From positions 3,713-67,712 of the IMG/VR virus record IMGVR_UViG_3300037722_000699: a stretch of DNA of 64,000 bases, one strand, 5' to 3'. Position 1 is the stretch's first letter, and each line of letters begins with the position of its first letter. Position numbers and translations under genes: made by a program. This document shows positions 1 through 64,000 of this stretch, piece after piece. Under the pieces are notes generated by a model. It saw only the letters and a list, made by a program, of their open reading frames with translations, was not told the DNA's origin and did not search any database. Source of the stretch: a virus.

Positions 1-71
1 GCGCCGCGACCTTAACGACAAGCGCGTCGATCTGTTCTTGCGTTGCGGGCATTGCTGTGCAGCCTTAGGGA

Positions 72-1343
72 TCAGCCGCCGATTTCAGACGGCATCAGCC
101 GGTGCGGCCGGGCCGGCACATACCCGGCCGGCAGTCCAAAGTGAAAGTCCCGGCCGTTCCTCATGATCTTGCCGGCGCACTTCTCGTTGAAATCGAAGCC
201 GGGGTCGGTTTCGCTGGTGACCGGACGCCCCTTGTGCAGCAGCTTGTCGAGGTAGAGCGATGTGGTCTGCTGCGGGTAGGGATACTTGCCCGGGTCCAGA
301 TCATCGCAGAGCGGATTCTGCCCGTTCTTGCGGATCGTCGCTTCAAGGCCCAGGTGGACCAGATTGTTGCGGCTTTCATTGGTGACATCGCTGATAATGC
401 CGTCACCTCCCTTGACCTCGATCAGCGCCCAGCCGACCGACTTGCCGATGCCCCTGAGGCAAATGATCTCGAAGTAGCGCACGCTGCCGACCCATTTGCG
501 GCTCGGCGTGTTGTAACCGCCGTGCAGGCGCACGCCCGCCGTCCGGCCGACACCACCCACGATCGTGCAGTCGCGCAACAGGAACTTGCCGCCCTGTTTG
601 GAGCCATCGACCGATGGCCCGGTCGGATGCAGAAACAGGCTGTTCTGGATCGTCACCAGGTCGTCGCCGCCCGGCGTGAAGGGGATACTGTTCCATGCTT
701 TCTGCGAGCTGCTGGAACCTGGCCCGCTCCAGACGGGATGAACCGCGCCATCACCGACATAAACGTTGTCGGTCAGCAGGGTGCGCTGGTAGGCCGAGTC
801 CCGCACCATGACGTCGCCGGAAATCCGGCACCAGTACACGACAGGATCCTCGCCCAACAGGTCCATGTACTCGATGCCAAGCCGAGAGAAGGTCGCACCG
901 TCGCACTCGACATCAAACGACACGTCCGTGGTGCGCGGCTGGAACGCCGCCCCCGCCGCTTCGGCCGCGTCCTGATTGGCAGGTGCGCGGTAGGCCTTCG
1001 ACCCCGGTTGCCAGGGCGCACCCATGATGTGCGGCGCATGCGGGCCGGTGACGCGCAATTTGCTCGCCCCCCAGCCACGGCCCGGCGGCAGGATGATGCG
1101 CTGCCCCCGCCTCGACCGCTTGGCTAGCGCGGCCTGCACGGCCGACATGGTCAGCTCCGAAACGTGGATATCGTCGGGCTGTGGGCCTGGGCCTGGGTCT
1201 GGGTCTGGCTCGGGATCAGGCCTCGGGTCCGGCTCGGGTTTTGGCGTGCTCTCAAGTACGGTGAGGCGCTGTTCGGCCGCCCCCACGCGGACGGCTAAAG
1301 CCGCCAGCGCCGCGTCAAGCGTGACGCCCGGAAAATCAGGCAT
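72..1343 (-). CDS. Putative virion-associated beta-helix (tailspike/depolymerase-like) protein with Pro/Asp-rich linker
   Basis: 423-aa ORF at the end of the late operon. Linker PKPEPDPRPDPEPDPDPGPGP is followed by AVQAALAKRSRRGQRIILPPG, which resembles the N-cap of pectate-lyase-like beta-helices. SD AGGAG upstream. Function tentative. Confidence 0.5.
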   Translation of the reverse strand: MPDFPGVTLDAALAALAVRVGAAEQRLTVLESTPKPEPDPRPDPEPDPDPGPGPQPDDIHVSELTMSAVQAALAKRSRRGQRIILPPGRGWGASKLRVTGPHAPHIMGAPWQPGSKAYRAPANQDAAEAAGAAFQPRTTDVSFDVECDGATFSRLGIEYMDLLGEDPVVYWCRISGDVMVRDSAYQRTLLTDNVYVGDGAVHPVWSGPGSSSSQKAWNSIPFTPGGDDLVTIQNSLFLHPTGPSVDGSKQGGKFLLRDCTIVGGVGRTAGVRLHGGYNTPSRKWVGSVRYFEIICLRGIGKSVGWALIEVKGGDGIISDVTNESRNNLVHLGLEATIRKNGQNPLCDDLDPGKYPYPQQTTSLYLDKLLHKGRPVTSETDPGFDFNEKCAGKIMRNGRDFHFGLPAGYVPARPHRLMPSEIGG

Positions 1344-1401
1344 GGGGAAACTCCTAGTTTAGGGTGGGGGTCAGGCGGAGGGAGTCAGCGGGGTTGCCAT
1401 T

Positions 1402-1572
1402 TCAGCGCCACTCCCGCACGGGCAGCTTCTGCCGCGCCGCGAGTGCGGCCTTGATCCGGTACATGGCCGTCTCTTGCTCGTCTTGGCTGATCGGGAAATA
1501 GTGGTCGCGGCCGTCGTGGCGGATCAGCAGCTCGTCGCCCTTGCCACGGTCGATAATGTGAAGGCCGGTCAT
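1402..1572 (-). CDS. Small hypothetical protein
   Basis: ATG at 1572 overlaps the upstream stop (ATGA coupling). Confidence 0.55.
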   Translation of the reverse strand: MTGLHIIDRGKGDELLIRHDGRDHYFPISQDEQETAMYRIKAALAARQKLPVREWR

Positions 1573-1904
1573 CGCGGGCCGCCGAAGCTCGTTCGCCAAA
1601 CCTCCAGCGAATCCAGGCGGCGCTGCATATCGACGATGGAGTAGACCAGGGCGGTGCGCCGGCCTTGCTCGGACTTCACGTCGCCAAGGATCTCAAGCGC
1701 GCGGTCGAGGTCTTTGCCGATGCCAATGATGGCGTCCTGGTTATCCAGGGTCGTGCTGGCTTGCCAGCCGGCCCAGGCCAGCAGGGCTGCCATGCCGACC
1801 GTCCGGACGAACGACCAGAGGCCGGTTTCGACGCGCTTGACGCGATCGAACAGGGCCGCCAGTTGCGCCTTGTCGCCGTTGCCATTGGGGGTGAACAGGC
1901 TCAT
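1569..1904 (-). CDS. Single-TM membrane protein with coiled coil (holin-like candidate)
   Basis: Hydrophobic segment LWSFVRTVGMAALLAWAGW; coupled to both neighbours. Confidence 0.55.
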   Translation of the reverse strand: MSLFTPNGNGDKAQLAALFDRVKRVETGLWSFVRTVGMAALLAWAGWQASTTLDNQDAIIGIGKDLDRALEILGDVKSEQGRRTALVYSIVDMQRRLDSLEVWRTSFGGPR

Positions 1905-2776
1905 TCGTTTGCGGCTTCTTCCGGCTCATCTGCATCGCCCAGGATGAAGCCGTGATCGTGGGCACGGAGAAACGCCCTGACGGTCTCCATCGTGATCGCC
2001 CATGCCATGTGAGTGACGATCGCGCCCCAGGTGGCCGATACGCGCGACGGCACGCCGATCATCTCATAGCAGGCGCAGTCGTCATTCCGGTGGAACAGCG
2101 CGCCGCCGGAGTTGCCGAAGATGATGGGCGCGGTTGAAAGCAGGTAGGGATAGCTGGCGATCTGCTCGTGCCCGTAGGCATAGACGCCCTCAGACATGAA
2201 GGGCGGCTTGCCGAGCCCGCCGCCAACGGCGAAGACCGTTTCCGACATGTAAAGCTCGTCGCCTTCGGGCATCAGCCGTGCGACATTCGGCGCTCCGGTC
2301 TCCCGGTCACGTACCTTCAGGAGTGCCAGGTCGGCCGCCTCGTCATAGGCCACGATGTCGGCCGTCTTGCCGCGCGTGCCGATGAAAACAGAGAGATCGT
2401 TGTAGTCGTGCCACAGCACCTTGACGGCCTCGCGACGCTCTTTCTTGACCTCTTCCTGCTCGCGCGGGTCCCACTCTTCCTCGACCTTCACCGCGCTCGC
2501 GATGACATGGAAGTTGGTCAGGACGAAAGTCTGCATGTGGTCGTCGCGCTTCTGCGAATAGATGACAGTGCCGGACCCCCTGCCCTGCTTCGCCTCGACC
2601 TGCACCACGGTGTAGAGCATCTGCTCGTGCCGGATGATTAGGTCTGGGTCTTGGGCGGTGACAGGCTGTGCCCAGAGCGTGACGGCCAGGGTTATCCACA
2701 GGCCGCAATGTGCCAAATGACACACTTTGGCCATCTTAACGAAGGTTAACGTATGCTTGCTCATGACCCTCTCCAT
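1901..2776 (-). CDS. Trypsin-like (S1) serine protease without PDZ domain, probable signal peptide
   Basis: Catalytic triad motifs TNFHVI (His), ADLALL (Asp) and GNSGGALF (Ser); hydrophobic N-terminal segment. Confidence 0.9.
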   Translation of the reverse strand: MERVMSKHTLTFVKMAKVCHLAHCGLWITLAVTLWAQPVTAQDPDLIIRHEQMLYTVVQVEAKQGRGSGTVIYSQKRDDHMQTFVLTNFHVIASAVKVEEEWDPREQEEVKKERREAVKVLWHDYNDLSVFIGTRGKTADIVAYDEAADLALLKVRDRETGAPNVARLMPEGDELYMSETVFAVGGGLGKPPFMSEGVYAYGHEQIASYPYLLSTAPIIFGNSGGALFHRNDDCACYEMIGVPSRVSATWGAIVTHMAWAITMETVRAFLRAHDHGFILGDADEPEEAANE

Positions 2777-2892
2777 ATCAGGGGGTTGTGGCCCTAGCCC
2801 GGCTTTCGGGCTGGGCGGGGGCCTCGGCTCCTGCTGTACACAGGGGCCGGGGCGCCGGAGGACTGGAGGTTGTCTGTACGGCAGGGCGCCGG

Positions 2893-5589
2893 CTATTCGG
2901 TATCTTGGGATAGCGCGCTAGCGCCCACGCTCCCGAAAAACGCGGCAGCACGTCGGCTTTGAATGTCTGTGTTGGCAAGCTTGATCAAATCGCGCAAATC
3001 ATCCGGATTCAAAATGGTCCGCACCAGCACGCGATTGGCGGCGCCTTGACGGACTCGGTTGAAGGCTGTCAGACCGCGCCCCGCCATGGTGAAGATGCCG
3101 ACGTACCACCTCGCCAGCCCATTGAGAGTTCGATTCCAAAGCGACGTGGCCGACGTATTCGGGAAGCGGGTTTCCTTGGAAGCCAGCCGTAGGGCATTGT
3201 TGAGTTGCGTCAGATCCTTGACGTATTGCTCGCCAAACAACTCTTTCAGCACCAGCGAATGCCCGCCTTCTCCGCCTTTACCAAACAGGAAATCCTCCAG
3301 CTTGGCATGGTTCAACTGCCGCTCACCGTGGGCGAACTGCCCCATGACACGATCGGCAATGACCTTTCTTGCCTCAGCCTGCACGCCGCGCAACACGTCA
3401 GGCGCCTTCTCGCGCCTCAGAATGCCGACCAACTCTCGCGCCTTTGCAGGATTTTTGGGGTCCAGGACCAGGGAGAGCAGCTTGCCGGGGCTGTTTATGT
3501 CGGCAAGCTCGGCCTCAAAGGTCTTGTTGATCGCACCCAGCGCCCGCTTGCGCGCTTCCTCGCGGGCCTGCAGGACACGCTCGGCATTGCCGGGCCGGCG
3601 AAGCAGGCGCATTTCGTCCTTGGTGAAGAACAGCTCCATTTGCTTGCCGCGGTCGCGCATGAACTGCTCGTGCTTGCGCAGATTGACCCGGCCTTCATCC
3701 GCAATCCCGACCGTCCGCTTATAGAAGTTGACCAGCGATTCCCTCATGGCCTGCATGGCCTGAGGATCATTCCGAATCAGCGCATGGACTTCTTCCGCCC
3801 CGCGCCTACCGCCGGTTATGATGGACGTGCGGAACACGTTCTCGTCCGCGATCTGGAAATTGGCATTCCGGCCGCCACTGCGCTCCATCAGCTTGCCGAC
3901 CGTACCTTCGTCCAGCCGGGCCTTTTCCTGGGCGTAGCGACGAATGAACTGGTCGTACTGTTCGCGCAATGGATTCGCCTGGCTGCTCTCGCGCAAGTCC
4001 TTTTCCAACGCGCGAGCAAGGCGCCCATAGGCAGCGGGGGCCGGTTCTTCGGTTGATAGCCCTTTCGAGGAAATGCGTTGCGCGCGCTTCAGGGCCGAGA
4101 TCGCTTCCCATGTCTCGGCGAATGTAAACCGGGCCTGAGGATCATAGAGCCGGTTTAGGATGCCAAGCTCTTCGTCAGTGAATTCCGGGCCAACAAGCCC
4201 ACGCTGCGGCTGTTGCAACCTTGGGAACAGCGCCCGCCTTACTGTCGCATCGATATCGCGCACAACAGTCTGCAGGTTGCTGTTCTTGATGAATGGCGCG
4301 CCACCGGCAAGATCGTCCAGCGCCCTGGCCCCTTCCCGCGCCCAATCGGTAAAGGCCTGCTGTTCGCTGTCTCCAACCTCTCTCAGAAGCGGCCCCAAAT
4401 CCTCATAGGGGCGGTCTTTGAGTGACGTGACGGCACGGTCAAGTTCCGCTTCGGCTAGGCTCACCCCTTGATCTGCGCGACGCGTGCTGCGGTCCAGCGC
4501 ACCCTGGGCGACTTCCCGGACCCGGCCCTGTACTTGCTCGCCAGTCAGGCGGCTCTGATAGCCGCTGTTGATGACCTTGTTGAACTCTCGCAGGGCAGCG
4601 CTTTGCTCCTTTTCCCATGCTCCAAAGACCGCGCGCCACTCGGGAGAGCGCCGCAACATGTCTTCTATGGCCATGATATCTTCGTCGCCACTGGCTTGGC
4701 CGAGACTGAATTTCAGTCTCTCAGCACCAATGCGGGCGTTGATCGCGTCGGCCAATTCCTGGGCGGTTTCCAGTTCAGGCCCCAGCGCCTTCAGCGTCTC
4801 AGACGGAATGACCCGGCCCTGGACAATGCGAATGACCGCCTGTCCGATCCTGGTCAGAGCCGCCGCACCCACGCCGCCAGCAGCAGAAATGCCACCTTCC
4901 TTCAGGGCGCTCTCAATCATCTGCTCTTCGGTGATGTTCTCATTGATGCCAAGGTCTCGGCCAAGAGAGAGACGGAGTATCTCGCCCGCGAAGGCCCCCA
5001 TGGCACTCGCCGCGACGACCTTTGTCGGGCTCTTCGCCGCGATGGCCACCAAGGCCCCCATGGCCATTTCCGTGCCAACCACCATGGCGGGGCCGCCAAG
5101 CGTCTGCAGCCCTTCCAGGGTTGCCCCGGGAGGCGTCACCAGGGCATAGCGGCCCGTGTCCTCGTCCAGGTATTCCAGCACGCCAGTCTCAGGGCCTATC
5201 CTGACCGGTATGTCGCGCCCAAGCTGGTTGCGGATTGATCTTTCATAAGCCAGCCGCCGGTTTTCATCATCGTAAGCCAGCGAGGCCAGGAAGTGCCCGG
5301 CCGGGGCTGCCTTGTCGGAGACCACGCCCGCGTCGGCCGCCTTCTTGACGATCTCAGGCAGCTTGGGCGTGATGTCCAGTTCCATGGGGCCGGCCGGGTC
5401 AGTGATCGGCGACACGGGCTCTGGCGGCCTTGCCAGGGGGCTTACGTCAAGCGCGGGCGGGCCTGTTTCCTCGGGCGGGCTCTGGCGGCGCTGCAGCTCT
5501 TCGCCCAAAACCTTCTGCCAGTCGGCCGACTCTGCCGGCGCAGAATCCCGACGCCGCAGCTCTTCTTGAAGAATGCTTTCAACACCCAT
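2893..5589 (-). CDS. Large internal virion / DNA ejection protein (P22 gp16-like position)
   Basis: 898 aa, helical and Ala/Arg/Glu-rich, with central Gly/Ala hydrophobic segments. Last of the genes following the tail nozzle and fibre. Positional inference. Confidence 0.7.
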   Translation of the reverse strand: MGVESILQEELRRRDSAPAESADWQKVLGEELQRRQSPPEETGPPALDVSPLARPPEPVSPITDPAGPMELDITPKLPEIVKKAADAGVVSDKAAPAGHFLASLAYDDENRRLAYERSIRNQLGRDIPVRIGPETGVLEYLDEDTGRYALVTPPGATLEGLQTLGGPAMVVGTEMAMGALVAIAAKSPTKVVAASAMGAFAGEILRLSLGRDLGINENITEEQMIESALKEGGISAAGGVGAAALTRIGQAVIRIVQGRVIPSETLKALGPELETAQELADAINARIGAERLKFSLGQASGDEDIMAIEDMLRRSPEWRAVFGAWEKEQSAALREFNKVINSGYQSRLTGEQVQGRVREVAQGALDRSTRRADQGVSLAEAELDRAVTSLKDRPYEDLGPLLREVGDSEQQAFTDWAREGARALDDLAGGAPFIKNSNLQTVVRDIDATVRRALFPRLQQPQRGLVGPEFTDEELGILNRLYDPQARFTFAETWEAISALKRAQRISSKGLSTEEPAPAAYGRLARALEKDLRESSQANPLREQYDQFIRRYAQEKARLDEGTVGKLMERSGGRNANFQIADENVFRTSIITGGRRGAEEVHALIRNDPQAMQAMRESLVNFYKRTVGIADEGRVNLRKHEQFMRDRGKQMELFFTKDEMRLLRRPGNAERVLQAREEARKRALGAINKTFEAELADINSPGKLLSLVLDPKNPAKARELVGILRREKAPDVLRGVQAEARKVIADRVMGQFAHGERQLNHAKLEDFLFGKGGEGGHSLVLKELFGEQYVKDLTQLNNALRLASKETRFPNTSATSLWNRTLNGLARWYVGIFTMAGRGLTAFNRVRQGAANRVLVRTILNPDDLRDLIKLANTDIQSRRAAAFFGSVGASALSQDTE

Positions 5590-5595
5590 CGTTTG

Positions 5596-7404
5596 TCACC
5601 CGCGGATTCCCAGATTCGGGACAGCAGGAGTCGTCACGGGAACGCCCGTCGGCTTGGCCCCGGAGCCGCTAAGCGCTCTCTTGATTTCCTCATCCGACAT
5701 ACGCGCGGCAGCCTTCTCCATCTGTTCTTTGCTCATACCCTCGAACAGCAACGAGGGCGGGCGCGGCCCTATATCGGTCTGCACACTGTCCCGGCGCGTT
5801 TCGTCCATGCGCAGCGCCACGCTGTCGAGAACCTTGATGAAGGATTCCGGGTTGCCGGTCGAAGAGCCGATGGTACGAATTGCCGCCTGGATATCCTTAT
5901 CAGACAGGCGCGCGCCTTCCCGAGAGCGGGCCAGAGCAAACGCAAGATCAGTCACCATGCTCTGCATGACGGCGTTCTCGATGCCGATCTCGCGGAAGGT
6001 CTCCAGGTAGGCAGTCGGATCGGTCGAGGCCTCGACTTCAATCCCGGCCAGCTTCGCGAGTCCGATCGCATTGCCGCGCAAATCGGTTGCGAGCTTGGCC
6101 AGGGCACCCGGAGCAGACAGCAGTTCCGGCTTTCCCTCGACCTGGGTTTGCAAACTGCGAATGATGCGCAGCCCGCCCTTGGTGGACTTTTCCTGATCCT
6201 GCAGTTCCTCAAGGCGTTCCTGGCGCGGGATCGAATAGCCCTTCTCCTGGAACTCTCCGACCGTCATTTCGTCCAGGCCGGCAAGACGGCGCACGGCGTT
6301 CGGCACCGGCTGATCCGCTTCGAACTCGCCACGGGCCTCCAGCTTCTTGCGCTCGCCTTCCGCCAAGTCTTCCGGTGTGCGGCCGACAATCGGGCGGGAC
6401 ACTTCCGCCACCTTGTTGGTGCGCAGATTCTTCTGCACCAGCACGCCGTTTTCGTTTTCATAGGGCGCGCTGAATTTGTCAGTCGCCTGATCAAGCACCT
6501 TGATTTCGCCCGTGGTGATATTCTTCTGCACCAGATTGCCGTTCACGTCCCTGGTGGGCGGCCCGAACTTGTCCGCTCCAGCGGCCTTCATGGCCGCTTC
6601 CTGCTGTATCTCGGGCGTCGTGATGCCATGGTCGAGCAGGATATTCGGGTTGCGTGTCAGGGTGCCCAGCTCTGAATTGGACAGGCGCAATTCCTCAGGT
6701 ATCACACTGCCGTTCAGTTGGCGCAACTCACCAAGGCTGACGGCTTTATCCTTCAGGAAGCTATCCGGGATTTTGCCCGCCAACTCGCCCATGACAGTCG
6801 CAAGCTTGCTCTGCACGACAGGCAGATTGCGCTCATCCGTGCTGGAGATCATGCGCTCCATGAAGTTTTCATTAGCCATCAGGTCGCCGATCTTATCCGG
6901 GTCGCCGTTTGTCAACTGTGCCACGATGGCCAGGTTTTCCTCATCGCCGAACACGTCGAGAAACTGCCGCAGATCGAATTGCTGGCCCTGCGTACCCAGC
7001 AGGATTTCGGAAAAGCCGGGGATCACGGCATCGAACTGCGCCCCGAACTGCTTGGCGAAATTCTCGCGCTGATCATCGGGGAGGCGGTTCATGACCTTCG
7101 TCGCCGTATCGAGCGCCTCGAAGCCCAGCAGCGAAGCCTTCATTTCATCGATCCGCTGCGACCGGGCAATCTGCCGTTCCTGGATCAGCCGGTCGCTCGG
7201 CAATTCCTGCCCACGCGCACCGGCCGCGAAGTTCCCCAGCACGACTCCGATGGCCCTCAGGGGGTTTTCCTCGAACAGCGGCGCGGGCTGGGCCGCAGGC
7301 TTGGACCGCGAGATCACGTTGCCCGCCGTCGTGGCCGTGTCAGTCTCACGCAAGGCATTCGTGGCCGGACGAGCCGCCAGGCCCAGGCTGAGAGGGGCTA
7401 CCAT
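5596..7404 (-). CDS. Internal virion / DNA ejection protein (gp20-like position)
   Basis: 602 aa, between the gp7-like and gp16-like genes; contains an internal tandem ~30-aa repeat. Confidence 0.65.
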   Translation of the reverse strand: MVAPLSLGLAARPATNALRETDTATTAGNVISRSKPAAQPAPLFEENPLRAIGVVLGNFAAGARGQELPSDRLIQERQIARSQRIDEMKASLLGFEALDTATKVMNRLPDDQRENFAKQFGAQFDAVIPGFSEILLGTQGQQFDLRQFLDVFGDEENLAIVAQLTNGDPDKIGDLMANENFMERMISSTDERNLPVVQSKLATVMGELAGKIPDSFLKDKAVSLGELRQLNGSVIPEELRLSNSELGTLTRNPNILLDHGITTPEIQQEAAMKAAGADKFGPPTRDVNGNLVQKNITTGEIKVLDQATDKFSAPYENENGVLVQKNLRTNKVAEVSRPIVGRTPEDLAEGERKKLEARGEFEADQPVPNAVRRLAGLDEMTVGEFQEKGYSIPRQERLEELQDQEKSTKGGLRIIRSLQTQVEGKPELLSAPGALAKLATDLRGNAIGLAKLAGIEVEASTDPTAYLETFREIGIENAVMQSMVTDLAFALARSREGARLSDKDIQAAIRTIGSSTGNPESFIKVLDSVALRMDETRRDSVQTDIGPRPPSLLFEGMSKEQMEKAAARMSDEEIKRALSGSGAKPTGVPVTTPAVPNLGIRG

Positions 7405-7458
7405 GATAGGAAAATCTTCCCTATTGCGTTCGTGGGCGGGACAACCGAAGTTTGCACC

Positions 7459-7959
7459 ATGCGTGTCCTTATCGCGTTAACCATTGCGCTGGCCGTGCTG
7501 GGCGGCGGCTGCGCCTCGGCGGTCGCAGACGAAGGTGCCAGCCTCGACAGGCTGATCGATGAGGAACTGCAACGCCGTGGCGAGGGTCGGTCGACCTTGG
7601 ATATTTTGAAAGAGGTCGAAAGTGAGGCGCAGGCGGCTGCAGACGAAGACGCCAGCGTCGACTGGAGACGGCTGCTCGAAGAGGAACTGCAGCGGCGCGG
7701 CACAGAAAAGATAGAATCCTGGGTAGGGCACCCAGCGGACGATTTGGTATTTGCCCTAGGACCACCAGCGCAAGATGTAGCTCTCAGCGACGGCAGGCGG
7801 GCGATGACCTATCAACATAGTCGCTTGCACGAAGGGACAAGCTACTACTGCACAGTGATCTTCCGAAGCACCGCAGCCGGGACCATTTCCAGCGCCAATG
7901 TTGCCATCGGCAATTTTCGTGGATGCGACCGGCTCTTGGGCTCAATCCCGGCACCCTGA
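7459..7959 (+). CDS. Lipoprotein antisense to the virion operon; candidate superinfection-exclusion protein
   Basis: ATG 7459, signal peptide MRVLIALTIALAVLGGG-C, and a C-terminal domain (SWVGHPADDLVFALGPP...YYCTVIF...GCD) typical of small lipoproteins. Carries two EELQRR motifs. Confidence 0.75.
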   Translation: MRVLIALTIALAVLGGGCASAVADEGASLDRLIDEELQRRGEGRSTLDILKEVESEAQAAADEDASVDWRRLLEEELQRRGTEKIESWVGHPADDLVFALGPPAQDVALSDGRRAMTYQHSRLHEGTSYYCTVIFRSTAAGTISSANVAIGNFRGCDRLLGSIPAP

Positions 7960-7962
7960 TCC

Positions 7963-8211
7963 ATGCGCCTGATACTCATATTGTCCATGACCCTGATGCT
8001 AGGCGGCTGCTGGGTCACCAGCACAGAAGCAATCTACGGCGGGCTGGCCCTTGGGCTCGGCTGGATCCTTGTCGACGAGGCAATCGAACACGGCGATCCG
8101 GACGATGTCAGCCCGGAAAGCTCACACCGGCTGCCTTCAGAGCCCGCGAGCACCCTGCGCTCCGAGAGCCTGGCCCGACCGCACCCCCGTACCCGCAGTG
8201 CTGCGCCCTAG
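7963..8211 (+). CDS. Small lipoprotein
   Basis: Lipobox LGGC after a hydrophobic stretch, then a second hydrophobic segment; starts 3 nt after the previous gene ends. Confidence 0.6.
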   Translation: MRLILILSMTLMLGGCWVTSTEAIYGGLALGLGWILVDEAIEHGDPDDVSPESSHRLPSEPASTLRSESLARPHPRTRSAAP

Positions 8212-8835
8212 ATCGCGCGACAGATCGCCGAGACGAGTCACGCTTCTAAACTCTTTCTTGTTCTGGATATTAGGCGCAATCGTACCGGCGCCGACGACGC
8301 CTGGCGTCTCGCCAAAGAAATTGCGCATGATCATTGAAACCACTTTCATGCCCGGCACCGCCCCGATACCCTTCATTATGGTGTAGTCGGAATCCTTAAA
8401 ACCCAATGTTACCCTGGGGCCAGACGCCCCTGGCCCTGACGCCACCGGAGACCCCGGCCCCACGACAGGCCCCTTGCCGCCACCCCTGGCCGTCGAGAGC
8501 CCAAAGGACGCCCGCCCGGCAGCCCGGTTGAAGGCCGCGAGCCGAGTGCTGGCCTGTGGATTCGGCTTGTCACTGAAGGCCCCGGTACGGCCGAAATCCG
8601 CCGTCGTGAAAAAGGCCCTCATCATGTTGCGCGCATAGGCGGCGCCCGGCCCTGGCTGGCTGGTATCCACGACAGGCAGCCCGGTATGCGGGTTGACGAG
8701 TCCCTGTGGCCCCCCGCCACGCTCACGGGCATCCCGCCTGGCATTGTCCTCAATGGCCTGGAGGGGTATCAGGCCCTCTGCGGGGCGCTGCTGGTGACCT
8801 AGGCCGGCTTCCTTGATATCTGAGGCTGATGGCAT
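8137..8835 (-). CDS. Putative internal virion protein
   Basis: GLVNPHTGLP matches the NPxTGL motif of podovirus internal proteins; Gly-rich; coupled to the gp7-like gene. Confidence 0.55.
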   Translation of the reverse strand: MPSASDIKEAGLGHQQRPAEGLIPLQAIEDNARRDARERGGGPQGLVNPHTGLPVVDTSQPGPGAAYARNMMRAFFTTADFGRTGAFSDKPNPQASTRLAAFNRAAGRASFGLSTARGGGKGPVVGPGSPVASGPGASGPRVTLGFKDSDYTIMKGIGAVPGMKVVSMIMRNFFGETPGVVGAGTIAPNIQNKKEFRSVTRLGDLSRDLGRSTAGTGVRSGQALGAQGARGL

Positions 8836-9755
8836 CAGGAGCCCGAGCCCACACCTATGGCTCCCAGGCCCTCCAGCACGGCACCGCCGGCCGCGAGACC
8901 CTGCAGGCCCAGGCTGGCCGGGCTCGGATTGGAGACCTGTGTCTGGCTCCGCGTCCCCGCCAGGCTGCTGATTGTTGCAGGCAGGCCGGCATTGACCCCG
9001 GTCGCCAGGCCCAGCCGCAGTGAGCCCTCGGTCTGGCCGAGGCGGAGGCGGTTCTGGAACGCCTGGTCACGCAGCGTGGCAGCGAAGTCCTCTCGGGCGG
9101 CCAGCAGTTGCTCCTGGTTCTGCGCCAGCCCCAGCGTGACGCGCTTCTCCTCCAGGGGCAGTGTCAGTTCGGTCAGGGCCGCCTGGGAACGGAGCGAGCT
9201 GGAGAGCTGCCCCTTCTGCCGCACCCCCTCGGCCGCGATCTTGCCGCCACGGTCAAGAATCGGGCTGTCGCTGGGCCTCAGGCCCAGGCTCGGGGCCAGT
9301 TCCTCTTTCAGGGTCTCGAAGGCCTGCAACTGCGCCCGGTCGATATCGGCATTGCCGGCCTCCAGGGCGCCCTCGGTCGCGGCCTTGATGAGCGCCTTCT
9401 GCTCCGTGGTCGCGCCACTGCCGGAAAGGATCTGATCAATGGTGAATTGTGCCAGCTCGTCGCGGCCAGCCTCGAAGCCCTTGGTCCTCTCGGCCTGGCG
9501 TACCGACTCAGCCCCGAGCGCGTCCAGTGCAGTCTCGCCGCCCTTGACGCCTTCCTCGATAAAGCCGCTCGCCTCTTGGATAGCCTTAAGCTGCTCTTCG
9601 CCAATCGAGCCCTGAAGCTTGGTAAGCCGCTTCTCTTCCGCGCTCGGCTGCGATGGCTCGACAACGGTCGTCTCGCTGCCCACGTCGAAGCGGACGCCCC
9701 AGCCGAAAACACCGCCATCACGCGGCTTGCCCGGAATCCACATCACAGCCGCCAT
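8835..9755 (-). CDS. DNA transfer/ejection protein (P22 gp7-like)
   Basis: GSETTVVEPSQP near the N-terminus, Gln/Ala-rich helical middle, Gly-rich hydrophobic C-terminus; directly follows the GNAT gene. Confidence 0.6.
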   Translation of the reverse strand: MAAVMWIPGKPRDGGVFGWGVRFDVGSETTVVEPSQPSAEEKRLTKLQGSIGEEQLKAIQEASGFIEEGVKGGETALDALGAESVRQAERTKGFEAGRDELAQFTIDQILSGSGATTEQKALIKAATEGALEAGNADIDRAQLQAFETLKEELAPSLGLRPSDSPILDRGGKIAAEGVRQKGQLSSSLRSQAALTELTLPLEEKRVTLGLAQNQEQLLAAREDFAATLRDQAFQNRLRLGQTEGSLRLGLATGVNAGLPATISSLAGTRSQTQVSNPSPASLGLQGLAAGGAVLEGLGAIGVGSGS

Positions 9756-10174
9756 GCCATTATGTTGCCCTGGCTCATCCTGGTACAGCCCCGCTTCTTC
9801 AACAGCCTGTTCATCCGCTTGTTCTTGAACGCCACCATGGCCGTCGCGAATTGCGACCCGCCAGCGCGCAATGTGCTCGTCCCAGAAATGAGCAGCATGC
9901 GCGCGGTCTTGCTCTTCAGGTAGTCCGTCAGTTCGGCAGAGACAGCAAGCATCTCAAGCCGGCCAAACGGTTTCGCAGGCGCAACCTGGATACAGCCCAC
10001 CACTTCGCCATCCTGTACGGCAACGAGCCAATAGGGAGCGATATCGGACCATTCGACATCCTCGACTTCAAACCCGGCGTCCCGCACAAGCTGGCCAATG
10101 GCTTCACCCTGAGCGTTCGATGCTATCAAAACTTCCGTTCTTGGCGTCTTCGATTTCTCGTCTGGTCGTGGCAT
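9743..10174 (-). CDS. GNAT-fold protein (P22 gp14 / T7 gp13-like position)
   Basis: WLVAVQDGEVVGCIQV...RLEMLAVS...MNRLLKKRG GNAT pattern; immediately upstream of the ejection genes. Confidence 0.65.
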   Translation of the reverse strand: MPRPDEKSKTPRTEVLIASNAQGEAIGQLVRDAGFEVEDVEWSDIAPYWLVAVQDGEVVGCIQVAPAKPFGRLEMLAVSAELTDYLKSKTARMLLISGTSTLRAGGSQFATAMVAFKNKRMNRLLKKRGCTRMSQGNIMAWRL

Positions 10175-10421
10175 CGATCACACCCTTGGTCTCCAAGGCG
10201 TCGAGCAGGATGGCCATCCGCGATGGCTTGGCCTTCTCGGCAGTGAGAAAAACCCGGTACTCCTGTTCCCAGGCGTCGAGATTCTCTGGCGTGGCCTGTT
10301 CGGGCGCCCCATCCGGCCAGCGCAGCAGCGTATCGCCCGTAAAGGCAATGCCGCGCATTTCCTTGCCGTTCTCGGTCCACTGCTTGGATTTCCAGCAGGC
10401 CGCTTGTGCGCGAAAACTCAT
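10104..10421 (-). CDS. Hypothetical tail-fibre-associated protein
   Basis: ATG 10421 overlaps the tail fibre stop. Confidence 0.55.
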   Translation of the reverse strand: MSFRAQAACWKSKQWTENGKEMRGIAFTGDTLLRWPDGAPEQATPENLDAWEQEYRVFLTAEKAKPSRMAILLDALETKGVIDATTRREIEDAKNGSFDSIERSG

Positions 10422-11680
10422 GAGGTCAGAACCTCCATGGCCACCAGCGCACTCGCGTATCTGCCGTCGTTGACCGTATCGGCGTCGAGGCCGCCACGCC
10501 CCACCACGCCGGTCCCGCCATCGCCGGTGCGCATCTGCAGCTTGTAGGTATAGGTCCCGGCCGTGCCGGGCGCATCGGTCCAAACGCCGCCCATACTATT
10601 GATGCCGTGTTCATTGCCGGCAATGGAGCCTTCGCTGCCGAAAGTCGCCCGCGTCCGGGCGCTCGATGTATCGCCGATCGCTATGGCGGTCGAGTCGCGG
10701 ATCAGCCTTACGAAGGCCACTTCCCCGTTCGTGGGGTTGGAGAAAACGCCGTGCGACATCAGGGCCACCTTGTTCGCATCGGCCCCCGTAGTGATGGAAA
10801 CGGACAAGCCCGTAATGTCCGTGAAACTCGTGTCCGTCGTCGTGAAAGTGTCGGTCTTCGTCGCATAGCGCACCTGCAGAACGGCACTGGACATGAACGA
10901 CAGAACGCCGGCCCCGTCCGTGGCGAGAACCTGATTGGCCGAGCCGTCGCTGTCGGGGAATGCCAGCTCATCATCGCCCAGCTTGACCGCTCCGGCCCCC
11001 TTGCCTTTCAGCAGCAGGGCAACATCCGCGTCAGTACCACCCGGCTGGATCAGCGGGCTCTGGCTCGTATTGGCCGGCGTGATCTCGATATAGTTGACCG
11101 CGCTCGCGTTGTCGGAAGTGGAGATGAAATCGAGCGCCGTATTGCCTGCCGTGTTTGCCAGCGGAGAATTGTAGACAAGAACGCCGTCGCCCTTGGCGGT
11201 AAAGCCAAGGTTGATGTCCGTGTCATCGCCCGTGGCAGAAATCGTCGGCGTGTCGGAAGTCGCCGCCGCCGTGATCGTGACTTCGTTCACGGCATCGGAC
11301 GTGCCCGTGGCGATCAGGATATCGTCGCCTTCGGCAGTCTGAAGTTTGACGGTGCCGGCCGCCTGCGGTCTCAGACCGAGGTTGACATTCGCATCCGTGC
11401 CGGCCGCGAGAAGATGGGGTGTGTCGGACGTGGCAGCAGCGACAAAGTCAATGCCGTTGACGGGACTCGTTACTGTGGCGTGGTAGCGGAATAGGTCTTG
11501 CCCGCCCAGCTTGAAATCAATCCGATCGTCCGTGTCCGCCGTGATCGAGGTATCGGCATCGGCGTCCAGGACCAGCTCAAAGCCGTTTAGGTCGACAAGC
11601 TTTGTCGCAGGGAAGACCAGATCGACGCCGTTGTTGATGATCTGCGAAAAGGATGAGTTCAGGTCCGCGGCGCTTAACAC
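10418..11680 (-). CDS. Tail fibre protein
   Basis: N-terminal (F)LAGEVLSAADLN adaptor-binding motif, three internal repeats of about 50 aa, and a beta-sandwich-like C-terminal domain (YTYKLQ). True start is probably slightly upstream of 11680. Confidence 0.75.
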   Translation of the reverse strand: MLSAADLNSSFSQIINNGVDLVFPATKLVDLNGFELVLDADADTSITADTDDRIDFKLGGQDLFRYHATVTSPVNGIDFVAAATSDTPHLLAAGTDANVNLGLRPQAAGTVKLQTAEGDDILIATGTSDAVNEVTITAAATSDTPTISATGDDTDINLGFTAKGDGVLVYNSPLANTAGNTALDFISTSDNASAVNYIEITPANTSQSPLIQPGGTDADVALLLKGKGAGAVKLGDDELAFPDSDGSANQVLATDGAGVLSFMSSAVLQVRYATKTDTFTTTDTSFTDITGLSVSITTGADANKVALMSHGVFSNPTNGEVAFVRLIRDSTAIAIGDTSSARTRATFGSEGSIAGNEHGINSMGGVWTDAPGTAGTYTYKLQMRTGDGGTGVVGRGGLDADTVNDGRYASALVAMEVLTS

Positions 11681-11752
11681 CTCTCCCGCGAGGAAGACCT
11701 TGAATGGACTTATCGAGATGGGACACCTGCCCGGCCATGCGCCGCAAATACA

Positions 11753-13351
11753 TCAGGCATTTTCCGTACTCCAAGCGCCGCCCTCTAGGGCTACCGAGAA
11801 ACTGTGAACCTCGACATCCTCGTAGTTGCCGGCGTTGAGAATTTCGTACTGGATTGAACGGAAGCTTGCAGCGTCCTCCAGGGTAAACCAGCTATTCACA
11901 AAGGAACCGCCGCCCAAAACGGAAGTCCCGAGCGTGAACTGATTGACCGTGGCTGGCGCCAGAACGTCGCCGCTTGCTGTCGTGACCTCCCTGGTCTGCT
12001 GCGCGTTCGCGTCACGCTGATAGCCGAAGGTGATTGCACCAATGTTGCGCGGCACAACGCCGAGTCCGCATTCCCGGACGGTCTTTTCCTCAATCGGTAT
12101 GGAGTAATTGAGAAACGGCGTTTTCACCTGGTACGTGATGGCCGTGTCGCCGTCTATCGAGCGATCCGTCTGCTGCATCTTGCGTACAAACCCGTCGTTG
12201 CCGCCCGCCATGACGATGCGCCGATTGTTGGCGCCGCTGTCTATCACACTGGCGAGACAGCCGCAGACATCCGAGAAGCCCGGCCATTCGCTCCAGCGCG
12301 GCGGATCAAAGCGATGGTCCATAACGAGAATCTGATTGTTGTCCGTCGCGCCGTCGACAGGGACAGCGAACAAGACAACCTCCAGGGTGCTTGAAGGCGC
12401 GGCCCAGGCATGCTTAAGCCGCGAGAAATTCAGCCGCCGGCCAAGATAGTTCGTGTTGATCGGCCGCGACAGGGACGCCTCGTTGAAATCGCCGAACGCT
12501 GCGGTCGCTTTCAGGCTGTGGATCGATCCGTCGCTCCACATAAAGCCGATATCGTCATGATAGCGAAACAGCGTGTTCTGCCCGACCGCGCCCAGGCCTT
12601 CAATGAAGGTCGTGCGCGCAAAGGCGTCGTCACCAGTGGGGGCAGAGCCCGTGATGCGGTGAATGGAGCCCTTGTACGGCCCCTTGAACACCCACAGATC
12701 GTTCTTGTGGCTGATGATGGCCGTGATACGGTCGCCGTCATCCGGGTCGATATCAATGGAACCAGAGCCGGAGCCCACCCAATCTTCCGGGTCCAGGCTC
12801 ACACAATAGTTGAGCCGGGATGGAGTCGAGCCCACGCCCGCCGCCCACATGCGGTTCTTGTGCGTCGCCGCGAAAGAGAAGTTGGGCGGCGTCCCCGCGA
12901 GGTTCTGTGCCGTCGATCCGTCCCATGACTTCGGCACGTCGACATCGTTTGTCAAAACCAGCAGATCATTCAGCACGGCGTAGCTCGGCACGGCATCGGC
13001 CGTCAGGCCGGTGAACAGGTCCGTGAAAGCCCCGTCCGCGTCGTCTTTCTTGGCCTTGGTCCCTACATGAATGACCCTGTGCTGCGTCGAGGCCCCGCCG
13101 GTCCCGGACAGCCAGAAATCGAACAAGCCCTTGATAGCGGCGCCGCTCTCCAACTCAGTATCGTGCAGCTTGATCGTGCCGGGGGCCTTCCTGGGGCTGC
13201 CGTCCAACTCATAGACGATATTGCGCGCCGTCTCCAGGAACGGCAGGCGCACCACATTAGCACCATCCGGGGAAACGTCCGACGTTGGGCCGAAATCCGT
13301 CGCCCAGCCGCCGTCAAATACATGTCGGATCAGAATGCGTTTTGATGTCAT
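11753..13351 (-). CDS. Tail nozzle / DNA stabilisation protein (P22 gp10 / T7 gp12-like beta-propeller)
   Basis: 532 aa, beta-rich, with HKNRMW and RLNYC...DPEDW blade-like motifs; follows the adaptor gene. Confidence 0.75.
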   Translation of the reverse strand: MTSKRILIRHVFDGGWATDFGPTSDVSPDGANVVRLPFLETARNIVYELDGSPRKAPGTIKLHDTELESGAAIKGLFDFWLSGTGGASTQHRVIHVGTKAKKDDADGAFTDLFTGLTADAVPSYAVLNDLLVLTNDVDVPKSWDGSTAQNLAGTPPNFSFAATHKNRMWAAGVGSTPSRLNYCVSLDPEDWVGSGSGSIDIDPDDGDRITAIISHKNDLWVFKGPYKGSIHRITGSAPTGDDAFARTTFIEGLGAVGQNTLFRYHDDIGFMWSDGSIHSLKATAAFGDFNEASLSRPINTNYLGRRLNFSRLKHAWAAPSSTLEVVLFAVPVDGATDNNQILVMDHRFDPPRWSEWPGFSDVCGCLASVIDSGANNRRIVMAGGNDGFVRKMQQTDRSIDGDTAITYQVKTPFLNYSIPIEEKTVRECGLGVVPRNIGAITFGYQRDANAQQTREVTTASGDVLAPATVNQFTLGTSVLGGGSFVNSWFTLEDAASFRSIQYEILNAGNYEDVEVHSFSVALEGGAWSTENA

Positions 13352-14364
13352 CGCAACTGATCGAACCGTGAGCCAAGCACATAGCGCGAAGAACCGCCGC
13401 TATAGGGCCGCTTGGCTGATCTGACATAAGGCCCGACTCTGGGGGCGATCTGCGGGCGCTTGCCGCCGATCTCGGTATCAGCCGTGATCCGCAGCACAAC
13501 ATCTGTGTACTGCTGCTGCACTTCGGCAGAGCGCGTGTCATTCTTCTTGTCGCGATACCAGTGCCAGAGAGCATGAAACAGGACCGCATGCCGGTATCCA
13601 AGCGGCACAGTTGGCTCATCGTCATCGGCCGAGAGCTGCGTCTGCTCCGTGCCATCACTCGCCACCGCCAGCTTGTTGGTCACGAAGCTGTAGGGAATGA
13701 GTGAGAAGTCTGCAGGGGGAGGATGGAACTGCACGCGACGAACCAAAGCCGTGGAGCCGGAAAAGCCTGAATTGATGATCGATGCTGCCACAGGGTCGCC
13801 GGTTGCACTGGTGCGCGGCACGCGGCGGCGGAATTCCGTGGTCGAGATCAGATCGATGTTGCCGCGCGTATCGAAGCGCTGCAGGTCAAAGGGCCTCAGG
13901 AAATCCGCATGGAGATCGTATTCGTCCTCGAAGTAGACATAGGACGCCTCCGTTGCGTCCTCCCCGACATAGGGCGTCGCCAGCGTGATCTGGGTATCGC
14001 TGTCAACCGAGGAAATCTTGTAGACCGGCTCCGTCCCGTTCAGCACCAGCTTACCGGTTGACCGCGCGTTCTTGACCGAGAAATCGTTGTTGGTATCCCA
14101 TAGCGTGTCGGTGCCGGTGACAGTGGTCGAGCCTCTTGTGACCGCCACCTCTCCAGTCGTGTAGCGCTGCTGCGTCCTGAGAACAGTGCTGCGCTCGCAC
14201 CAATGGAACTTCTCGCCGAAGCCAAGGTGCATGTCGACCAGACCGACGTTGATGTATCTTTTCGCTTGGCTCTCCGTCGCCGTTACGCCCGTCTGCTCGT
14301 GCACGGCATTGAGCAAGCCGGAGTAAAGATCGGAGAAGTCTGTGTATTGTGTGGTGGAACTCAA
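13348..14364 (-). CDS. Head-tail adaptor (P22 gp4 / T7 gp11-like) with inserted beta domain
   Basis: Helical N-terminus (AKRYINVGL), C-terminal PLGYRHAVLFHALW, and inserted YTTGEVAVTRGSTTVTG domain. Confidence 0.65.
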   Translation of the reverse strand: MSSTTQYTDFSDLYSGLLNAVHEQTGVTATESQAKRYINVGLVDMHLGFGEKFHWCERSTVLRTQQRYTTGEVAVTRGSTTVTGTDTLWDTNNDFSVKNARSTGKLVLNGTEPVYKISSVDSDTQITLATPYVGEDATEASYVYFEDEYDLHADFLRPFDLQRFDTRGNIDLISTTEFRRRVPRTSATGDPVAASIINSGFSGSTALVRRVQFHPPPADFSLIPYSFVTNKLAVASDGTEQTQLSADDDEPTVPLGYRHAVLFHALWHWYRDKKNDTRSAEVQQQYTDVVLRITADTEIGGKRPQIAPRVGPYVRSAKRPYSGGSSRYVLGSRFDQLR

Positions 14365-14579
14365 CAGAATCTCCGCCTGTTACGGATTAGAGCCTTTATT
14401 TGCCGCTGTCTTCGTGTGCCAGGAATGGCGGGCTCTTCTTCCGGAGTATCGCCAAGCCCGCTATAGAGCCAAGCAAAGCCCAGAAGATCGTCAGCCGTCA
14501 GAGAGGCGCCGACAATCGGCTGAAGCGAGCGCCATGGCTGCCCAAGATTGACGGCCGTCAGAAGGCTGGAGGCGTTCAC
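14361..14579 (-). CDS. Small hypothetical protein
   Basis: 4-nt overlaps with both neighbours. Confidence 0.55.
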   Translation of the reverse strand: MNASSLLTAVNLGQPWRSLQPIVGASLTADDLLGFAWLYSGLGDTPEEEPAIPGTRRQRQIKALIRNRRRFC

Positions 14580-15451
14580 GACGACGAGGTCATTTCGCCG
14601 ATATCGGCGGAATCGCTGGTGGCGCTTAGCGACGCCGTGTGGGCAATTGTCGTCGCGTCATCATTGTAGATGCGCAGGATGCTTGGCGTCTGGACCTTGC
14701 GGTTGCGCCACGCCTTGTAGAGAAAGCTGATCTTGTCCGCCAGCGAGATTGTGGCCCCCGGCGCCCCGGCCCCAGGTTCGGCGAAGGTGTCGACGTTCAG
14801 AACGTCCAGCACCTCTGTGTTGACTTCGGCGGCCGAGAGATCGTTCAATGCCTCTATGGTGCTCACGACCTCCCCGACCACCGAGCCCGCGACAGCCGTA
14901 CCGGCGGTTTCATTGCTGTCCGTCGTGAAGGCGCTGATGATGGTCTGAACGGCAACCACCCCAGCGGTGGAGGTGTTGATATCGGCCACGTTGACATCAA
15001 GTTGTATCGCCCCACCGGCATAGCCGGTGCCGTCATAGAAGTTCACAAAGTTGTCGAAGGTATCGCTGGTCCCGAATGCCGTTTCGATATTGTCGGCCGT
15101 CTCCTGGCTGCCGGAAATCCGCACGGCATCGACCGGCGCCAAGACCTGGAAATGATCGTGCGCATTGACCGTCACGCCCCCCACGACGGTTTCCTTGTAG
15201 ACGACATAATCCTTGCCGACCTCAAAGCCGTCCGAGGAGTTGAGCGTGATTTGCTCGCTGTAGAGACCAGCCGTATTGGCGCTATCCAAAAGAGCCAGTG
15301 ATCCGTTTACCAGCGTGTCGCTGGTCTCGTCTTCGTAAATGCGGTAAGTCGGCGCCGTCGATGTATCGGTCGCGGCACCCGTCGATGGATCGCGCGTTGT
15401 CGAATAGAAGGTCAACGTTGCGCCGACATTTCTTGAACCAAGATAGCTCAT
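14576..15451 (-). CDS. Putative virion structural protein
   Basis: 291 aa, Thr/Ala/Asp-rich, coupled in the late operon. Confidence 0.6.
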   Translation of the reverse strand: MSYLGSRNVGATLTFYSTTRDPSTGAATDTSTAPTYRIYEDETSDTLVNGSLALLDSANTAGLYSEQITLNSSDGFEVGKDYVVYKETVVGGVTVNAHDHFQVLAPVDAVRISGSQETADNIETAFGTSDTFDNFVNFYDGTGYAGGAIQLDVNVADINTSTAGVVAVQTIISAFTTDSNETAGTAVAGSVVGEVVSTIEALNDLSAAEVNTEVLDVLNVDTFAEPGAGAPGATISLADKISFLYKAWRNRKVQTPSILRIYNDDATTIAHTASLSATSDSADIGEMTSSS

Positions 15452-16182
15452 GTGATTCCTCTTGGTCCTGCCCAGTCTGGGTCCATGGGACCGCCATCAT
15501 CCATGCCGGACCAGATTATGCCGGCCACAGCACCCGCCGGCCGCACGACAAGCGTGTTCGCGACCCAGCTTTCACTTGAAGCCAGCGTGAACGCGTCTGG
15601 GTTATCGGTCGCCCCCGTCAGTTCCCGGAAGGCCGCGCCGCACGAGCAGCCGCTGTTCGTCCCGCCCCCGCTCACAACGTTAGCGAGATCGACGTAGTTC
15701 GTCGGCGGGTCCGTGAAGCTCACGTCGTCATCCGCCGCCACGCCGACAGCAATGAACAGGTTATCCTCCGCTCCCCAGGAAGCCGTGAGAGAGGGCGGAT
15801 CGGGCGCTGTCCCGGCCTGTACGGCAGCCGTCCCAACCTCAAGGCCCGCCAGATCCTTGAACCAAGACGCCGCAGTGACGCGGATCGCAATCGCAGTGCC
15901 CGTCGTGGCGCTGTCCACTACCGCCGTGGCAGTACCGCCGTCCTCCGACCCGTCCGCAATTTTGGCATAGACGGCCATGTTGGCCAGGTTGTCACGGTTC
16001 ACCTGGGCCATGATCTCAGTGTAGCCACTGGGGGGCGTGGCTATGTTGTTAGTACTGGCGCCCAGCCAGCTATAGACGACAGCCAGCAGGTCGTTGGCAT
16101 CAACCGTGGCAGGCAGATCAGCCGCCTGGTTGACCGTCGCGGACCCGATAGCGGTGGTTGTGGTCGAATAGGTCCAGGGCAT
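15448..16182 (-). CDS. Putative virion structural beta-sandwich protein
   Basis: 244 aa, Thr/Ala/Gly-rich, coupled in the late operon. Confidence 0.6.
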   Translation of the reverse strand: MPWTYSTTTTAIGSATVNQAADLPATVDANDLLAVVYSWLGASTNNIATPPSGYTEIMAQVNRDNLANMAVYAKIADGSEDGGTATAVVDSATTGTAIAIRVTAASWFKDLAGLEVGTAAVQAGTAPDPPSLTASWGAEDNLFIAVGVAADDDVSFTDPPTNYVDLANVVSGGGTNSGCSCGAAFRELTGATDNPDAFTLASSESWVANTLVVRPAGAVAGIIWSGMDDGGPMDPDWAGPRGIT

Positions 16183-16586
16183 CAGCCGGTCTTGGTTGCC
16201 GCCACAACCGCGTCGAGCTTCGCAATGGCGTCCGCGATCAGCGGGTCTGACGGGTCAACCGGCGGCTCGGCCAGGGCCTCCAAGGCGCCCTTCGCATCCG
16301 TCAGCGCGGCGGCGATCCGCTGGAACACCAGCCCGACATTCGCCTCGCTGTCGCCCCATTGGCGCTTGGCCTCATCGGCGACACGCGGCACGGCAGCCAA
16401 CACGGCCAGCCGGTCCAGCGTGCCCTGCGCCTTGTCGGCGAACCGGGCCATCTCGCCTGCCGTGATGCGCTGGCCCGTCGCCGCAGCCGAAAGATTCGCG
16501 CTGAACTCGCGCGCCCGCCGCACGAGCCGACTGGCCTCCTCAAAGGCTTCGACGGGCAAGGGGTCGACTGGCCATTCGTTCGCCAT
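16182..16586 (-). CDS. Hypothetical helical protein
   Basis: ATG 16586 (MANEWPV); stop overlaps the next start. Confidence 0.55.
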   Translation of the reverse strand: MANEWPVDPLPVEAFEEASRLVRRAREFSANLSAAATGQRITAGEMARFADKAQGTLDRLAVLAAVPRVADEAKRQWGDSEANVGLVFQRIAAALTDAKGALEALAEPPVDPSDPLIADAIAKLDAVVAATKTG

Positions 16587-16598
16587 GATCCGGAACCT

Positions 16599-16627
16599 TT
16601 GCAAAAAGGGCTGACAGGGAGTAGAAT
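16599..16627 (+). promoter_or_regulatory. Sigma70-type promoter TTGCAA-N17-TAGAAT
   Basis: -35 at 16599-16604, -10 at 16622-16627, exact 17-nt spacer, upstream of an SD-bearing small ORF. Confidence 0.6.
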
Positions 16628-16660
16628 CTTCAGAGTCGGGGGCTTACCAGGAGATGAAAA

Positions 16661-16813
16661 ATGTTAATATTCATCGCAATGGGCGGCCTTGTCGCAGGCG
16701 CCGCCCTCGAATACTTCTGGCTGCGGAAGCTGTATCCAGCGCTCGGACGCTGGGCCGATAGCATCAAGCCGTCAGATATCCCCCCGGAATGGCGCCAGCG
16801 TACTCTGACCTAG
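16661..16813 (+). CDS. 50-aa membrane peptide (moron gene; below the ORF-track cutoff)
   Basis: AGGAG 7 nt before the ATG; MLIFIAMGGLVAGAALEYFWLRKLYPALGRWADSIKPSDIPPEWRQRTLT; N-terminal TM helix. Confidence 0.65.
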   Translation: MLIFIAMGGLVAGAALEYFWLRKLYPALGRWADSIKPSDIPPEWRQRTLT

Positions 16814-16822
16814 GCGCCCGGT

Positions 16823-16856
16823 GGCCCCGGCCCTGTACCCAACCACGGCCGGGGCC
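16823..16856. terminator. GC-rich hairpin between convergent genes
   Basis: GGCCCCGGCC (16823-32) pairs with GGCCGGGGCC (16847-56); no clear U-tract. Confidence 0.35.
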
Positions 16857-16884
16857 GCTGCTGACCATTCCGGCACAGCGTAGG

Positions 16885-17460
16885 CTAAGCCGCTTCCGCC
16901 AGCTTCTTCTCGTATTCGCGGATAAGCGCTTTGGCGCGCCGTTCCGCGTCGTCGGCATCGGCCCGCTTCTGCTTGAACTCGGCCTCCAGTTCGCCTAGCC
17001 GTACATCACGCTTGCGGTGCCGCTCGGCCATATCGGTCTCACGCCGGTCAAGCTCGTCATTCCGCGTGGTATTGGCGGCTTTCCCGTCATTGACGGTTTT
17101 CCAGGCCGTGGCCGCGTCCTGCCTCGCCTGCAGGACAATGCGCTCCGCTTCCTTGCCGGCATTGCCGAGAATGCCCGTGGCCCTCGCCCGAGAAACCGCC
17201 TCCATGTGCTCGGCCTCGGCCAATATCTTGCCCGCGTTCTCGGCGTGGCTGGCCGCTTCCTGGTGCAGCCCGTCGACCTCTTCGAGCCGGCAGCGCCGCT
17301 CCACTGCGGCCTCTGACTCTTTCCTGGTCTTTTCCATCTGGGCGTTCAGATCAGCAGCGAAGCGATTCAGCATCTCGCAACGCTCCCTGAACTTATCATC
17401 GTCCAGAATCGACCGGACCAGGCTGTCCAGGGTGTCATCCCAGGGCGTGACGTACGACAT
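16885..17460 (-). CDS. Coiled-coil hypothetical protein
   Basis: 191 aa, Ala/Glu/Arg heptad pattern. Confidence 0.65.
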   Translation of the reverse strand: MSYVTPWDDTLDSLVRSILDDDKFRERCEMLNRFAADLNAQMEKTRKESEAAVERRCRLEEVDGLHQEAASHAENAGKILAEAEHMEAVSRARATGILGNAGKEAERIVLQARQDAATAWKTVNDGKAANTTRNDELDRRETDMAERHRKRDVRLGELEAEFKQKRADADDAERRAKALIREYEKKLAEAA

Positions 17461-17463
17461 GAC

Positions 17464-18468
17464 TTATCTCCGATAAGCGTGATTGCGGATGGCGCCGTCC
17501 GAGCCCCAGCCGGCAGCGGACTTGGTCTTGATGAGCGCCCGTGGAGTGGTGCCGGACATCTTCACGTAGCAGCCGCGCATGAGCCGAGCCGGCATGCTGG
17601 CGGGGTCGACCAGCTCGTTGTTGGCCGTGTTGGAAAGCCGGACCACGAAAGAGCCTTCGTCGTTCGTGTTCGCATCGTCCGTATCGTAGATTTCCACCAC
17701 GCAATCCGTGCCGGCACCGGAGATCAGCGAGATGTTGTCGATAACACCTGGACCGACGAAGAGGTGCCCGGATTTGGTCAATACCGTTTCTTCATCGAAA
17801 CGATGCGTTGGAGGATAGAGCCGCGTATCGTCCGTCACCACGCTATCGAACAGCAGAACACCCGCAGTGGTACCAACATCCTGTCCGGTCACACCCAGAA
17901 CGCCTGACGTGATATCGGCCGAAGCAATGCCCGTCTTCTGAGTCGCCTCGCCGCCGTCCAGCCAAAGATCGAGCGTGCCGGACGAAGTTTCCGGGTCGAA
18001 AAAGGTCTCGACCGTATGCCATTCACCAGTAGCGATGGACAGCATGCTGGACGTGTCGGCAGATGCCTCTCCAATTCCTATCCTGAGGCCGTTTGCGGTC
18101 GTGTAATTGAGATAGACGCCGCACTCCACCGTGTTGGTGGCGGACCAGTATTGCAGAACCGAGAACTCGTTCGTGTCCGCCATGACGATATTGGGATCGA
18201 TCCACAGCATGAAACGGCCATAGAGATCGTCCGTCCCAGAGGTCATGTCCCAATCGTCGTTTTCCTGCACATAGGCGTCATCGCTCGTGCCAAGTGCCAG
18301 ATCGACTCGCATGCAGTAGGCGCCGCGCCATGGCATGGCGAGGCCGGGATAGCGCGCCAGATCGGTATAGTGAGGGAAGTCCAGCCGGACACTATCGTCC
18401 TGCTCGGCATCGAAGTCGCCGCGCGTGCCGGATTCGAAACTTTCCTCGCTCAGATATGGAAAAGCCAT
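17464..18468 (-). CDS. Putative virion protein with ConA/LamG-like lectin domain
   Basis: ATG 18468 with AGGAG SD; beta-rich with a TGEWHTVE...LDLWLDG lectin-like motif. Confidence 0.55.
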   Translation of the reverse strand: MAFPYLSEESFESGTRGDFDAEQDDSVRLDFPHYTDLARYPGLAMPWRGAYCMRVDLALGTSDDAYVQENDDWDMTSGTDDLYGRFMLWIDPNIVMADTNEFSVLQYWSATNTVECGVYLNYTTANGLRIGIGEASADTSSMLSIATGEWHTVETFFDPETSSGTLDLWLDGGEATQKTGIASADITSGVLGVTGQDVGTTAGVLLFDSVVTDDTRLYPPTHRFDEETVLTKSGHLFVGPGVIDNISLISGAGTDCVVEIYDTDDANTNDEGSFVVRLSNTANNELVDPASMPARLMRGCYVKMSGTTPRALIKTKSAAGWGSDGAIRNHAYRR

Positions 18469-18472
18469 GGCC

Positions 18473-19372
18473 CTACTCCTTCGTCTCCACAGCCGCGATT
18501 TCTGCCTCCGCTGCCGCGACCTCGGCCGCCAGCACATCCCTCGTCTTGCCGGACGACGGAATGTTCAGCGCCTTGGCGCGCTTCTGCAGCTTGTTCCACT
18601 CGGATTCACGGCGGACGGGCTTCTGGCGCACCTTCGCGGCGGGCTTGGCCGGGGCGTGAACATTCACGTCCGAGTCCGCCGTATCCGTGGGGACACTTGT
18701 CTCCAGCCCGGCCGCGCGGCGCAGAACCTCGACCAGCTCCTTGACCTGGGCGCGCTGGTCCGCCGTCATGAAAGCGACCTTCTGGAAAATCTCCAGCTCA
18801 TGCGCGCGCAAGAAATCAAGGTCGTCGCTCGATAGCACCACGGTATCGCCCACACCACCGGGCGGAAAATGGAACTGCTTGCCCGGAATCTGGGCATTGT
18901 CCATGCTGAGTTCCTGCGACCCACCAACCGGCCTGTAGGCCTCGAAGTTCGCCACGTCATGATCGTTGTCCAGCGCCCCACTGGCCAGTAACCTCAGGCG
19001 GATATTCTGCCACTCCAGCAGATTCGCCTTGTGGTTCTTCTCCCACGCCATGTGCTTGCCGACCGCACCGGGCGGATTTTTCCGCATTTCCGCAGCGGTC
19101 GGCATGGACTCGCGCATGTCTTCGCGCAACTGTTTCTCGCGCGCCTTGGCTCTATCGACCTCAAGCCCCTCGTAAGCCCTGGGGGACTGGACATCGAGCG
19201 ACTTGCGCAGCGCCTTGGCACGGCGGTGATACTCGCCGATATCCTCGATCTGCGCCCGGATGTGAGGCGGCGCAGTAAGGGTCCGTGAGATATTGTCGAT
19301 CTCTTCCTGCTCGGCCTCGACCTGACGCGGGCGCATCAAAGGCGTGGTGGTCTCGAATCTCTGCTCTTCCAT
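18473..19372 (-). CDS. Hypothetical head-region protein
   Basis: 299 aa with SD, in the late operon. Confidence 0.65.
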   Translation of the reverse strand: MEEQRFETTTPLMRPRQVEAEQEEIDNISRTLTAPPHIRAQIEDIGEYHRRAKALRKSLDVQSPRAYEGLEVDRAKAREKQLREDMRESMPTAAEMRKNPPGAVGKHMAWEKNHKANLLEWQNIRLRLLASGALDNDHDVANFEAYRPVGGSQELSMDNAQIPGKQFHFPPGGVGDTVVLSSDDLDFLRAHELEIFQKVAFMTADQRAQVKELVEVLRRAAGLETSVPTDTADSDVNVHAPAKPAAKVRQKPVRRESEWNKLQKRAKALNIPSSGKTRDVLAAEVAAAEAEIAAVETKE

Positions 19373-19387
19373 GATTGCTCCTTGCGG

Positions 19388-20056
19388 TCAGGCCGCCGTG
19401 GCGGTCTCACGCTCTTGCGTGTCGCCGTACAACTTCTCCGTCTCGGGGTCCTGCCAAGCAGACGAGTTGTCCAGCCTGAGAACGCCCTTCATGACGCTGG
19501 CGAGGATTTCCTGCGCTATCTTCTCGTTGGCAGACTGCTTGTAGCCATAGAGGGCCGTATGCCACGGGTAGGGCTTGATCAGCATCGAAGAATCGCTGAT
19601 CGCGATCTTGATTCCACGGCCCATCGCCTGGCCAACCCAGAAATCCAGGCAGGCCTTTTGCGGGAAATATTCCGTCGAAGCCCCGTAGCAGACGATATGA
19701 TGCAGGACGATGACGCTGGCCTTCTCCATGATCGCTTCCGCCAGCATGTAGGCCATGGTCGAGGTGTAGTAGTCGAAGCCGAAAGCCTTCCTGGCTTCCC
19801 TCAGCTTGAAAGACCGGCTCAAAGGCACCTCGGGATAGTGTCTCTGGCAAACGATCGGCACCTTCAGGCTGTTCACGGCCTCGATAAAGGCATCCCCGCG
19901 GACGCGATCGGCGTGTCCTGGCCAGAAGCGGTCCATGGCATAGACGCGGTCGCAATTCGGCTGAATCTGGAATGCGCCATTGACGCACCAGACTTCCGCG
20001 TCCTGCTTGTCGGCTTCCCAGGCGCCGATGCGCCCAACGAGGATGACCTTCTTCAT
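19388..20056 (-). CDS. Glycosyltransferase-29/MAF-like Rossmann-fold protein (putative)
   Basis: KKVILVG N-terminal strand, EVWCVN, and YYTSTMAYMLAEA...EYFPQKACLDFW motifs recognised from a phage family; assignment by eye. Confidence 0.45.
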   Translation of the reverse strand: MKKVILVGRIGAWEADKQDAEVWCVNGAFQIQPNCDRVYAMDRFWPGHADRVRGDAFIEAVNSLKVPIVCQRHYPEVPLSRSFKLREARKAFGFDYYTSTMAYMLAEAIMEKASVIVLHHIVCYGASTEYFPQKACLDFWVGQAMGRGIKIAISDSSMLIKPYPWHTALYGYKQSANEKIAQEILASVMKGVLRLDNSSAWQDPETEKLYGDTQERETATAA

Positions 20057-20976
20057 CAGGTCGAAAGCGTCGCCGGCAGAAGGATGCCGGATTCATCGAT
20101 GGCGTTGACAGCGTAGTTCTCCAGGCAGAAGCACGAGCCCGGATCGAGCAGGGTCGTGACATCCGCCGCCGAAAGGCCAGCGAGGCGGTTGTTCGCGATC
20201 ACACCCGTATGAGCCACATCGAAGTCGATGCCGTTTGCCGCATTGGTGGGATCGCGGTTGACCAGGATGTTGTCGGCGATCACCAGCCCGTTGCAAACCG
20301 CAGCATCGGAAGTCGACCCGATCATGTTCACGGCGAAATCGCCAAAGATCGCATTGCCGATGATCTTGGTATTGTCAGTATCGTCCAGGCGAATTGCCTG
20401 GTCGGCCCCCGCCGCGTCCTGGGCAGTCATTGTGCAGCCCAGCACTTGGCAGCGGTCCACGGCATCGATATCAAGGAACAGCAGGAAGTCGTCGCCGGTC
20501 GCGTCGAAGTTCCATTCGCAGTTGGCCAGCGTGACATCCGCCGCATCAACATTGACCGCGACCACCACGGCCGAGACACTGGCCAGGAAGCGGACGTTCT
20601 CGATATAGCTGTTGGCCGCGTCGATCTCGAACGCCCCGGCTGTGCCCGTATAGGTGAAGGTTGGCCGGGTCGTGCCGACACCGATGCCGATGACACGCAC
20701 GCCGGCAACGTCGATCACCGCGTCCGTGGCCGCGTCCAGGTTCTCACCATGGCCCGGCATCAGGAACACCATGTCGCCATTGTTGGCCGTGCACTTGTCC
20801 ATCGCACCGTTCAGGGTCGCCAGCGACTTGTCGGGCGAGGTGCCAAGGTTACTGTCACTGGCATTGGTGGCGCCGGAATCGACAAAGAAGACGCCGCCGG
20901 TCGTGAAGTGCGAGCCGGCACCGAGCTGCGGCATGCCGAAGCTCGAAACGCCATGGGGGAAATGTGTAAGAGGCAT
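20056..20976 (-). CDS. Right-handed beta-helix protein (head fibre/decoration candidate)
   Basis: VFFVDS...DSNLGTSPDKSLATL...GDMVFLMPGH N-cap followed by Asn/Ile/Asp ladder repeats. Confidence 0.7.
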   Translation of the reverse strand: MPLTHFPHGVSSFGMPQLGAGSHFTTGGVFFVDSGATNASDSNLGTSPDKSLATLNGAMDKCTANNGDMVFLMPGHGENLDAATDAVIDVAGVRVIGIGVGTTRPTFTYTGTAGAFEIDAANSYIENVRFLASVSAVVVAVNVDAADVTLANCEWNFDATGDDFLLFLDIDAVDRCQVLGCTMTAQDAAGADQAIRLDDTDNTKIIGNAIFGDFAVNMIGSTSDAAVCNGLVIADNILVNRDPTNAANGIDFDVAHTGVIANNRLAGLSAADVTTLLDPGSCFCLENYAVNAIDESGILLPATLST

Positions 20977-21070
20977 TGTATGGTCTCCAGACTAGGGACG
21001 TGCGCGCAAAGGCGGCCCGCCCGGGGAAATTGCATCCCCGCTTACCCGTAGTGATGACTTGTCCTGAGGC

Positions 21071-21259
21071 TCAGACGCCGTCCGACTTGGGATAGACCTG
21101 GGCGCGCTTCACGCCGCCGGAACGCTCCGGGCCTTTCTTGCCCGGCGCGCCCATGCCCGGAAAGGCCGGCTTCTCGTTGAATGCGGCCGTCTGCCCCGTG
21201 GTCTTCTTCGGGGACAGAGGGGGCGGCTTGCGCCCCCTCATCTCGGTTTCCTTAGGCAT
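21071..21259 (-). CDS. Small basic Pro/Lys-rich protein
   Basis: ATG 21259 overlaps the upstream gene end. Confidence 0.55.
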   Translation of the reverse strand: MPKETEMRGRKPPPLSPKKTTGQTAAFNEKPAFPGMGAPGKKGPERSGGVKRAQVYPKSDGV

Positions 21260-21464
21260 TATGGCCTCCCATCTTGCTATGATGGGCAGCCCCATTGAAC
21301 CGCTTCGGCGGCTTGCCGGGCAGTTCTTCGGACATCTGCTCGAACTGGTGCTTGCGCATGTCGGCGAACCGCTTGGCACGCTGCACGCGGGCGGGGTCCT
21401 TCTCGATCTCCTTGGCCCGGATCAGGACACTGAGATCGGATTCCGCTTCATAGTCGTCGTTCAT
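21252..21464 (-). CDS. Small capsid-adjacent protein (AESDL...KDPAR family)
   Basis: TGATG coupling to the capsid stop; an interrupted paralogue lies at 32559..32870. Confidence 0.65.
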   Translation of the reverse strand: MNDDYEAESDLSVLIRAKEIEKDPARVQRAKRFADMRKHQFEQMSEELPGKPPKRFNGAAHHSKMGGHNA

Positions 21465-22381
21465 CACGACACCAGCGCGCCGAGAACGAAGCGCCAGTTG
21501 CGGTGAGCATTCGCGTAACGCATGTATGCACGCCACTTGGCGACCAGGGTATCCAGGTCTTCCGCGAAGGCGAATTCGAGCGGGATGCGGTCGATCCAGA
21601 ACAGGCTGCGGCGGCGCGCGTTGCTGTCCATCAGGAACCAGTTGGACCCGTCGAGGTATTCCCACTCGACCAGCTTATAGGCGCCCTGGTGGACGTTGGG
21701 GTTGTTGTCGCCCGTGTCGAGCTTGCCCTGGCTGTTGATGATCTCCCACGCGGTCTCATAGAGACCAACGGGGTACATCAGCTCGTTGGGCATGACAGAG
21801 ATACGGCCGCCACGATCATTGCGGAAGCCCTTCATCTGGATACGGGCCGCCGCGAACGCCGTGGCTGACAGTGCGGACGTAGACAGGTTGTCGAAGCCGC
21901 TCGCCGTCGATGCCCCGGAAGTCGTGGTGTGCGAAGCACTGCACATGGCCACGCCTTCGGTGTTGTTGTAGAAATAGCTGTCGACCGAAAAGCCGTTGTT
22001 GAAGGGACGAGCCGCGTGCTTCTGGCGCGTCCGGTTCCCGGCATTGGCCAAGTTGGCCGGGCGCTGATCCATGATGTGATACTGGTCGTCGTCAAAGAGC
22101 TTGCGCCGGACCTGAAAGCCCGATGCGAACTCAATAGGCGTCGCCGTCGTATCATAGCCCTGGCTCAGCGAATCGTAGTCGACCGAACCGTCGAACTCCG
22201 AGAAGTCGCCGAAGTCGCCGACTTCCGACCAGCGCATGTCTTCGCGGCCGTTCGTCGGCGGTGTGGTGTAAAGCCTCGGAACCATGTCGGGCAGTTCGTC
22301 GTACTCGGCATGGAAGATCATCTGGAAACGAGGGTCCAGGAGATCGCCAAAGCTTTCGGATGTTGCGGGATTTACTGGCAT
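21464..22381 (-). CDS. Major capsid protein (HK97 fold, Mu gpT-like)
   Basis: 305 aa; FGDLLDP, YDSLSQGY, FDDDQY and WFLMDS...KWRAYMRY motifs; follows the scaffold and decoration genes. Confidence 0.85.
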   Translation of the reverse strand: MPVNPATSESFGDLLDPRFQMIFHAEYDELPDMVPRLYTTPPTNGREDMRWSEVGDFGDFSEFDGSVDYDSLSQGYDTTATPIEFASGFQVRRKLFDDDQYHIMDQRPANLANAGNRTRQKHAARPFNNGFSVDSYFYNNTEGVAMCSASHTTTSGASTASGFDNLSTSALSATAFAAARIQMKGFRNDRGGRISVMPNELMYPVGLYETAWEIINSQGKLDTGDNNPNVHQGAYKLVEWEYLDGSNWFLMDSNARRRSLFWIDRIPLEFAFAEDLDTLVAKWRAYMRYANAHRNWRFVLGALVS

Positions 22382-22396
22382 CTCTAGGCCCTCCTA

Positions 22397-23107
22397 TCAG
22401 GTGCCGGCGCCGAAGGCATGATCATTCGAGAGCATGAATGCCCAGGAATGAGTCGTGCCTTCCTCGCCCTTGCTGCCGAGCAACTGCTTCAGGATGCGGA
22501 AAGCCGCCCCCGAAGTGTTCTCGGCCACGCTGGCGTCCAGCTCGATGAAGTCGCCGGTGAGCGTCACGCCCGCCACATCGGCCTCGAAGCGGTTGACGAT
22601 CAGGAACTCGTCGCCGACGTCGATGTCGTGACGGAACGGGATCGCCACCGTAGCCGTGACGGACGAGGTGGCGGTGATCTTGCGATACTGGCCCACGTTC
22701 GCGCCCGAGTAGCCCCAGATCGTGCCGTCCTCCATGTCGGGAGACGCCACGCTGCTATCGAGGATCACCGAGGTGCCGGCCCCATCCGCGGTCACCACCG
22801 TGAAGGGAGCGAGCGCGACCCCGGTCGTACCGGAGCCAGCCCAGCGGGCCTTGATGATGGCGTCGGGGTTGACGATCACGCCAAGACGCTCGGCCGGATC
22901 GGCGGTTGCACTCTGGGCGGTGTTGTAGGTCGCGGTATCGACGGTGATACCCACCATGTCGGCCGCGCCTGTCGTGGACGGAAGATCGACGCCTGCAGTC
23001 GTGTTGGCCGCGATGAGAGCCGGCACACCCACGTTCGCAAAGGTCTCTTCCACCATGTAATGCTGGATGACGGCCGCGCCGCCAGACAGCAGACCACTGA
23101 CTTCCAT
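22397..23107 (-). CDS. Capsid decoration/cement protein candidate
   Basis: Ala/Gly/Thr/Val-rich, VIVNPDAIIKA motif, directly upstream of the capsid gene. Confidence 0.55.
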   Translation of the reverse strand: MEVSGLLSGGAAVIQHYMVEETFANVGVPALIAANTTAGVDLPSTTGAADMVGITVDTATYNTAQSATADPAERLGVIVNPDAIIKARWAGSGTTGVALAPFTVVTADGAGTSVILDSSVASPDMEDGTIWGYSGANVGQYRKITATSSVTATVAIPFRHDIDVGDEFLIVNRFEADVAGVTLTGDFIELDASVAENTSGAAFRILKQLLGSKGEEGTTHSWAFMLSNDHAFGAGT

Positions 23108-23108
23108 G

Positions 23109-23408
23109 TCAGGTCTCCTTGATGAAGAGCGTGCACCGGGTCAGGGGGTTGCGGCACCCATCACAGGGTCCCGTTACCCAGGTCTGTCCCGGCCACAAGG
23201 ATTTGCGGGAATAGCCGTGCCGTCTCGCCGCGAACTTGTGTTCGCAGAAGCTACAGAGCGTGATCGCCTTGCCGAGCGCTACCAAGTCGGCGATGAAGCC
23301 ACCAGCCAGTCTGCGGCTGGAAAGCTTCTTCGGCGCCAAGTGGCGGGTTTTCTGCTGCGCGTTCCCGAGCCAGGCCCGAAGATCGCTGAAGTCGAAGCCT
23401 GGACGCAT
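23109..23408 (-). CDS. Small Cys-containing hypothetical protein
   Basis: CSFC and CDGC pairs; coupled. Confidence 0.55.
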   Translation of the reverse strand: MRPGFDFSDLRAWLGNAQQKTRHLAPKKLSSRRLAGGFIADLVALGKAITLCSFCEHKFAARRHGYSRKSLWPGQTWVTGPCDGCRNPLTRCTLFIKET

Positions 23409-24175
23409 TACGTCCGCGCTCCGGCCCTTTCGCGTGGCTTAGCATAGGCCAGCTCGTCCTGAACCGCTTTCCAGTCCGGATAGAGCTTTCCAGGCCCGAC
23501 GCGCTGAGCATAGTGCTCTATCTGCCGCTCCGTCAGTTCCTTCGGGATACCGCCCGTGCGGAAGCCATTATTGCCTTGGCCGCCGCCGGCAGACCCGTCC
23601 TGAAAAGCCTCGGTGGTGCGCTTGCCACGCTGGAGCCTGTCCGCCGGCCCGAGAACCGTCCGCAGCGCCACCAGTTCGGTGACATAGCTGTCGGGACTCC
23701 CAAGCTCGACCAGGCTCCGGTATTCCGCAGCGATCTTTCCACGCAGCTCCGTTCCATCATCGAAAGCATCCGGAGCAAGCGCCTTGTAGGATGCCATCTC
23801 GGCGTTGTGACGCTCGACACGGCGGTCCTCTTCGGACTTGCTCCGGACCTGTTCGGAAACTCGCTGGCTGATCCGCTCTTCGCTCTGACGGTAAAGGATT
23901 TCGTCCATCTCGTCTTGCGAGATCACGCCTTCCTCGACCTCACGGCGAAGCTCTGCACGACTACGATTCTTCGGCACTTCCGCAACCGTTTTGACCGGCT
24001 GCTTCAGGGCCGCCAATTCCCCTTCCAGGCGGGCCAACTTAATGTCCGCATCGCGTTTGACCGAAGCGATCATGTCGTCGACCCTGGACTTGGGGATTCG
24101 GTCTTCGTCACGGGTGCCGTCCCCGTTTCCGCCTTCGGCTACCTGGCCATCAGCGGTCTGTTCATTCTCAGGCAT
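23408..24175 (-). CDS. Head scaffolding protein
   Basis: Acidic/coiled-coil, DRIPKSRVDDM motif, between portal and capsid genes, AAGGAG SD. Confidence 0.65.
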   Translation of the reverse strand: MPENEQTADGQVAEGGNGDGTRDEDRIPKSRVDDMIASVKRDADIKLARLEGELAALKQPVKTVAEVPKNRSRAELRREVEEGVISQDEMDEILYRQSEERISQRVSEQVRSKSEEDRRVERHNAEMASYKALAPDAFDDGTELRGKIAAEYRSLVELGSPDSYVTELVALRTVLGPADRLQRGKRTTEAFQDGSAGGGQGNNGFRTGGIPKELTERQIEHYAQRVGPGKLYPDWKAVQDELAYAKPRERAGART

Positions 24176-24220
24176 CGCTACGCTCCTTGGATTGCGGCGG
24201 GGGAACCGCGTTACGCCCCT

Positions 24221-24652
24221 CTAGTTCTGACCACCGCCGTTTAGGCCTCGGTCAGACGGCCGCTCGGAGGAAAGCGGCAATTCCGGGAGACGGGCCAGCA
24301 CGCCCCGGGCTTCCTCGCCCGAGCGCTTCAGGTCCGCCGGTATCTCGATAACGGCGCGCAGGATGTTGGCGCGCTCACGACAGAGCAAAGCCAACAGCCG
24401 GGCCTGCTCGACATCGGGGCGCGACAGCGCCGTGTCGTAAAGACGTGACAAACAGGCCTCAGCGGCACGCTCGGTCTCTTCAAGCGCTGCCTGCATGAGC
24501 CTGAGGAACAAGTCCCAATTCGGATCGCCGGTCAGTTGCTCGGCCGCTACTTCGGCCTGCTCCAGCCATTGCAGGACCGGCTTCTGCGCCTGCTGACGTT
24601 CCTGAGCCCTGCGTTCAGACAGGGCCGTATAGTCGCCACGATCTATCGTCAC
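24221..24652 (-). CDS. Post-portal hypothetical protein
   Basis: Overlaps the portal stop; helical. Confidence 0.6.
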   Translation of the reverse strand: MTIDRGDYTALSERRAQERQQAQKPVLQWLEQAEVAAEQLTGDPNWDLFLRLMQAALEETERAAEACLSRLYDTALSRPDVEQARLLALLCRERANILRAVIEIPADLKRSGEEARGVLARLPELPLSSERPSDRGLNGGGQN

Positions 24653-26997
24653 TGCTCTTGCGGCCTGTTAGAGGGCAGAGTCTCGTCCAGCAGCTCATTC
24701 GGCTGCACCTGAGGCGGACCCTCCGGCGTCTGCGCCTGGCCCGACCCGTTGTCTGGCGTAGTACCCTGCTGACCACTCTGGAACCGCATCGCCGCTTGCT
24801 TACGCTCGGCCAGCCGCTGCTCCGCCTGTGCTGCCTCGCCCATCTGCTGCAGATAGACGCGGAATATCTCGACATGCTCTTCGCCGAAGATGCCGTACTG
24901 CTCCGATTGCTCGAATGCGACAAGCTTCTGCAGATGTTCAGCAGCTCCGCCCGGCTCGGCCGGCAGGCCATCGGGAATGCGGCCCTCCAAGATATCGGCG
25001 ATAGCTTCCTCCGCCATCAGGCGAGGCTTGTCGGCACCAGGGACTGGAGCAATCATGTAGCCACGCTCCGCAGCGTCCACACCCTGAGAACGCGCAAAAT
25101 CCCGCAACAGGCGGTAAGCCGTGTCAGGCGTGGTGATACCCATCGAAATGGCAAGCTCGGTCAGCATGACGTTCAGCAACGTCCCGAGCGACTGCTGGAG
25201 CTGGAAGCGCGAGGTGTTGAGCACGTTCGCCTTGAAATCGAACTCGTAGCCCCCCTCAAGATCGGCCTTCTTGACCGTCACATAGGGGTCTTTGCCGGCC
25301 GGCAGAGCGCCCATGACGCGGACTGCTTTCTCGTCCGGCAGAAACTTCCCGTTCAGGTCATGGATCAGCGACCAGACACCGCGCAGAATGTTGAAAAAGC
25401 GCCTCAGGATGCGCTCCGGCCGCGCTTCGCCCTGTCCGGTCAAAAGTGCCATATTGCCGGTTGTGCGCAACGCTGCACTTCGTCCCGGCGGCACGCGGCC
25501 GAACTGGAGATCGCCGATCACGGACACGCGCTCGTTCATGCTGCCCAGCAGGGTGATGAGATTGATCCCGTAGGCCTGGGCATTGTTGTTCAACTGCGGG
25601 AAATACACGTCGCGCTGCGGGTCTCCGACCGGATAGCCTTCTCCGGGAGAAAGCTGCAGCACCTCGGGCCGCATCGAACTGGTCAGGCGATAGAAGAAGA
25701 ACGGCGCATTTGTGATCGTGCCAGCGTCGACCATCTGGTCATAGGTCGTCTTGACCGCATCGTGGACGCCCTCCAGCATCTCCAGCAGCGAAATGCCCGC
25801 GTAGCGCCCCTTTACGGGGAGAAAGGACCCGCCTTCAAGCGGCCGGCGCGGCCTGCCGAAAGGAAACACCTCGGTCAGCAGCTTGGCGCGCACCAGAATC
25901 TTGGGCTCCAGCAGCACCCACCACACGACATCCTCGGCCTTGCCGTCGCCGTCAACATCATGCATGTCGAAACAAAGCAGCAATGTCAGGCTGCGCTGCG
26001 GGGCTGGTTCCGGCTCCGTGTTGCCGTCATCGGTCCTGGCGTCCGCCGGGGTGTTTTCCTGCACGCCCTGAAGCACGTCTTTCTGCTCTTTCGATTCCTC
26101 GTCCGAATCCGACCGGATGTGCCCAGCCAACTCCTTCACCTCTTCGGTCGTCATCAGATCGTAGTAGCCGGACTTCTGGTTGCGCACGATCTCATCGACC
26201 GTGATGTCGGAAAAGCGCAGAATGACATGCGGTGCACCACCGGGATTGGACGGTCCCGGTATCTGCAGGTTGGCGGACCTCACCGGGTAGAGAACGTCGT
26301 CGTAATCCTTCACGATCAGGCAGGGGCCGTCATAGACCACGGCCTCGCGCTCGCGCAGCATCTCAATGCCGTCATCGTCGCGCGTGAAAAAACGGACCCG
26401 TTCCTCGCCGACCTTCCAGTCCCAGCCATCCGTGCGGCCATCGGGAGTGCCGCGCTCGCCCGCGAATTCCTGGCGAATCAGACCGTCGAAATATTCCTCC
26501 GGTTCCAACTCGTCGGGCAGCGGGTCGAAGGTCTTGGTCTCGACCGCTTCGCGCATTTCCTTCACCCAGGGCACGAAGATCGTGGCCGCCGGGTCATTCA
26601 CGAAAGCATCGGCCAGATCACCGACCTTGGTCTCGCCCGCTTGCTCGACAAAAACCTGATAGTCGATCAGCTTGTCGATCGCCTCTTCGTGGTCGGTCTT
26701 GGTCCCGCGCACCGCGGCGGCATTGATCGGCGGCCGCGTGGACATGACGGCGTTGTGCAGCGTGTCCTGCACGCGCAGGGATTTCTCCATCATGTCCGGC
26801 AGCGCGATATCGGACGCATTGGGCCATGGCCAATCCTTGCCTTCCGTCCACATGCGGAACTTGGCGTAACGCTGAATCTGCTTGTCGCGCTCGCCCGAGC
26901 GATCATCGAGATCGTCATTGAAAAGCTGGATCACGCGCGCCGCGACCCTGCCGCGATCGAACGTGAAGAGTGCCTTGCGCGGACGCTTGCGGGCCAT
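24649..26997 (-). CDS. Portal protein (P22-like)
   Basis: 782 aa downstream of terL; YAGISLLEML..., PGEGYPV and RTTGNM motifs; long helical C-terminus. Confidence 0.85.
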   Translation of the reverse strand: MARKRPRKALFTFDRGRVAARVIQLFNDDLDDRSGERDKQIQRYAKFRMWTEGKDWPWPNASDIALPDMMEKSLRVQDTLHNAVMSTRPPINAAAVRGTKTDHEEAIDKLIDYQVFVEQAGETKVGDLADAFVNDPAATIFVPWVKEMREAVETKTFDPLPDELEPEEYFDGLIRQEFAGERGTPDGRTDGWDWKVGEERVRFFTRDDDGIEMLREREAVVYDGPCLIVKDYDDVLYPVRSANLQIPGPSNPGGAPHVILRFSDITVDEIVRNQKSGYYDLMTTEEVKELAGHIRSDSDEESKEQKDVLQGVQENTPADARTDDGNTEPEPAPQRSLTLLLCFDMHDVDGDGKAEDVVWWVLLEPKILVRAKLLTEVFPFGRPRRPLEGGSFLPVKGRYAGISLLEMLEGVHDAVKTTYDQMVDAGTITNAPFFFYRLTSSMRPEVLQLSPGEGYPVGDPQRDVYFPQLNNNAQAYGINLITLLGSMNERVSVIGDLQFGRVPPGRSAALRTTGNMALLTGQGEARPERILRRFFNILRGVWSLIHDLNGKFLPDEKAVRVMGALPAGKDPYVTVKKADLEGGYEFDFKANVLNTSRFQLQQSLGTLLNVMLTELAISMGITTPDTAYRLLRDFARSQGVDAAERGYMIAPVPGADKPRLMAEEAIADILEGRIPDGLPAEPGGAAEHLQKLVAFEQSEQYGIFGEEHVEIFRVYLQQMGEAAQAEQRLAERKQAAMRFQSGQQGTTPDNGSGQAQTPEGPPQVQPNELLDETLPSNRPQEQ

Positions 26998-27368
26998 CAG
27001 GCGGCCTCTGCGAAGGGACCCGACGCCAGCACGCCGAGTGGCACATCACTGGCCAAGCGGGTGATCTCCGCGTCCTGGGCTTCCGCCTGTTTGGCCGTAA
27101 GTGTCCGCAATTGCCGCTCGAAAGCGAAGGCCTCCAGCACGGCCCGCCACAGATCGGGCATTCTCTGCGAAATGCCGGGCAGGCAACCACGGCACAGCGT
27201 CACGTCGACCATGCGCCCGCTCATCAGCACCAGCCGCGCTCTCAGTGCGCTATCCTCCGGCTTGCCGATACGCTGTGCGTCGCCCGCCTGCGGCCCATTG
27301 ACGAAACGCGTCAGAACCTCGAATTGCCGCTCGCCGCAAAGCACGCAGCACTCGATTTTGTTACGCAT
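26997..27368 (-). CDS. Zn-finger hypothetical protein
   Basis: CCVLC and CRGC pairs. Confidence 0.6.
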   Translation of the reverse strand: MRNKIECCVLCGERQFEVLTRFVNGPQAGDAQRIGKPEDSALRARLVLMSGRMVDVTLCRGCLPGISQRMPDLWRAVLEAFAFERQLRTLTAKQAEAQDAEITRLASDVPLGVLASGPFAEAA

Positions 27369-27822
27369 CGGCGAACGCTCTTACCTCTTCGGCCGACCAC
27401 TCATAAACACGGCGGCCATCCGGTAGCGTCTCAACACAATGCATCCCCAAAGAGTCGCACCACACCCACGCCTGGGGAAGGGCCTTGCTCCACATGGGGT
27501 TATCCGGACGAGCCTGGCATATTGCCTTGACTAACAAATTGCCGATTCCTCGTCGCTCCCAACCGTCGTAAACGGCCGTTAAGCATCGTTGCGTGCCTTT
27601 GTCGGTATCGCGCCACCTGCACGCACCGACAACAAACGCCGTGTTAGTGATTGCGACATAAGCCGAGCCCGTGTCGAACGACAGGGCGCGCCGCATTATA
27701 TCGGCGGCGGAATCTCTTTCCGGGACGCCGCCGACAATATTGTTCTCTACCGCTCTCTTGGCGAACCAATAGAAATCGCTGTTCTTTGGGGCTTGCACAA
27801 CAAACAAGTCATTGCTACGCAT
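27361..27822 (-). CDS. GNAT-family acetyltransferase
   Basis: ATG 27822; acetyl-CoA motif A VYDGWERRGIGNLLV. Confidence 0.7.
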   Translation of the reverse strand: MRSNDLFVVQAPKNSDFYWFAKRAVENNIVGGVPERDSAADIMRRALSFDTGSAYVAITNTAFVVGACRWRDTDKGTQRCLTAVYDGWERRGIGNLLVKAICQARPDNPMWSKALPQAWVWCDSLGMHCVETLPDGRRVYEWSAEEVRAFADA

Positions 27823-28042
27823 CCGGCAAAGCCTCCAGCTTGGCGCCGTACTCTTCGCGCAAGGCCGTCGCGCCGGTATCCCATTCACTTGCGAGCGCGG
27901 TGTGCAGGTCGTCGCGGGCCTGCATGTAGGCCTCGACAACAGCCTTGCAGGCATCGCAGTAGTCGCGCACCAGCACAATGCCGATCTTGTTCGGAGTCTC
28001 GACGGGCTGGCCGCAGCCGTCACAAGTGTTTTGGATCGCCAT
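27815..28042 (-). CDS. Small Zn-finger protein
   Basis: CDGC and CDAC pairs. Confidence 0.6.
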   Translation of the reverse strand: MAIQNTCDGCGQPVETPNKIGIVLVRDYCDACKAVVEAYMQARDDLHTALASEWDTGATALREEYGAKLEALPDA

Positions 28043-28208
28043 CGGGCTCACACCTCAAGAGAACTTTCATTTTGGCCCCGCAATCACACTGTCCAATTTG
28101 GACGGGCTCATTCGCAAAGCAACCCTCTTTGCCGGTCGGCACGCGCCGTACCTCGAAAAGCCGCGTCTTGCAGGCAGGGCAGTGCAGATAGCAGTCGGTG
28201 TCATGCAT
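28020..28208 (-). CDS. Small Zn-ribbon protein
   Basis: CPAC and CDC motifs. Confidence 0.5.
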   Translation of the reverse strand: MHDTDCYLHCPACKTRLFEVRRVPTGKEGCFANEPVQIGQCDCGAKMKVLLRCEPDGDPKHL

Positions 28209-28232
28209 TGTCTGCGCCCAGATAGCTGGCCA

Positions 28233-28457
28233 TCACGCTGCCTTCTTGTCCTCGACCGGCTCCACCAAGCCAAGCTCCAGTGCGTCAGCTCTGTTAATCA
28301 ACAGTTCAGCCGTCGCGTTGCGGCTCAGTGCGATCAGTATGCTGATGCAGTCCTGCCGGTGTTTGGTGACGTGAGGCTCATGCAGCCCGTCTATGCCTTC
28401 CTGCACAATGATGTCGCGGGTCAGACGGTAACGGACATTCTTATGACGCTTGCCCAT
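28233..28457 (-). CDS. Small hypothetical protein
   Basis: ATG 28457 in TGATG coupling. Confidence 0.55.
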   Translation of the reverse strand: MGKRHKNVRYRLTRDIIVQEGIDGLHEPHVTKHRQDCISILIALSRNATAELLINRADALELGLVEPVEDKKAA

Positions 28458-28693
28458 CACGCCGCCTTCCTGCGCGGCGCCGAATTTTCCGAGGCGCGCG
28501 CCGATTCGACGCCGTTGTCGTCCTTCACCAGCTTGCCGCCACGCCAGATGATCTTCTTTCCAGAGAGACGCTGCAGAGCGTTGAACGCTTTCGTCCACTG
28601 CTCGCGTTCGAACGGCGTCCATTTCTTCTTGGCCGCGCCGGAGTCCAGCAATTCGAGCGCTGCCTTACGGGCAACTTTCTGTAGTGCGTTCAT
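28457..28693 (-). CDS. Small basic hypothetical protein
   Basis: Abuts the terL stop. Confidence 0.55.
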   Translation of the reverse strand: MNALQKVARKAALELLDSGAAKKKWTPFEREQWTKAFNALQRLSGKKIIWRGGKLVKDDNGVESARASENSAPRRKAA

Positions 28694-30352
28694 CTAATAT
28701 GCGCCCTTTCGTGTCCCGGCCCGCCGAATAACCGGCGCGCCACCATGCAGAAACGTGAAGCTCGGCTCGTAGTTCATCAGGTACTTGAGCAGCGTCGGGT
28801 AGTCGTCGTTCTTGGCCCGTGGCTTCTGCTTCAGATCCTTTTCCAGCGAGGCCCGATGCTCATCCCAGGTGTAGCGCTTCATCTGCGCTATGGTGGTCTG
28901 GCACCGGGGATGCACATGAAGACGCGGGCGATAGAGCCGGTAATCGGGCTTCAGGAACTCATTGATGCGGGAACGCCCCGGATCACCGTCATCGGCCAGG
29001 TCGCAGCGCAGCCCGACGTGCTCGAATTCGTCCTGCCAGGTCACGCCTCTTTGTGAGGAAGCAGGCGAGCGCGCCATGTTCGGATCGATCAGCCGAACCG
29101 TCGTCTGCAAGCCGTAGCGCGCCTCGGTCTCGAATGCCGCGTCGCGCACCTCGGATGGATCACCATCAAGCGCTCCCTCGGCCGCTACCCAGATATCATC
29201 CGAGGGATCGACCAGGCCCCAGAGCCACATGTGCGGCTTTCTCGGGTGCGGATCGATCAGCCAGACCGCCGGCCAGGGCTCGATATCGAATTCGCAGACG
29301 TGGTTGAAGGTCACCACCTCCGTGGAACCACACTGCGCACAGCCTTCAGGCGTTGTATAAACGGCCTTCTTGCAGTTGAAGCACCAGTCCTGGCTCGTGT
29401 CGGTAAAGAGTGGGTGTATCCGGTTCGAGAAGCGGATCGGCACACCCTTGGAGCGGACTTCCCTGGTCGCGTCATCGAAGGTCGCCAGCTTGGCGATCGT
29501 GGCCTCTCTATTGAGGTGCGGGTTGTCCAGCGTGTGCAGCTCGAACCAGTCGAAGCTGGGCAGCTTGTTTGGTCCCGGTCTGCCCTTCTCGTAAACCTCG
29601 TCGTAAATCCAGTCGACCGGGATCGCGGGATCGTCCGGCCAGGTCATGACCAGGAACATCCGGCCATCCACGTCCATGACGCGCGCCATATTCTCGCGCC
29701 AGATCGCGTAGCTGGGCGGCTCGTCGTGGATTACAATGTCGTAAGAACCAGACGCGAAGTGCGACGGGTCTTGATCATAGCTCATAAAGCCCGCGGACGA
29801 TTGCCCAAGAACATGCCCGGGGTTGTCCGGATCGTGACAATCAAAAGTCAGGGTCCGCAGCTTCTCCGACCAGGACTTGTCCCACTGGCCGTTTATGAGA
29901 CAGCCGCGCGGCACCCAGCCCCAATGGCCCTGATTGCCCCCAGGCTCGCTCACGCCGGACCACTGCCACCATTGGAACTTCGGCAGAATCGCGCCGTGCA
30001 GCGTGGCGGTCAGGGACTCGACGCACATGCGGATGCGGATCGGTCCCTGGAACTTCTCGCGGCACTCCGCTTCGATCGATTCCGGGAATATGCCCGTCGC
30101 GAGAGCTAGTGCCTCTACTATGGCGCCAGTGGTTTTCCCGCTACGATTTCCACCACCAATTCCGATAACCTTGGCCTTGCTGCAGTGCATCGCCAGGGCG
30201 CGTTCGGAATTCGGCTCGTAGTAGAGAAGCTGATTCTCCTGCCGGTGCCGGCGCTGCTCGGCCAGCACGGCCGCCAGCGTGGCCTTGAACTGAGTGTCGT
30301 CAAGCCCCCGCAGGCTGTCGCGCGAGAGCTTCGCCAGATCAACCGGGGGCAT
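28694..30352 (-). CDS. terL: Terminase large subunit
   Basis: Walker A GGNRSGKT, Walker B VIHDE, TWP coupling motif, and a RuvC-like nuclease domain (IDPH...NDDYPT). Confidence 0.93.
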   Translation of the reverse strand: MPPVDLAKLSRDSLRGLDDTQFKATLAAVLAEQRRHRQENQLLYYEPNSERALAMHCSKAKVIGIGGGNRSGKTTGAIVEALALATGIFPESIEAECREKFQGPIRIRMCVESLTATLHGAILPKFQWWQWSGVSEPGGNQGHWGWVPRGCLINGQWDKSWSEKLRTLTFDCHDPDNPGHVLGQSSAGFMSYDQDPSHFASGSYDIVIHDEPPSYAIWRENMARVMDVDGRMFLVMTWPDDPAIPVDWIYDEVYEKGRPGPNKLPSFDWFELHTLDNPHLNREATIAKLATFDDATREVRSKGVPIRFSNRIHPLFTDTSQDWCFNCKKAVYTTPEGCAQCGSTEVVTFNHVCEFDIEPWPAVWLIDPHPRKPHMWLWGLVDPSDDIWVAAEGALDGDPSEVRDAAFETEARYGLQTTVRLIDPNMARSPASSQRGVTWQDEFEHVGLRCDLADDGDPGRSRINEFLKPDYRLYRPRLHVHPRCQTTIAQMKRYTWDEHRASLEKDLKQKPRAKNDDYPTLLKYLMNYEPSFTFLHGGAPVIRRAGTRKGAY

Positions 30353-30358
30353 GCCGGA

Positions 30359-31021
30359 TCAGGCCGCCTCCTTCGGCGTCACATCCTTGAACTCGCCCGG
30401 GATGTCGATCTTGCGGCGTTTCGCTTCTTCAAGCAGCGCATGCAGCAACTGATCGACCGAGCGCCGGTCATTGATGGCCGTGATCGCCGTGGGTTTGCCC
30501 TCCAGGAGCTGGATCTTGTCGAACAGGATGCCCAGCGCGGTCGTCTTCTGCACCAGGTTGGCCGACATGACCGCCTCGGGCGTCAGCGACGCGGCGATCA
30601 TGTGGACCTTGCCCTTGAGCACGGCCTTGAGCGCCACGTCCTCAAGCACGACCTTCTCGGCCTCATAGACCTCGATTGCCCGCTCGGCCTTGCGCTCTTC
30701 CGTCTCCAGGCGACCCAATTGCTCCCGCCGGTCAACCCTCGCCTTGGTCTCGACCGCCTTCGCCTTGGCCACCCTGGCCCGGCTCTCCGCCCGGGAAACC
30801 GCAATCGCCTTGCCGGGCACCAACTGCTGCTTGCGTTTCGCGCGCGTCTGCTTCACCCGCTTGGCCGGCGATGGCGGGACCTCGATAGAGGGGTGCAGCT
30901 TCGCGGCCTCGCGGGCCAGGAACGCGGCCGTGTCCTGCTGCTCGGGCGTGGGCTTCACCGTTCCCTCGCCTTCCGCTTGGGGGTGCGGCTCGGCATCACA
31001 CGGCCTCAGGGTCGTAGCCAA
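30359..31021 (-). CDS. Terminase small subunit candidate
   Basis: Immediately upstream of terL; basic and helical with TALGILFDKIQLLEGKPT motif. Confidence 0.5.
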   Translation of the reverse strand: MATTLRPCDAEPHPQAEGEGTVKPTPEQQDTAAFLAREAAKLHPSIEVPPSPAKRVKQTRAKRKQQLVPGKAIAVSRAESRARVAKAKAVETKARVDRREQLGRLETEERKAERAIEVYEAEKVVLEDVALKAVLKGKVHMIAASLTPEAVMSANLVQKTTALGILFDKIQLLEGKPTAITAINDRRSVDQLLHALLEEAKRRKIDIPGEFKDVTPKEAA

Positions 31022-31334
31022 GCCGCTTAGCAGTGCCCTCGGCGATGATTTGGGCCATTAGCGCGTTGTGCATGAACTGCAGCGCAGCCATGCCGACGAA
31101 CGGCCCGTCGTTGGACAGGGCTTCGGCCTTGTCCCATGCTCCTTGAAAATCCCAGGTGAACACCACGAAGCCGGCCAGGTTGTCACCCCACTGATCGGAC
31201 AGGCGCCGCGCTTCCTCCAACAGTTTGTCCTGGATGTACCTGGAATCCTGCTGGCGCAAATTCTCAAGCAGGACCACGTTGCCGGCTTTCGGCTGAACAT
31301 TGACTATCCTCGTGCGCGCGATTCCGTTGCTCAT
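30996..31334 (-). CDS. Hypothetical protein
   Basis: ATG 31334 overlaps the HTH gene stop. Confidence 0.55.
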   Translation of the reverse strand: MSNGIARTRIVNVQPKAGNVVLLENLRQQDSRYIQDKLLEEARRLSDQWGDNLAGFVVFTWDFQGAWDKAEALSNDGPFVGMAALQFMHNALMAQIIAEGTAKRLGYDPEAV

Positions 31335-31513
31335 TCCAACTCCCCGGCCAGCGCCTTGATCTTCAGCGCCAGCCCGACATAGGCCGCCACGTAGCCGGGC
31401 ACCCGCTCGTTCCAACCTGTGACGGTATTGCGATGCACGCCGAGCCGCCGGCCTAGCTCCTGCTTGGACCAGCCCAGAGTATCGAGCGCGGCCCAGAGAT
31501 CGTCAGGCGTCAT
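31331..31513 (-). CDS. XRE-family HTH protein
   Basis: LGWSKQELGRRLGVHRNTVTGW HTH. Confidence 0.75.
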   Translation of the reverse strand: MTPDDLWAALDTLGWSKQELGRRLGVHRNTVTGWNERVPGYVAAYVGLALKIKALAGELE

Positions 31514-31716
31514 TCTTCGTCAGCCACATCGCCCAGACGGATATGAACCATGTTCTGAAGCCCAATCCAGCCGCCAGCCGGGAAGACCGCAAGGGGAAGG
31601 TCTTCGCCTAGCCAAAAGCGGAGAGCCCCGGTATCGTCGATTTCATACCGGTCAGCAACTATGTAATGGGCGGCGGCCGTGCCGGCTGCCGCTAGCTTCA
31701 CCAAATAAAGCGCCAT
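31510..31716 (-). CDS. Small hypothetical protein
   Basis: Coupled ORF of 68 aa. Confidence 0.55.
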   Translation of the reverse strand: MALYLVKLAAAGTAAAHYIVADRYEIDDTGALRFWLGEDLPLAVFPAGGWIGLQNMVHIRLGDVADEE

Positions 31717-31717
31717 T

Positions 31718-31918
31718 TCACGCCCCCCAGTGGTCGCCGTCCGGCAATCCGGTCGCGACCACTGCCGCCGCGCCCCAGAACACCAGCGCCAGCCCTACGG
31801 ACGGCGGGGTCAGAACAAACAGCATGGCCAGCGAGGCCAGCGCTAAAGCGTAGAAGGCAGCCCAGAGAAACCGGAGCCGGGAGCGGGTCATGACAAGCAA
31901 GGGCTCAGCGGGAGCCAT
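31718..31918 (-). CDS. Small two-TM membrane protein
   Basis: Two hydrophobic segments. Confidence 0.55.
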   Translation of the reverse strand: MAPAEPLLVMTRSRLRFLWAAFYALALASLAMLFVLTPPSVGLALVFWGAAAVVATGLPDGDHWGA

Positions 31919-32090
31919 AGCAGCCGCATATCTCTAACTCTGGGCTGTCAGCGCAAATGGACTCGGCTAGCTGGCCGATGTACCGCTCTGCTCGGTGGGG
32001 GTCAGGCCCCCGCGAATAGACCACCAGCCCGATGATGAGAACGGCGATAGCAAGAATAAGCAAAGTCCAGCCTGGGTGTAGCACGTACAT
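31905..32090 (-). CDS. Small membrane protein with Cys-rich tail (spanin-like candidate)
   Basis: ATG 32090; TM segment followed by ICADSPELEICGC. Confidence 0.45.
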   Translation of the reverse strand: MYVLHPGWTLLILAIAVLIIGLVVYSRGPDPHRAERYIGQLAESICADSPELEICGCYGSR

Positions 32091-32378
32091 TTTCACACTC
32101 CCCCGAGAGCTTGGCGGGGGGTTACGGCCCATAGGGGTTGCCCTGGCGGAAAACACGCTCGACAGCAGCGCCCACCGCCTCCATGGCTTGCTCGAATGCT
32201 TCCACATCCTCAGTCGCGGGCATGGTCAGGCCAGATCGAATGATGTGGCGCAGGCCATTTTCAATCCTGTCCAGGCGACCCCGCAGAAGGGCAAATTCTT
32301 CGGCAAAGTCCTGCATTTTCACACTCTCCTGTTAAAAGGCCGGGCCAGCCAGCACTTTTAGCACAGTGAGTGTGAAAA
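32090..32378. repeat. 11-bp TTTTCACACTC motif: two direct copies and one inverted copy
   Basis: 32090-32100, 32316-32326 and inverted GAGTGTGAAAA at 32368-32378. Confidence 0.75.
32122..32316 (-). CDS. Small helical hypothetical protein
   Basis: ATG 32316 preceded by GGAGAGTGTGAAA. Confidence 0.55.
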   Translation of the reverse strand: MQDFAEEFALLRGRLDRIENGLRHIIRSGLTMPATEDVEAFEQAMEAVGAAVERVFRQGNPYGP

Positions 32379-32384
32379 GCAAGC

Positions 32385-32480
32385 GGCCCCTTTTGTCCCG
32401 GAACTAGCGTGGGTGGGACCCCTGCCCCTTGCCCACCGGGTGGGGGGGTGTGCCGGCACCCCGGGGGCCTGGCCGTCCTC
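32385..32480. other. G/C-tract non-coding segment upstream of the terminase genes (possible packaging-site region)
   Basis: GGGTGGGACCCCTGCCCC...GGGTGGGGGGGTG...CCCCGGGGG in the intergenic space before the late operon; positional inference only. Confidence 0.3.
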
Positions 32481-32558
32481 CCTGGCGCGCACCGCTGCGC
32501 AAATTCATGTCGCTTGCAGGACAGCAGCCGGGCTAGCAACCACGGGTATTCATGTATA

Positions 32559-32870
32559 TCAATGAGTTACGCGGTTGCTGAATGACGCATAATGTATTAT
32601 ATGGGAAGAAGCTGGGCGAAACCCCCGCGTTCCCGCCGACCCTGCCCGAGCTGTGCGCCGGCTGACCGCTGCCCAAATGCCGGTGTCCATTTTGGACAAG
32701 CCTGCCCAGGCGCCCGACCCGTCCCCGTATCCTGTGCTCGCTGTTCCGGCCGTCTTGCCCAGCTTCATGGCAGCCTTCAGCCGGGCCTTGTCCTTCTTGG
32801 CCCGCTAGGCCTCCATGAGAGCCCGCAAGTCGCTGTCCGCGCGCATCTCGGCCTCATCCATGGGCATCAT
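32559..32870 (-). pseudogene. Paralogue of the capsid-adjacent small protein, interrupted by an in-frame TAG
   Basis: MMPMDEAEMRADSDLRALMEA*RAKKDKARLKAAMKLG aligns with MNDDYEAESDLSVLIRAKEIEKDPARVQRAKRFA; TAG at 32807-32805. Confidence 0.7.
32582..32609 (+). promoter_or_regulatory. Degenerate dif-like (XerCD) site
   Basis: ATGACGCATAA TGTATT ATATGGGAAGA matches E. coli dif GGTGCGCATAA TGTATA TTATGTTAAAT at 18/28, including a 12-bp contiguous match. Confidence 0.4.
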
Positions 32871-32953
32871 GGGTTAGTCCTCTCGCTTCCCGCCCGGCTT
32901 CTCAAGCCCCTTCTCGACCAGGCGCCTTATGGCCTCGGCCCTGTTGGCGTACC

Positions 32954-33208
32954 TCACCCCAGCTTCCGCACGCTCTTGATTGCACTAGCCGGGATTTCCA
33001 GCACCTCGGCCTCGCTGTAGTGCGACCGGCTTTGCGCCAGCACGACGCAGTCCTTGCTGCGCTCCACCGGGTGGCCGATGCTGACACAGCCCATCTTGGC
33101 CCCGCCGTGCGCTCCCCAGCCATTGCTCGCTATGCTGTCGGTCCAGCACACCTCTACCGGTACTGTGCTGGGCCAAGGGCTGTCTTTGGTGCGCTTACGA
33201 ACTGCCAT
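32954..33208 (-). CDS. Conserved-type phage hypothetical protein
   Basis: VEVCWTDS...GW...CVSIG...VVLAQS...IPASAIKSV pattern. Confidence 0.65.
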   Translation of the reverse strand: MAVRKRTKDSPWPSTVPVEVCWTDSIASNGWGAHGGAKMGCVSIGHPVERSKDCVVLAQSRSHYSEAEVLEIPASAIKSVRKLG

Positions 33209-33419
33209 GTAGCTTTTCCTCTACCACCATAGGCAGCCCTTCGTGCCAGCCGTCCGAGCCCTGCCAGTAGAATTGGGCAGCATCCCGGTCCCACGTCAGA
33301 CTATATACAGTCTGGCCTCCCACAACGGCCACGGCCTGCTCGAAGCCCACCGGGCGCAGCTCATGCTCTTCCTGCGGGCCTGCCAGGCCTTTGCCGATGC
33401 GTTGCCAAATGTCGGTCAT
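33195..33419 (-). CDS. Small hypothetical protein
   Basis: 74 aa, overlaps the next gene. Confidence 0.5.
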   Translation of the reverse strand: MTDIWQRIGKGLAGPQEEHELRPVGFEQAVAVVGGQTVYSLTWDRDAAQFYWQGSDGWHEGLPMVVEEKLHGSS

Positions 33420-33423
33420 GGTT

Positions 33424-33630
33424 TCACCCTGTTGCTGCTTCTGCCTTCACCTGCTTACTCTCCAGCCACGTCAGCCTGTTGGCATGCTTCGTGAGGGCCT
33501 TGTCCCACTTGTTCCAGTCCTCGGGAGTCTTGGCCAGGCTGCGCTTGATGCGGGCGTGCTTTACCGCTGCCTTGCAGGATGATAGCTGCTGGGGGAGCGT
33601 GCGGAAGTCGTCAGAGGACGCTGCCGCCAT
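33424..33630 (-). CDS. Small basic hypothetical protein
   Basis: 68 aa, with SD. Confidence 0.5.
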   Translation of the reverse strand: MAAASSDDFRTLPQQLSSCKAAVKHARIKRSLAKTPEDWNKWDKALTKHANRLTWLESKQVKAEAATG

Positions 33631-33814
33631 CGCCTTCAGTCAGGTCGAGAGTCCAATGGCCGGGCGGCAGCACGATCGTACCGCCGTTGCGCCCAAGCTC
33701 ATCTGCTGCCGCCTGCAGCCTCTCCCGCGTCAGCGGCGCGACGAGGCAGATCGTGCGCGGCCCACACGGCCGCCCTTCCGGGCCTGCTTCAATCGTTCCG
33801 GGCTTGATACCCAT
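33611..33814 (-). CDS. Small protein resembling an isolated beta-helix N-cap
   Basis: LQAAADELGRNGGTIVLPPGHWTL; GGAGG SD before ATG 33814. Confidence 0.5.
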   Translation of the reverse strand: MGIKPGTIEAGPEGRPCGPRTICLVAPLTRERLQAAADELGRNGGTIVLPPGHWTLDLTEGDGGSVL

Positions 33815-34004
33815 GGTCAGCCTCCAGGCATGCCAACGGCCCGCGCGGTGGCGGGTTTCGGGCTGGTTCGGGAAGTCGCGGCACAAAAGCTGCCGCAGCG
33901 TGGCCCGTGTGGGATTTTGGGCCTACGCGAGGCCAACTTGGGCCTGCGCTTGGGATTATAAGCCGGTCTTACAGCCATGTGCAAGTGTTTATTCCCATTC
34001 TCAG

Positions 34005-34206
34005 ACGCCATGCTGCCGGGTCATAAACCCTTTGGCGGTCGTATTCCTAACGGCACCAGCAGCATGGCGTTCGGTCGCGAGAGAGCCAGGGTCACACCTG
34101 GGCTGGCTTTCGATACTCCGTAGGCACCCAGCCCTCTCGCTTTCGGTAGCACAGCAGCGGGGTCAAAGCCGCTTTGGCTTTCAGGCTTTTGGTGGCACCC
34201 GCTGCT
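34005..34206 (-). ncRNA. TIGR-like stem-loop guide array, 3 units (natively just 3' of the tas gene)
   Basis: Units at 34153-34206, 34077-34140 and 34005-34070. Each is stem-GGTGCC(A/T/G)-N9-YGA(A/C)(A/C)GCCA-N9-TGACCC-stem. Confidence 0.85.
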
Positions 34207-34308
34207 ACACTTTCACTCGGCCGCAACCGCGGTCTGTTCGTTTGGCGATGTTATACTTGACGTACCCACCTGAAGGCCCTATATTAGAGGGAACAAGGAG
34301 ATAGGGTC

Positions 34309-35235
34309 ATGTCGGTTCTCAACGCCCCCCACTTTCATAACGAAGAGGCCGCTTACAAGTTTGTCGAGGCGCGGATTTGGCCCAACGGCCGGATTTGCCC
34401 TCATTGCGGCACCATAGACCATAGCGGCAAGCTGCAGGGCAAGAGCACCCGCATAGGCGTCTACAAGTGCTACGACTGCCGCAAGCCCTTCACCGTCAAG
34501 ATCGGAACCGTCTTCGAGGCCAGCCATATCAGGCTGCATATCTGGCTGCAGGCGATTTTCCTGCTGTGCTCGTCGAAGAAGGGCATCAGCTCTAACCAGC
34601 TTCACCGTACCTTGGGCGTCACTCTGAAAACCGCTTGGTTCATGTCGCATCGTATTCGTGAGGCCATGCGCTCGGGTGATCTGTCGCCGTTCGGCGGCAA
34701 CGGCGGCGCGGTCGAAGTTGATGAAACTTTCATCGGCCGTAAGAAGGGCGTGCCTGTTCGCCATGGCTACGAGCACAAGAACAAGGTGCTGTCCCTGGTG
34801 GATCGCGAGTCCGGTCGGGCGCGGTCCATGGTGGTCGATGACCTTAAGACCAGCACTGTCGCTCCGATCGTTCGCGAGAACGTCGCTAAGGAAGCGCGCT
34901 TGATGACCGATGAAGCCCGCCACTATGTCAAGGTCGGGCGCGAGTTTGCGGACCATCAGCGGGTCTATCACAGCGCTGGCGAGTACGGGCGCGGCGAAGC
35001 CCATACCAATACCATCGAAGGCTATTTCAGCATCTTCAAGCGCGGCATGAAGGGCGTCTACCAGCATTGCAGTGAACATCACCTTCATCGCTACCTTGCA
35101 GAGTTCGATTTCCGCTATAGTGAGCGGATCGCGCTTGGCATCGATGACCAGATGCGCGCCGAAAAGGCGTTACGGGGCATCGTCGGCAAGCGGTTGACTT
35201 ATCGAACGACTGATAGCGCCGAAGCCCAAACCTGA
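34309..35235 (+). CDS. tnp: IS1595-family DDE transposase
   Basis: Zn ribbon CPHCG...CYDC, HTH GISSNQLHRTLGVT, and catalytic-type motifs VEVDETF, LMTDEA and TNTIEG. Confidence 0.95.
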   Translation: MSVLNAPHFHNEEAAYKFVEARIWPNGRICPHCGTIDHSGKLQGKSTRIGVYKCYDCRKPFTVKIGTVFEASHIRLHIWLQAIFLLCSSKKGISSNQLHRTLGVTLKTAWFMSHRIREAMRSGDLSPFGGNGGAVEVDETFIGRKKGVPVRHGYEHKNKVLSLVDRESGRARSMVVDDLKTSTVAPIVRENVAKEARLMTDEARHYVKVGREFADHQRVYHSAGEYGRGEAHTNTIEGYFSIFKRGMKGVYQHCSEHHLHRYLAEFDFRYSERIALGIDDQMRAEKALRGIVGKRLTYRTTDSAEAQT

Positions 35236-35316
35236 AACCTGGGCCGAATTTTGCCGGCGGTGGAGCGCGATCCTCCGCCGCTAATCTATTTCTATGTTTT
35301 TCAGTGCGTGGCCGCC

Positions 35317-35550
35317 CTATTCAGCAGCCACAAGCTTAGCGATTCGCTCCGCCGCAGAGGCAGACCAAAACTTGGCCAGCACTTCTATCGGTTTCTGGGG
35401 GTCGTCTTGACTCGCCAAAAAGAGGTAATATCCGATACCATCGACATCGAGGCCCGCGTCACGAGCGCGCTTCGCTTCTCTATTGGTGATGCCCCCGACG
35501 CATAGCACCGCAGAATTTGTAAGAGAGATCGCGCCGACTAACTCGTCCAT
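35317..35550 (-). CDS. IS passenger hypothetical protein
   Basis: 77 aa with GAGG SD, divergent from the next gene. Confidence 0.55.
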   Translation of the reverse strand: MDELVGAISLTNSAVLCVGGITNREAKRARDAGLDVDGIGYYLFLASQDDPQKPIEVLAKFWSASAAERIAKLVAAE

Positions 35551-35578
35551 TTCAACCTCACATCAATGGAGGTAAAAG

Positions 35579-36277
35579 ATGGCCAAGAATAATCCGCCAA
35601 GCATTAGTGTCAACAAATTAGGAGAATATGTCGTCTCTAGAGGAAGCCGACAAAGGGAAATACTCAAAGACCGAAAATTCCCACAAGACTACAAAGGAAT
35701 GTATCACAAAGAAGCCGCAGAAGCCGTCGCACTATGTCTCGCGTCAAACCTCGAAGACCTTTCTCCGCTCACCAGAACTAGACGAGCATTGGAGCAAAGG
35801 ACATCAGAAAAAGTCGGCACCCAGAGACGCATTAATTCCAACATAGACGCTATAGAAGCTTTTGACTCTCTATTGGACTCAATCGATTTCTTTGGTGGCG
35901 CACCTGAACTTGGCCCCCATTCGTCACCTAAGATGGTACGACACGGCGTGCAAATAAGTGTTCGCCCTGAGATCATTTTGCGCGGCCGAGGGGGCAAGAC
36001 AAAAAAGGAACTTATAGGGGCGATAAAAGTACACTTCTCCAGAACGCGCCCGCTGAATGAGGAAAGCGCGGGGTATGTTTCAGCTATTGTACAGGAGTAT
36101 TGCCGAGAACAGCTTGCGACTCGGGAAGAAGTCTATGCACCCTATTGTTTCGTCATTGATCTAGGATCAATGCAGGTGTATCCAGGAGTCCGATCCATCG
36201 TGCAACGAATGAAGGATGTCGAGGCAGAATGCCGAAACATTCCCGCGCTCTGGGCGTCTATCACTGAAGACGAATAG
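35579..36277 (+). CDS. IS passenger protein, possible PD-(D/E)xK nuclease fold
   Basis: GGAGG SD; ISVRPE...IGAIKVHF resembles the restriction-endonuclease-like core; tentative. Confidence 0.6.
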   Translation: MAKNNPPSISVNKLGEYVVSRGSRQREILKDRKFPQDYKGMYHKEAAEAVALCLASNLEDLSPLTRTRRALEQRTSEKVGTQRRINSNIDAIEAFDSLLDSIDFFGGAPELGPHSSPKMVRHGVQISVRPEIILRGRGGKTKKELIGAIKVHFSRTRPLNEESAGYVSAIVQEYCREQLATREEVYAPYCFVIDLGSMQVYPGVRSIVQRMKDVEAECRNIPALWASITEDE

Positions 36278-36326
36278 AATCTTCACTGGATTCGCCGCCG
36301 AGTCGCACGCCTAAGGATAGAACCCC

Positions 36327-36491
36327 GTGCCACGCAAGCCAGCCACCAAACCGGACAATCCCGAGCAGTCCAAGCGCTTCATTGAAAAGGCGAGGGAATT
36401 GGAAACCGACAAATCCGGCAAAGCGTTTGAGCGGGCATTCAAGAAGATTGTCCCTTCCAAACCCCGCGGCCGGCATCAACGGCCGGATTGA
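36327..36491 (+). CDS. 54-aa basic helical protein of the type seen beside IS1595 transposases
   Basis: GTG start; PEQSKRFIEKARELETDKSGKAFERAFKKI; below the ORF-track cutoff. Confidence 0.6.
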   Translation: MPRKPATKPDNPEQSKRFIEKARELETDKSGKAFERAFKKIVPSKPRGRHQRPD

Positions 36492-36676
36492 CTCGGCGCG
36501 GCCCGAGGTGCGAAGGCGGTGCGGCTGCTATTTCGTGGTCTGCCTTTGTCGTAGGTTTGCTAGATCCAATTCTGTGGTCCAGTTGGCTCTGAGCTTCATA
36601 GTTGGCGAAACGAGAGGGTTCCCGCTTGCCCCCTTTGTCAATAGCCGCCTGGCAAAAGTAGGGCGTCCGCGGCGCA

Positions 36677-44434: not shown

Positions 44435-44659
44435 TTAGGCGGTGCGTTTCTGCGGTATCATGTGCGCGTTCTTGGGCAGGACGCCGACGCGGATTCTGCC
44501 GACCCCTTTGCTGTTCTCGCATACTACTGCATGCCAGAACGGGAGGCTGCATTCTGAGCAGACAGAGCGCTCAGCCGTAGCGTAGCCAAGCCCGTTCGGC
44601 GCAGGCGCGCACAGCATGAACCCCATGGTGCAGCGCTTGCACTGCTTGAAGCCTTCCAT
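44435..44659 (-). CDS. Small Zn-finger protein
   Basis: CKRC and CSEC; TAATG coupling. Confidence 0.5.
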   Translation of the reverse strand: MEGFKQCKRCTMGFMLCAPAPNGLGYATAERSVCSECSLPFWHAVVCENSKGVGRIRVGVLPKNAHMIPQKRTA

Positions 44660-44799
44660 TACCTCTCGCCCTCCAGCAGCGTTTCGGCTTTCGCTCGCGC
44701 CCATTCGGCCATTAGCTTTGCGGCGCCGCGCTGGCCAGTGGCCTTCAAGGCTTTGGCCCATGCGACGGCTAGGAGAATGTCGCGCTTGGCTTTGCTCAT
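44659..44799 (-). CDS. 46-aa hypothetical protein
   Basis: MSKAKRDILLAVAW...; coupled on both sides. Confidence 0.45.
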   Translation of the reverse strand: MSKAKRDILLAVAWAKALKATGQRGAAKLMAEWARAKAETLLEGER

Positions 44800-45998
44800 T
44801 GCGCGCCACCAGTGAACAGCGGCAGATCATGCCCGCCGGCTTTCTCAGGCTCTTGCTCGGCCTTGCGCGCCAGCCAGTGGCGGCCTTCGCCCCGGTAGTA
44901 GGCCAGGCGCTCCTGAATATCGGCGTGATACTCGGCTTCGCGCTCGATCAGCACGGCGTTGAAGCCTTCCGCCATGCAGGCAATGCCCGTGGTGCCGGAA
45001 CCGGCGAAGGGGTCCAGCACTGTGCCGCCCGGCGGCGTCACCAGACGCACTAACCAGCGCATCAGGTCGACGGGCTTTACCGTGGGGTGCTTGGAGCCCC
45101 AGCGGTCTTCCTTGTCTGCTTTGGCGGAGTAAAAGAAGCGGGCAGCGGTGCCGGTGTCACCAAAGCTGGCATTTATCTGCCCGTCTCGTGAAGCATATTC
45201 GCCGTAGACTGCTTTCGATGCAGAACCGCTCGCGCGCGCATATGGCTGGGGGCTCTTACTCTCCCCAAACGCCGCGAACGCTTCCAGCACTTCCTCGCTG
45301 CCGTCGTGGCAGACGTTGGCGGGCCAGCGGCCCTTGTCGCTGCGGTCCTCGATTGGATTACGAAGAGAACCGTCAATGGCCGCAGAAAGGGCGACGCCCT
45401 TGCCTGCAGGCTGCCGCCATGGGCGATTATTTTCTGCGTCGATTCGACAGGAACCGATATTCAGCGCCCCGGTGCCATGCTCCAGCACGTTCGCGCCGAC
45501 GGATGATTCGGACAATGGCTTGCGGGCCAATATGATAGGCTCCCAGGCGGGCTTGAGGGCCGTGCCCCAGCCTTCCCATTCGCCCTTCATGTTGTGACTC
45601 TTTGGAAACCCGCTCCCGTATAGCCAACTAACGCAGTCGCGAATCTCGAAGCCACCGCCCTCAATGGCCCAGCCGATGCGATGAAAGGTCCGCGTGCCGC
45701 CGAACGCCAACAGGTGTCCGCCCGGTTTTAGCAGCTCGTAGCAGAGGCCCCAAGTTTGCGGATGAAAGCTGATACCGCCGCCGTCCCATTCCTTGCCCAT
45801 GAAACCGCGCGCGGATCGCTCATAGACTCCCGTTGCGCCGTTGCTCTTGGTCGGCGCACTGCCGGGCTTGCCGAATCGCTTCACGATGCTGGTCAGGTGG
45901 TAGGGACAATCTGTCACGATGGCATCGAATCGCACGCCTTCCTCGACCATGCGTTTCATGGCCACGCGACAGTCATCGTGGTAAACTTCGATACTCAC
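44796..45998 (-). CDS. N4/N6 DNA methyltransferase (beta class)
   Basis: Motif IV variant TDCPY, HPTVKP, and motif I VLDPFAGSGTTG. Confidence 0.9.
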   Translation of the reverse strand: MSIEVYHDDCRVAMKRMVEEGVRFDAIVTDCPYHLTSIVKRFGKPGSAPTKSNGATGVYERSARGFMGKEWDGGGISFHPQTWGLCYELLKPGGHLLAFGGTRTFHRIGWAIEGGGFEIRDCVSWLYGSGFPKSHNMKGEWEGWGTALKPAWEPIILARKPLSESSVGANVLEHGTGALNIGSCRIDAENNRPWRQPAGKGVALSAAIDGSLRNPIEDRSDKGRWPANVCHDGSEEVLEAFAAFGESKSPQPYARASGSASKAVYGEYASRDGQINASFGDTGTAARFFYSAKADKEDRWGSKHPTVKPVDLMRWLVRLVTPPGGTVLDPFAGSGTTGIACMAEGFNAVLIEREAEYHADIQERLAYYRGEGRHWLARKAEQEPEKAGGHDLPLFTGGAQ

Positions 45999-46270
45999 GT
46001 CTGCCCCTCCGCCTCATGTGTGCGGGCTGCCTTCTCCAGTTCATCCATCAATGCTAAGATGGCTCGTTTCGCAGGCATCGGCAGAGATGCAAAGCGAGCT
46101 GTGACGGCCCAATCGTTGTCAGGCACTACAGCGGCTTTGACCTTTTCTGCACTTTTCAGGCCGTCATACACTGCCGAGTAGGTACGGTTGTAAATTTCGG
46201 GCGGCTGGTCATGCAGCCCCCGCATGATATGCTCCGTAAGACTGCCAGCGAGATCAGCCGGCGTTTTCAT
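45995..46270 (-). CDS. Small hypothetical protein
   Basis: Coupled ORF of 91 aa. Confidence 0.5.
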   Translation of the reverse strand: MKTPADLAGSLTEHIMRGLHDQPPEIYNRTYSAVYDGLKSAEKVKAAVVPDNDWAVTARFASLPMPAKRAILALMDELEKAARTHEAEGQT

Positions 46271-46286
46271 CGCCTTGCCCTCTTGC

Positions 46287-46694
46287 TCACGTCTGCCGCT
46301 CCGCCGCCCGTGGCCATGGCGATTCGTATGGCGGGCGCTTAAAGGGCCGGGACGGAATGACGCGGCCGTTGTGGGCGGATATGGGCTGGGCCAGCTTCTT
46401 GGCTATGCGCTTGCACTTTGCTATCCGTTGCAAGTCGCCGCTGCCGTTGCTGCTGTTCCTGGACGTGCCCTTGCGGCCATAGGTTTTCGTCTTGGTGTGC
46501 CCGGCTATCCAAAGCGCGTCAGGCTTGCTGGTGCCGCCAAGGCCGAAGGCATGGGTATGTTCTTCGATGAGGTCATGGCCTTCCATGCTCTCGCCACAGC
46601 CACAGCCGCACTTGCCGTCCTGGGCCTGCCACATGGCGGCTCGAGCGGCCTTCGTGAGGCGGGCGCGCTTCATGCGTCGAAGCCTCTCCGCCAT
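46287..46694 (-). CDS. Degenerate HNH-like protein
   Basis: CGCGCG...EEHTHAFGLGG...GHTKTKT pattern; the second Cys pair is missing. Confidence 0.55.
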   Translation of the reverse strand: MAERLRRMKRARLTKAARAAMWQAQDGKCGCGCGESMEGHDLIEEHTHAFGLGGTSKPDALWIAGHTKTKTYGRKGTSRNSSNGSGDLQRIAKCKRIAKKLAQPISAHNGRVIPSRPFKRPPYESPWPRAAERQT

Positions 46695-46882
46695 CGCTCG
46701 AATTGCGTCACGTCGGGCGTTTCTTCTCGATCTATGGTAGGATCGGCCATGGCGTTGAGCAGCTCCATCATGGAGTCACCCTCGATAATCCGCTGCCCAT
46801 TATCGAGCACGTGACACTTCACTTCGACACCCAGGAGATGGAAACTGCCGGACCACACAGCCTTTGGAATATCGTCAGTCAC
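46670..46882 (-). CDS. Small protein resembling the P63C N-terminal region
   Basis: GTG start; GSFHLLGVEVKCHVLDNGQRII. Confidence 0.45.
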   Translation of the reverse strand: MTDDIPKAVWSGSFHLLGVEVKCHVLDNGQRIIEGDSMMELLNAMADPTIDREETPDVTQFERWRRGFDA

Positions 46883-47061
46883 TATGCCGCCCTCCTTGCC
46901 GCATCCCGCCGAATCTCTTTTGCCCGCACCAGCGCACGCCATGCCTTGGACATTTTCCGGTAGAATGGCAGGTGACGCGCGCCGCTCTCCCGTGCCAGCA
47001 CGTAGGCGTAGGATGCTTCATAGAAGACCTGTTCGGCGTCGGTCAGCGGTTCGCGCTTCAT
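46882..47061 (-). CDS. Small basic hypothetical protein
   Basis: ATG 47061; coupled. Confidence 0.5.
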   Translation of the reverse strand: MKREPLTDAEQVFYEASYAYVLARESGARHLPFYRKMSKAWRALVRAKEIRRDAARRAA

Positions 47062-47294
47062 GCCTTGACGCTCTGCTTCAGCGCCGCGAACTCTTCGGAG
47101 TCCATGACGCACAGGTCGCCCTCTTCGGCGTCCCACTCATACCAAACCTGCCCCGCCTCCTCGGCCGTGATGGGCCGCTCAATGCCCAAGCCGTGCTTGA
47201 CGAACAGTTCCTGAAAGTCGGCTCCGTCGATATCCATGCAGTCGTGCGCGCGATACATGGCCACCAGCTCGACAACGAATGCGTTGATGTTCAT
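47058..47294 (-). CDS. Small acidic hypothetical protein
   Basis: ATG 47294 overlaps the VRR-NUC stop. Confidence 0.5.
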   Translation of the reverse strand: MNINAFVVELVAMYRAHDCMDIDGADFQELFVKHGLGIERPITAEEAGQVWYEWDAEEGDLCVMDSEEFAALKQSVKA

Positions 47295-47659
47295 GTTGCC
47301 AACTTCCCGCGCAAGGGCATGAACGCCGATAGATATTCCTCGACTTCTGAAAGCGAGCTGCACATCGCCACGTAAGCGCCGGCCTTCACCAGCGAGCGAG
47401 TGGTTTCATGCTGCCGTTCTGAAAGCTTTCGTCCCGGAGCCTTCAACTCTATGAAGATCGGACGGCTTTCGTGTATGATACAGAGGTCAGGCACGCCGGC
47501 CTTTTGGCCCATCGCTTTCGCAACTCCAGCCTCGGCCTTGGTGCGCTTGTAGCCGTTCGGGATGGCGAACCACACAGCGTCCTCGGGCAGCGCAATGTCG
47601 AGGTACTGCGCTACGGAACGCTGCAGGGCTTCCTCGGGTCTGTTGCGGATGCGGGTCAT
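47291..47659 (-). CDS. VRR-NUC domain nuclease
   Basis: EEALQ...AGVPDL...FIELKAPGRKLSERQ. Confidence 0.88.
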   Translation of the reverse strand: MTRIRNRPEEALQRSVAQYLDIALPEDAVWFAIPNGYKRTKAEAGVAKAMGQKAGVPDLCIIHESRPIFIELKAPGRKLSERQHETTRSLVKAGAYVAMCSSLSEVEEYLSAFMPLRGKLAT

Positions 47660-48345
47660 GCGGCTACCTCACCCCTGTCGCGGCAGAGCGGCCGGCGCAG
47701 GGGAGGCTGACGCCGACACGCTCTGCCGCTTGCGACGGCTGCGAAGATGAAACGCATGGCCGTCGCTGGGCCCGGCCTCGGGGGAGAGCCGGGACGCTGC
47801 TTGGTGAGAGACCGCAGGCCGGGCGCTACTCCGGCTGCCATCCTTAATTAGCTGGACTACGGCGGGCGTCCCCGACTTACGGAGTAGATGGCCTGCCAAG
47901 CTAGGGGCGTGTCTGCTTTCCACGCCGCCACGGTCTCTCACGAAACAGCGACTCGCTGCTTGGGAGGACAACGCGGCGGTAGCTGCGCCCCGAGACAGCC
48001 GTGCGCAGGGCCGGAACCGCTTTCCAAGTGCGCCGCGTCGCCCACCGAAACAGCGAATGCGAAAGAATCGGCCGGCCCCGCCGTTGCATTGCGCAGAGCG
48101 GGAGCCGGCCAGTTTCAGGGAGGATTCACGTCTGGGAGAAGTAGGCGTGGGCCTTCCACCCACTCGGCCGATATAGGTCACCCTCGACTGAGGGCTGCGG
48201 TCGTTTCCCGCCGTCACCACCTCGCTACCGGTTTGAAGGGGACCGTTTTGGGTGGGCCCGTCAACTCGTACCCCACAGGTGCCCCTAACCGGCCCTCTCA
48301 GGCCATGCGCGCCGGGGCCGTGCGCTGCATTCTGTGGGCGGGAGG
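47660..48345 (-). ncRNA. Probably non-coding, densely structured segment of about 690 nt
   Basis: Multiple perfect stems, including the nested pairs 47805-14/47931-40 and 47826-32/47881-87; the ORFs here look spurious. Confidence 0.35.
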
Positions 48346-48816
48346 TCATGATGCGGGCTCCAGAATGAAGCAAGCGATATGCCGGCCAGTGCCCTTGCCC
48401 TGGGATCCGTCCTCGGTCGCGAGCCAGCGCACGTCGCCCAGGTTGCGGACTTGCGCCCCTGCCGCGAGCAGCATCAATACCCACTTGTCGATCGGGTAGA
48501 CGAGCACGACACGCTTACTCTTGCCGTGCTCTTCAATCGCCTTGCGCGCCCAAGCCGTTGGCCCCTTCTTCTTGCCGTCGTGAATGATCGAGCCGAATGG
48601 TGGGTTGACGTAGCTGGACGCGCCCCACTCGCAGGTCAGGCCGTCGAAGTCGTCGGGCTTCGGGTGCGGGCAGGGATCAAAGTCGAAGGCGAACTCGGCG
48701 TCCAGCGCCTCCAGCAGATCCGGCGGTGTCAGCCAGTAGTGCTTGCCATCCTCGCCGTTGCCGGCATGGAACTTGTTGTCGATCGTCTTTGGCGGCGTGC
48801 CGAATAGGTCGCTCAC
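48346..48816 (-). CDS. Phage DNA N6-adenine methyltransferase (Dam-type)
   Basis: GTG 48816; WLTP, FDFDPC, DGL..W and NPPF motifs. Confidence 0.88.
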   Translation of the reverse strand: MSDLFGTPPKTIDNKFHAGNGEDGKHYWLTPPDLLEALDAEFAFDFDPCPHPKPDDFDGLTCEWGASSYVNPPFGSIIHDGKKKGPTAWARKAIEEHGKSKRVVLVYPIDKWVLMLLAAGAQVRNLGDVRWLATEDGSQGKGTGRHIACFILEPAS

Positions 48817-49061
48817 AGCCCCCTCCCCCTCAGCGTCACCACGTTCGCCGCCTTCGGGCTGCGCCGGGACACGGCCGGGTATTCGTTGTCGTGGCAGTAG
48901 ACTGTCGCGCCCGATGCCCAATGCTCGACAGGCGGGCGCATGCGTTCCAGTTCTGCATCGACGCGGGCATGCCACCTGTCGCGCTCGCGGCGCTTGCCCG
49001 GCTCGTAGCAGGCCCAGGCTGTCACGGCGGCGGCGAGAAGGACGAGGATGGGGAGGGTCAT
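48813..49061 (-). CDS. Small membrane-anchored protein
   Basis: N-terminal hydrophobic helix; coupled. Confidence 0.5.
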   Translation of the reverse strand: MTLPILVLLAAAVTAWACYEPGKRRERDRWHARVDAELERMRPPVEHWASGATVYCHDNEYPAVSRRSPKAANVVTLRGRGL

Positions 49062-49165
49062 GCGGCCCCCAAGGCGATAGCCAGCACAAGCCCAACCGCA
49101 TAAATGGCGAGCACTGCTCCCGCGAATATCCAGTCTGCTCTTGTCAGCCGCGTCATCCGGGCCAT
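49058..49165 (-). CDS. 35-aa TM peptide
   Basis: MARMTRLTRADWIFAGAVLAIYAVGLVLAIALGAA; coupled. Confidence 0.45.
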   Translation of the reverse strand: MARMTRLTRADWIFAGAVLAIYAVGLVLAIALGAA

Positions 49166-49395
49166 CACTTCACCATCCTGGGCCGGCTGCCGTTCGGGGC
49201 GGCCAAGGCGCGCACCAGCCACTCCGCCGGGGCTATCTCGCGCCGTCTCTTGGCGGCTGCGAAAAATGCCGGCCGCTTCTCGGGCGACGGATATCCGGCG
49301 CGCGCCCATTGGTGGCGCTCCCAATTGGTCATGGCGTTGATGATGTATTGGTCGCCGCTGAGCAGCGCGTTGCAGTGCAGCCGCTTCGCCGTCAT
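49165..49395 (-). CDS. Small basic hypothetical protein
   Basis: ATG 49395; MTNWERHQWARAGY motif. Confidence 0.45.
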   Translation of the reverse strand: MTAKRLHCNALLSGDQYIINAMTNWERHQWARAGYPSPEKRPAFFAAAKRRREIAPAEWLVRALAAPNGSRPRMVK

Positions 49396-49748
49396 GCTCT
49401 TGCAGCGACGAAAGCGGGCGAACTTGGGGGAGCGCAGGCGGCGGGTCACGGCGCCCTCCCGTTCACGATCGCCACCGCGCGGAACCACAGGCAGCCGAGC
49501 GCGGTCCCGATCAGCAGCAGGGCCAGCGCCCACCAAGCGACGAAACCCAGCGCCAGCACGAACACGAGGCCGGCGAGCAGGGGCAGCCCGAGCCATGTCC
49601 AGTGGTAACTTTGTTGCGATCTTGTGACAGAGTTGCGACCAAAGGTTGTTATCCACAGGCCGTTCGTGTTCTGCTGATCGAAACGAACCGGGATGCTGAC
49701 CCTCGTCGCGCTGTAAAGAGCGCCATTCGATTGGACTGCTGCCATGCG

Positions 49749-49988
49749 TCAGCCCCCGTTTCGCCGGCCGTTCTTGCGGCTGGTCTGGGTCGGCCCCGCT
49801 CCGTTGGTCAGCAGATCGGCCGCTGTGACGGCCCCCCCGGTTTCCCGGATAATGGCTTCGCGGGTGTCCCGATTCGGCTCGACTAGCCCTCTGGCGATCC
49901 GGAAAACCGTTGTGCGGTCGCGGTTTATCCGCCCCGCGAATTCCTTTTCGCTTATCCCTTTGGTGCTAAGCCACTCAGAAAGTTGCAT
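49749..49988 (-). CDS. cro: Cro-like HTH regulator
   Basis: MQLSEWLSTKGISEKEFAGRINRDRTTVFRIARG; divergent from the repressor; AAGG SD. Confidence 0.8.
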   Translation of the reverse strand: MQLSEWLSTKGISEKEFAGRINRDRTTVFRIARGLVEPNRDTREAIIRETGGAVTAADLLTNGAGPTQTSRKNGRRNGG

Positions 49989-50012
49989 TATGCCCTTCCT
50001 TTCCGGCAATAG

Positions 50013-50084
50013 TGCACCATATGCAACATTGATGCAAGCGGAATTTGCTCCACGGTTCATGGCGCTGCCGTTGCACCGCGTGCA
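50013..50084. promoter_or_regulatory. Operators TGCA-N5-TGCA between cro and cI
   Basis: TGCAccataTGCA at 50013-25 and TTGCAccgcgTGCAA at 50071-85. Confidence 0.65.
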
Positions 50085-50421
50085 ATATCGGGCCGTGGCA
50101 AACGACAGTAGATTACCGAGCCTGGTGCTGCGCGATCTGCGCCAAGCCCGGAATCTGAGCCTGGAGGCCGTGGCCGCTGCGGTTGATACGACCCGCGAGC
50201 ATTTATCCAAGATCGAGCGGGACGAGGCCGACGCCAGTCTGGCCCTTTTGCGCCGTTTGGCCGACTACTTCGGCAAAGACCTCCATGACCTGTTCCGGTC
50301 CTCCCGCCCCTTGTCCGACGACGAACAAGACCTGATCAGCGGCTACCGCACCCTGCCCTCTCAGCAGCGGGACGCCGTTCGGTCCCTGACCCGATCTCTC
50401 AGCTCCTCCGGCGCAGCCTGA
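50059..50421 (+). CDS. cI: CI-like XRE repressor (no LexA-type protease domain)
   Basis: LRDLRQARNLSLEAVAAAVDTTREHLSKIERD HTH plus a short LSDDEQDLISGYRTL C-terminus; start at ATG 50059 or GTG 50095. Confidence 0.8.
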   Translation: MALPLHRVQYRAVANDSRLPSLVLRDLRQARNLSLEAVAAAVDTTREHLSKIERDEADASLALLRRLADYFGKDLHDLFRSSRPLSDDEQDLISGYRTLPSQQRDAVRSLTRSLSSSGAA

Positions 50422-50466
50422 CCTAGTCATGGGTAGGCCGCCGGCCACGAAATAATCCTGCGTTGT

Positions 50467-50516
50467 TGCATGTGATGCACTTTCGCACTTGACCTTTGTT
50501 GCATGGTGTGCAATCT
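50467..50516 (+). promoter_or_regulatory. Early promoter region with two TGCA-N5-TGCA operators
   Basis: TGCAtgtgaTGCA at 50467-79 and TGCAtggtgTGCA at 50500-12 flank TTGACC (50489-94). Confidence 0.65.
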
Positions 50517-50542
50517 TGGCTCCAACAGTCATGGAGCTAGAG

Positions 50543-50752
50543 ATGGCCGAGGCTCAGCACAACACCCCAGACAACATCATCTTCGTCATCCACGAAACGC
50601 TGACGGACGGGTCCATCGTCTACAGCGTCCGCTTTGGTGAGCGCGAATTTGCCGCCACGGGACAGGAAGAGGCCGAGGATTTTGCCCATGCCCTTGCGGA
50701 CGCTATCAACGACTACACGACTGAGACCGCTGGCGTCGTGATCGAGACCTGA
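50543..50752 (+). CDS. Early hypothetical protein
   Basis: Preceded by the repeated CATGGAGCTAGAG leader. Confidence 0.6.
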   Translation: MAEAQHNTPDNIIFVIHETLTDGSIVYSVRFGEREFAATGQEEAEDFAHALADAINDYTTETAGVVIET

Positions 50753-50779
50753 CCCTCCCCCAAGCCCATGGAGCTAGAG

Positions 50780-51163
50780 ATGGCCTTCGAAGAAATCAAG
50801 CCGCTCCGCCGCGGCGGACGTCGCACCAAGGAGGGGGCTCGTGTCGCCTGCTATAAGGAGGGCGATCGCCACACCTTCACGTTGCGGGTCGGCCCCCGTC
50901 TAGCCGAAACGCTGGGCTGGCGGAAAGGCAGCAAGGTGTCGGCCCAGATCGGGGTCGGCGCCGACTGCGGCTACCTTCGCGTCGCCGGCGCTGCTGACGG
51001 GCGCTACACCTTGAGCCATGTAGGCGGTCGCCAAAAGAGCCTGTCTCTTCGCAGTTTAATTCTGGCGGACGACCAGTCTCACCCGACCGAAGACATCCAG
51101 CACCGCATCGAGGACGGCGCGCTCTACATCCGCCTGCCCGATTGGTGCAACGGCGCCGCCTAA
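50780..51163 (+). CDS. Early hypothetical protein (AbrB-like beta fold possible)
   Basis: Same leader; FTLRVGPRLAETLGWRKGSKV. Confidence 0.55.
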   Translation: MAFEEIKPLRRGGRRTKEGARVACYKEGDRHTFTLRVGPRLAETLGWRKGSKVSAQIGVGADCGYLRVAGAADGRYTLSHVGGRQKSLSLRSLILADDQSHPTEDIQHRIEDGALYIRLPDWCNGAA

Positions 51164-51186
51164 CCCCGGAGCCCATGGAGCTAGAG

Positions 51187-51837
51187 ATGAGCACGCGCTG
51201 CGCAGTCACCGTCAAAGACGACCGCCACACCTTCCACATCTACCGACACGGCGACGGCTACCCGGACGGCCCAAACGGCGTGCCGGCAACGCTTGGCCAA
51301 GCCATCCCGTTCGCTTGGCCCCTTCCTCGCTTCGAGGCCATGGATTTTGCTGCCGCCATTATTCGGGCGTGGAAGGAGCGCGGTGGCGGAAACATTTACT
51401 TCTGTGCTGACCCTGATCTGCACGGCGATCTGGAATGGCGCTACACCGTCACCTTCGAGAACGGCGCTTTGCAGATCGAGGTGTTCGACGTGTACGAGGG
51501 CGCCATAGCGTTCAAGGGGTCGTTTGAGGGGGCTGTTGCGCATTTTGCGCCGGCCACTGCCTATACCCCCGGAGCCGCCCCATGTCCACCGCCCGCCAAG
51601 CCCAGGAGCGAAACAATGCTCGAACACGCACAGACAATCGCTTTTCATATTGAGCGCCTTGCCAAGGAGCCAGGCAGTGGTTTGTCGCGTGACGCCGCGC
51701 GCGAACTTGCCGATGCGGGCCGGAGTCTAGACGAAGAGTTGGACCGGTTGGCAAGCGAAGTGCGCGCGCTCCGGAACATCGTGGCCAGTCTTCGGCGCAA
51801 GTCCGAACGGCAGCGCCCCGGCAAGAAGGCGAAGTAG
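51187..51837 (+). CDS. Early protein (MSTR...IYRHGDGYP family), apparently fused to a second small gene
   Basis: Same leader; internal AGGAG plus in-frame ATG at 51616. Confidence 0.6.
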   Translation: MSTRCAVTVKDDRHTFHIYRHGDGYPDGPNGVPATLGQAIPFAWPLPRFEAMDFAAAIIRAWKERGGGNIYFCADPDLHGDLEWRYTVTFENGALQIEVFDVYEGAIAFKGSFEGAVAHFAPATAYTPGAAPCPPPAKPRSETMLEHAQTIAFHIERLAKEPGSGLSRDAARELADAGRSLDEELDRLASEVRALRNIVASLRRKSERQRPGKKAK

Positions 51838-51859
51838 CAGCGCAACAAGGAGCGAGACG

Positions 51860-52390
51860 ATGGTTGATTTGAAGTTGGATCAAGAGCGGCTCGAACAAGC
51901 AATCGTTGACCGCGCCGTGGATGAACTGCTCGGCGGCGAAGGCCGGATTGACGTGCGAATCGGCGATGAGATCAAGCGCCAAGTGAGCGAGGTGCTGGCG
52001 AAAACGTTGCACACGAGAATCGAGGCCGCCTTGAACGAGGTAATGTCGCGAGCGCTGGACACCGAGATGCAGCCGGTCAGCGTGTGGGGCGAACGCGAAG
52101 GCAATCCCACCACCATCCGCGCCGCGCTTCACGAGCGAGCCCGAAACTTCTGGAATGAGAAGGTCGACAGCAAGGGCGAAAAATCGACTTACGGCGGCCG
52201 GCCCCGTTGGGAGCACGTCCTGTCGATCATGGCCACTAAAGAATTCGAGTCCGCGATCAAGCAAGACATCGTGAATGTCGCGGCGGCCATCAAGGACAGC
52301 GTGCGCGAGACGTTCTATGCGGAGGTCGACGCAAAGCTCAACGAGTATTTCAAGGTCAAAAGCGCCGAAGACCAGAAGCGAAAGAAGTGA
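51860..52390 (+). CDS. Early hypothetical protein
   Basis: 176 aa, helical, AAGGAG SD. Confidence 0.65.
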   Translation: MVDLKLDQERLEQAIVDRAVDELLGGEGRIDVRIGDEIKRQVSEVLAKTLHTRIEAALNEVMSRALDTEMQPVSVWGEREGNPTTIRAALHERARNFWNEKVDSKGEKSTYGGRPRWEHVLSIMATKEFESAIKQDIVNVAAAIKDSVRETFYAEVDAKLNEYFKVKSAEDQKRKK

Positions 52391-52441
52391 CCCCCGAACG
52401 GCAGCGCCAGCAGCGCGCCAAGGGCAAGTAGGAGTGAGACG

Positions 52442-52684
52442 ATGAGCCAGAGATTCAGCACTTGCCGGTTTTGCGGAGAGTCCAGCTACAACACCAGCGA
52501 GATGGTCAAGTACGGCACGCGTCACTACGCGCACCATCGCTGCTATCTGGACGCTGGCAAGCCGCTTGATGATCTGCCCGACTGGAAGATCGTCTCCTTT
52601 CCCTACCGTCTATTAGAAGAGCGCGGTCTTACTTGTGTGGCCTATGAGGCAAACCGACGACTTGCGGAGCGCGAGAACAGTTAG
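52442..52684 (+). CDS. Small Zn-finger protein
   Basis: CRFC and HHRC; AGGAG SD. Confidence 0.6.
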   Translation: MSQRFSTCRFCGESSYNTSEMVKYGTRHYAHHRCYLDAGKPLDDLPDWKIVSFPYRLLEERGLTCVAYEANRRLAERENS

Positions 52685-52724
52685 TGGCCCGCCGCGCCGG
52701 GCGGCAGGGACAGGAGAGACGAGG

Positions 52725-53129
52725 ATGAAGTTCAAACGCAAGAATGCCGAACGGCTCCGCGACTTCATTGCGAGTGAGAAATATGAGTTCGACATGGGCG
52801 AGATGTACCCGCGACCCAGATGCGGAACCGCTGGCTGCATCGGAGGCCATGCCGCCGTGCTGTGGCGTGACGTACGCACGGCCGTTGTCGGTGGAGATTA
52901 CAGTTTCTGCGACGGAACCTTGGCGCACAAATTGGGCATCAGCTATGACGCCGTGCGCTCCCTGTGCTGGGAGCCGCGCACAAGAGCGGGCCATGAGTTG
53001 CAGTACGAGCGCGTCACCCGTGCCATGGCCATTGCTGCTCTTAACGACCTCATCGCCAACAATGGCGAGCGCGTCAGGTTCCCCTCGCCTCGCAAGCGCA
53101 ACGCCTCCGCGCCGGGCGGCTCCCGGTAA
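52725..53129 (+). CDS. CGTAGC-motif protein, paralogue 1
   Basis: RCGTAGCIGGHA...LAHKLGIS...VTRAMA. Confidence 0.65.
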   Translation: MKFKRKNAERLRDFIASEKYEFDMGEMYPRPRCGTAGCIGGHAAVLWRDVRTAVVGGDYSFCDGTLAHKLGISYDAVRSLCWEPRTRAGHELQYERVTRAMAIAALNDLIANNGERVRFPSPRKRNASAPGGSR

Positions 53130-53187
53130 CCCTGGCCCTGCCCTGTCCTAGCCCCCCTGCCCGGCCGCCCGAGAAAGGGATGAAGCA

Positions 53188-53514
53188 ATGCATGATGAAG
53201 AAACTGCTCAGCTGCTCTGGTGCCCGTTCGCGCGGGTCCAGGTGGGCTATGGCGGAGACGGTGGTGGTGCTTTCGCGGCGGTCAATCGGACGTGGGACTG
53301 GATACGCAAGCATCTCGGTTGGGAGACTGGCGACGATGAAAGCGAAGTCTGCAACTGCATCGCCAGCAAGTGCGCGGCTTGGCGGTGGGACATGCCACCG
53401 GAGCACGACGCAGAGACCGGCGAAAAGATCAGCGATGCGATAGGCCACTGCGGACTTGCGGGTCCCAGCGGCGAGGCGTGGCGCCCTGGTGCGCTGGCCG
53501 GCGCCAAGGAATAG
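53188..53514 (+). CDS. Cys-rich hypothetical protein
   Basis: WCPFARV...CIASKCAAWRW family pattern. Confidence 0.65.
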   Translation: MHDEETAQLLWCPFARVQVGYGGDGGGAFAAVNRTWDWIRKHLGWETGDDESEVCNCIASKCAAWRWDMPPEHDAETGEKISDAIGHCGLAGPSGEAWRPGALAGAKE

Positions 53515-53518
53515 TCCA

Positions 53519-53758
53519 ATGTACAGCATCATAATTCTCGCCTGCCTCGCCACCATCGCCCCGCGCGACTGTACGGAGCAGACCGCGCGCGTGGTGATGC
53601 GAGGCCCGGACGCGCCCAACTCCATCGCATGCGGATTCCTCGGGCAGGCATTTTTCGCGGACAGCGCGCTCGGCAAGGAGCTGCACGCCGATGAGTACAT
53701 AAAAGTCATCTGCCGCAATACCGTGACGGCGCCCGCGCTGGCAACTACAGGAGAGTGA
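53519..53758 (+). CDS. Small Cys-containing, possibly exported protein
   Basis: MYSIIILACLA hydrophobic start; four Cys. Confidence 0.55.
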   Translation: MYSIIILACLATIAPRDCTEQTARVVMRGPDAPNSIACGFLGQAFFADSALGKELHADEYIKVICRNTVTAPALATTGE

Positions 53759-53759
53759 C

Positions 53760-54173
53760 ATGCCGTTCGATTCCGTGACGTTCAAGCTACCCGCCGTCAA
53801 GCCGGCGACGTTCGATCCCGTGTTGCGCGAAGGCCTCGCCGGGCTGGCGCAGCTTGAAGAAGCGTTGCTGCATTCGGAGTGGTGGAGCAGCCATCGGTGG
53901 ACTTTTGAAGTCTACTTCCAGAGCGGCAGATGCGGGACTGCCGGCTGCGCCATAGGCGTCATGTGTGCTGTGTGGCCCGGCCAATTCCCAAACCCAAACA
54001 CCTCCATGCTGCCGACGCTAGCGCGGCGTCTCGGGCTGTCTATCGACGAGTACTGCAGCGTCTTTCTCTTTTCGTCGTGGGTGAGGCAGGGACATAACCC
54101 TTTCACAGTCACCCCCGTCATGGTCGCCAACGCAATCGACGCCCTGCTGGCGGCGAAGGGCTGGAAGGGCTGA
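53760..54173 (+). CDS. CGTAGC-motif protein, paralogue 2
   Basis: RCGTAGCAIG...LARRLGLS...VTPVMVA. Confidence 0.65.
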   Translation: MPFDSVTFKLPAVKPATFDPVLREGLAGLAQLEEALLHSEWWSSHRWTFEVYFQSGRCGTAGCAIGVMCAVWPGQFPNPNTSMLPTLARRLGLSIDEYCSVFLFSSWVRQGHNPFTVTPVMVANAIDALLAAKGWKG

Positions 54174-54176
54174 GTT

Positions 54177-54464
54177 ATGTTCTTCGACGGCCGCTCTCTC
54201 GACTCTCTCGCCGACTCCCGAGACATCGCGGAGGACTTGCGGCTGACCCTACAGCAGTGGCGGGAGACGTGGCGGCGCTGGGTTGACTACCACGGGATGC
54301 TGCCGGACGACGAAGATATCACCAGTTTCTTGGATGAGATCGACGGCATTCTAGCAGGGCAGATCAAATCTGCCAAGGAAGCCGAAGAGTTTTCGCCGGA
54401 AGCCCGTGACGATCAAGAGCACACCGACCGCGAGCGGCAGATAATCAGGGACGCACAGATATGA
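54177..54464 (+). CDS. Acidic hypothetical protein
   Basis: 95 aa; coupled. Confidence 0.55.
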   Translation: MFFDGRSLDSLADSRDIAEDLRLTLQQWRETWRRWVDYHGMLPDDEDITSFLDEIDGILAGQIKSAKEAEEFSPEARDDQEHTDRERQIIRDAQI

Positions 54465-54786
54465 AACTCACGCGAAATGGCTTTAGGGCATGGCTAGCGA
54501 AGAAGGGGCCGCGTGAGGTGGTGGGGAAGCGCGGCAGCCCGTGCCGGTGTCCGGTTGGGAGTTACCTATGCGAAATGACGGGCACCCAGACTGCGTATGT
54601 TGAAGGTGAGCAGTACTGCACACAAGGGCGCTCGCCACAGAAAAGCCCGAAGTGGGTTTTGCCGTTCATCGAGCGCGTCGATAGGGGCCGGATATTTACC
54701 AACATCACCGCCCGCACCTGCCTGCGCATCCTGGACGCGATCCCATGACCGGCGAGCGGCAGATAATCAGGGACGCACAGATATGA
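54430..54786 (+). repeat. 35-bp perfect direct repeat flanking one gene
   Basis: GCGAGCGGCAGATAATCAGGGACGCACAGATATGA at 54430-64 and 54752-86. Confidence 0.92.
54461..54748 (+). CDS. Hypothetical protein bounded by the direct repeats
   Basis: FRAWL...CRCPVGSYL motif. Confidence 0.6.
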   Translation: MKLTRNGFRAWLAKKGPREVVGKRGSPCRCPVGSYLCEMTGTQTAYVEGEQYCTQGRSPQKSPKWVLPFIERVDRGRIFTNITARTCLRILDAIP

Positions 54787-54965
54787 CCCCAGACGAACGC
54801 GAACACGAATGCAACCGACTGTCGCGCGAGACCGTGAATTTTATGGTGGGCCGCTTGCAAGGCATAGAAGGGACCGGCCTTCGCGGGACGGCCGACTTGG
54901 AGGGCGAAATCTGGAGTTGGCTGTGGGACCACGCAATTTTCAAGGGAGAGGTTCCTAAGCCATGA
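54783..54965 (+). CDS. Small hypothetical protein
   Basis: Starts at the ATG inside the second repeat copy. Confidence 0.55.
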   Translation: MTPDEREHECNRLSRETVNFMVGRLQGIEGTGLRGTADLEGEIWSWLWDHAIFKGEVPKP

Positions 54966-55071
54966 CCGGCACCGCCGCAGCCATCACCTTCCTGACCGTT
55001 TCGGCCGGGCTGCTGCTGGGCTTGGCTGTGCATGTGGTGCGGTGGTGGCGGGAGATGGAGAGGAACGGGAA

Positions 55072-55251
55072 ATGAGCTGCGAATGCGTGATTTTAGTGCG
55101 CCACCCCAACGATAAGGTGACAGCACTAATGGAAGACGACCTTGAGCACATTGCTGTGTTCCCGGATTTGGACGCGGCTGTCGATCTGGCGAGTGAACAC
55201 ATCCTTTGCCAGGCGCGTCCGTATCAGATCGTTGAACTGGACGAACTGTAA
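55072..55251 (+). CDS. Small acidic hypothetical protein
   Basis: ATG 55072 with GAGG SD. Confidence 0.5.
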   Translation: MSCECVILVRHPNDKVTALMEDDLEHIAVFPDLDAAVDLASEHILCQARPYQIVELDEL

Positions 55252-55521
55252 TGGCCACCCTTCGCCAGAACGCTCCGGCCCACCGCTATGGGCTGTTCGC
55301 CCGCTTGCTCGCATGGCTGCGGCCGATGCCGACCGAACGGCTGCGGAACACTGTAACGAAACGCCGGCTGCTCGTGCATGGCATTGCGGCAACGCAGCCG
55401 AGAAGGAGGCTGGGGTGACCCCCGCCGCACAGCAAGCCCGCGCCACCGGCTTCACGGCAACGCTCTATCTGCTGCTAGGGGCCGGGCTCGTCGCGCTGGC
55501 GCTGTGGTTCGGGGGGCTGTG

Positions 55522-55749
55522 ATGGACAACACGCAAGCACTCGACCGCGCGGCCCTGGGCATTCTCAGCTCGTGCCATTCGATGCGGCTTTCGATGCAGG
55601 GCGGCGGGCAACTGACCGGCGATGCCCGAAGGCACCTGCTGCTCGCGCGGGCCTACATGGACGCCGTGTTGCGCGGGGACATCCCGGACGCGGCGAAGTG
55701 CTATGAGGCCATGTACGCGGAGCTGTATCGCAAGGGAGAGGCGGCATGA
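55522..55749 (+). CDS. Small hypothetical protein
   Basis: TGATG coupling at 55522. Confidence 0.5.
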   Translation: MDNTQALDRAALGILSSCHSMRLSMQGGGQLTGDARRHLLLARAYMDAVLRGDIPDAAKCYEAMYAELYRKGEAA

Positions 55750-56084
55750 CCCCGCGCCAAGCGGCTAATCTCAGATTACAGGAAAAGTCATGCGAAAGCT
55801 GCCGCTATTTTCGCCTTCACAACACAGTCGCCACGTCCAGCGAGTGCCTGCTGTTGGGGACTACGCTTGGCATTGTATCGAATGTCAATGAAGAGGCCTG
55901 GCTACACGAATGGGCGCGGGCGCGTGTCTGTGATTGGTGGAAGCGGCGTCCGTCAACGTGGGCTGTACGGTCTGAAGGCGTAGACAGAAACCCGCATTGG
56001 GTTGACCCGTACATATCCCGCGACAGGAAGCACAGACAGCTTGCGAAGCTTATGCGCACCGCGAAGACAGGGGGCTCGAAATGA
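55746..56084 (+). CDS. Cys-rich hypothetical protein
   Basis: CESCRYF...C...C..W pattern. Confidence 0.55.
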   Translation: MTPRQAANLRLQEKSCESCRYFRLHNTVATSSECLLLGTTLGIVSNVNEEAWLHEWARARVCDWWKRRPSTWAVRSEGVDRNPHWVDPYISRDRKHRQLAKLMRTAKTGGSK

Positions 56085-56362
56085 CCCCCTGCATCTCCTG
56101 CGACCGCTGCGAAATGCCGGACGGGCCTAAGAATACCTGGGGGTGGCTCTGCCTGCAATTTCCCCAGGATGAGATCGACCCCGTTACCGGCGGCGTGCTG
56201 GCGCCCTACAAGCTCTGCCGCGACGTTCGCAAGATCACGGTGGCGAATCAGTCGGACGGCGACTGCGCATTCTACATCGACAAGCCGCCCGAGAAAATAG
56301 CCGTGGTCAAGGAGACCAGGGGCGAGAAATTGGTGACGTACAAGGATAAGGAGACAGCGTGA
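56081..56362 (+). CDS. Cys-rich hypothetical protein
   Basis: CISCDRC...C...C...DCAFY pattern. Confidence 0.6.
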   Translation: MTPCISCDRCEMPDGPKNTWGWLCLQFPQDEIDPVTGGVLAPYKLCRDVRKITVANQSDGDCAFYIDKPPEKIAVVKETRGEKLVTYKDKETA

Positions 56363-56889
56363 TGGCCTATCACGGCACTTTCGCTCGGCACGAGCCGGGC
56401 AACTACGGCGGCAAGCTGATCATCACGACCGACAAGGGCGAGTGGAAGATGGACAACAACTTGCCGCAAGGCACGCCCCTGCCCGCCCCCGGGACTCCAG
56501 TCGCCTTCGAGGCCGAGAAGAAGGGCAACTACTGGAAATGCAAGAGCATGACGCCCGCGAACGGCGCGGCCTACCAGGCGCCCGTCCCGGCTGCCTCAGC
56601 GGCCCACTACCAAGCGCCGCCACCGGCTTACCAGCCGACGCCCAGCGCCGTGCAGGTGGACCAGAAGGATGTCCATATCTTCATCACGGGCGTGCTGCAG
56701 CGCTTCTATGCCGCCCAGGGCATGCCCACGGCCACCGGCGTCTATGACGACATCATGCGGCTCAAGAGCGCCTATCTGGCGGCCATGACGGGAGGCCCAC
56801 GGCCACAGGCACCGGGGGAGTCTCCCCCTACAGGCGGCCCGCCCCCTGGGCACCCGGCCAATATGGATGACATCCCATGGACGGGGTGA
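56359..56889 (+). CDS. ssDNA-binding-like protein
   Basis: OB-like N-terminal strands, Pro/Ala/Gln linker, and acidic-aromatic tip MDDIPW. Confidence 0.55.
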   Translation: MMAYHGTFARHEPGNYGGKLIITTDKGEWKMDNNLPQGTPLPAPGTPVAFEAEKKGNYWKCKSMTPANGAAYQAPVPAASAAHYQAPPPAYQPTPSAVQVDQKDVHIFITGVLQRFYAAQGMPTATGVYDDIMRLKSAYLAAMTGGPRPQAPGESPPTGGPPPGHPANMDDIPWTG

Positions 56890-57206
56890 TCCCGGTTGAC
56901 GAACTGACCGAACGCTTCCGGCTGGCGGCCGAAGAATGGGCCGCCCGCGACGGCGAGGCGTGCCGGCTGGAGGAAATGAAAAAGATCATCTTCTCCGAGC
57001 TGGTCAACCAATCCGAAGCGTCCTCAGTGGCGGCCCGGGAACACGAGGCCTACGCGAACACGGTCTACCGCAGCCATATCGACGCCATGGTGACGGCGCG
57101 CTCGGCCGCGAACGTCGCGAAGGCCAAGATGCAGTCCATGCAGATGAAGTTCGAGTGCTGGCGGACGCAAAATGCCACCAGACGCGCGGAGATGAAAATC
57201 CTATGA
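56877..57206 (+). CDS. Helical protein, UvsY-like recombination mediator candidate
   Basis: EAYANTVY...KFECWRTQNA pattern; next to the SSB-like gene. Confidence 0.5.
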   Translation: MDGVIPVDELTERFRLAAEEWAARDGEACRLEEMKKIIFSELVNQSEASSVAAREHEAYANTVYRSHIDAMVTARSAANVAKAKMQSMQMKFECWRTQNATRRAEMKIL

Positions 57207-57715
57207 CAAAATGGGCGCCTATCCATGGCTTCGAATCCCTTTACGAGATATCGTTCTCGGGCCAAGTCCGCTCCACCAAGGGGTACTCGCTGTCGCCTTG
57301 GCGCAACCGGAATGGATATTGGATGATAAGCCTCTCTGGTAGAGGGCGGCGCACCCATCGTTATATTCACCGGCTGATGCTAGAAAGCTTCATCGGGCCC
57401 GCGCCAAGCAGGCGGCACACCGCTTGCCATAATGACGGCGATAAAAGCAACAATCACCTGAGCAATCTTCGTTGGGACACGCGGCTTGCCAACCACCTGG
57501 ACAAGAAGCGGCACGGCACCTTTCAGGCCGGTGAAAATCATGGCATGGCCAAGCTATCCGAGGCCGACGTGGCGGCGATCCGCGCCAGTAGCACCCCAGG
57601 CGTCGAGTTGGCCGCTCGCTTTGGCGTAACCCCGACAACCATCAGCCACATACGGCGCGGGCGCACTTGGCGCACCAAGAATGCGACACGCCGGGCCGAG
57701 ATAGGAATCAGGTAG
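57203..57715 (+). CDS. NUMOD4-HNH homing endonuclease with C-terminal HTH
   Basis: WAPIHGFESLYEISFSGQVRS, IHRLMLESF, and CHNDGDKSNNHLSNLRW motifs. Confidence 0.92.
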   Translation: MTKWAPIHGFESLYEISFSGQVRSTKGYSLSPWRNRNGYWMISLSGRGRRTHRYIHRLMLESFIGPAPSRRHTACHNDGDKSNNHLSNLRWDTRLANHLDKKRHGTFQAGENHGMAKLSEADVAAIRASSTPGVELAARFGVTPTTISHIRRGRTWRTKNATRRAEIGIR

Positions 57716-57719
57716 CAGC

Positions 57720-57950
57720 ATGACCGCCATCACCACAGCCGGCGAGAACTTTCGCCTGACCGAGACCTGCCCTCGCTGTGGTGGAGAGGGGACAATTGAA
57801 GCCGGATTCTGGCCATGCCCGGATTGTAAAGGTAGCGGCGAGATCGAGAGCGATGATGAATGCTACTGCGACTTTGCATCGCGGGAGTTCTTCGGATGTT
57901 TTGACCGCAGTCACGCCGCGCCGTGTCCGCAGGCCAGGGAGAAAAAGTAG
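57720..57950 (+). CDS. DnaJ-type Zn-finger protein
   Basis: CPRCGGEG and CPDCKGSG. Confidence 0.65.
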   Translation: MTAITTAGENFRLTETCPRCGGEGTIEAGFWPCPDCKGSGEIESDDECYCDFASREFFGCFDRSHAAPCPQAREKK

Positions 57951-58160
57951 ATGATCAAGCAGCTAAATTTTAAGGGGCGCTGCTGCGGACGCAAGCCGCT
58001 CCCTTACAAGCGCCCGCCACATTTGTTCTGTCCCCGCTGCGATGCAAGTTTCAACCCGAGCACGGGCCGGCAGATACCTAATTGGGCCTACAGGCTGACA
58101 GATGATGGTGATTTTGTGCGCACCGCTCCCGGTCTGACACCCAAGGGAATTGAATCATGA
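57951..58160 (+). CDS. Small Zn-binding protein
   Basis: CCG and CPRC. Confidence 0.6.
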   Translation: MIKQLNFKGRCCGRKPLPYKRPPHLFCPRCDASFNPSTGRQIPNWAYRLTDDGDFVRTAPGLTPKGIES

Positions 58161-58357
58161 GCGACGACATAAGCCGCACTCTCAGCTTTCTCGCCAGCGC
58201 AGGCCCCCTCGCCAACACGACGGTCAGGAACGCCGACGCCGACAAAATCATGCTCGACACGGGCGGACAGATCATGGCGCGCGGCTACCTCTACAACATC
58301 AAAAGCGAGAGGGTGAGCCCTGGTGTGTGCCGTCTCTCGCTGGAAAGGGCCAACTAA
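58157..58357 (+). CDS. Small hypothetical protein
   Basis: Coupled. Confidence 0.55.
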   Translation: MSDDISRTLSFLASAGPLANTTVRNADADKIMLDTGGQIMARGYLYNIKSERVSPGVCRLSLERAN

Positions 58358-58512
58358 TGTCCTGGCTACGCTGCGATAGCTGCGGTGATCTGATCAACGC
58401 CGACAACCACCCGGAAGCCTACGACGAAAAGCAGGACGCTTGGCTGTGCGAGCGCTGCGGCAGTTGGGGCATCTGGACCATGGAGGAATTTGAGCGGGAG
58501 ATGCAGCCGTGA
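58357..58512 (+). CDS. Small Zn-finger protein
   Basis: CDSC and CERC; TAATG coupling. Confidence 0.55.
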   Translation: MSWLRCDSCGDLINADNHPEAYDEKQDAWLCERCGSWGIWTMEEFEREMQP

Positions 58513-58706
58513 GCACGGTCGAGACAATTACCGGCGCCGGCCTGAACTTCCAGGCCATTGATTACGTGCAGTGGATTGCCTGGGCTGAGTGCGAGTACAT
58601 CCAGCTTCGGGATGACTGGCCCGGGGCATACGATTGGGCAGCAGCTTACAAGCGCGGGCTGTCGCCAGAGACGGCGGCGAAGGAGGCGGACGGTGAAGCT
58701 GAGTAA
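58509..58706 (+). CDS. Small hypothetical protein
   Basis: W...Y..GLSPETAA pattern. Confidence 0.55.
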   Translation: MSTVETITGAGLNFQAIDYVQWIAWAECEYIQLRDDWPGAYDWAAAYKRGLSPETAAKEADGEAE

Positions 58707-58905
58707 AACCAAGCTACGCACAGATGCGCTTGCCCTTCTGCACTGTTACAGCCCGCTCACTTACGGCATGTCATGGCCGCGCGAAGTGGCAAGGTATGCC
58801 GAGGCAAAGGGCTGGATAGAGTGGGTGCCGCCTCAGTTTGGTACGACACTCTACGCCATGACAGACGCCGGCCACCTCGCTCTCCAGGAGCATGAGAATG
58901 ACTGA
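58693..58905 (+). CDS. Small winged-helix-like protein
   Basis: GTG 58693; KGWIEW...YAMTDAG. Confidence 0.45.
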   Translation: MKLSKTKLRTDALALLHCYSPLTYGMSWPREVARYAEAKGWIEWVPPQFGTTLYAMTDAGHLALQEHEND

Positions 58906-59596
58906 CATGAGCAACGCAAGCTATCTCATATTGGCCGACAGGGCGGATGACCCAGGGGCCATGTCGGCGGCTATTTGCGTCCTGGTGGCGCGGGTGGAGG
59001 CGGCGGAAGAGAAGTACCGCAAGACACGAGATTGGCGCGGCCCCGACCTGACCGAGGACGACGCTAATCTTGCCCAGAGAATCGTGTCGCTATGCTACGC
59101 CGTTTGGAGCAACAACGACGATGACGAGAACGATAGCGACGGCGGGCTCATCCAGGCAGTAGCTCTCGAACTGGAACCACGCCGCTATCAGGCCCAGGCC
59201 GCTGAGCGCGCTCTTGCTGAGTCCGAGGCCGCAAACGCGGGGCTGCGGGAGGCGCTGGATCAGATCATCGAATGTGAGAGTGTCCGGCGCCAAGGCGGCC
59301 CAGCACCCGAAGACCTGGAGACATTGGACCAGTCTCTAGGCGATGCCGTGCAGTTGGCCGCCGATGCGCTGACGCAACCCGCCCCTTCGCGTGTAGCCGA
59401 TCTGGCGAAAGCTGCGCGAGAGTTTGTGCAGCACTGCAATGCGTGCGGTGGCGAAGGCTTCATTTATCCGGGCTGGCCAGAAGAAGAATATGGGCAAGCG
59501 CCTGGCTCTTCTAAGCGGCCGTGCCCCTATTGCGCCCCGCTTAAGACGGCACTCGCGTCTTTCCCGGAGCCGGAGCCGGAGGTGAAAGATGAGTGA
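58892..59596 (+). CDS. Ead/Ea22-like mosaic coiled-coil protein with Zn finger
   Basis: Coiled coil; CNACGG and CPYC. Confidence 0.55.
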   Translation: MRMTDMSNASYLILADRADDPGAMSAAICVLVARVEAAEEKYRKTRDWRGPDLTEDDANLAQRIVSLCYAVWSNNDDDENDSDGGLIQAVALELEPRRYQAQAAERALAESEAANAGLREALDQIIECESVRRQGGPAPEDLETLDQSLGDAVQLAADALTQPAPSRVADLAKAAREFVQHCNACGGEGFIYPGWPEEEYGQAPGSSKRPCPYCAPLKTALASFPEPEPEVKDE

Positions 59597-59915
59597 CACA
59601 TACTTGGGATTCGCCGAAGAACTAATAAAAGACATTATGGCCGACCCGCGCGGCCCTAGAGTCATTGGCGTGCTGATACGAGAGCTGACCAAAGAAAAAC
59701 AGGCCGGCATCCGCCAGGGCCGCGTCAAGGCGCTGCTGGCGGTGGCGGAGTGGCATGACGCGGAAGTCACAGGCTTTTTGGCCGGCGTGCCAGACTGTGA
59801 CCAGCCCTTCACCGACTCACAGTGCTGGTGCTTAACAATGGCAGAAGGGCACAAATATAGCGCCGCCCACTGCCGCGCAGAGGCGGCGAAGCTGGCGAGC
59901 GAGGGCGATGGGTAA
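59589..59915 (+). CDS. Hypothetical protein
   Basis: 108 aa; coupled. Confidence 0.5.
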   Translation: MSDTYLGFAEELIKDIMADPRGPRVIGVLIRELTKEKQAGIRQGRVKALLAVAEWHDAEVTGFLAGVPDCDQPFTDSQCWCLTMAEGHKYSAAHCRAEAAKLASEGDG

Positions 59916-60041
59916 ATGGGAAATGCACGAAGCCCGGCTGATGGAATGGGAGGCCGAAGTCGGCATCCTTGGGCGGCTCATTAATTTTCTCACATTCGGA
60001 TGGTGGACAAGATGCGTGCTGAAATATCCGAGGCCCCGTCC

Positions 60042-60272
60042 ATGACTGACTCCCTCCCCGCTCTCCTGGCCCGCCTGGAGGAGGCTGACGCGGGCAGCCG
60101 GGCGTTCTGGTGCCATGCGTGCGGCTACGTCGCCGTGGTGGACCCGCATCATCACTCGACCGAACTGAGATCTTCCTTGCAAGACTGTAACCACCCGGCC
60201 GAGTGGGGCACGCCCGACGATTGCGCCGCAGCTCTCCGCGCAAAGGAAGCCCAAGCGGCAGAGAAGGGGTAG
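60042..60272 (+). CDS. Small hypothetical protein
   Basis: ATG 60042; CHAC motif. Confidence 0.45.
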   Translation: MTDSLPALLARLEEADAGSRAFWCHACGYVAVVDPHHHSTELRSSLQDCNHPAEWGTPDDCAAALRAKEAQAAEKG

Positions 60273-60275
60273 GCG

Positions 60276-60563
60276 ATGGCAGAGCCCAAAGGCGTAGTCA
60301 TGTGCTTCATCGCGCCGGGCGGCCGCGTGGTGGCGTCGGTAAGCGACTTTGACCGCAGCGGGTATGGCGGGTTCTCTCTGGCCGAGGGACAGCGCCACAG
60401 GTGCCGCAACAAACTCGCGCGGGCGGTTGTGCAAGAAACGTGCTCGTTCGCCATCAGCGATGCGCTTGAGCTTTACGATTGCGGCCAAATCATCGAGAGA
60501 ATGGAACACAAGGGCTACCGCGCACACACCGTCTACATCGGCCACGAAACCGAGGACGCCTAG
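60276..60563 (+). CDS. Hypothetical protein
   Basis: 95 aa with SD. Confidence 0.55.
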   Translation: MAEPKGVVMCFIAPGGRVVASVSDFDRSGYGGFSLAEGQRHRCRNKLARAVVQETCSFAISDALELYDCGQIIERMEHKGYRAHTVYIGHETEDA

Positions 60564-60566
60564 CCC

Positions 60567-60953
60567 ATGACCGCCCTGCCCACCGATCGCCTGACATACG
60601 AGGAAGCGGCCGAACTGCTGGACCCCGCCGGCAAGGAAGGCGTGACCGTCCGCACGATCCGCCGGCTTGTGGAAAAGGGCGTGTTGCAGAAAGTCAGGAT
60701 CGGACGCCATCCTACGGTGTTCAAGAAAGAGCTACTGGCTCTGGCGCTGGAGGGATCATGCCGACATTCTACAGGCCCGGCGAGCGACGGGGAAACGAAA
60801 CCTTCATCGTCCGGGGATCGATCGACGGACAGCCTCGTGAGCTTCGCTGCAAAGCGGCGGCAACAAAAAAGGCCGCCCAAGAGGAATGGGAGGCCTTCAA
60901 GCGGCAAGTCCGCGACGATCGGGATGTTGCATCGGCAACGTTTTCAGACGTGA
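60567..60953 (+). CDS. xis: Excisionase-like HTH protein
   Basis: LTYEEAAELL...VTVRTIRRLVEKGVL...RIGR; overlaps the integrase start. Confidence 0.75.
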   Translation: MTALPTDRLTYEEAAELLDPAGKEGVTVRTIRRLVEKGVLQKVRIGRHPTVFKKELLALALEGSCRHSTGPASDGETKPSSSGDRSTDSLVSFAAKRRQQKRPPKRNGRPSSGKSATIGMLHRQRFQT

Positions 60954-61768
60954 TGCAGGCCTACATGGATGCCAAGGACCCGTCCAGGAATGACCGTCGC
61001 TATCTCGGCCGGCTCAAGGGGGCGTGGCTCAAGGGGCGCAAGATGAAGCTGGGCAACGTGCCGGTGGGCGACATCGTGCAGATGGATATCGATCAGGCAG
61101 CGGCTGTTCTCTATCCGGGGGCCAGGCCCTCGACCAAGAACCGGCAGGCCTACGCGCCGGCCGCCGCCGTGCTGCACTACGCAGCCGGATCGGAGATCGT
61201 CCCATGGCGCCGCATTGCCAAGCTGAGAGAGGCCGAGCCCGAGACCCGGAGGCCCCTTCAAGGCACCGCAGCGGCCCTCCTAGACGCCGCTGAGGGTATC
61301 CAGGGCGAGTTCCTGCTGTTCCTGTTCCTGCAAGGTTGGCGCATCAGCGAGAGCCTGGGCCAGAGATGGGAGGACACGGACTTGCAGGCCCGGATCTTCC
61401 GTGTCTGGGTGTCGAAAGTAGGGAAGTGGAAGACCATCCACATGCACCCCGAGGTGTTCCTTGTGCTGGCGCAGCGCTCGCGGGACGAAGGTCCGCTCTG
61501 GCCCTGGCGCGACCGGCACGACGTTTACCGTTGGCTGCGGCCGCTGCGCAACCGGGCCGGCGTCCGCTTCACGCCGCACATGGCCCGGCACGAATGGGGC
61601 TCGCAGCAGAACGAGGCCGGCGGCACGGCGCGCGACGCCATGGAAGGCAACACCTGGACGAACGTCAAGTCCGTCATGCGCTATCAGGCGCCATCCGCCG
61701 AGCACGGCCGCAAGATCGCCAGCCGGGTGACAATCGGGGCAAAAACCGGGCTGCGCCATGCCAAATAG
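60758..61768 (+). CDS. int: Tyrosine integrase
   Basis: ATG 60758 with GGAGG SD; catalytic R (GWRISE), K (SKVG), HxxR (TPHMARH) and Y (VMRY). Confidence 0.92.
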   Translation: MPTFYRPGERRGNETFIVRGSIDGQPRELRCKAAATKKAAQEEWEAFKRQVRDDRDVASATFSDVMQAYMDAKDPSRNDRRYLGRLKGAWLKGRKMKLGNVPVGDIVQMDIDQAAAVLYPGARPSTKNRQAYAPAAAVLHYAAGSEIVPWRRIAKLREAEPETRRPLQGTAAALLDAAEGIQGEFLLFLFLQGWRISESLGQRWEDTDLQARIFRVWVSKVGKWKTIHMHPEVFLVLAQRSRDEGPLWPWRDRHDVYRWLRPLRNRAGVRFTPHMARHEWGSQQNEAGGTARDAMEGNTWTNVKSVMRYQAPSAEHGRKIASRVTIGAKTGLRHAK

Positions 61769-61789
61769 TTGGAATGCAACGGGACATGC

Positions 61790-61839
61790 CACCCTTGGTA
61801 AGGGTGGGGTCGAGTGTTCAATTCACTCCGGCGGCACCA
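61790..61839 (+). other. att core: 3' part of tRNA-Thr(GGT), not a full tRNA
   Basis: Anticodon arm CACCC-TTGGTAA-GGGTG, T arm GAGTG-TTCAATT-CACTC, and 3' CGGCGGCACCA; no D arm or 5' acceptor strand; 21 nt after the int stop. Confidence 0.88.
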
Positions 61840-62069
61840 GCCATCCTTCTGAAATTCCACACAATATGCTATATTCATTCGCGCGCGAAGTGCCGTGCGT
61901 TGACGCGAACGCCCGTGGAACATCGCGAGAAACCGGGGCAGATTCGGGGCAGGCCGTTCCGGCTCTGTCCGCCACTTAGGGAGAGGTTGCCGTGGGCCGG
62001 GAGAATTTGCTTTCAGCGTCCCATACCGCGTTGCTCGACAGTCCAGCGCGGGGGTTGGACGACCCCTAT

Positions 62070-62972
62070 ATGGCCGGCGCCAAGACTTCTCTCGATCTAG
62101 TGGCCAAATACGGCTCGCCGGACGCCGCGAGGAAGATGCTCGCGGACATTCAACAAAAGCGCAAACGGACGACCCTAGAATACGACAAGCTGAGCGAATG
62201 GGTCCGCGCTCTAGAGAGCCTGCAAGAGATAGCATCCGGCAAGTCGTCTGACGGCCTTGTGCCCGATCATGAGGGATTCCGCAGCAAGTTCCTATGTCGC
62301 GCCATCCGCAACGACAGCCCGATCTTTGTCGCTATCGAGGGCGGCGACAAGCGGCTGGCCGATAGGATCACGCTTGCCCAGAAGTTCAAGATTGTTGAGC
62401 CCATCCCGGACATGAAGCACCTGTTCCACTTCGGAATCGAGCTTCACAAGTCTGGGCTGCTGCGTCTGCCCTATGACCCCATGTATATCGAATATGTCGA
62501 AATGTACAGCGCCACACGCCTGCCGACAGTCCTGTTTATCGAGAAGGGCGTCGTCCAGGTCATTGTCCACCATTGCCGCCACTGGATTGTCTGCAATCCG
62601 GTTCCGCTTTGGAGCGACATGACCGACTCAGGCGAACACTTCGTCCTGGTCTCTTTTTTGGTTATGCTGGCGTCTCGCTCGACCGAGGTCTTGCCAAGCC
62701 ACGAAAACGGCAACCCCATGACTGCAGTCGAGGCAGCCGGGCGGCGATGCTCACATCACATTGTACGCCTGAAAGCTTTCGCACCTAGCGCACACCATGG
62801 CGGGCACCATGCCCCTCCCCGGCTTCATTGGCGACGCGGGCACGTCCGCCGTCAGCGTTACGGTATTGGCCGCCGTCGAACCAAGACGATCTGGGTAGCG
62901 CCGGTCCTGGTCGGCGATGCAGAGCGCGGCGTCGTGACACACGATTACCAGTTGGCCGCCAAGCCCGCCTAA
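62070..62972 (+). CDS. Hypothetical protein with C-terminal RLHWRRGHVR motif
   Basis: PRLHWRRGHVRRQRYG...IWVAPVLVG...VTHDY phage family motif; start position uncertain. Confidence 0.6.
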   Translation: MAGAKTSLDLVAKYGSPDAARKMLADIQQKRKRTTLEYDKLSEWVRALESLQEIASGKSSDGLVPDHEGFRSKFLCRAIRNDSPIFVAIEGGDKRLADRITLAQKFKIVEPIPDMKHLFHFGIELHKSGLLRLPYDPMYIEYVEMYSATRLPTVLFIEKGVVQVIVHHCRHWIVCNPVPLWSDMTDSGEHFVLVSFLVMLASRSTEVLPSHENGNPMTAVEAAGRRCSHHIVRLKAFAPSAHHGGHHAPPRLHWRRGHVRRQRYGIGRRRTKTIWVAPVLVGDAERGVVTHDYQLAAKPA

Positions 62973-63002
62973 CGCCGGCTGTCCGGCAAGAGAGAGGTAG
63001 AG

Positions 63003-63209
63003 ATGGCACACACAAGAGTGGACAACCCCTACAACAGTACGCCGTTTTCATCGTGCTGCGGCATAGCTTCGCAAGACGCAAACGGGCGGCCCGACGACCA
63101 TTGCCATAAATGCGGGCAAGCAATGACGCACCACGATAATGGCCTGCCGCCACGTAAGCCGGGGTACTGCCTTATGTGCGGCAAAGCGTACTCGGTTTGC
63201 TACTGCTAA
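63003..63209 (+). CDS. Small Zn-finger protein
   Basis: SCCG, CHKC, CLMC and CYC. Confidence 0.65.
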   Translation: MAHTRVDNPYNSTPFSSCCGIASQDANGRPDDHCHKCGQAMTHHDNGLPPRKPGYCLMCGKAYSVCYC

Positions 63210-63237
63210 CCCCAGCCCGCCTAGCACCCCTGGAGGA

Positions 63238-63399
63238 ATGGCCATGACGGATAGAGACAGGCTGGCGGGAATCAAGGCGCGGCTCAAGTATGATCCCGCC
63301 CTCAGTGATCATTATGACGTTTTCTGGCTCATCGCCGAGCTAGAGGCCGCATGGGAGCGGCTGGGAAAGATCGAAGAGGACGAGGGAGAGTGCCCATGA
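63238..63399 (+). CDS. Small hypothetical protein
   Basis: GGAGG SD; DRLAGIKARL...WLIAELE. Confidence 0.6.
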   Translation: MAMTDRDRLAGIKARLKYDPALSDHYDVFWLIAELEAAWERLGKIEEDEGECP

Positions 63400-63746
63400 C
63401 CTCCCCCACCCCACCGGCCGGCCCGAGCGAAGAGGCCGTCAAGGAAGCTAGCCGTGTTATGACTGAATGCATCGCGAAGAACGGCGGCCAAAACATTGCT
63501 TACTATCTGGCCATCGCCCTTGACGCCTGGGGCGAAGCAGCGCGGCGGGAAGGGGCGGCCGGGGAGCGGGAGGCCACAGCGCAGTGGTGCGATGAACGCG
63601 CCGCTGTCTTCGATCAGCATGCGGCCAACTGCCGCAGCGGCCAAAGCGCGAGCGAATGTCTGCGCCTGTCCAGCGTGTATAAAGAATTCGCAGAACGCAT
63701 CCGAGCCCGTGCGCCGGCCGGGGATGCGACCGCCAAGGAGGAATAG
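63396..63746 (+). CDS. Hypothetical protein
   Basis: EREATAQWCD...AERIRAR pattern; coupled. Confidence 0.55.
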   Translation: MTSPTPPAGPSEEAVKEASRVMTECIAKNGGQNIAYYLAIALDAWGEAARREGAAGEREATAQWCDERAAVFDQHAANCRSGQSASECLRLSSVYKEFAERIRARAPAGDATAKEE

Positions 63747-63971
63747 ATGTTGCCGCTCTTAAGACGACTTCGAGACTGGCTGACGCTTGCAGACTATGAC
63801 GCTGCCAAGCGTGACGCCACCAAACAGGTTGTTGCCCGATACTCTCGAAACATCGCCGCGCAGCATGGTCGCATACTGTTCAGAGAAGACCAAGAGCGCA
63901 TGCACGCAGAGGCGGTTAAGATAGCCAAGAAGTGGGAGAAGCGGGCCGCCAATCACAAAGCCCGCCAGTGA
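63747..63971 (+). CDS. Small hypothetical protein
   Basis: GGAGG SD; VVARYSRNIAAQHG. Confidence 0.55.
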   Translation: MLPLLRRLRDWLTLADYDAAKRDATKQVVARYSRNIAAQHGRILFREDQERMHAEAVKIAKKWEKRAANHKARQ

Positions 63972-64000
63972 GGCGGGCGGGAGGAAAGCGATGGACGCAC

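What the first reader, a model, noticed from the sequence alone, without database searches (positions are those of the whole stretch)
5480..7700. Antisense lipoprotein carries a copy of the ejection protein's N-terminal two-part motif
Seen: the 898-aa ejection protein starts GVESILQEELRRR...ADWQKVLGEELQRR (5589-5480, minus). The plus-strand lipoprotein at 7459..7959 has SLDRLIDEELQRR...VDWRRLLEEELQRR between its lipobox and its globular domain. The codons have diverged while the residues are kept (gac tgg cag aag gtt ttg ggc gaa gag ctg cag cgc cgc versus gac tgg aga cgg ctg ctc gaa gag gaa ctg cag cgg cgc). Known: P22 sieA lies beside the ejection genes and blocks DNA entry. Inference: the membrane-anchored decoy mimics the ejection protein and competes for its partner or host receptor, a mimicry mechanism for superinfection exclusion.
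Basis: partly seen in the sequence, partly recalled or inferred. Interest (0 to 1): 0.75.

Follow-up and report, generated by a model that had tools for sequence, protein, structure and literature searches.

The report
Phage lipoprotein mimics ejection-protein leader peptides
A temperate phage carries, among its DNA-injection genes, an opposite-strand lipoprotein whose stalk is built from copies of the short peptide that heads its own large injected protein and of the different peptide heading that protein in a 96%-identical sibling phage; this probably lets a lysogen jam DNA entry by both, but nothing has been tested.

Summary
EEL[QR]RR occurs four times in the six-frame translation of the 67.8-kb phage contig: twice at the N-terminus of the 898-aa protein and twice in the lipoprotein stalk.

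New points:
1. A tandem, lineage-specific short motif at the extreme N-terminus is a feature of this whole protein family (31 of 124 members at p<=0.01, against 0 of 124 internal controls).
2. In a sibling phage about 96% identical in DNA, the same protein has its first 41 codons swapped for a different tandem motif (..LAILKRIEGEA.. / ..LDILKEVESEA..).
3. The lipoprotein stalk carries that sibling motif between its two EELQRR copies (14 of 16 residues, 85% nucleotide identity). The stalk therefore holds leader motifs of two alleles.
4. The only lipoprotein homologue, from the sibling's sample, lacks the stalk.

Best reading (about 0.5): an exported, lipid-anchored, polyvalent mimic that blocks ejection-protein function of incoming related phages. 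The partner, expression and exclusion are all untested. "Ejection protein" rests on gene position and fold class only.

This scan noted similar exported mimics of ejection-protein leaders on other phage DNA (four notes). I found no published description.

The parts
2893..5589 (-). 898-aa large virion-module protein (P0002), the putative ejection or internal virion protein
   Evidence: It is the last and largest of a run of genes downstream of terminase, portal, capsid and tail genes. It is 27% identical to Pelagibacter phage HTVC106P gp41. It has 329 homologues in the exhaustive search. The AF2 model has pLDDT 81 and is all-helical. One hydrophobic segment lies at residues 166-186. BFVD neighbours include proteins named Injection protein or carrying LT_GEWL.
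5548..5577 (-). N-terminal leader motif copy A1 (SILQEELRRR, residues 5-14)
5485..5523 (-). N-terminal leader motif copy A2 (DWQKVLGEELQRR, residues 23-35)
5476..5700 (-). Swapped junction cassette: the first 41 codons of the 898-aa gene plus roughly the last 25 codons of the upstream 602-aa gene. The upper boundary is uncertain and lies between 5680 and 5766.
   Evidence: L008 is 96.3% identical to the window from window position 5475 downwards and shows no similarity above it. The C-terminal tails of the 602-aa protein differ after ..EKAA(A/R)RMS.
5596..7404 (-). 602-aa virion-module protein (P0003), directly upstream of the 898-aa gene
   Evidence: No Pfam, PHROG, PDB or NCBIfam match.
7459..7512 (+). 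Signal peptide and lipobox of the lipoprotein (Cys18)
   Evidence: The DNA is nearly identical in the sibling phage.
7513..7713 (+). Stalk (linker) of the lipoprotein, predicted as three helices. It is absent from the sibling allele, which has 4 residues in its place.
7540..7581 (+). Stalk motif 1, A-type (SLDRLIDEELQRRG)
7588..7635 (+). Stalk motif 2, B-type (RSTLDILKEVESEAQA). It is a copy of the second leader motif of the sibling phage's 901-aa protein.
   Evidence: blastn of L008 162-210 against window 7587-7635: 86% over 49 nt, E = 1e-9. 14 of 16 residues and 41 of 48 nt are identical. It is the only hit of that leader in the six-frame translation of the contig, E = 4e-8. It is the top score among 124 family N-termini.
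7654..7701 (+). Stalk motif 3, A-type (SVDWRRLLEEELQRRG)
7714..7959 (+). Beta-rich C-terminal domain of the lipoprotein (includes the stop codon)
   Evidence: It is 72% identical to P0005. dS = 1.08, dN = 0.175, ratio 0.16. The BamE/OsmE-like resemblance is a lead only.
7963..8211 (+). Second small lipoprotein or membrane gene (P0004, 82 aa), co-oriented with the first and conserved in the sibling
   Evidence: (dS = 0.05, dN = 0)

Best explanation
The 166-aa gene encodes an exported, lipid-anchored protein. It has Ala at position +2 after the lipid-modified Cys, so by the E. coli sorting rule it probably goes to the outer membrane and faces the periplasm (inference).

Its three-helix stalk displays copies of the short leader peptides that head the phage's large ejection-type protein: two copies of this phage's own type and one copy of the type used by a sibling phage. 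The gene sits on the opposite strand inside the virion gene block of an integrase-bearing phage, so it could be expressed from the prophage like other morons (inference).

When a related phage injects, its ejection proteins pass through the periplasm. There the stalk competes with their leaders. It either occupies whatever the leaders must bind, or pairs with the leaders and tethers them to the membrane. Either way the DNA-entry conduit fails: superinfection exclusion by mimicry, covering two allelic types.

Shown: the copies, their specificity, their origin by copying, and purifying selection on the protein. Inferred: export, expression in lysogens, competition and exclusion.
For: 1. The motif is exclusive to the two proteins in the contig. 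Against 124 family N-termini, the stalk matches best the sibling's leader (score 46) and its own phage's leader (37); all others score 29 or less.

2. The leader is a family feature and is hypervariable. A tandem N-terminal repeat is significant in 31 of 124 members, against 0 of 124 for an internal control segment. Examples are PAGFxP x2, EQQSILDVAR x2 and NPFAKYGP x2. In the AF2 model it forms two short helices on a disordered tail, residues 1-78.

3. The sibling's protein P0157 is identical in sequence beyond codon 41 at 96.3% DNA identity, but has a different tandem leader.

4. The stalk's middle motif is a DNA-level copy of that leader (86% over 49 nt, E = 1e-9). In the 11-residue core LDILKEVESEA there are 4 synonymous and no amino-acid changes.

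5. The A-type copies keep their residues through different codons. The stalk's own two A-type copies form a significant internal repeat (p = 0.0005).

6. The lipoprotein is a real gene under purifying selection (ratio 0.16).

7. Against the sibling, its mature part is one of only three divergent spots in an otherwise 95-100% identical region. The others are the leader cassette and a region in gene 14576-15451.

8. An integrase lies at 60479-61768.

9. There is precedent that exclusion proteins encoded beside ejection genes target ejection proteins: P22 SieA (PMC10883804).
Against: - There is no functional or expression data.
- No sigma-70-like promoter was found near the gene. The host, and therefore its promoter type, is unknown.
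- The stalk-bearing allele is known from one contig only. A second assembly (SRR12682375) has the same 559-nt interval, but no gene was called there and its DNA could not be read.
- The sibling's lipoprotein (L002) and its ejection-type gene (L008) lie on two contigs of one sample. That they belong to one genome is inferred.
- The stalk-less allele shows that the lipoprotein has some role without the motifs.
- No second motif-bearing gene was seen in nine other loci of family members, though most of these loci are short.
- The identity of the 898-aa protein as an ejected protein is not shown: there is no PDB, Pfam or PHROG match.
- A-type copies share only 5-9 of 10-13 residues.
Confidence: 0.5

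Rival explanations
1. Shared docking module without competition. The helices are a reusable peptide that docks any protein onto some envelope component. The lipoprotein uses it only to position its own domain, whose job is something else, such as receptor masking, envelope remodelling or lysis control.
For: The stalk-less allele exists and is conserved. Leaders of the type ..EL.(R/K)RG.. recur in distant family members such as P0013, P0023, P0024 and P0025, so this motif class may bind something common. A second conserved lipoprotein gene lies next door.
Against: Two near-identical phages use entirely different leaders, and the stalk carries both. That is hard to explain by a single docking site. 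Even under this reading, two proteins sharing one docking site would compete.
Confidence: 0.2
2. Recombination by-product. The 5' end of the ejection-type gene is a recombination hot spot. Pieces of it were inserted in frame into a tolerant linker of a nearby gene and have no function there.
For: The leader cassette and the mature lipoprotein are both swapped blocks in a mosaic genome. The long allele is seen in one contig. No gene was called in the same interval of a second assembly.
Against: There are three in-frame copies of two allelic types, in inverted orientation relative to the source gene. The motif residues are kept while codons diverged (0 amino-acid against 4 synonymous changes in the B core; 4 synonymous codon differences in each A-type pair). 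The stalk has an internal repeat (p = 0.0005).
Confidence: 0.15
3. An exclusion or lysis lipoprotein of a known kind. Either it blocks a receptor, as T5 Llp or phi80 Cor do, or it is an outer-membrane spanin part. In both cases the stalk is only a spacer and its likeness to the leaders is irrelevant.
For: It is a small lipoprotein encoded in a phage, with a small beta domain and weak BamE/OsmE/BLIP-like leads.
Against: There is no match in Pfam, PHROGs, PADLOC, NCBIfam or PDB. It does not lie in a lysis cassette, and there is no partner with a transmembrane segment plus coiled coil. The specific double match of the stalk is left unexplained.
Confidence: 0.1

Closest known systems
Phage P22 SieA (Leavitt et al. 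2024, PMC10883804)
   Same: It is a prophage gene placed beside the ejection-protein genes. It blocks DNA entry of related phages. Escape mutations map to ejection proteins gp16 and gp20, and the ejection proteins are among the most variable virion genes.
   Different: SieA is a multi-pass inner-membrane protein with no reported sequence likeness to its targets. Here the protein is a lipoprotein whose stalk copies its presumed target's leader. No homology was detected, and exclusion is untested here.
Ltp of Streptococcus phage TP-J34 (Ltp-type exclusion lipoproteins; PMC3952083)
   Same: It is a prophage-encoded, lipid-anchored, surface or periplasm-side protein that blocks DNA injection. From my own knowledge of the literature, its target is the tape measure protein, another protein that leaves the virion first.
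   Different: Its host is Gram-positive. It has a different fold (repeat domains), no mimicry of the target, and no sequence relation (no Pfam or PHROG hit).
T5 Llp and phi80 Cor outer-membrane lipoproteins (PMC9586334 for Llp)
   Same: They are small phage lipoproteins used for exclusion.
   Different: They bind and inactivate the receptor FhuA. They contain no copy of a virion-protein motif.
T4 Spackle and Imm (own knowledge)
   Same: They are periplasmic or membrane exclusion proteins acting on the injection step. Spackle binds a virion protein (gp5 lysozyme).
   Different: They are binders or inhibitors rather than mimics, and they belong to a lytic myovirus.
Exported mimics of ejection-protein leader motifs noted earlier in this scan (e1-3282552, e1-3389125, e1-5343589, e1-2912204; AI notes, unchecked here)
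   Same: Each is a small exported protein encoded on the opposite strand or as a moron in the virion block, carrying the short motif that heads a large injected protein, usually in tandem.
   Different: In this case the protein is lipid-anchored, holds three copies, and combines the leaders of two allelic phages with DNA-level evidence of copying. Those notes report one motif type each, some with co-variation across many phages, which could not be tested here.

Membership tests
P22 SieA-type exclusion proteins | Multi-pass inner-membrane protein | tested here: not met
   There is one N-terminal hydrophobic segment ending in a lipobox and no further membrane segments.
P22 SieA-type exclusion proteins | Gene placed next to the ejection-protein genes of a temperate short-tailed phage | tested here: met
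   The gene lies between the 232-aa and 602-aa virion-module genes. An integrase is present. For P22.
P22 SieA-type exclusion proteins | Blocks DNA injection by related phages | not testable with these tools
   This needs infection assays.
Ltp-type exclusion lipoproteins | Lipoprotein signal peptide | tested here: met
   ..AVLGGGC in P0001 and ..LVAGC in P0005.
Ltp-type exclusion lipoproteins | Sequence membership (Ltp repeat domains) | tested here: not met
   No Pfam, PHROG or PADLOC family was found at permissive thresholds.
BamE/OsmE (SmpA_OmlA) small lipoproteins | Match to PF04355 | tested here: not met
   There is no Pfam hit at E <= 0.1. The Atlas feature and structure neighbours include BamE-bearing clusters only at low scores, so this is a lead only. 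The AF2 model was too poor to search (pLDDT 44.5).
Outer-membrane spanin subunit | Lipoprotein gene embedded in or next to an inner-membrane spanin gene within a lysis cassette | tested here: not met
   The neighbours are virion-module genes, and the adjacent P0004 has a lipobox rather than an N-terminal anchor plus coiled coil. There are no PHROG lysis hits.
SAP / HeH helix-extension-helix motif (for the stalk and the A-type leaders) | Match to the Pfam SAP, HeH or Rho_N models | tested here: not met
   No such hit appeared even at E <= 10 for the stalk and seven leaders. The resemblance was recalled from memory only.
Podovirus ejection (internal virion) proteins, for the 898-aa protein | Gene position: a run of large genes after the tail genes | tested here: met
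Podovirus ejection (internal virion) proteins, for the 898-aa protein | Homology or fold likeness to solved ejection proteins (T7 gp14-16, P22 gp7/20/16) | tested here: not met
   phmmer against PDB found nothing and Foldseek against PDB found nothing at E <= 0.001. BFVD gives significant E-values but low TM scores to large uncultured-phage proteins, a few of them named Injection protein or carrying LT_GEWL or M15B.
Podovirus ejection (internal virion) proteins, for the 898-aa protein | Present in virions and released into the cell envelope at infection | not testable with these tools
   This needs virion proteomics and infection assays.

The most novel reading that the evidence does not exclude
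The hypervariable tandem leader of this widespread family of large virion proteins is a specificity code needed for assembling the DNA-entry conduit. Temperate phages defend their lysogens by collecting such codes, their own and those of rivals, on an exported scaffold through recombination with ejection-gene 5' ends. That would be a polyvalent, updatable decoy and an undescribed class of superinfection exclusion. It would also explain why ejection-protein ends evolve so fast.
Probability: 0.3. Interest if true: 0.9.

Novelty: new variant of a known kind. Interest (0 to 1): 0.78.

Why it matters
Exclusion at the DNA-entry step is known (SieA, Ltp, Imm/Sp, HK97 gp15), but how such proteins recognise very diverse ejection proteins is an open question. 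The P22 SieA authors say so themselves.

A decoy that carries the target's own leader peptide would give a simple and testable recognition rule. It would explain the rapid turnover of ejection-protein termini as an arms race between related phages. It would also allow exclusion specificity to be predicted from sequence alone.

Independently of the decoy idea, the family-wide tandem N-terminal motif defines a new functional element in a large, unannotated family of podovirus virion proteins (329 or more cluster representatives).

Tried and rejected
1. Complex prediction of the leader (P0002 1-62) with the stalk (P0001 19-88) gave no answer: score 0.00, controls not run. It is not evidence either way.

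2. I tested the idea that the C-terminal tail of the upstream protein carries a third copy of the leader, which looked plausible for L001, L003, L004 and L005. Matched against mismatched tails and leaders over 10-11 loci gave p = 0.42 (28-residue tails) and p = 0.095 (60-residue tails). Not supported.

3. The SAP/HeH-like reading of EELQRRG..LDILKEV found no Pfam support.

4. Family searches of the lipoprotein, P0004, P0002 and P0003 in Pfam, PHROGs, NCBIfam, PADLOC and PDB sequences found nothing meaningful.

5. AF2 on the lipoprotein alone was too poor (pLDDT 44.5) for a fold search.

6. Foldseek of the 898-aa model against PDB found nothing.

7. I looked for more relatives:
- IMG/VR by protein, by alignment and by two exact DNA patterns returned only the sibling contig.
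- The genome and metagenome scans gave only distant loci.
- A search with the leader alone found no other A-type leader.

8. I searched nine other loci of family members for a second gene carrying the leader and found none. Most of these loci are short.

9. The sibling's 34-kb contig does not hold the ejection-type gene.

11. Positive selection on the lipoprotein domain is rejected. The divergence is an old swapped allele (dS = 1.08) under purifying selection.
Full report
**Setting**

The window covers most of a single 67,792-bp virus record. On the minus strand lies a short-tailed-phage virion block:
- terminase (28694-30352);
- portal (24649-26997);
- capsid (21464-22381);
- tail genes (13348-14364 and 11753-13351);
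- a run of unannotated genes ending with a 602-aa gene (5596-7404) and an 898-aa gene (2893-5589).

An integrase lies at 60479-61768, so the phage is probably temperate. The 898-aa protein is 27% identical to gp41 of Pelagibacter phage HTVC106P, where the corresponding genes form an uninterrupted same-strand run.

In the window, two plus-strand genes interrupt the run. One encodes a 166-aa lipoprotein (7459-7959) and the other an 82-aa protein with a lipobox (7963-8211).

**The observation**

The 898-aa protein begins with SILQEELRRR and, after a short spacer, DWQKVLGEELQRR. After Cys18 the lipoprotein carries SLDRLIDEELQRRG and SVDWRRLLEEELQRRG.
- EEL[QR]RR occurs four times in the six-frame translation of the whole contig, and only at these places.
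- BLASTP between the two proteins gives E = 5e-6.

**What the N-terminal motif is**

An exhaustive search found 329 homologues of the 898-aa protein. Their bodies align well but their first 40-80 residues do not. Many members start with two copies, sometimes three, of a short peptide peculiar to the lineage. Examples are PAGFxP, EQQSILDVAR, ALPDNLVP, NPFAKYGP, PFAHLEP and D(A/I)(L/I)DAFL.

A window-score test against shuffles finds such a repeat at p <= 0.01 in 31 of 124 full-length members, against 0 of 124 for an internal control segment. In the AF2 model (pLDDT 81, all-helical) the two copies are short low-confidence helices on a disordered tail that runs to about residue 78.

So the two-part motif is a general but hypervariable feature of the family. 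It behaves like a short linear motif presented twice.

**The sibling phage**

One JGI sample (3300048611) holds two relevant contigs. The first is a 34-kb contig (L002, the same record as L013). It is 95-100% identical to window 5766-15523 except at two places. The second is a 3.4-kb contig (L008) with a 901-aa protein (P0157) in the same 90% cluster as the 898-aa protein.

L008 is 96.3% identical to the window from codon 42 of the gene onwards. Its first 41 codons, and the end of the upstream gene, show no similarity. The sibling's leader is a different tandem motif: DPLAILKRIEGEA and SPLDILKEVESEA. The leader is therefore exchanged as a cassette between near-identical phages.

**The lipoprotein stalk holds both leaders**

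Between its two EELQRR copies the stalk reads RSTLDILKEVESEAQA. This matches the sibling's second leader copy in several ways:
- 14 of 16 residues and 41 of 48 bases are identical.
- blastn finds it at 86% over 49 nt (E = 1e-9). It lies in the sense orientation of both genes, which means it is inverted relative to the ejection-type gene in the genome.
- In the core LDILKEVESEA there are four synonymous differences and no amino-acid differences.
- The sibling leader, searched against all six frames of the contig, hits only this place (E = 4e-8).
- Scored against the N-termini of 124 family members, the stalk's best matches are the sibling's leader (46) and its own phage's leader (37). The rest average 19.8 (sd 3.5, maximum 29).

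The stalk's two A-type copies are themselves a significant internal repeat (p = 0.0005). AF2 on the single sequence is poor (pLDDT 44.5). It predicts three helices that coincide with the three motifs, followed by a beta-rich domain.

**The lipoprotein alleles**

The only homologue in 5.8 billion clustered proteins is P0005 on the sibling contig. It has the same signal peptide and C-terminal domain, but four residues where the window has about 65.

This is not a fresh insertion in an identical background. The C-terminal domain differs at dS = 1.08 and dN = 0.175 (ratio 0.16), while the next gene has dS = 0.05. The whole mature part is therefore an old alternative allele brought in by recombination and kept under purifying selection.

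Between the two phages, the divergent spots in the compared 10 kb are the leader cassette, the mature lipoprotein, and a stretch in gene 14576-15451.

**Interpretation**

These facts fit a mimic well. An exported, membrane-anchored protein presents the same peptides that the incoming phage's large protein presents first. It does so for two allelic types that evidently circulate together.

The nearest known system is P22 SieA. It is encoded beside the ejection genes and acts on ejection proteins gp16 and gp20. Its authors note that recognition of very diverse ejection proteins is unexplained (PMC10883804). A 2024 review of exclusion mentions neither decoys nor ejection-protein mimicry (PMC11436027).

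Whether the stalk titrates a partner of the leader or pairs with the leader itself cannot be decided. The one complex prediction gave no answer, and the suspected third copy on the upstream protein's tail was not supported.

I put the decoy and exclusion reading at about 0.5. The remaining weight goes to three rivals: a shared docking peptide without competition, a functionless recombination product, and a lipoprotein of another kind whose stalk is only a spacer.

**Caveats**
- The label "ejection protein" rests on gene order, size, helical fold, one hydrophobic segment, and weak BFVD neighbours named Injection protein or carrying lytic domains. There is no match to solved ejection proteins.
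- Expression is unknown, and no sigma-70-like promoter was found.
- The long allele is read from one contig.
- The sibling's two contigs are joined by inference only.

**Relation to earlier notes of this scan**

Four notes on other phage genomes describe small exported proteins carrying the leader motif of a large injected protein. They are unchecked AI notes and I did not test them. I did see that PPGF-type and FDD-type tandem leaders, like those they mention, occur in this family. This case adds the lipid anchor, the three copies, the combination of two allelic leaders, and DNA-level evidence of copying.

Noticed in passing
window 5476 to about 5700 (-); L008 1-213: The cassette exchanged between the two phages spans the gene junction. 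It covers roughly the last 25 codons of the 602-aa gene (..RMSDEEIKRALSGSG.. against ..RMSPADRRRLIENLEQKSGG..) together with the first 41 codons of the 898-aa gene. The sibling's assembly breaks exactly here, which suggests several alleles in that sample.
   Followed up: partly
window 14700-15080 (gene 14576-15451, -): This is the second strongly divergent block between the window and the sibling (43-76% identity in a 95-100% background). It lies in an unannotated virion-module gene next to a Laminin_G_3-bearing gene in the sibling. It may be a receptor-binding region.
   Followed up: no
P0002 residues 43-52 (window 5434-5463, -) and family members: A short conserved motif of the type x(T/V)SP(I/L) follows the variable leader in 42 of 124 family members, against 5 of 124 in a control segment. 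Its role is unknown; it could be a docking or cleavage site.
   Followed up: partly
window 7759-7779 (+) and 5443-5463 (-): The lipoprotein's C-terminal domain contains GPPAQDV (GPPAQDM in the stalk-less allele). This matches GPPALDV just before the conserved SPL of the 898-aa protein, in the same order relative to the EELQRR motif. All third codon positions differ. It may be chance or a further element of mimicry.
   Followed up: no
window 1901-2776 (-): A trypsin-like serine peptidase (PF13365, E = 1e-14) with an N-terminal hydrophobic segment lies directly downstream of the 898-aa gene. It is also present in the SRR12682375 contig.
   Followed up: no
window 7963-8211 (+): A second small gene has a lipobox (..LMLGGC) and a glycine-rich hydrophobic stretch. 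It is 98-100% identical in the sibling, and its 3' end overlaps the 3' end of the minus-strand 232-aa ORF by 75 nt.
   Followed up: partly
P0013, P0023, P0024, P0025, P0058, P0072, P0110 (family members): Leaders of the form ..(E/D)(L/M)x(R/K)RG(L/I/G).., usually in tandem, recur in distant branches of the family. They resemble the A-type motif here, so some leader classes may arise repeatedly or be exchanged widely.
   Followed up: no
window 34000-41000: This region has lower G+C and holds a GmrSD_N plus HNH gene (37627-39255). Earlier notes of this scan describe an IS cargo and a TIGR-Tas-like system here. It is not part of this finding.
   Followed up: no
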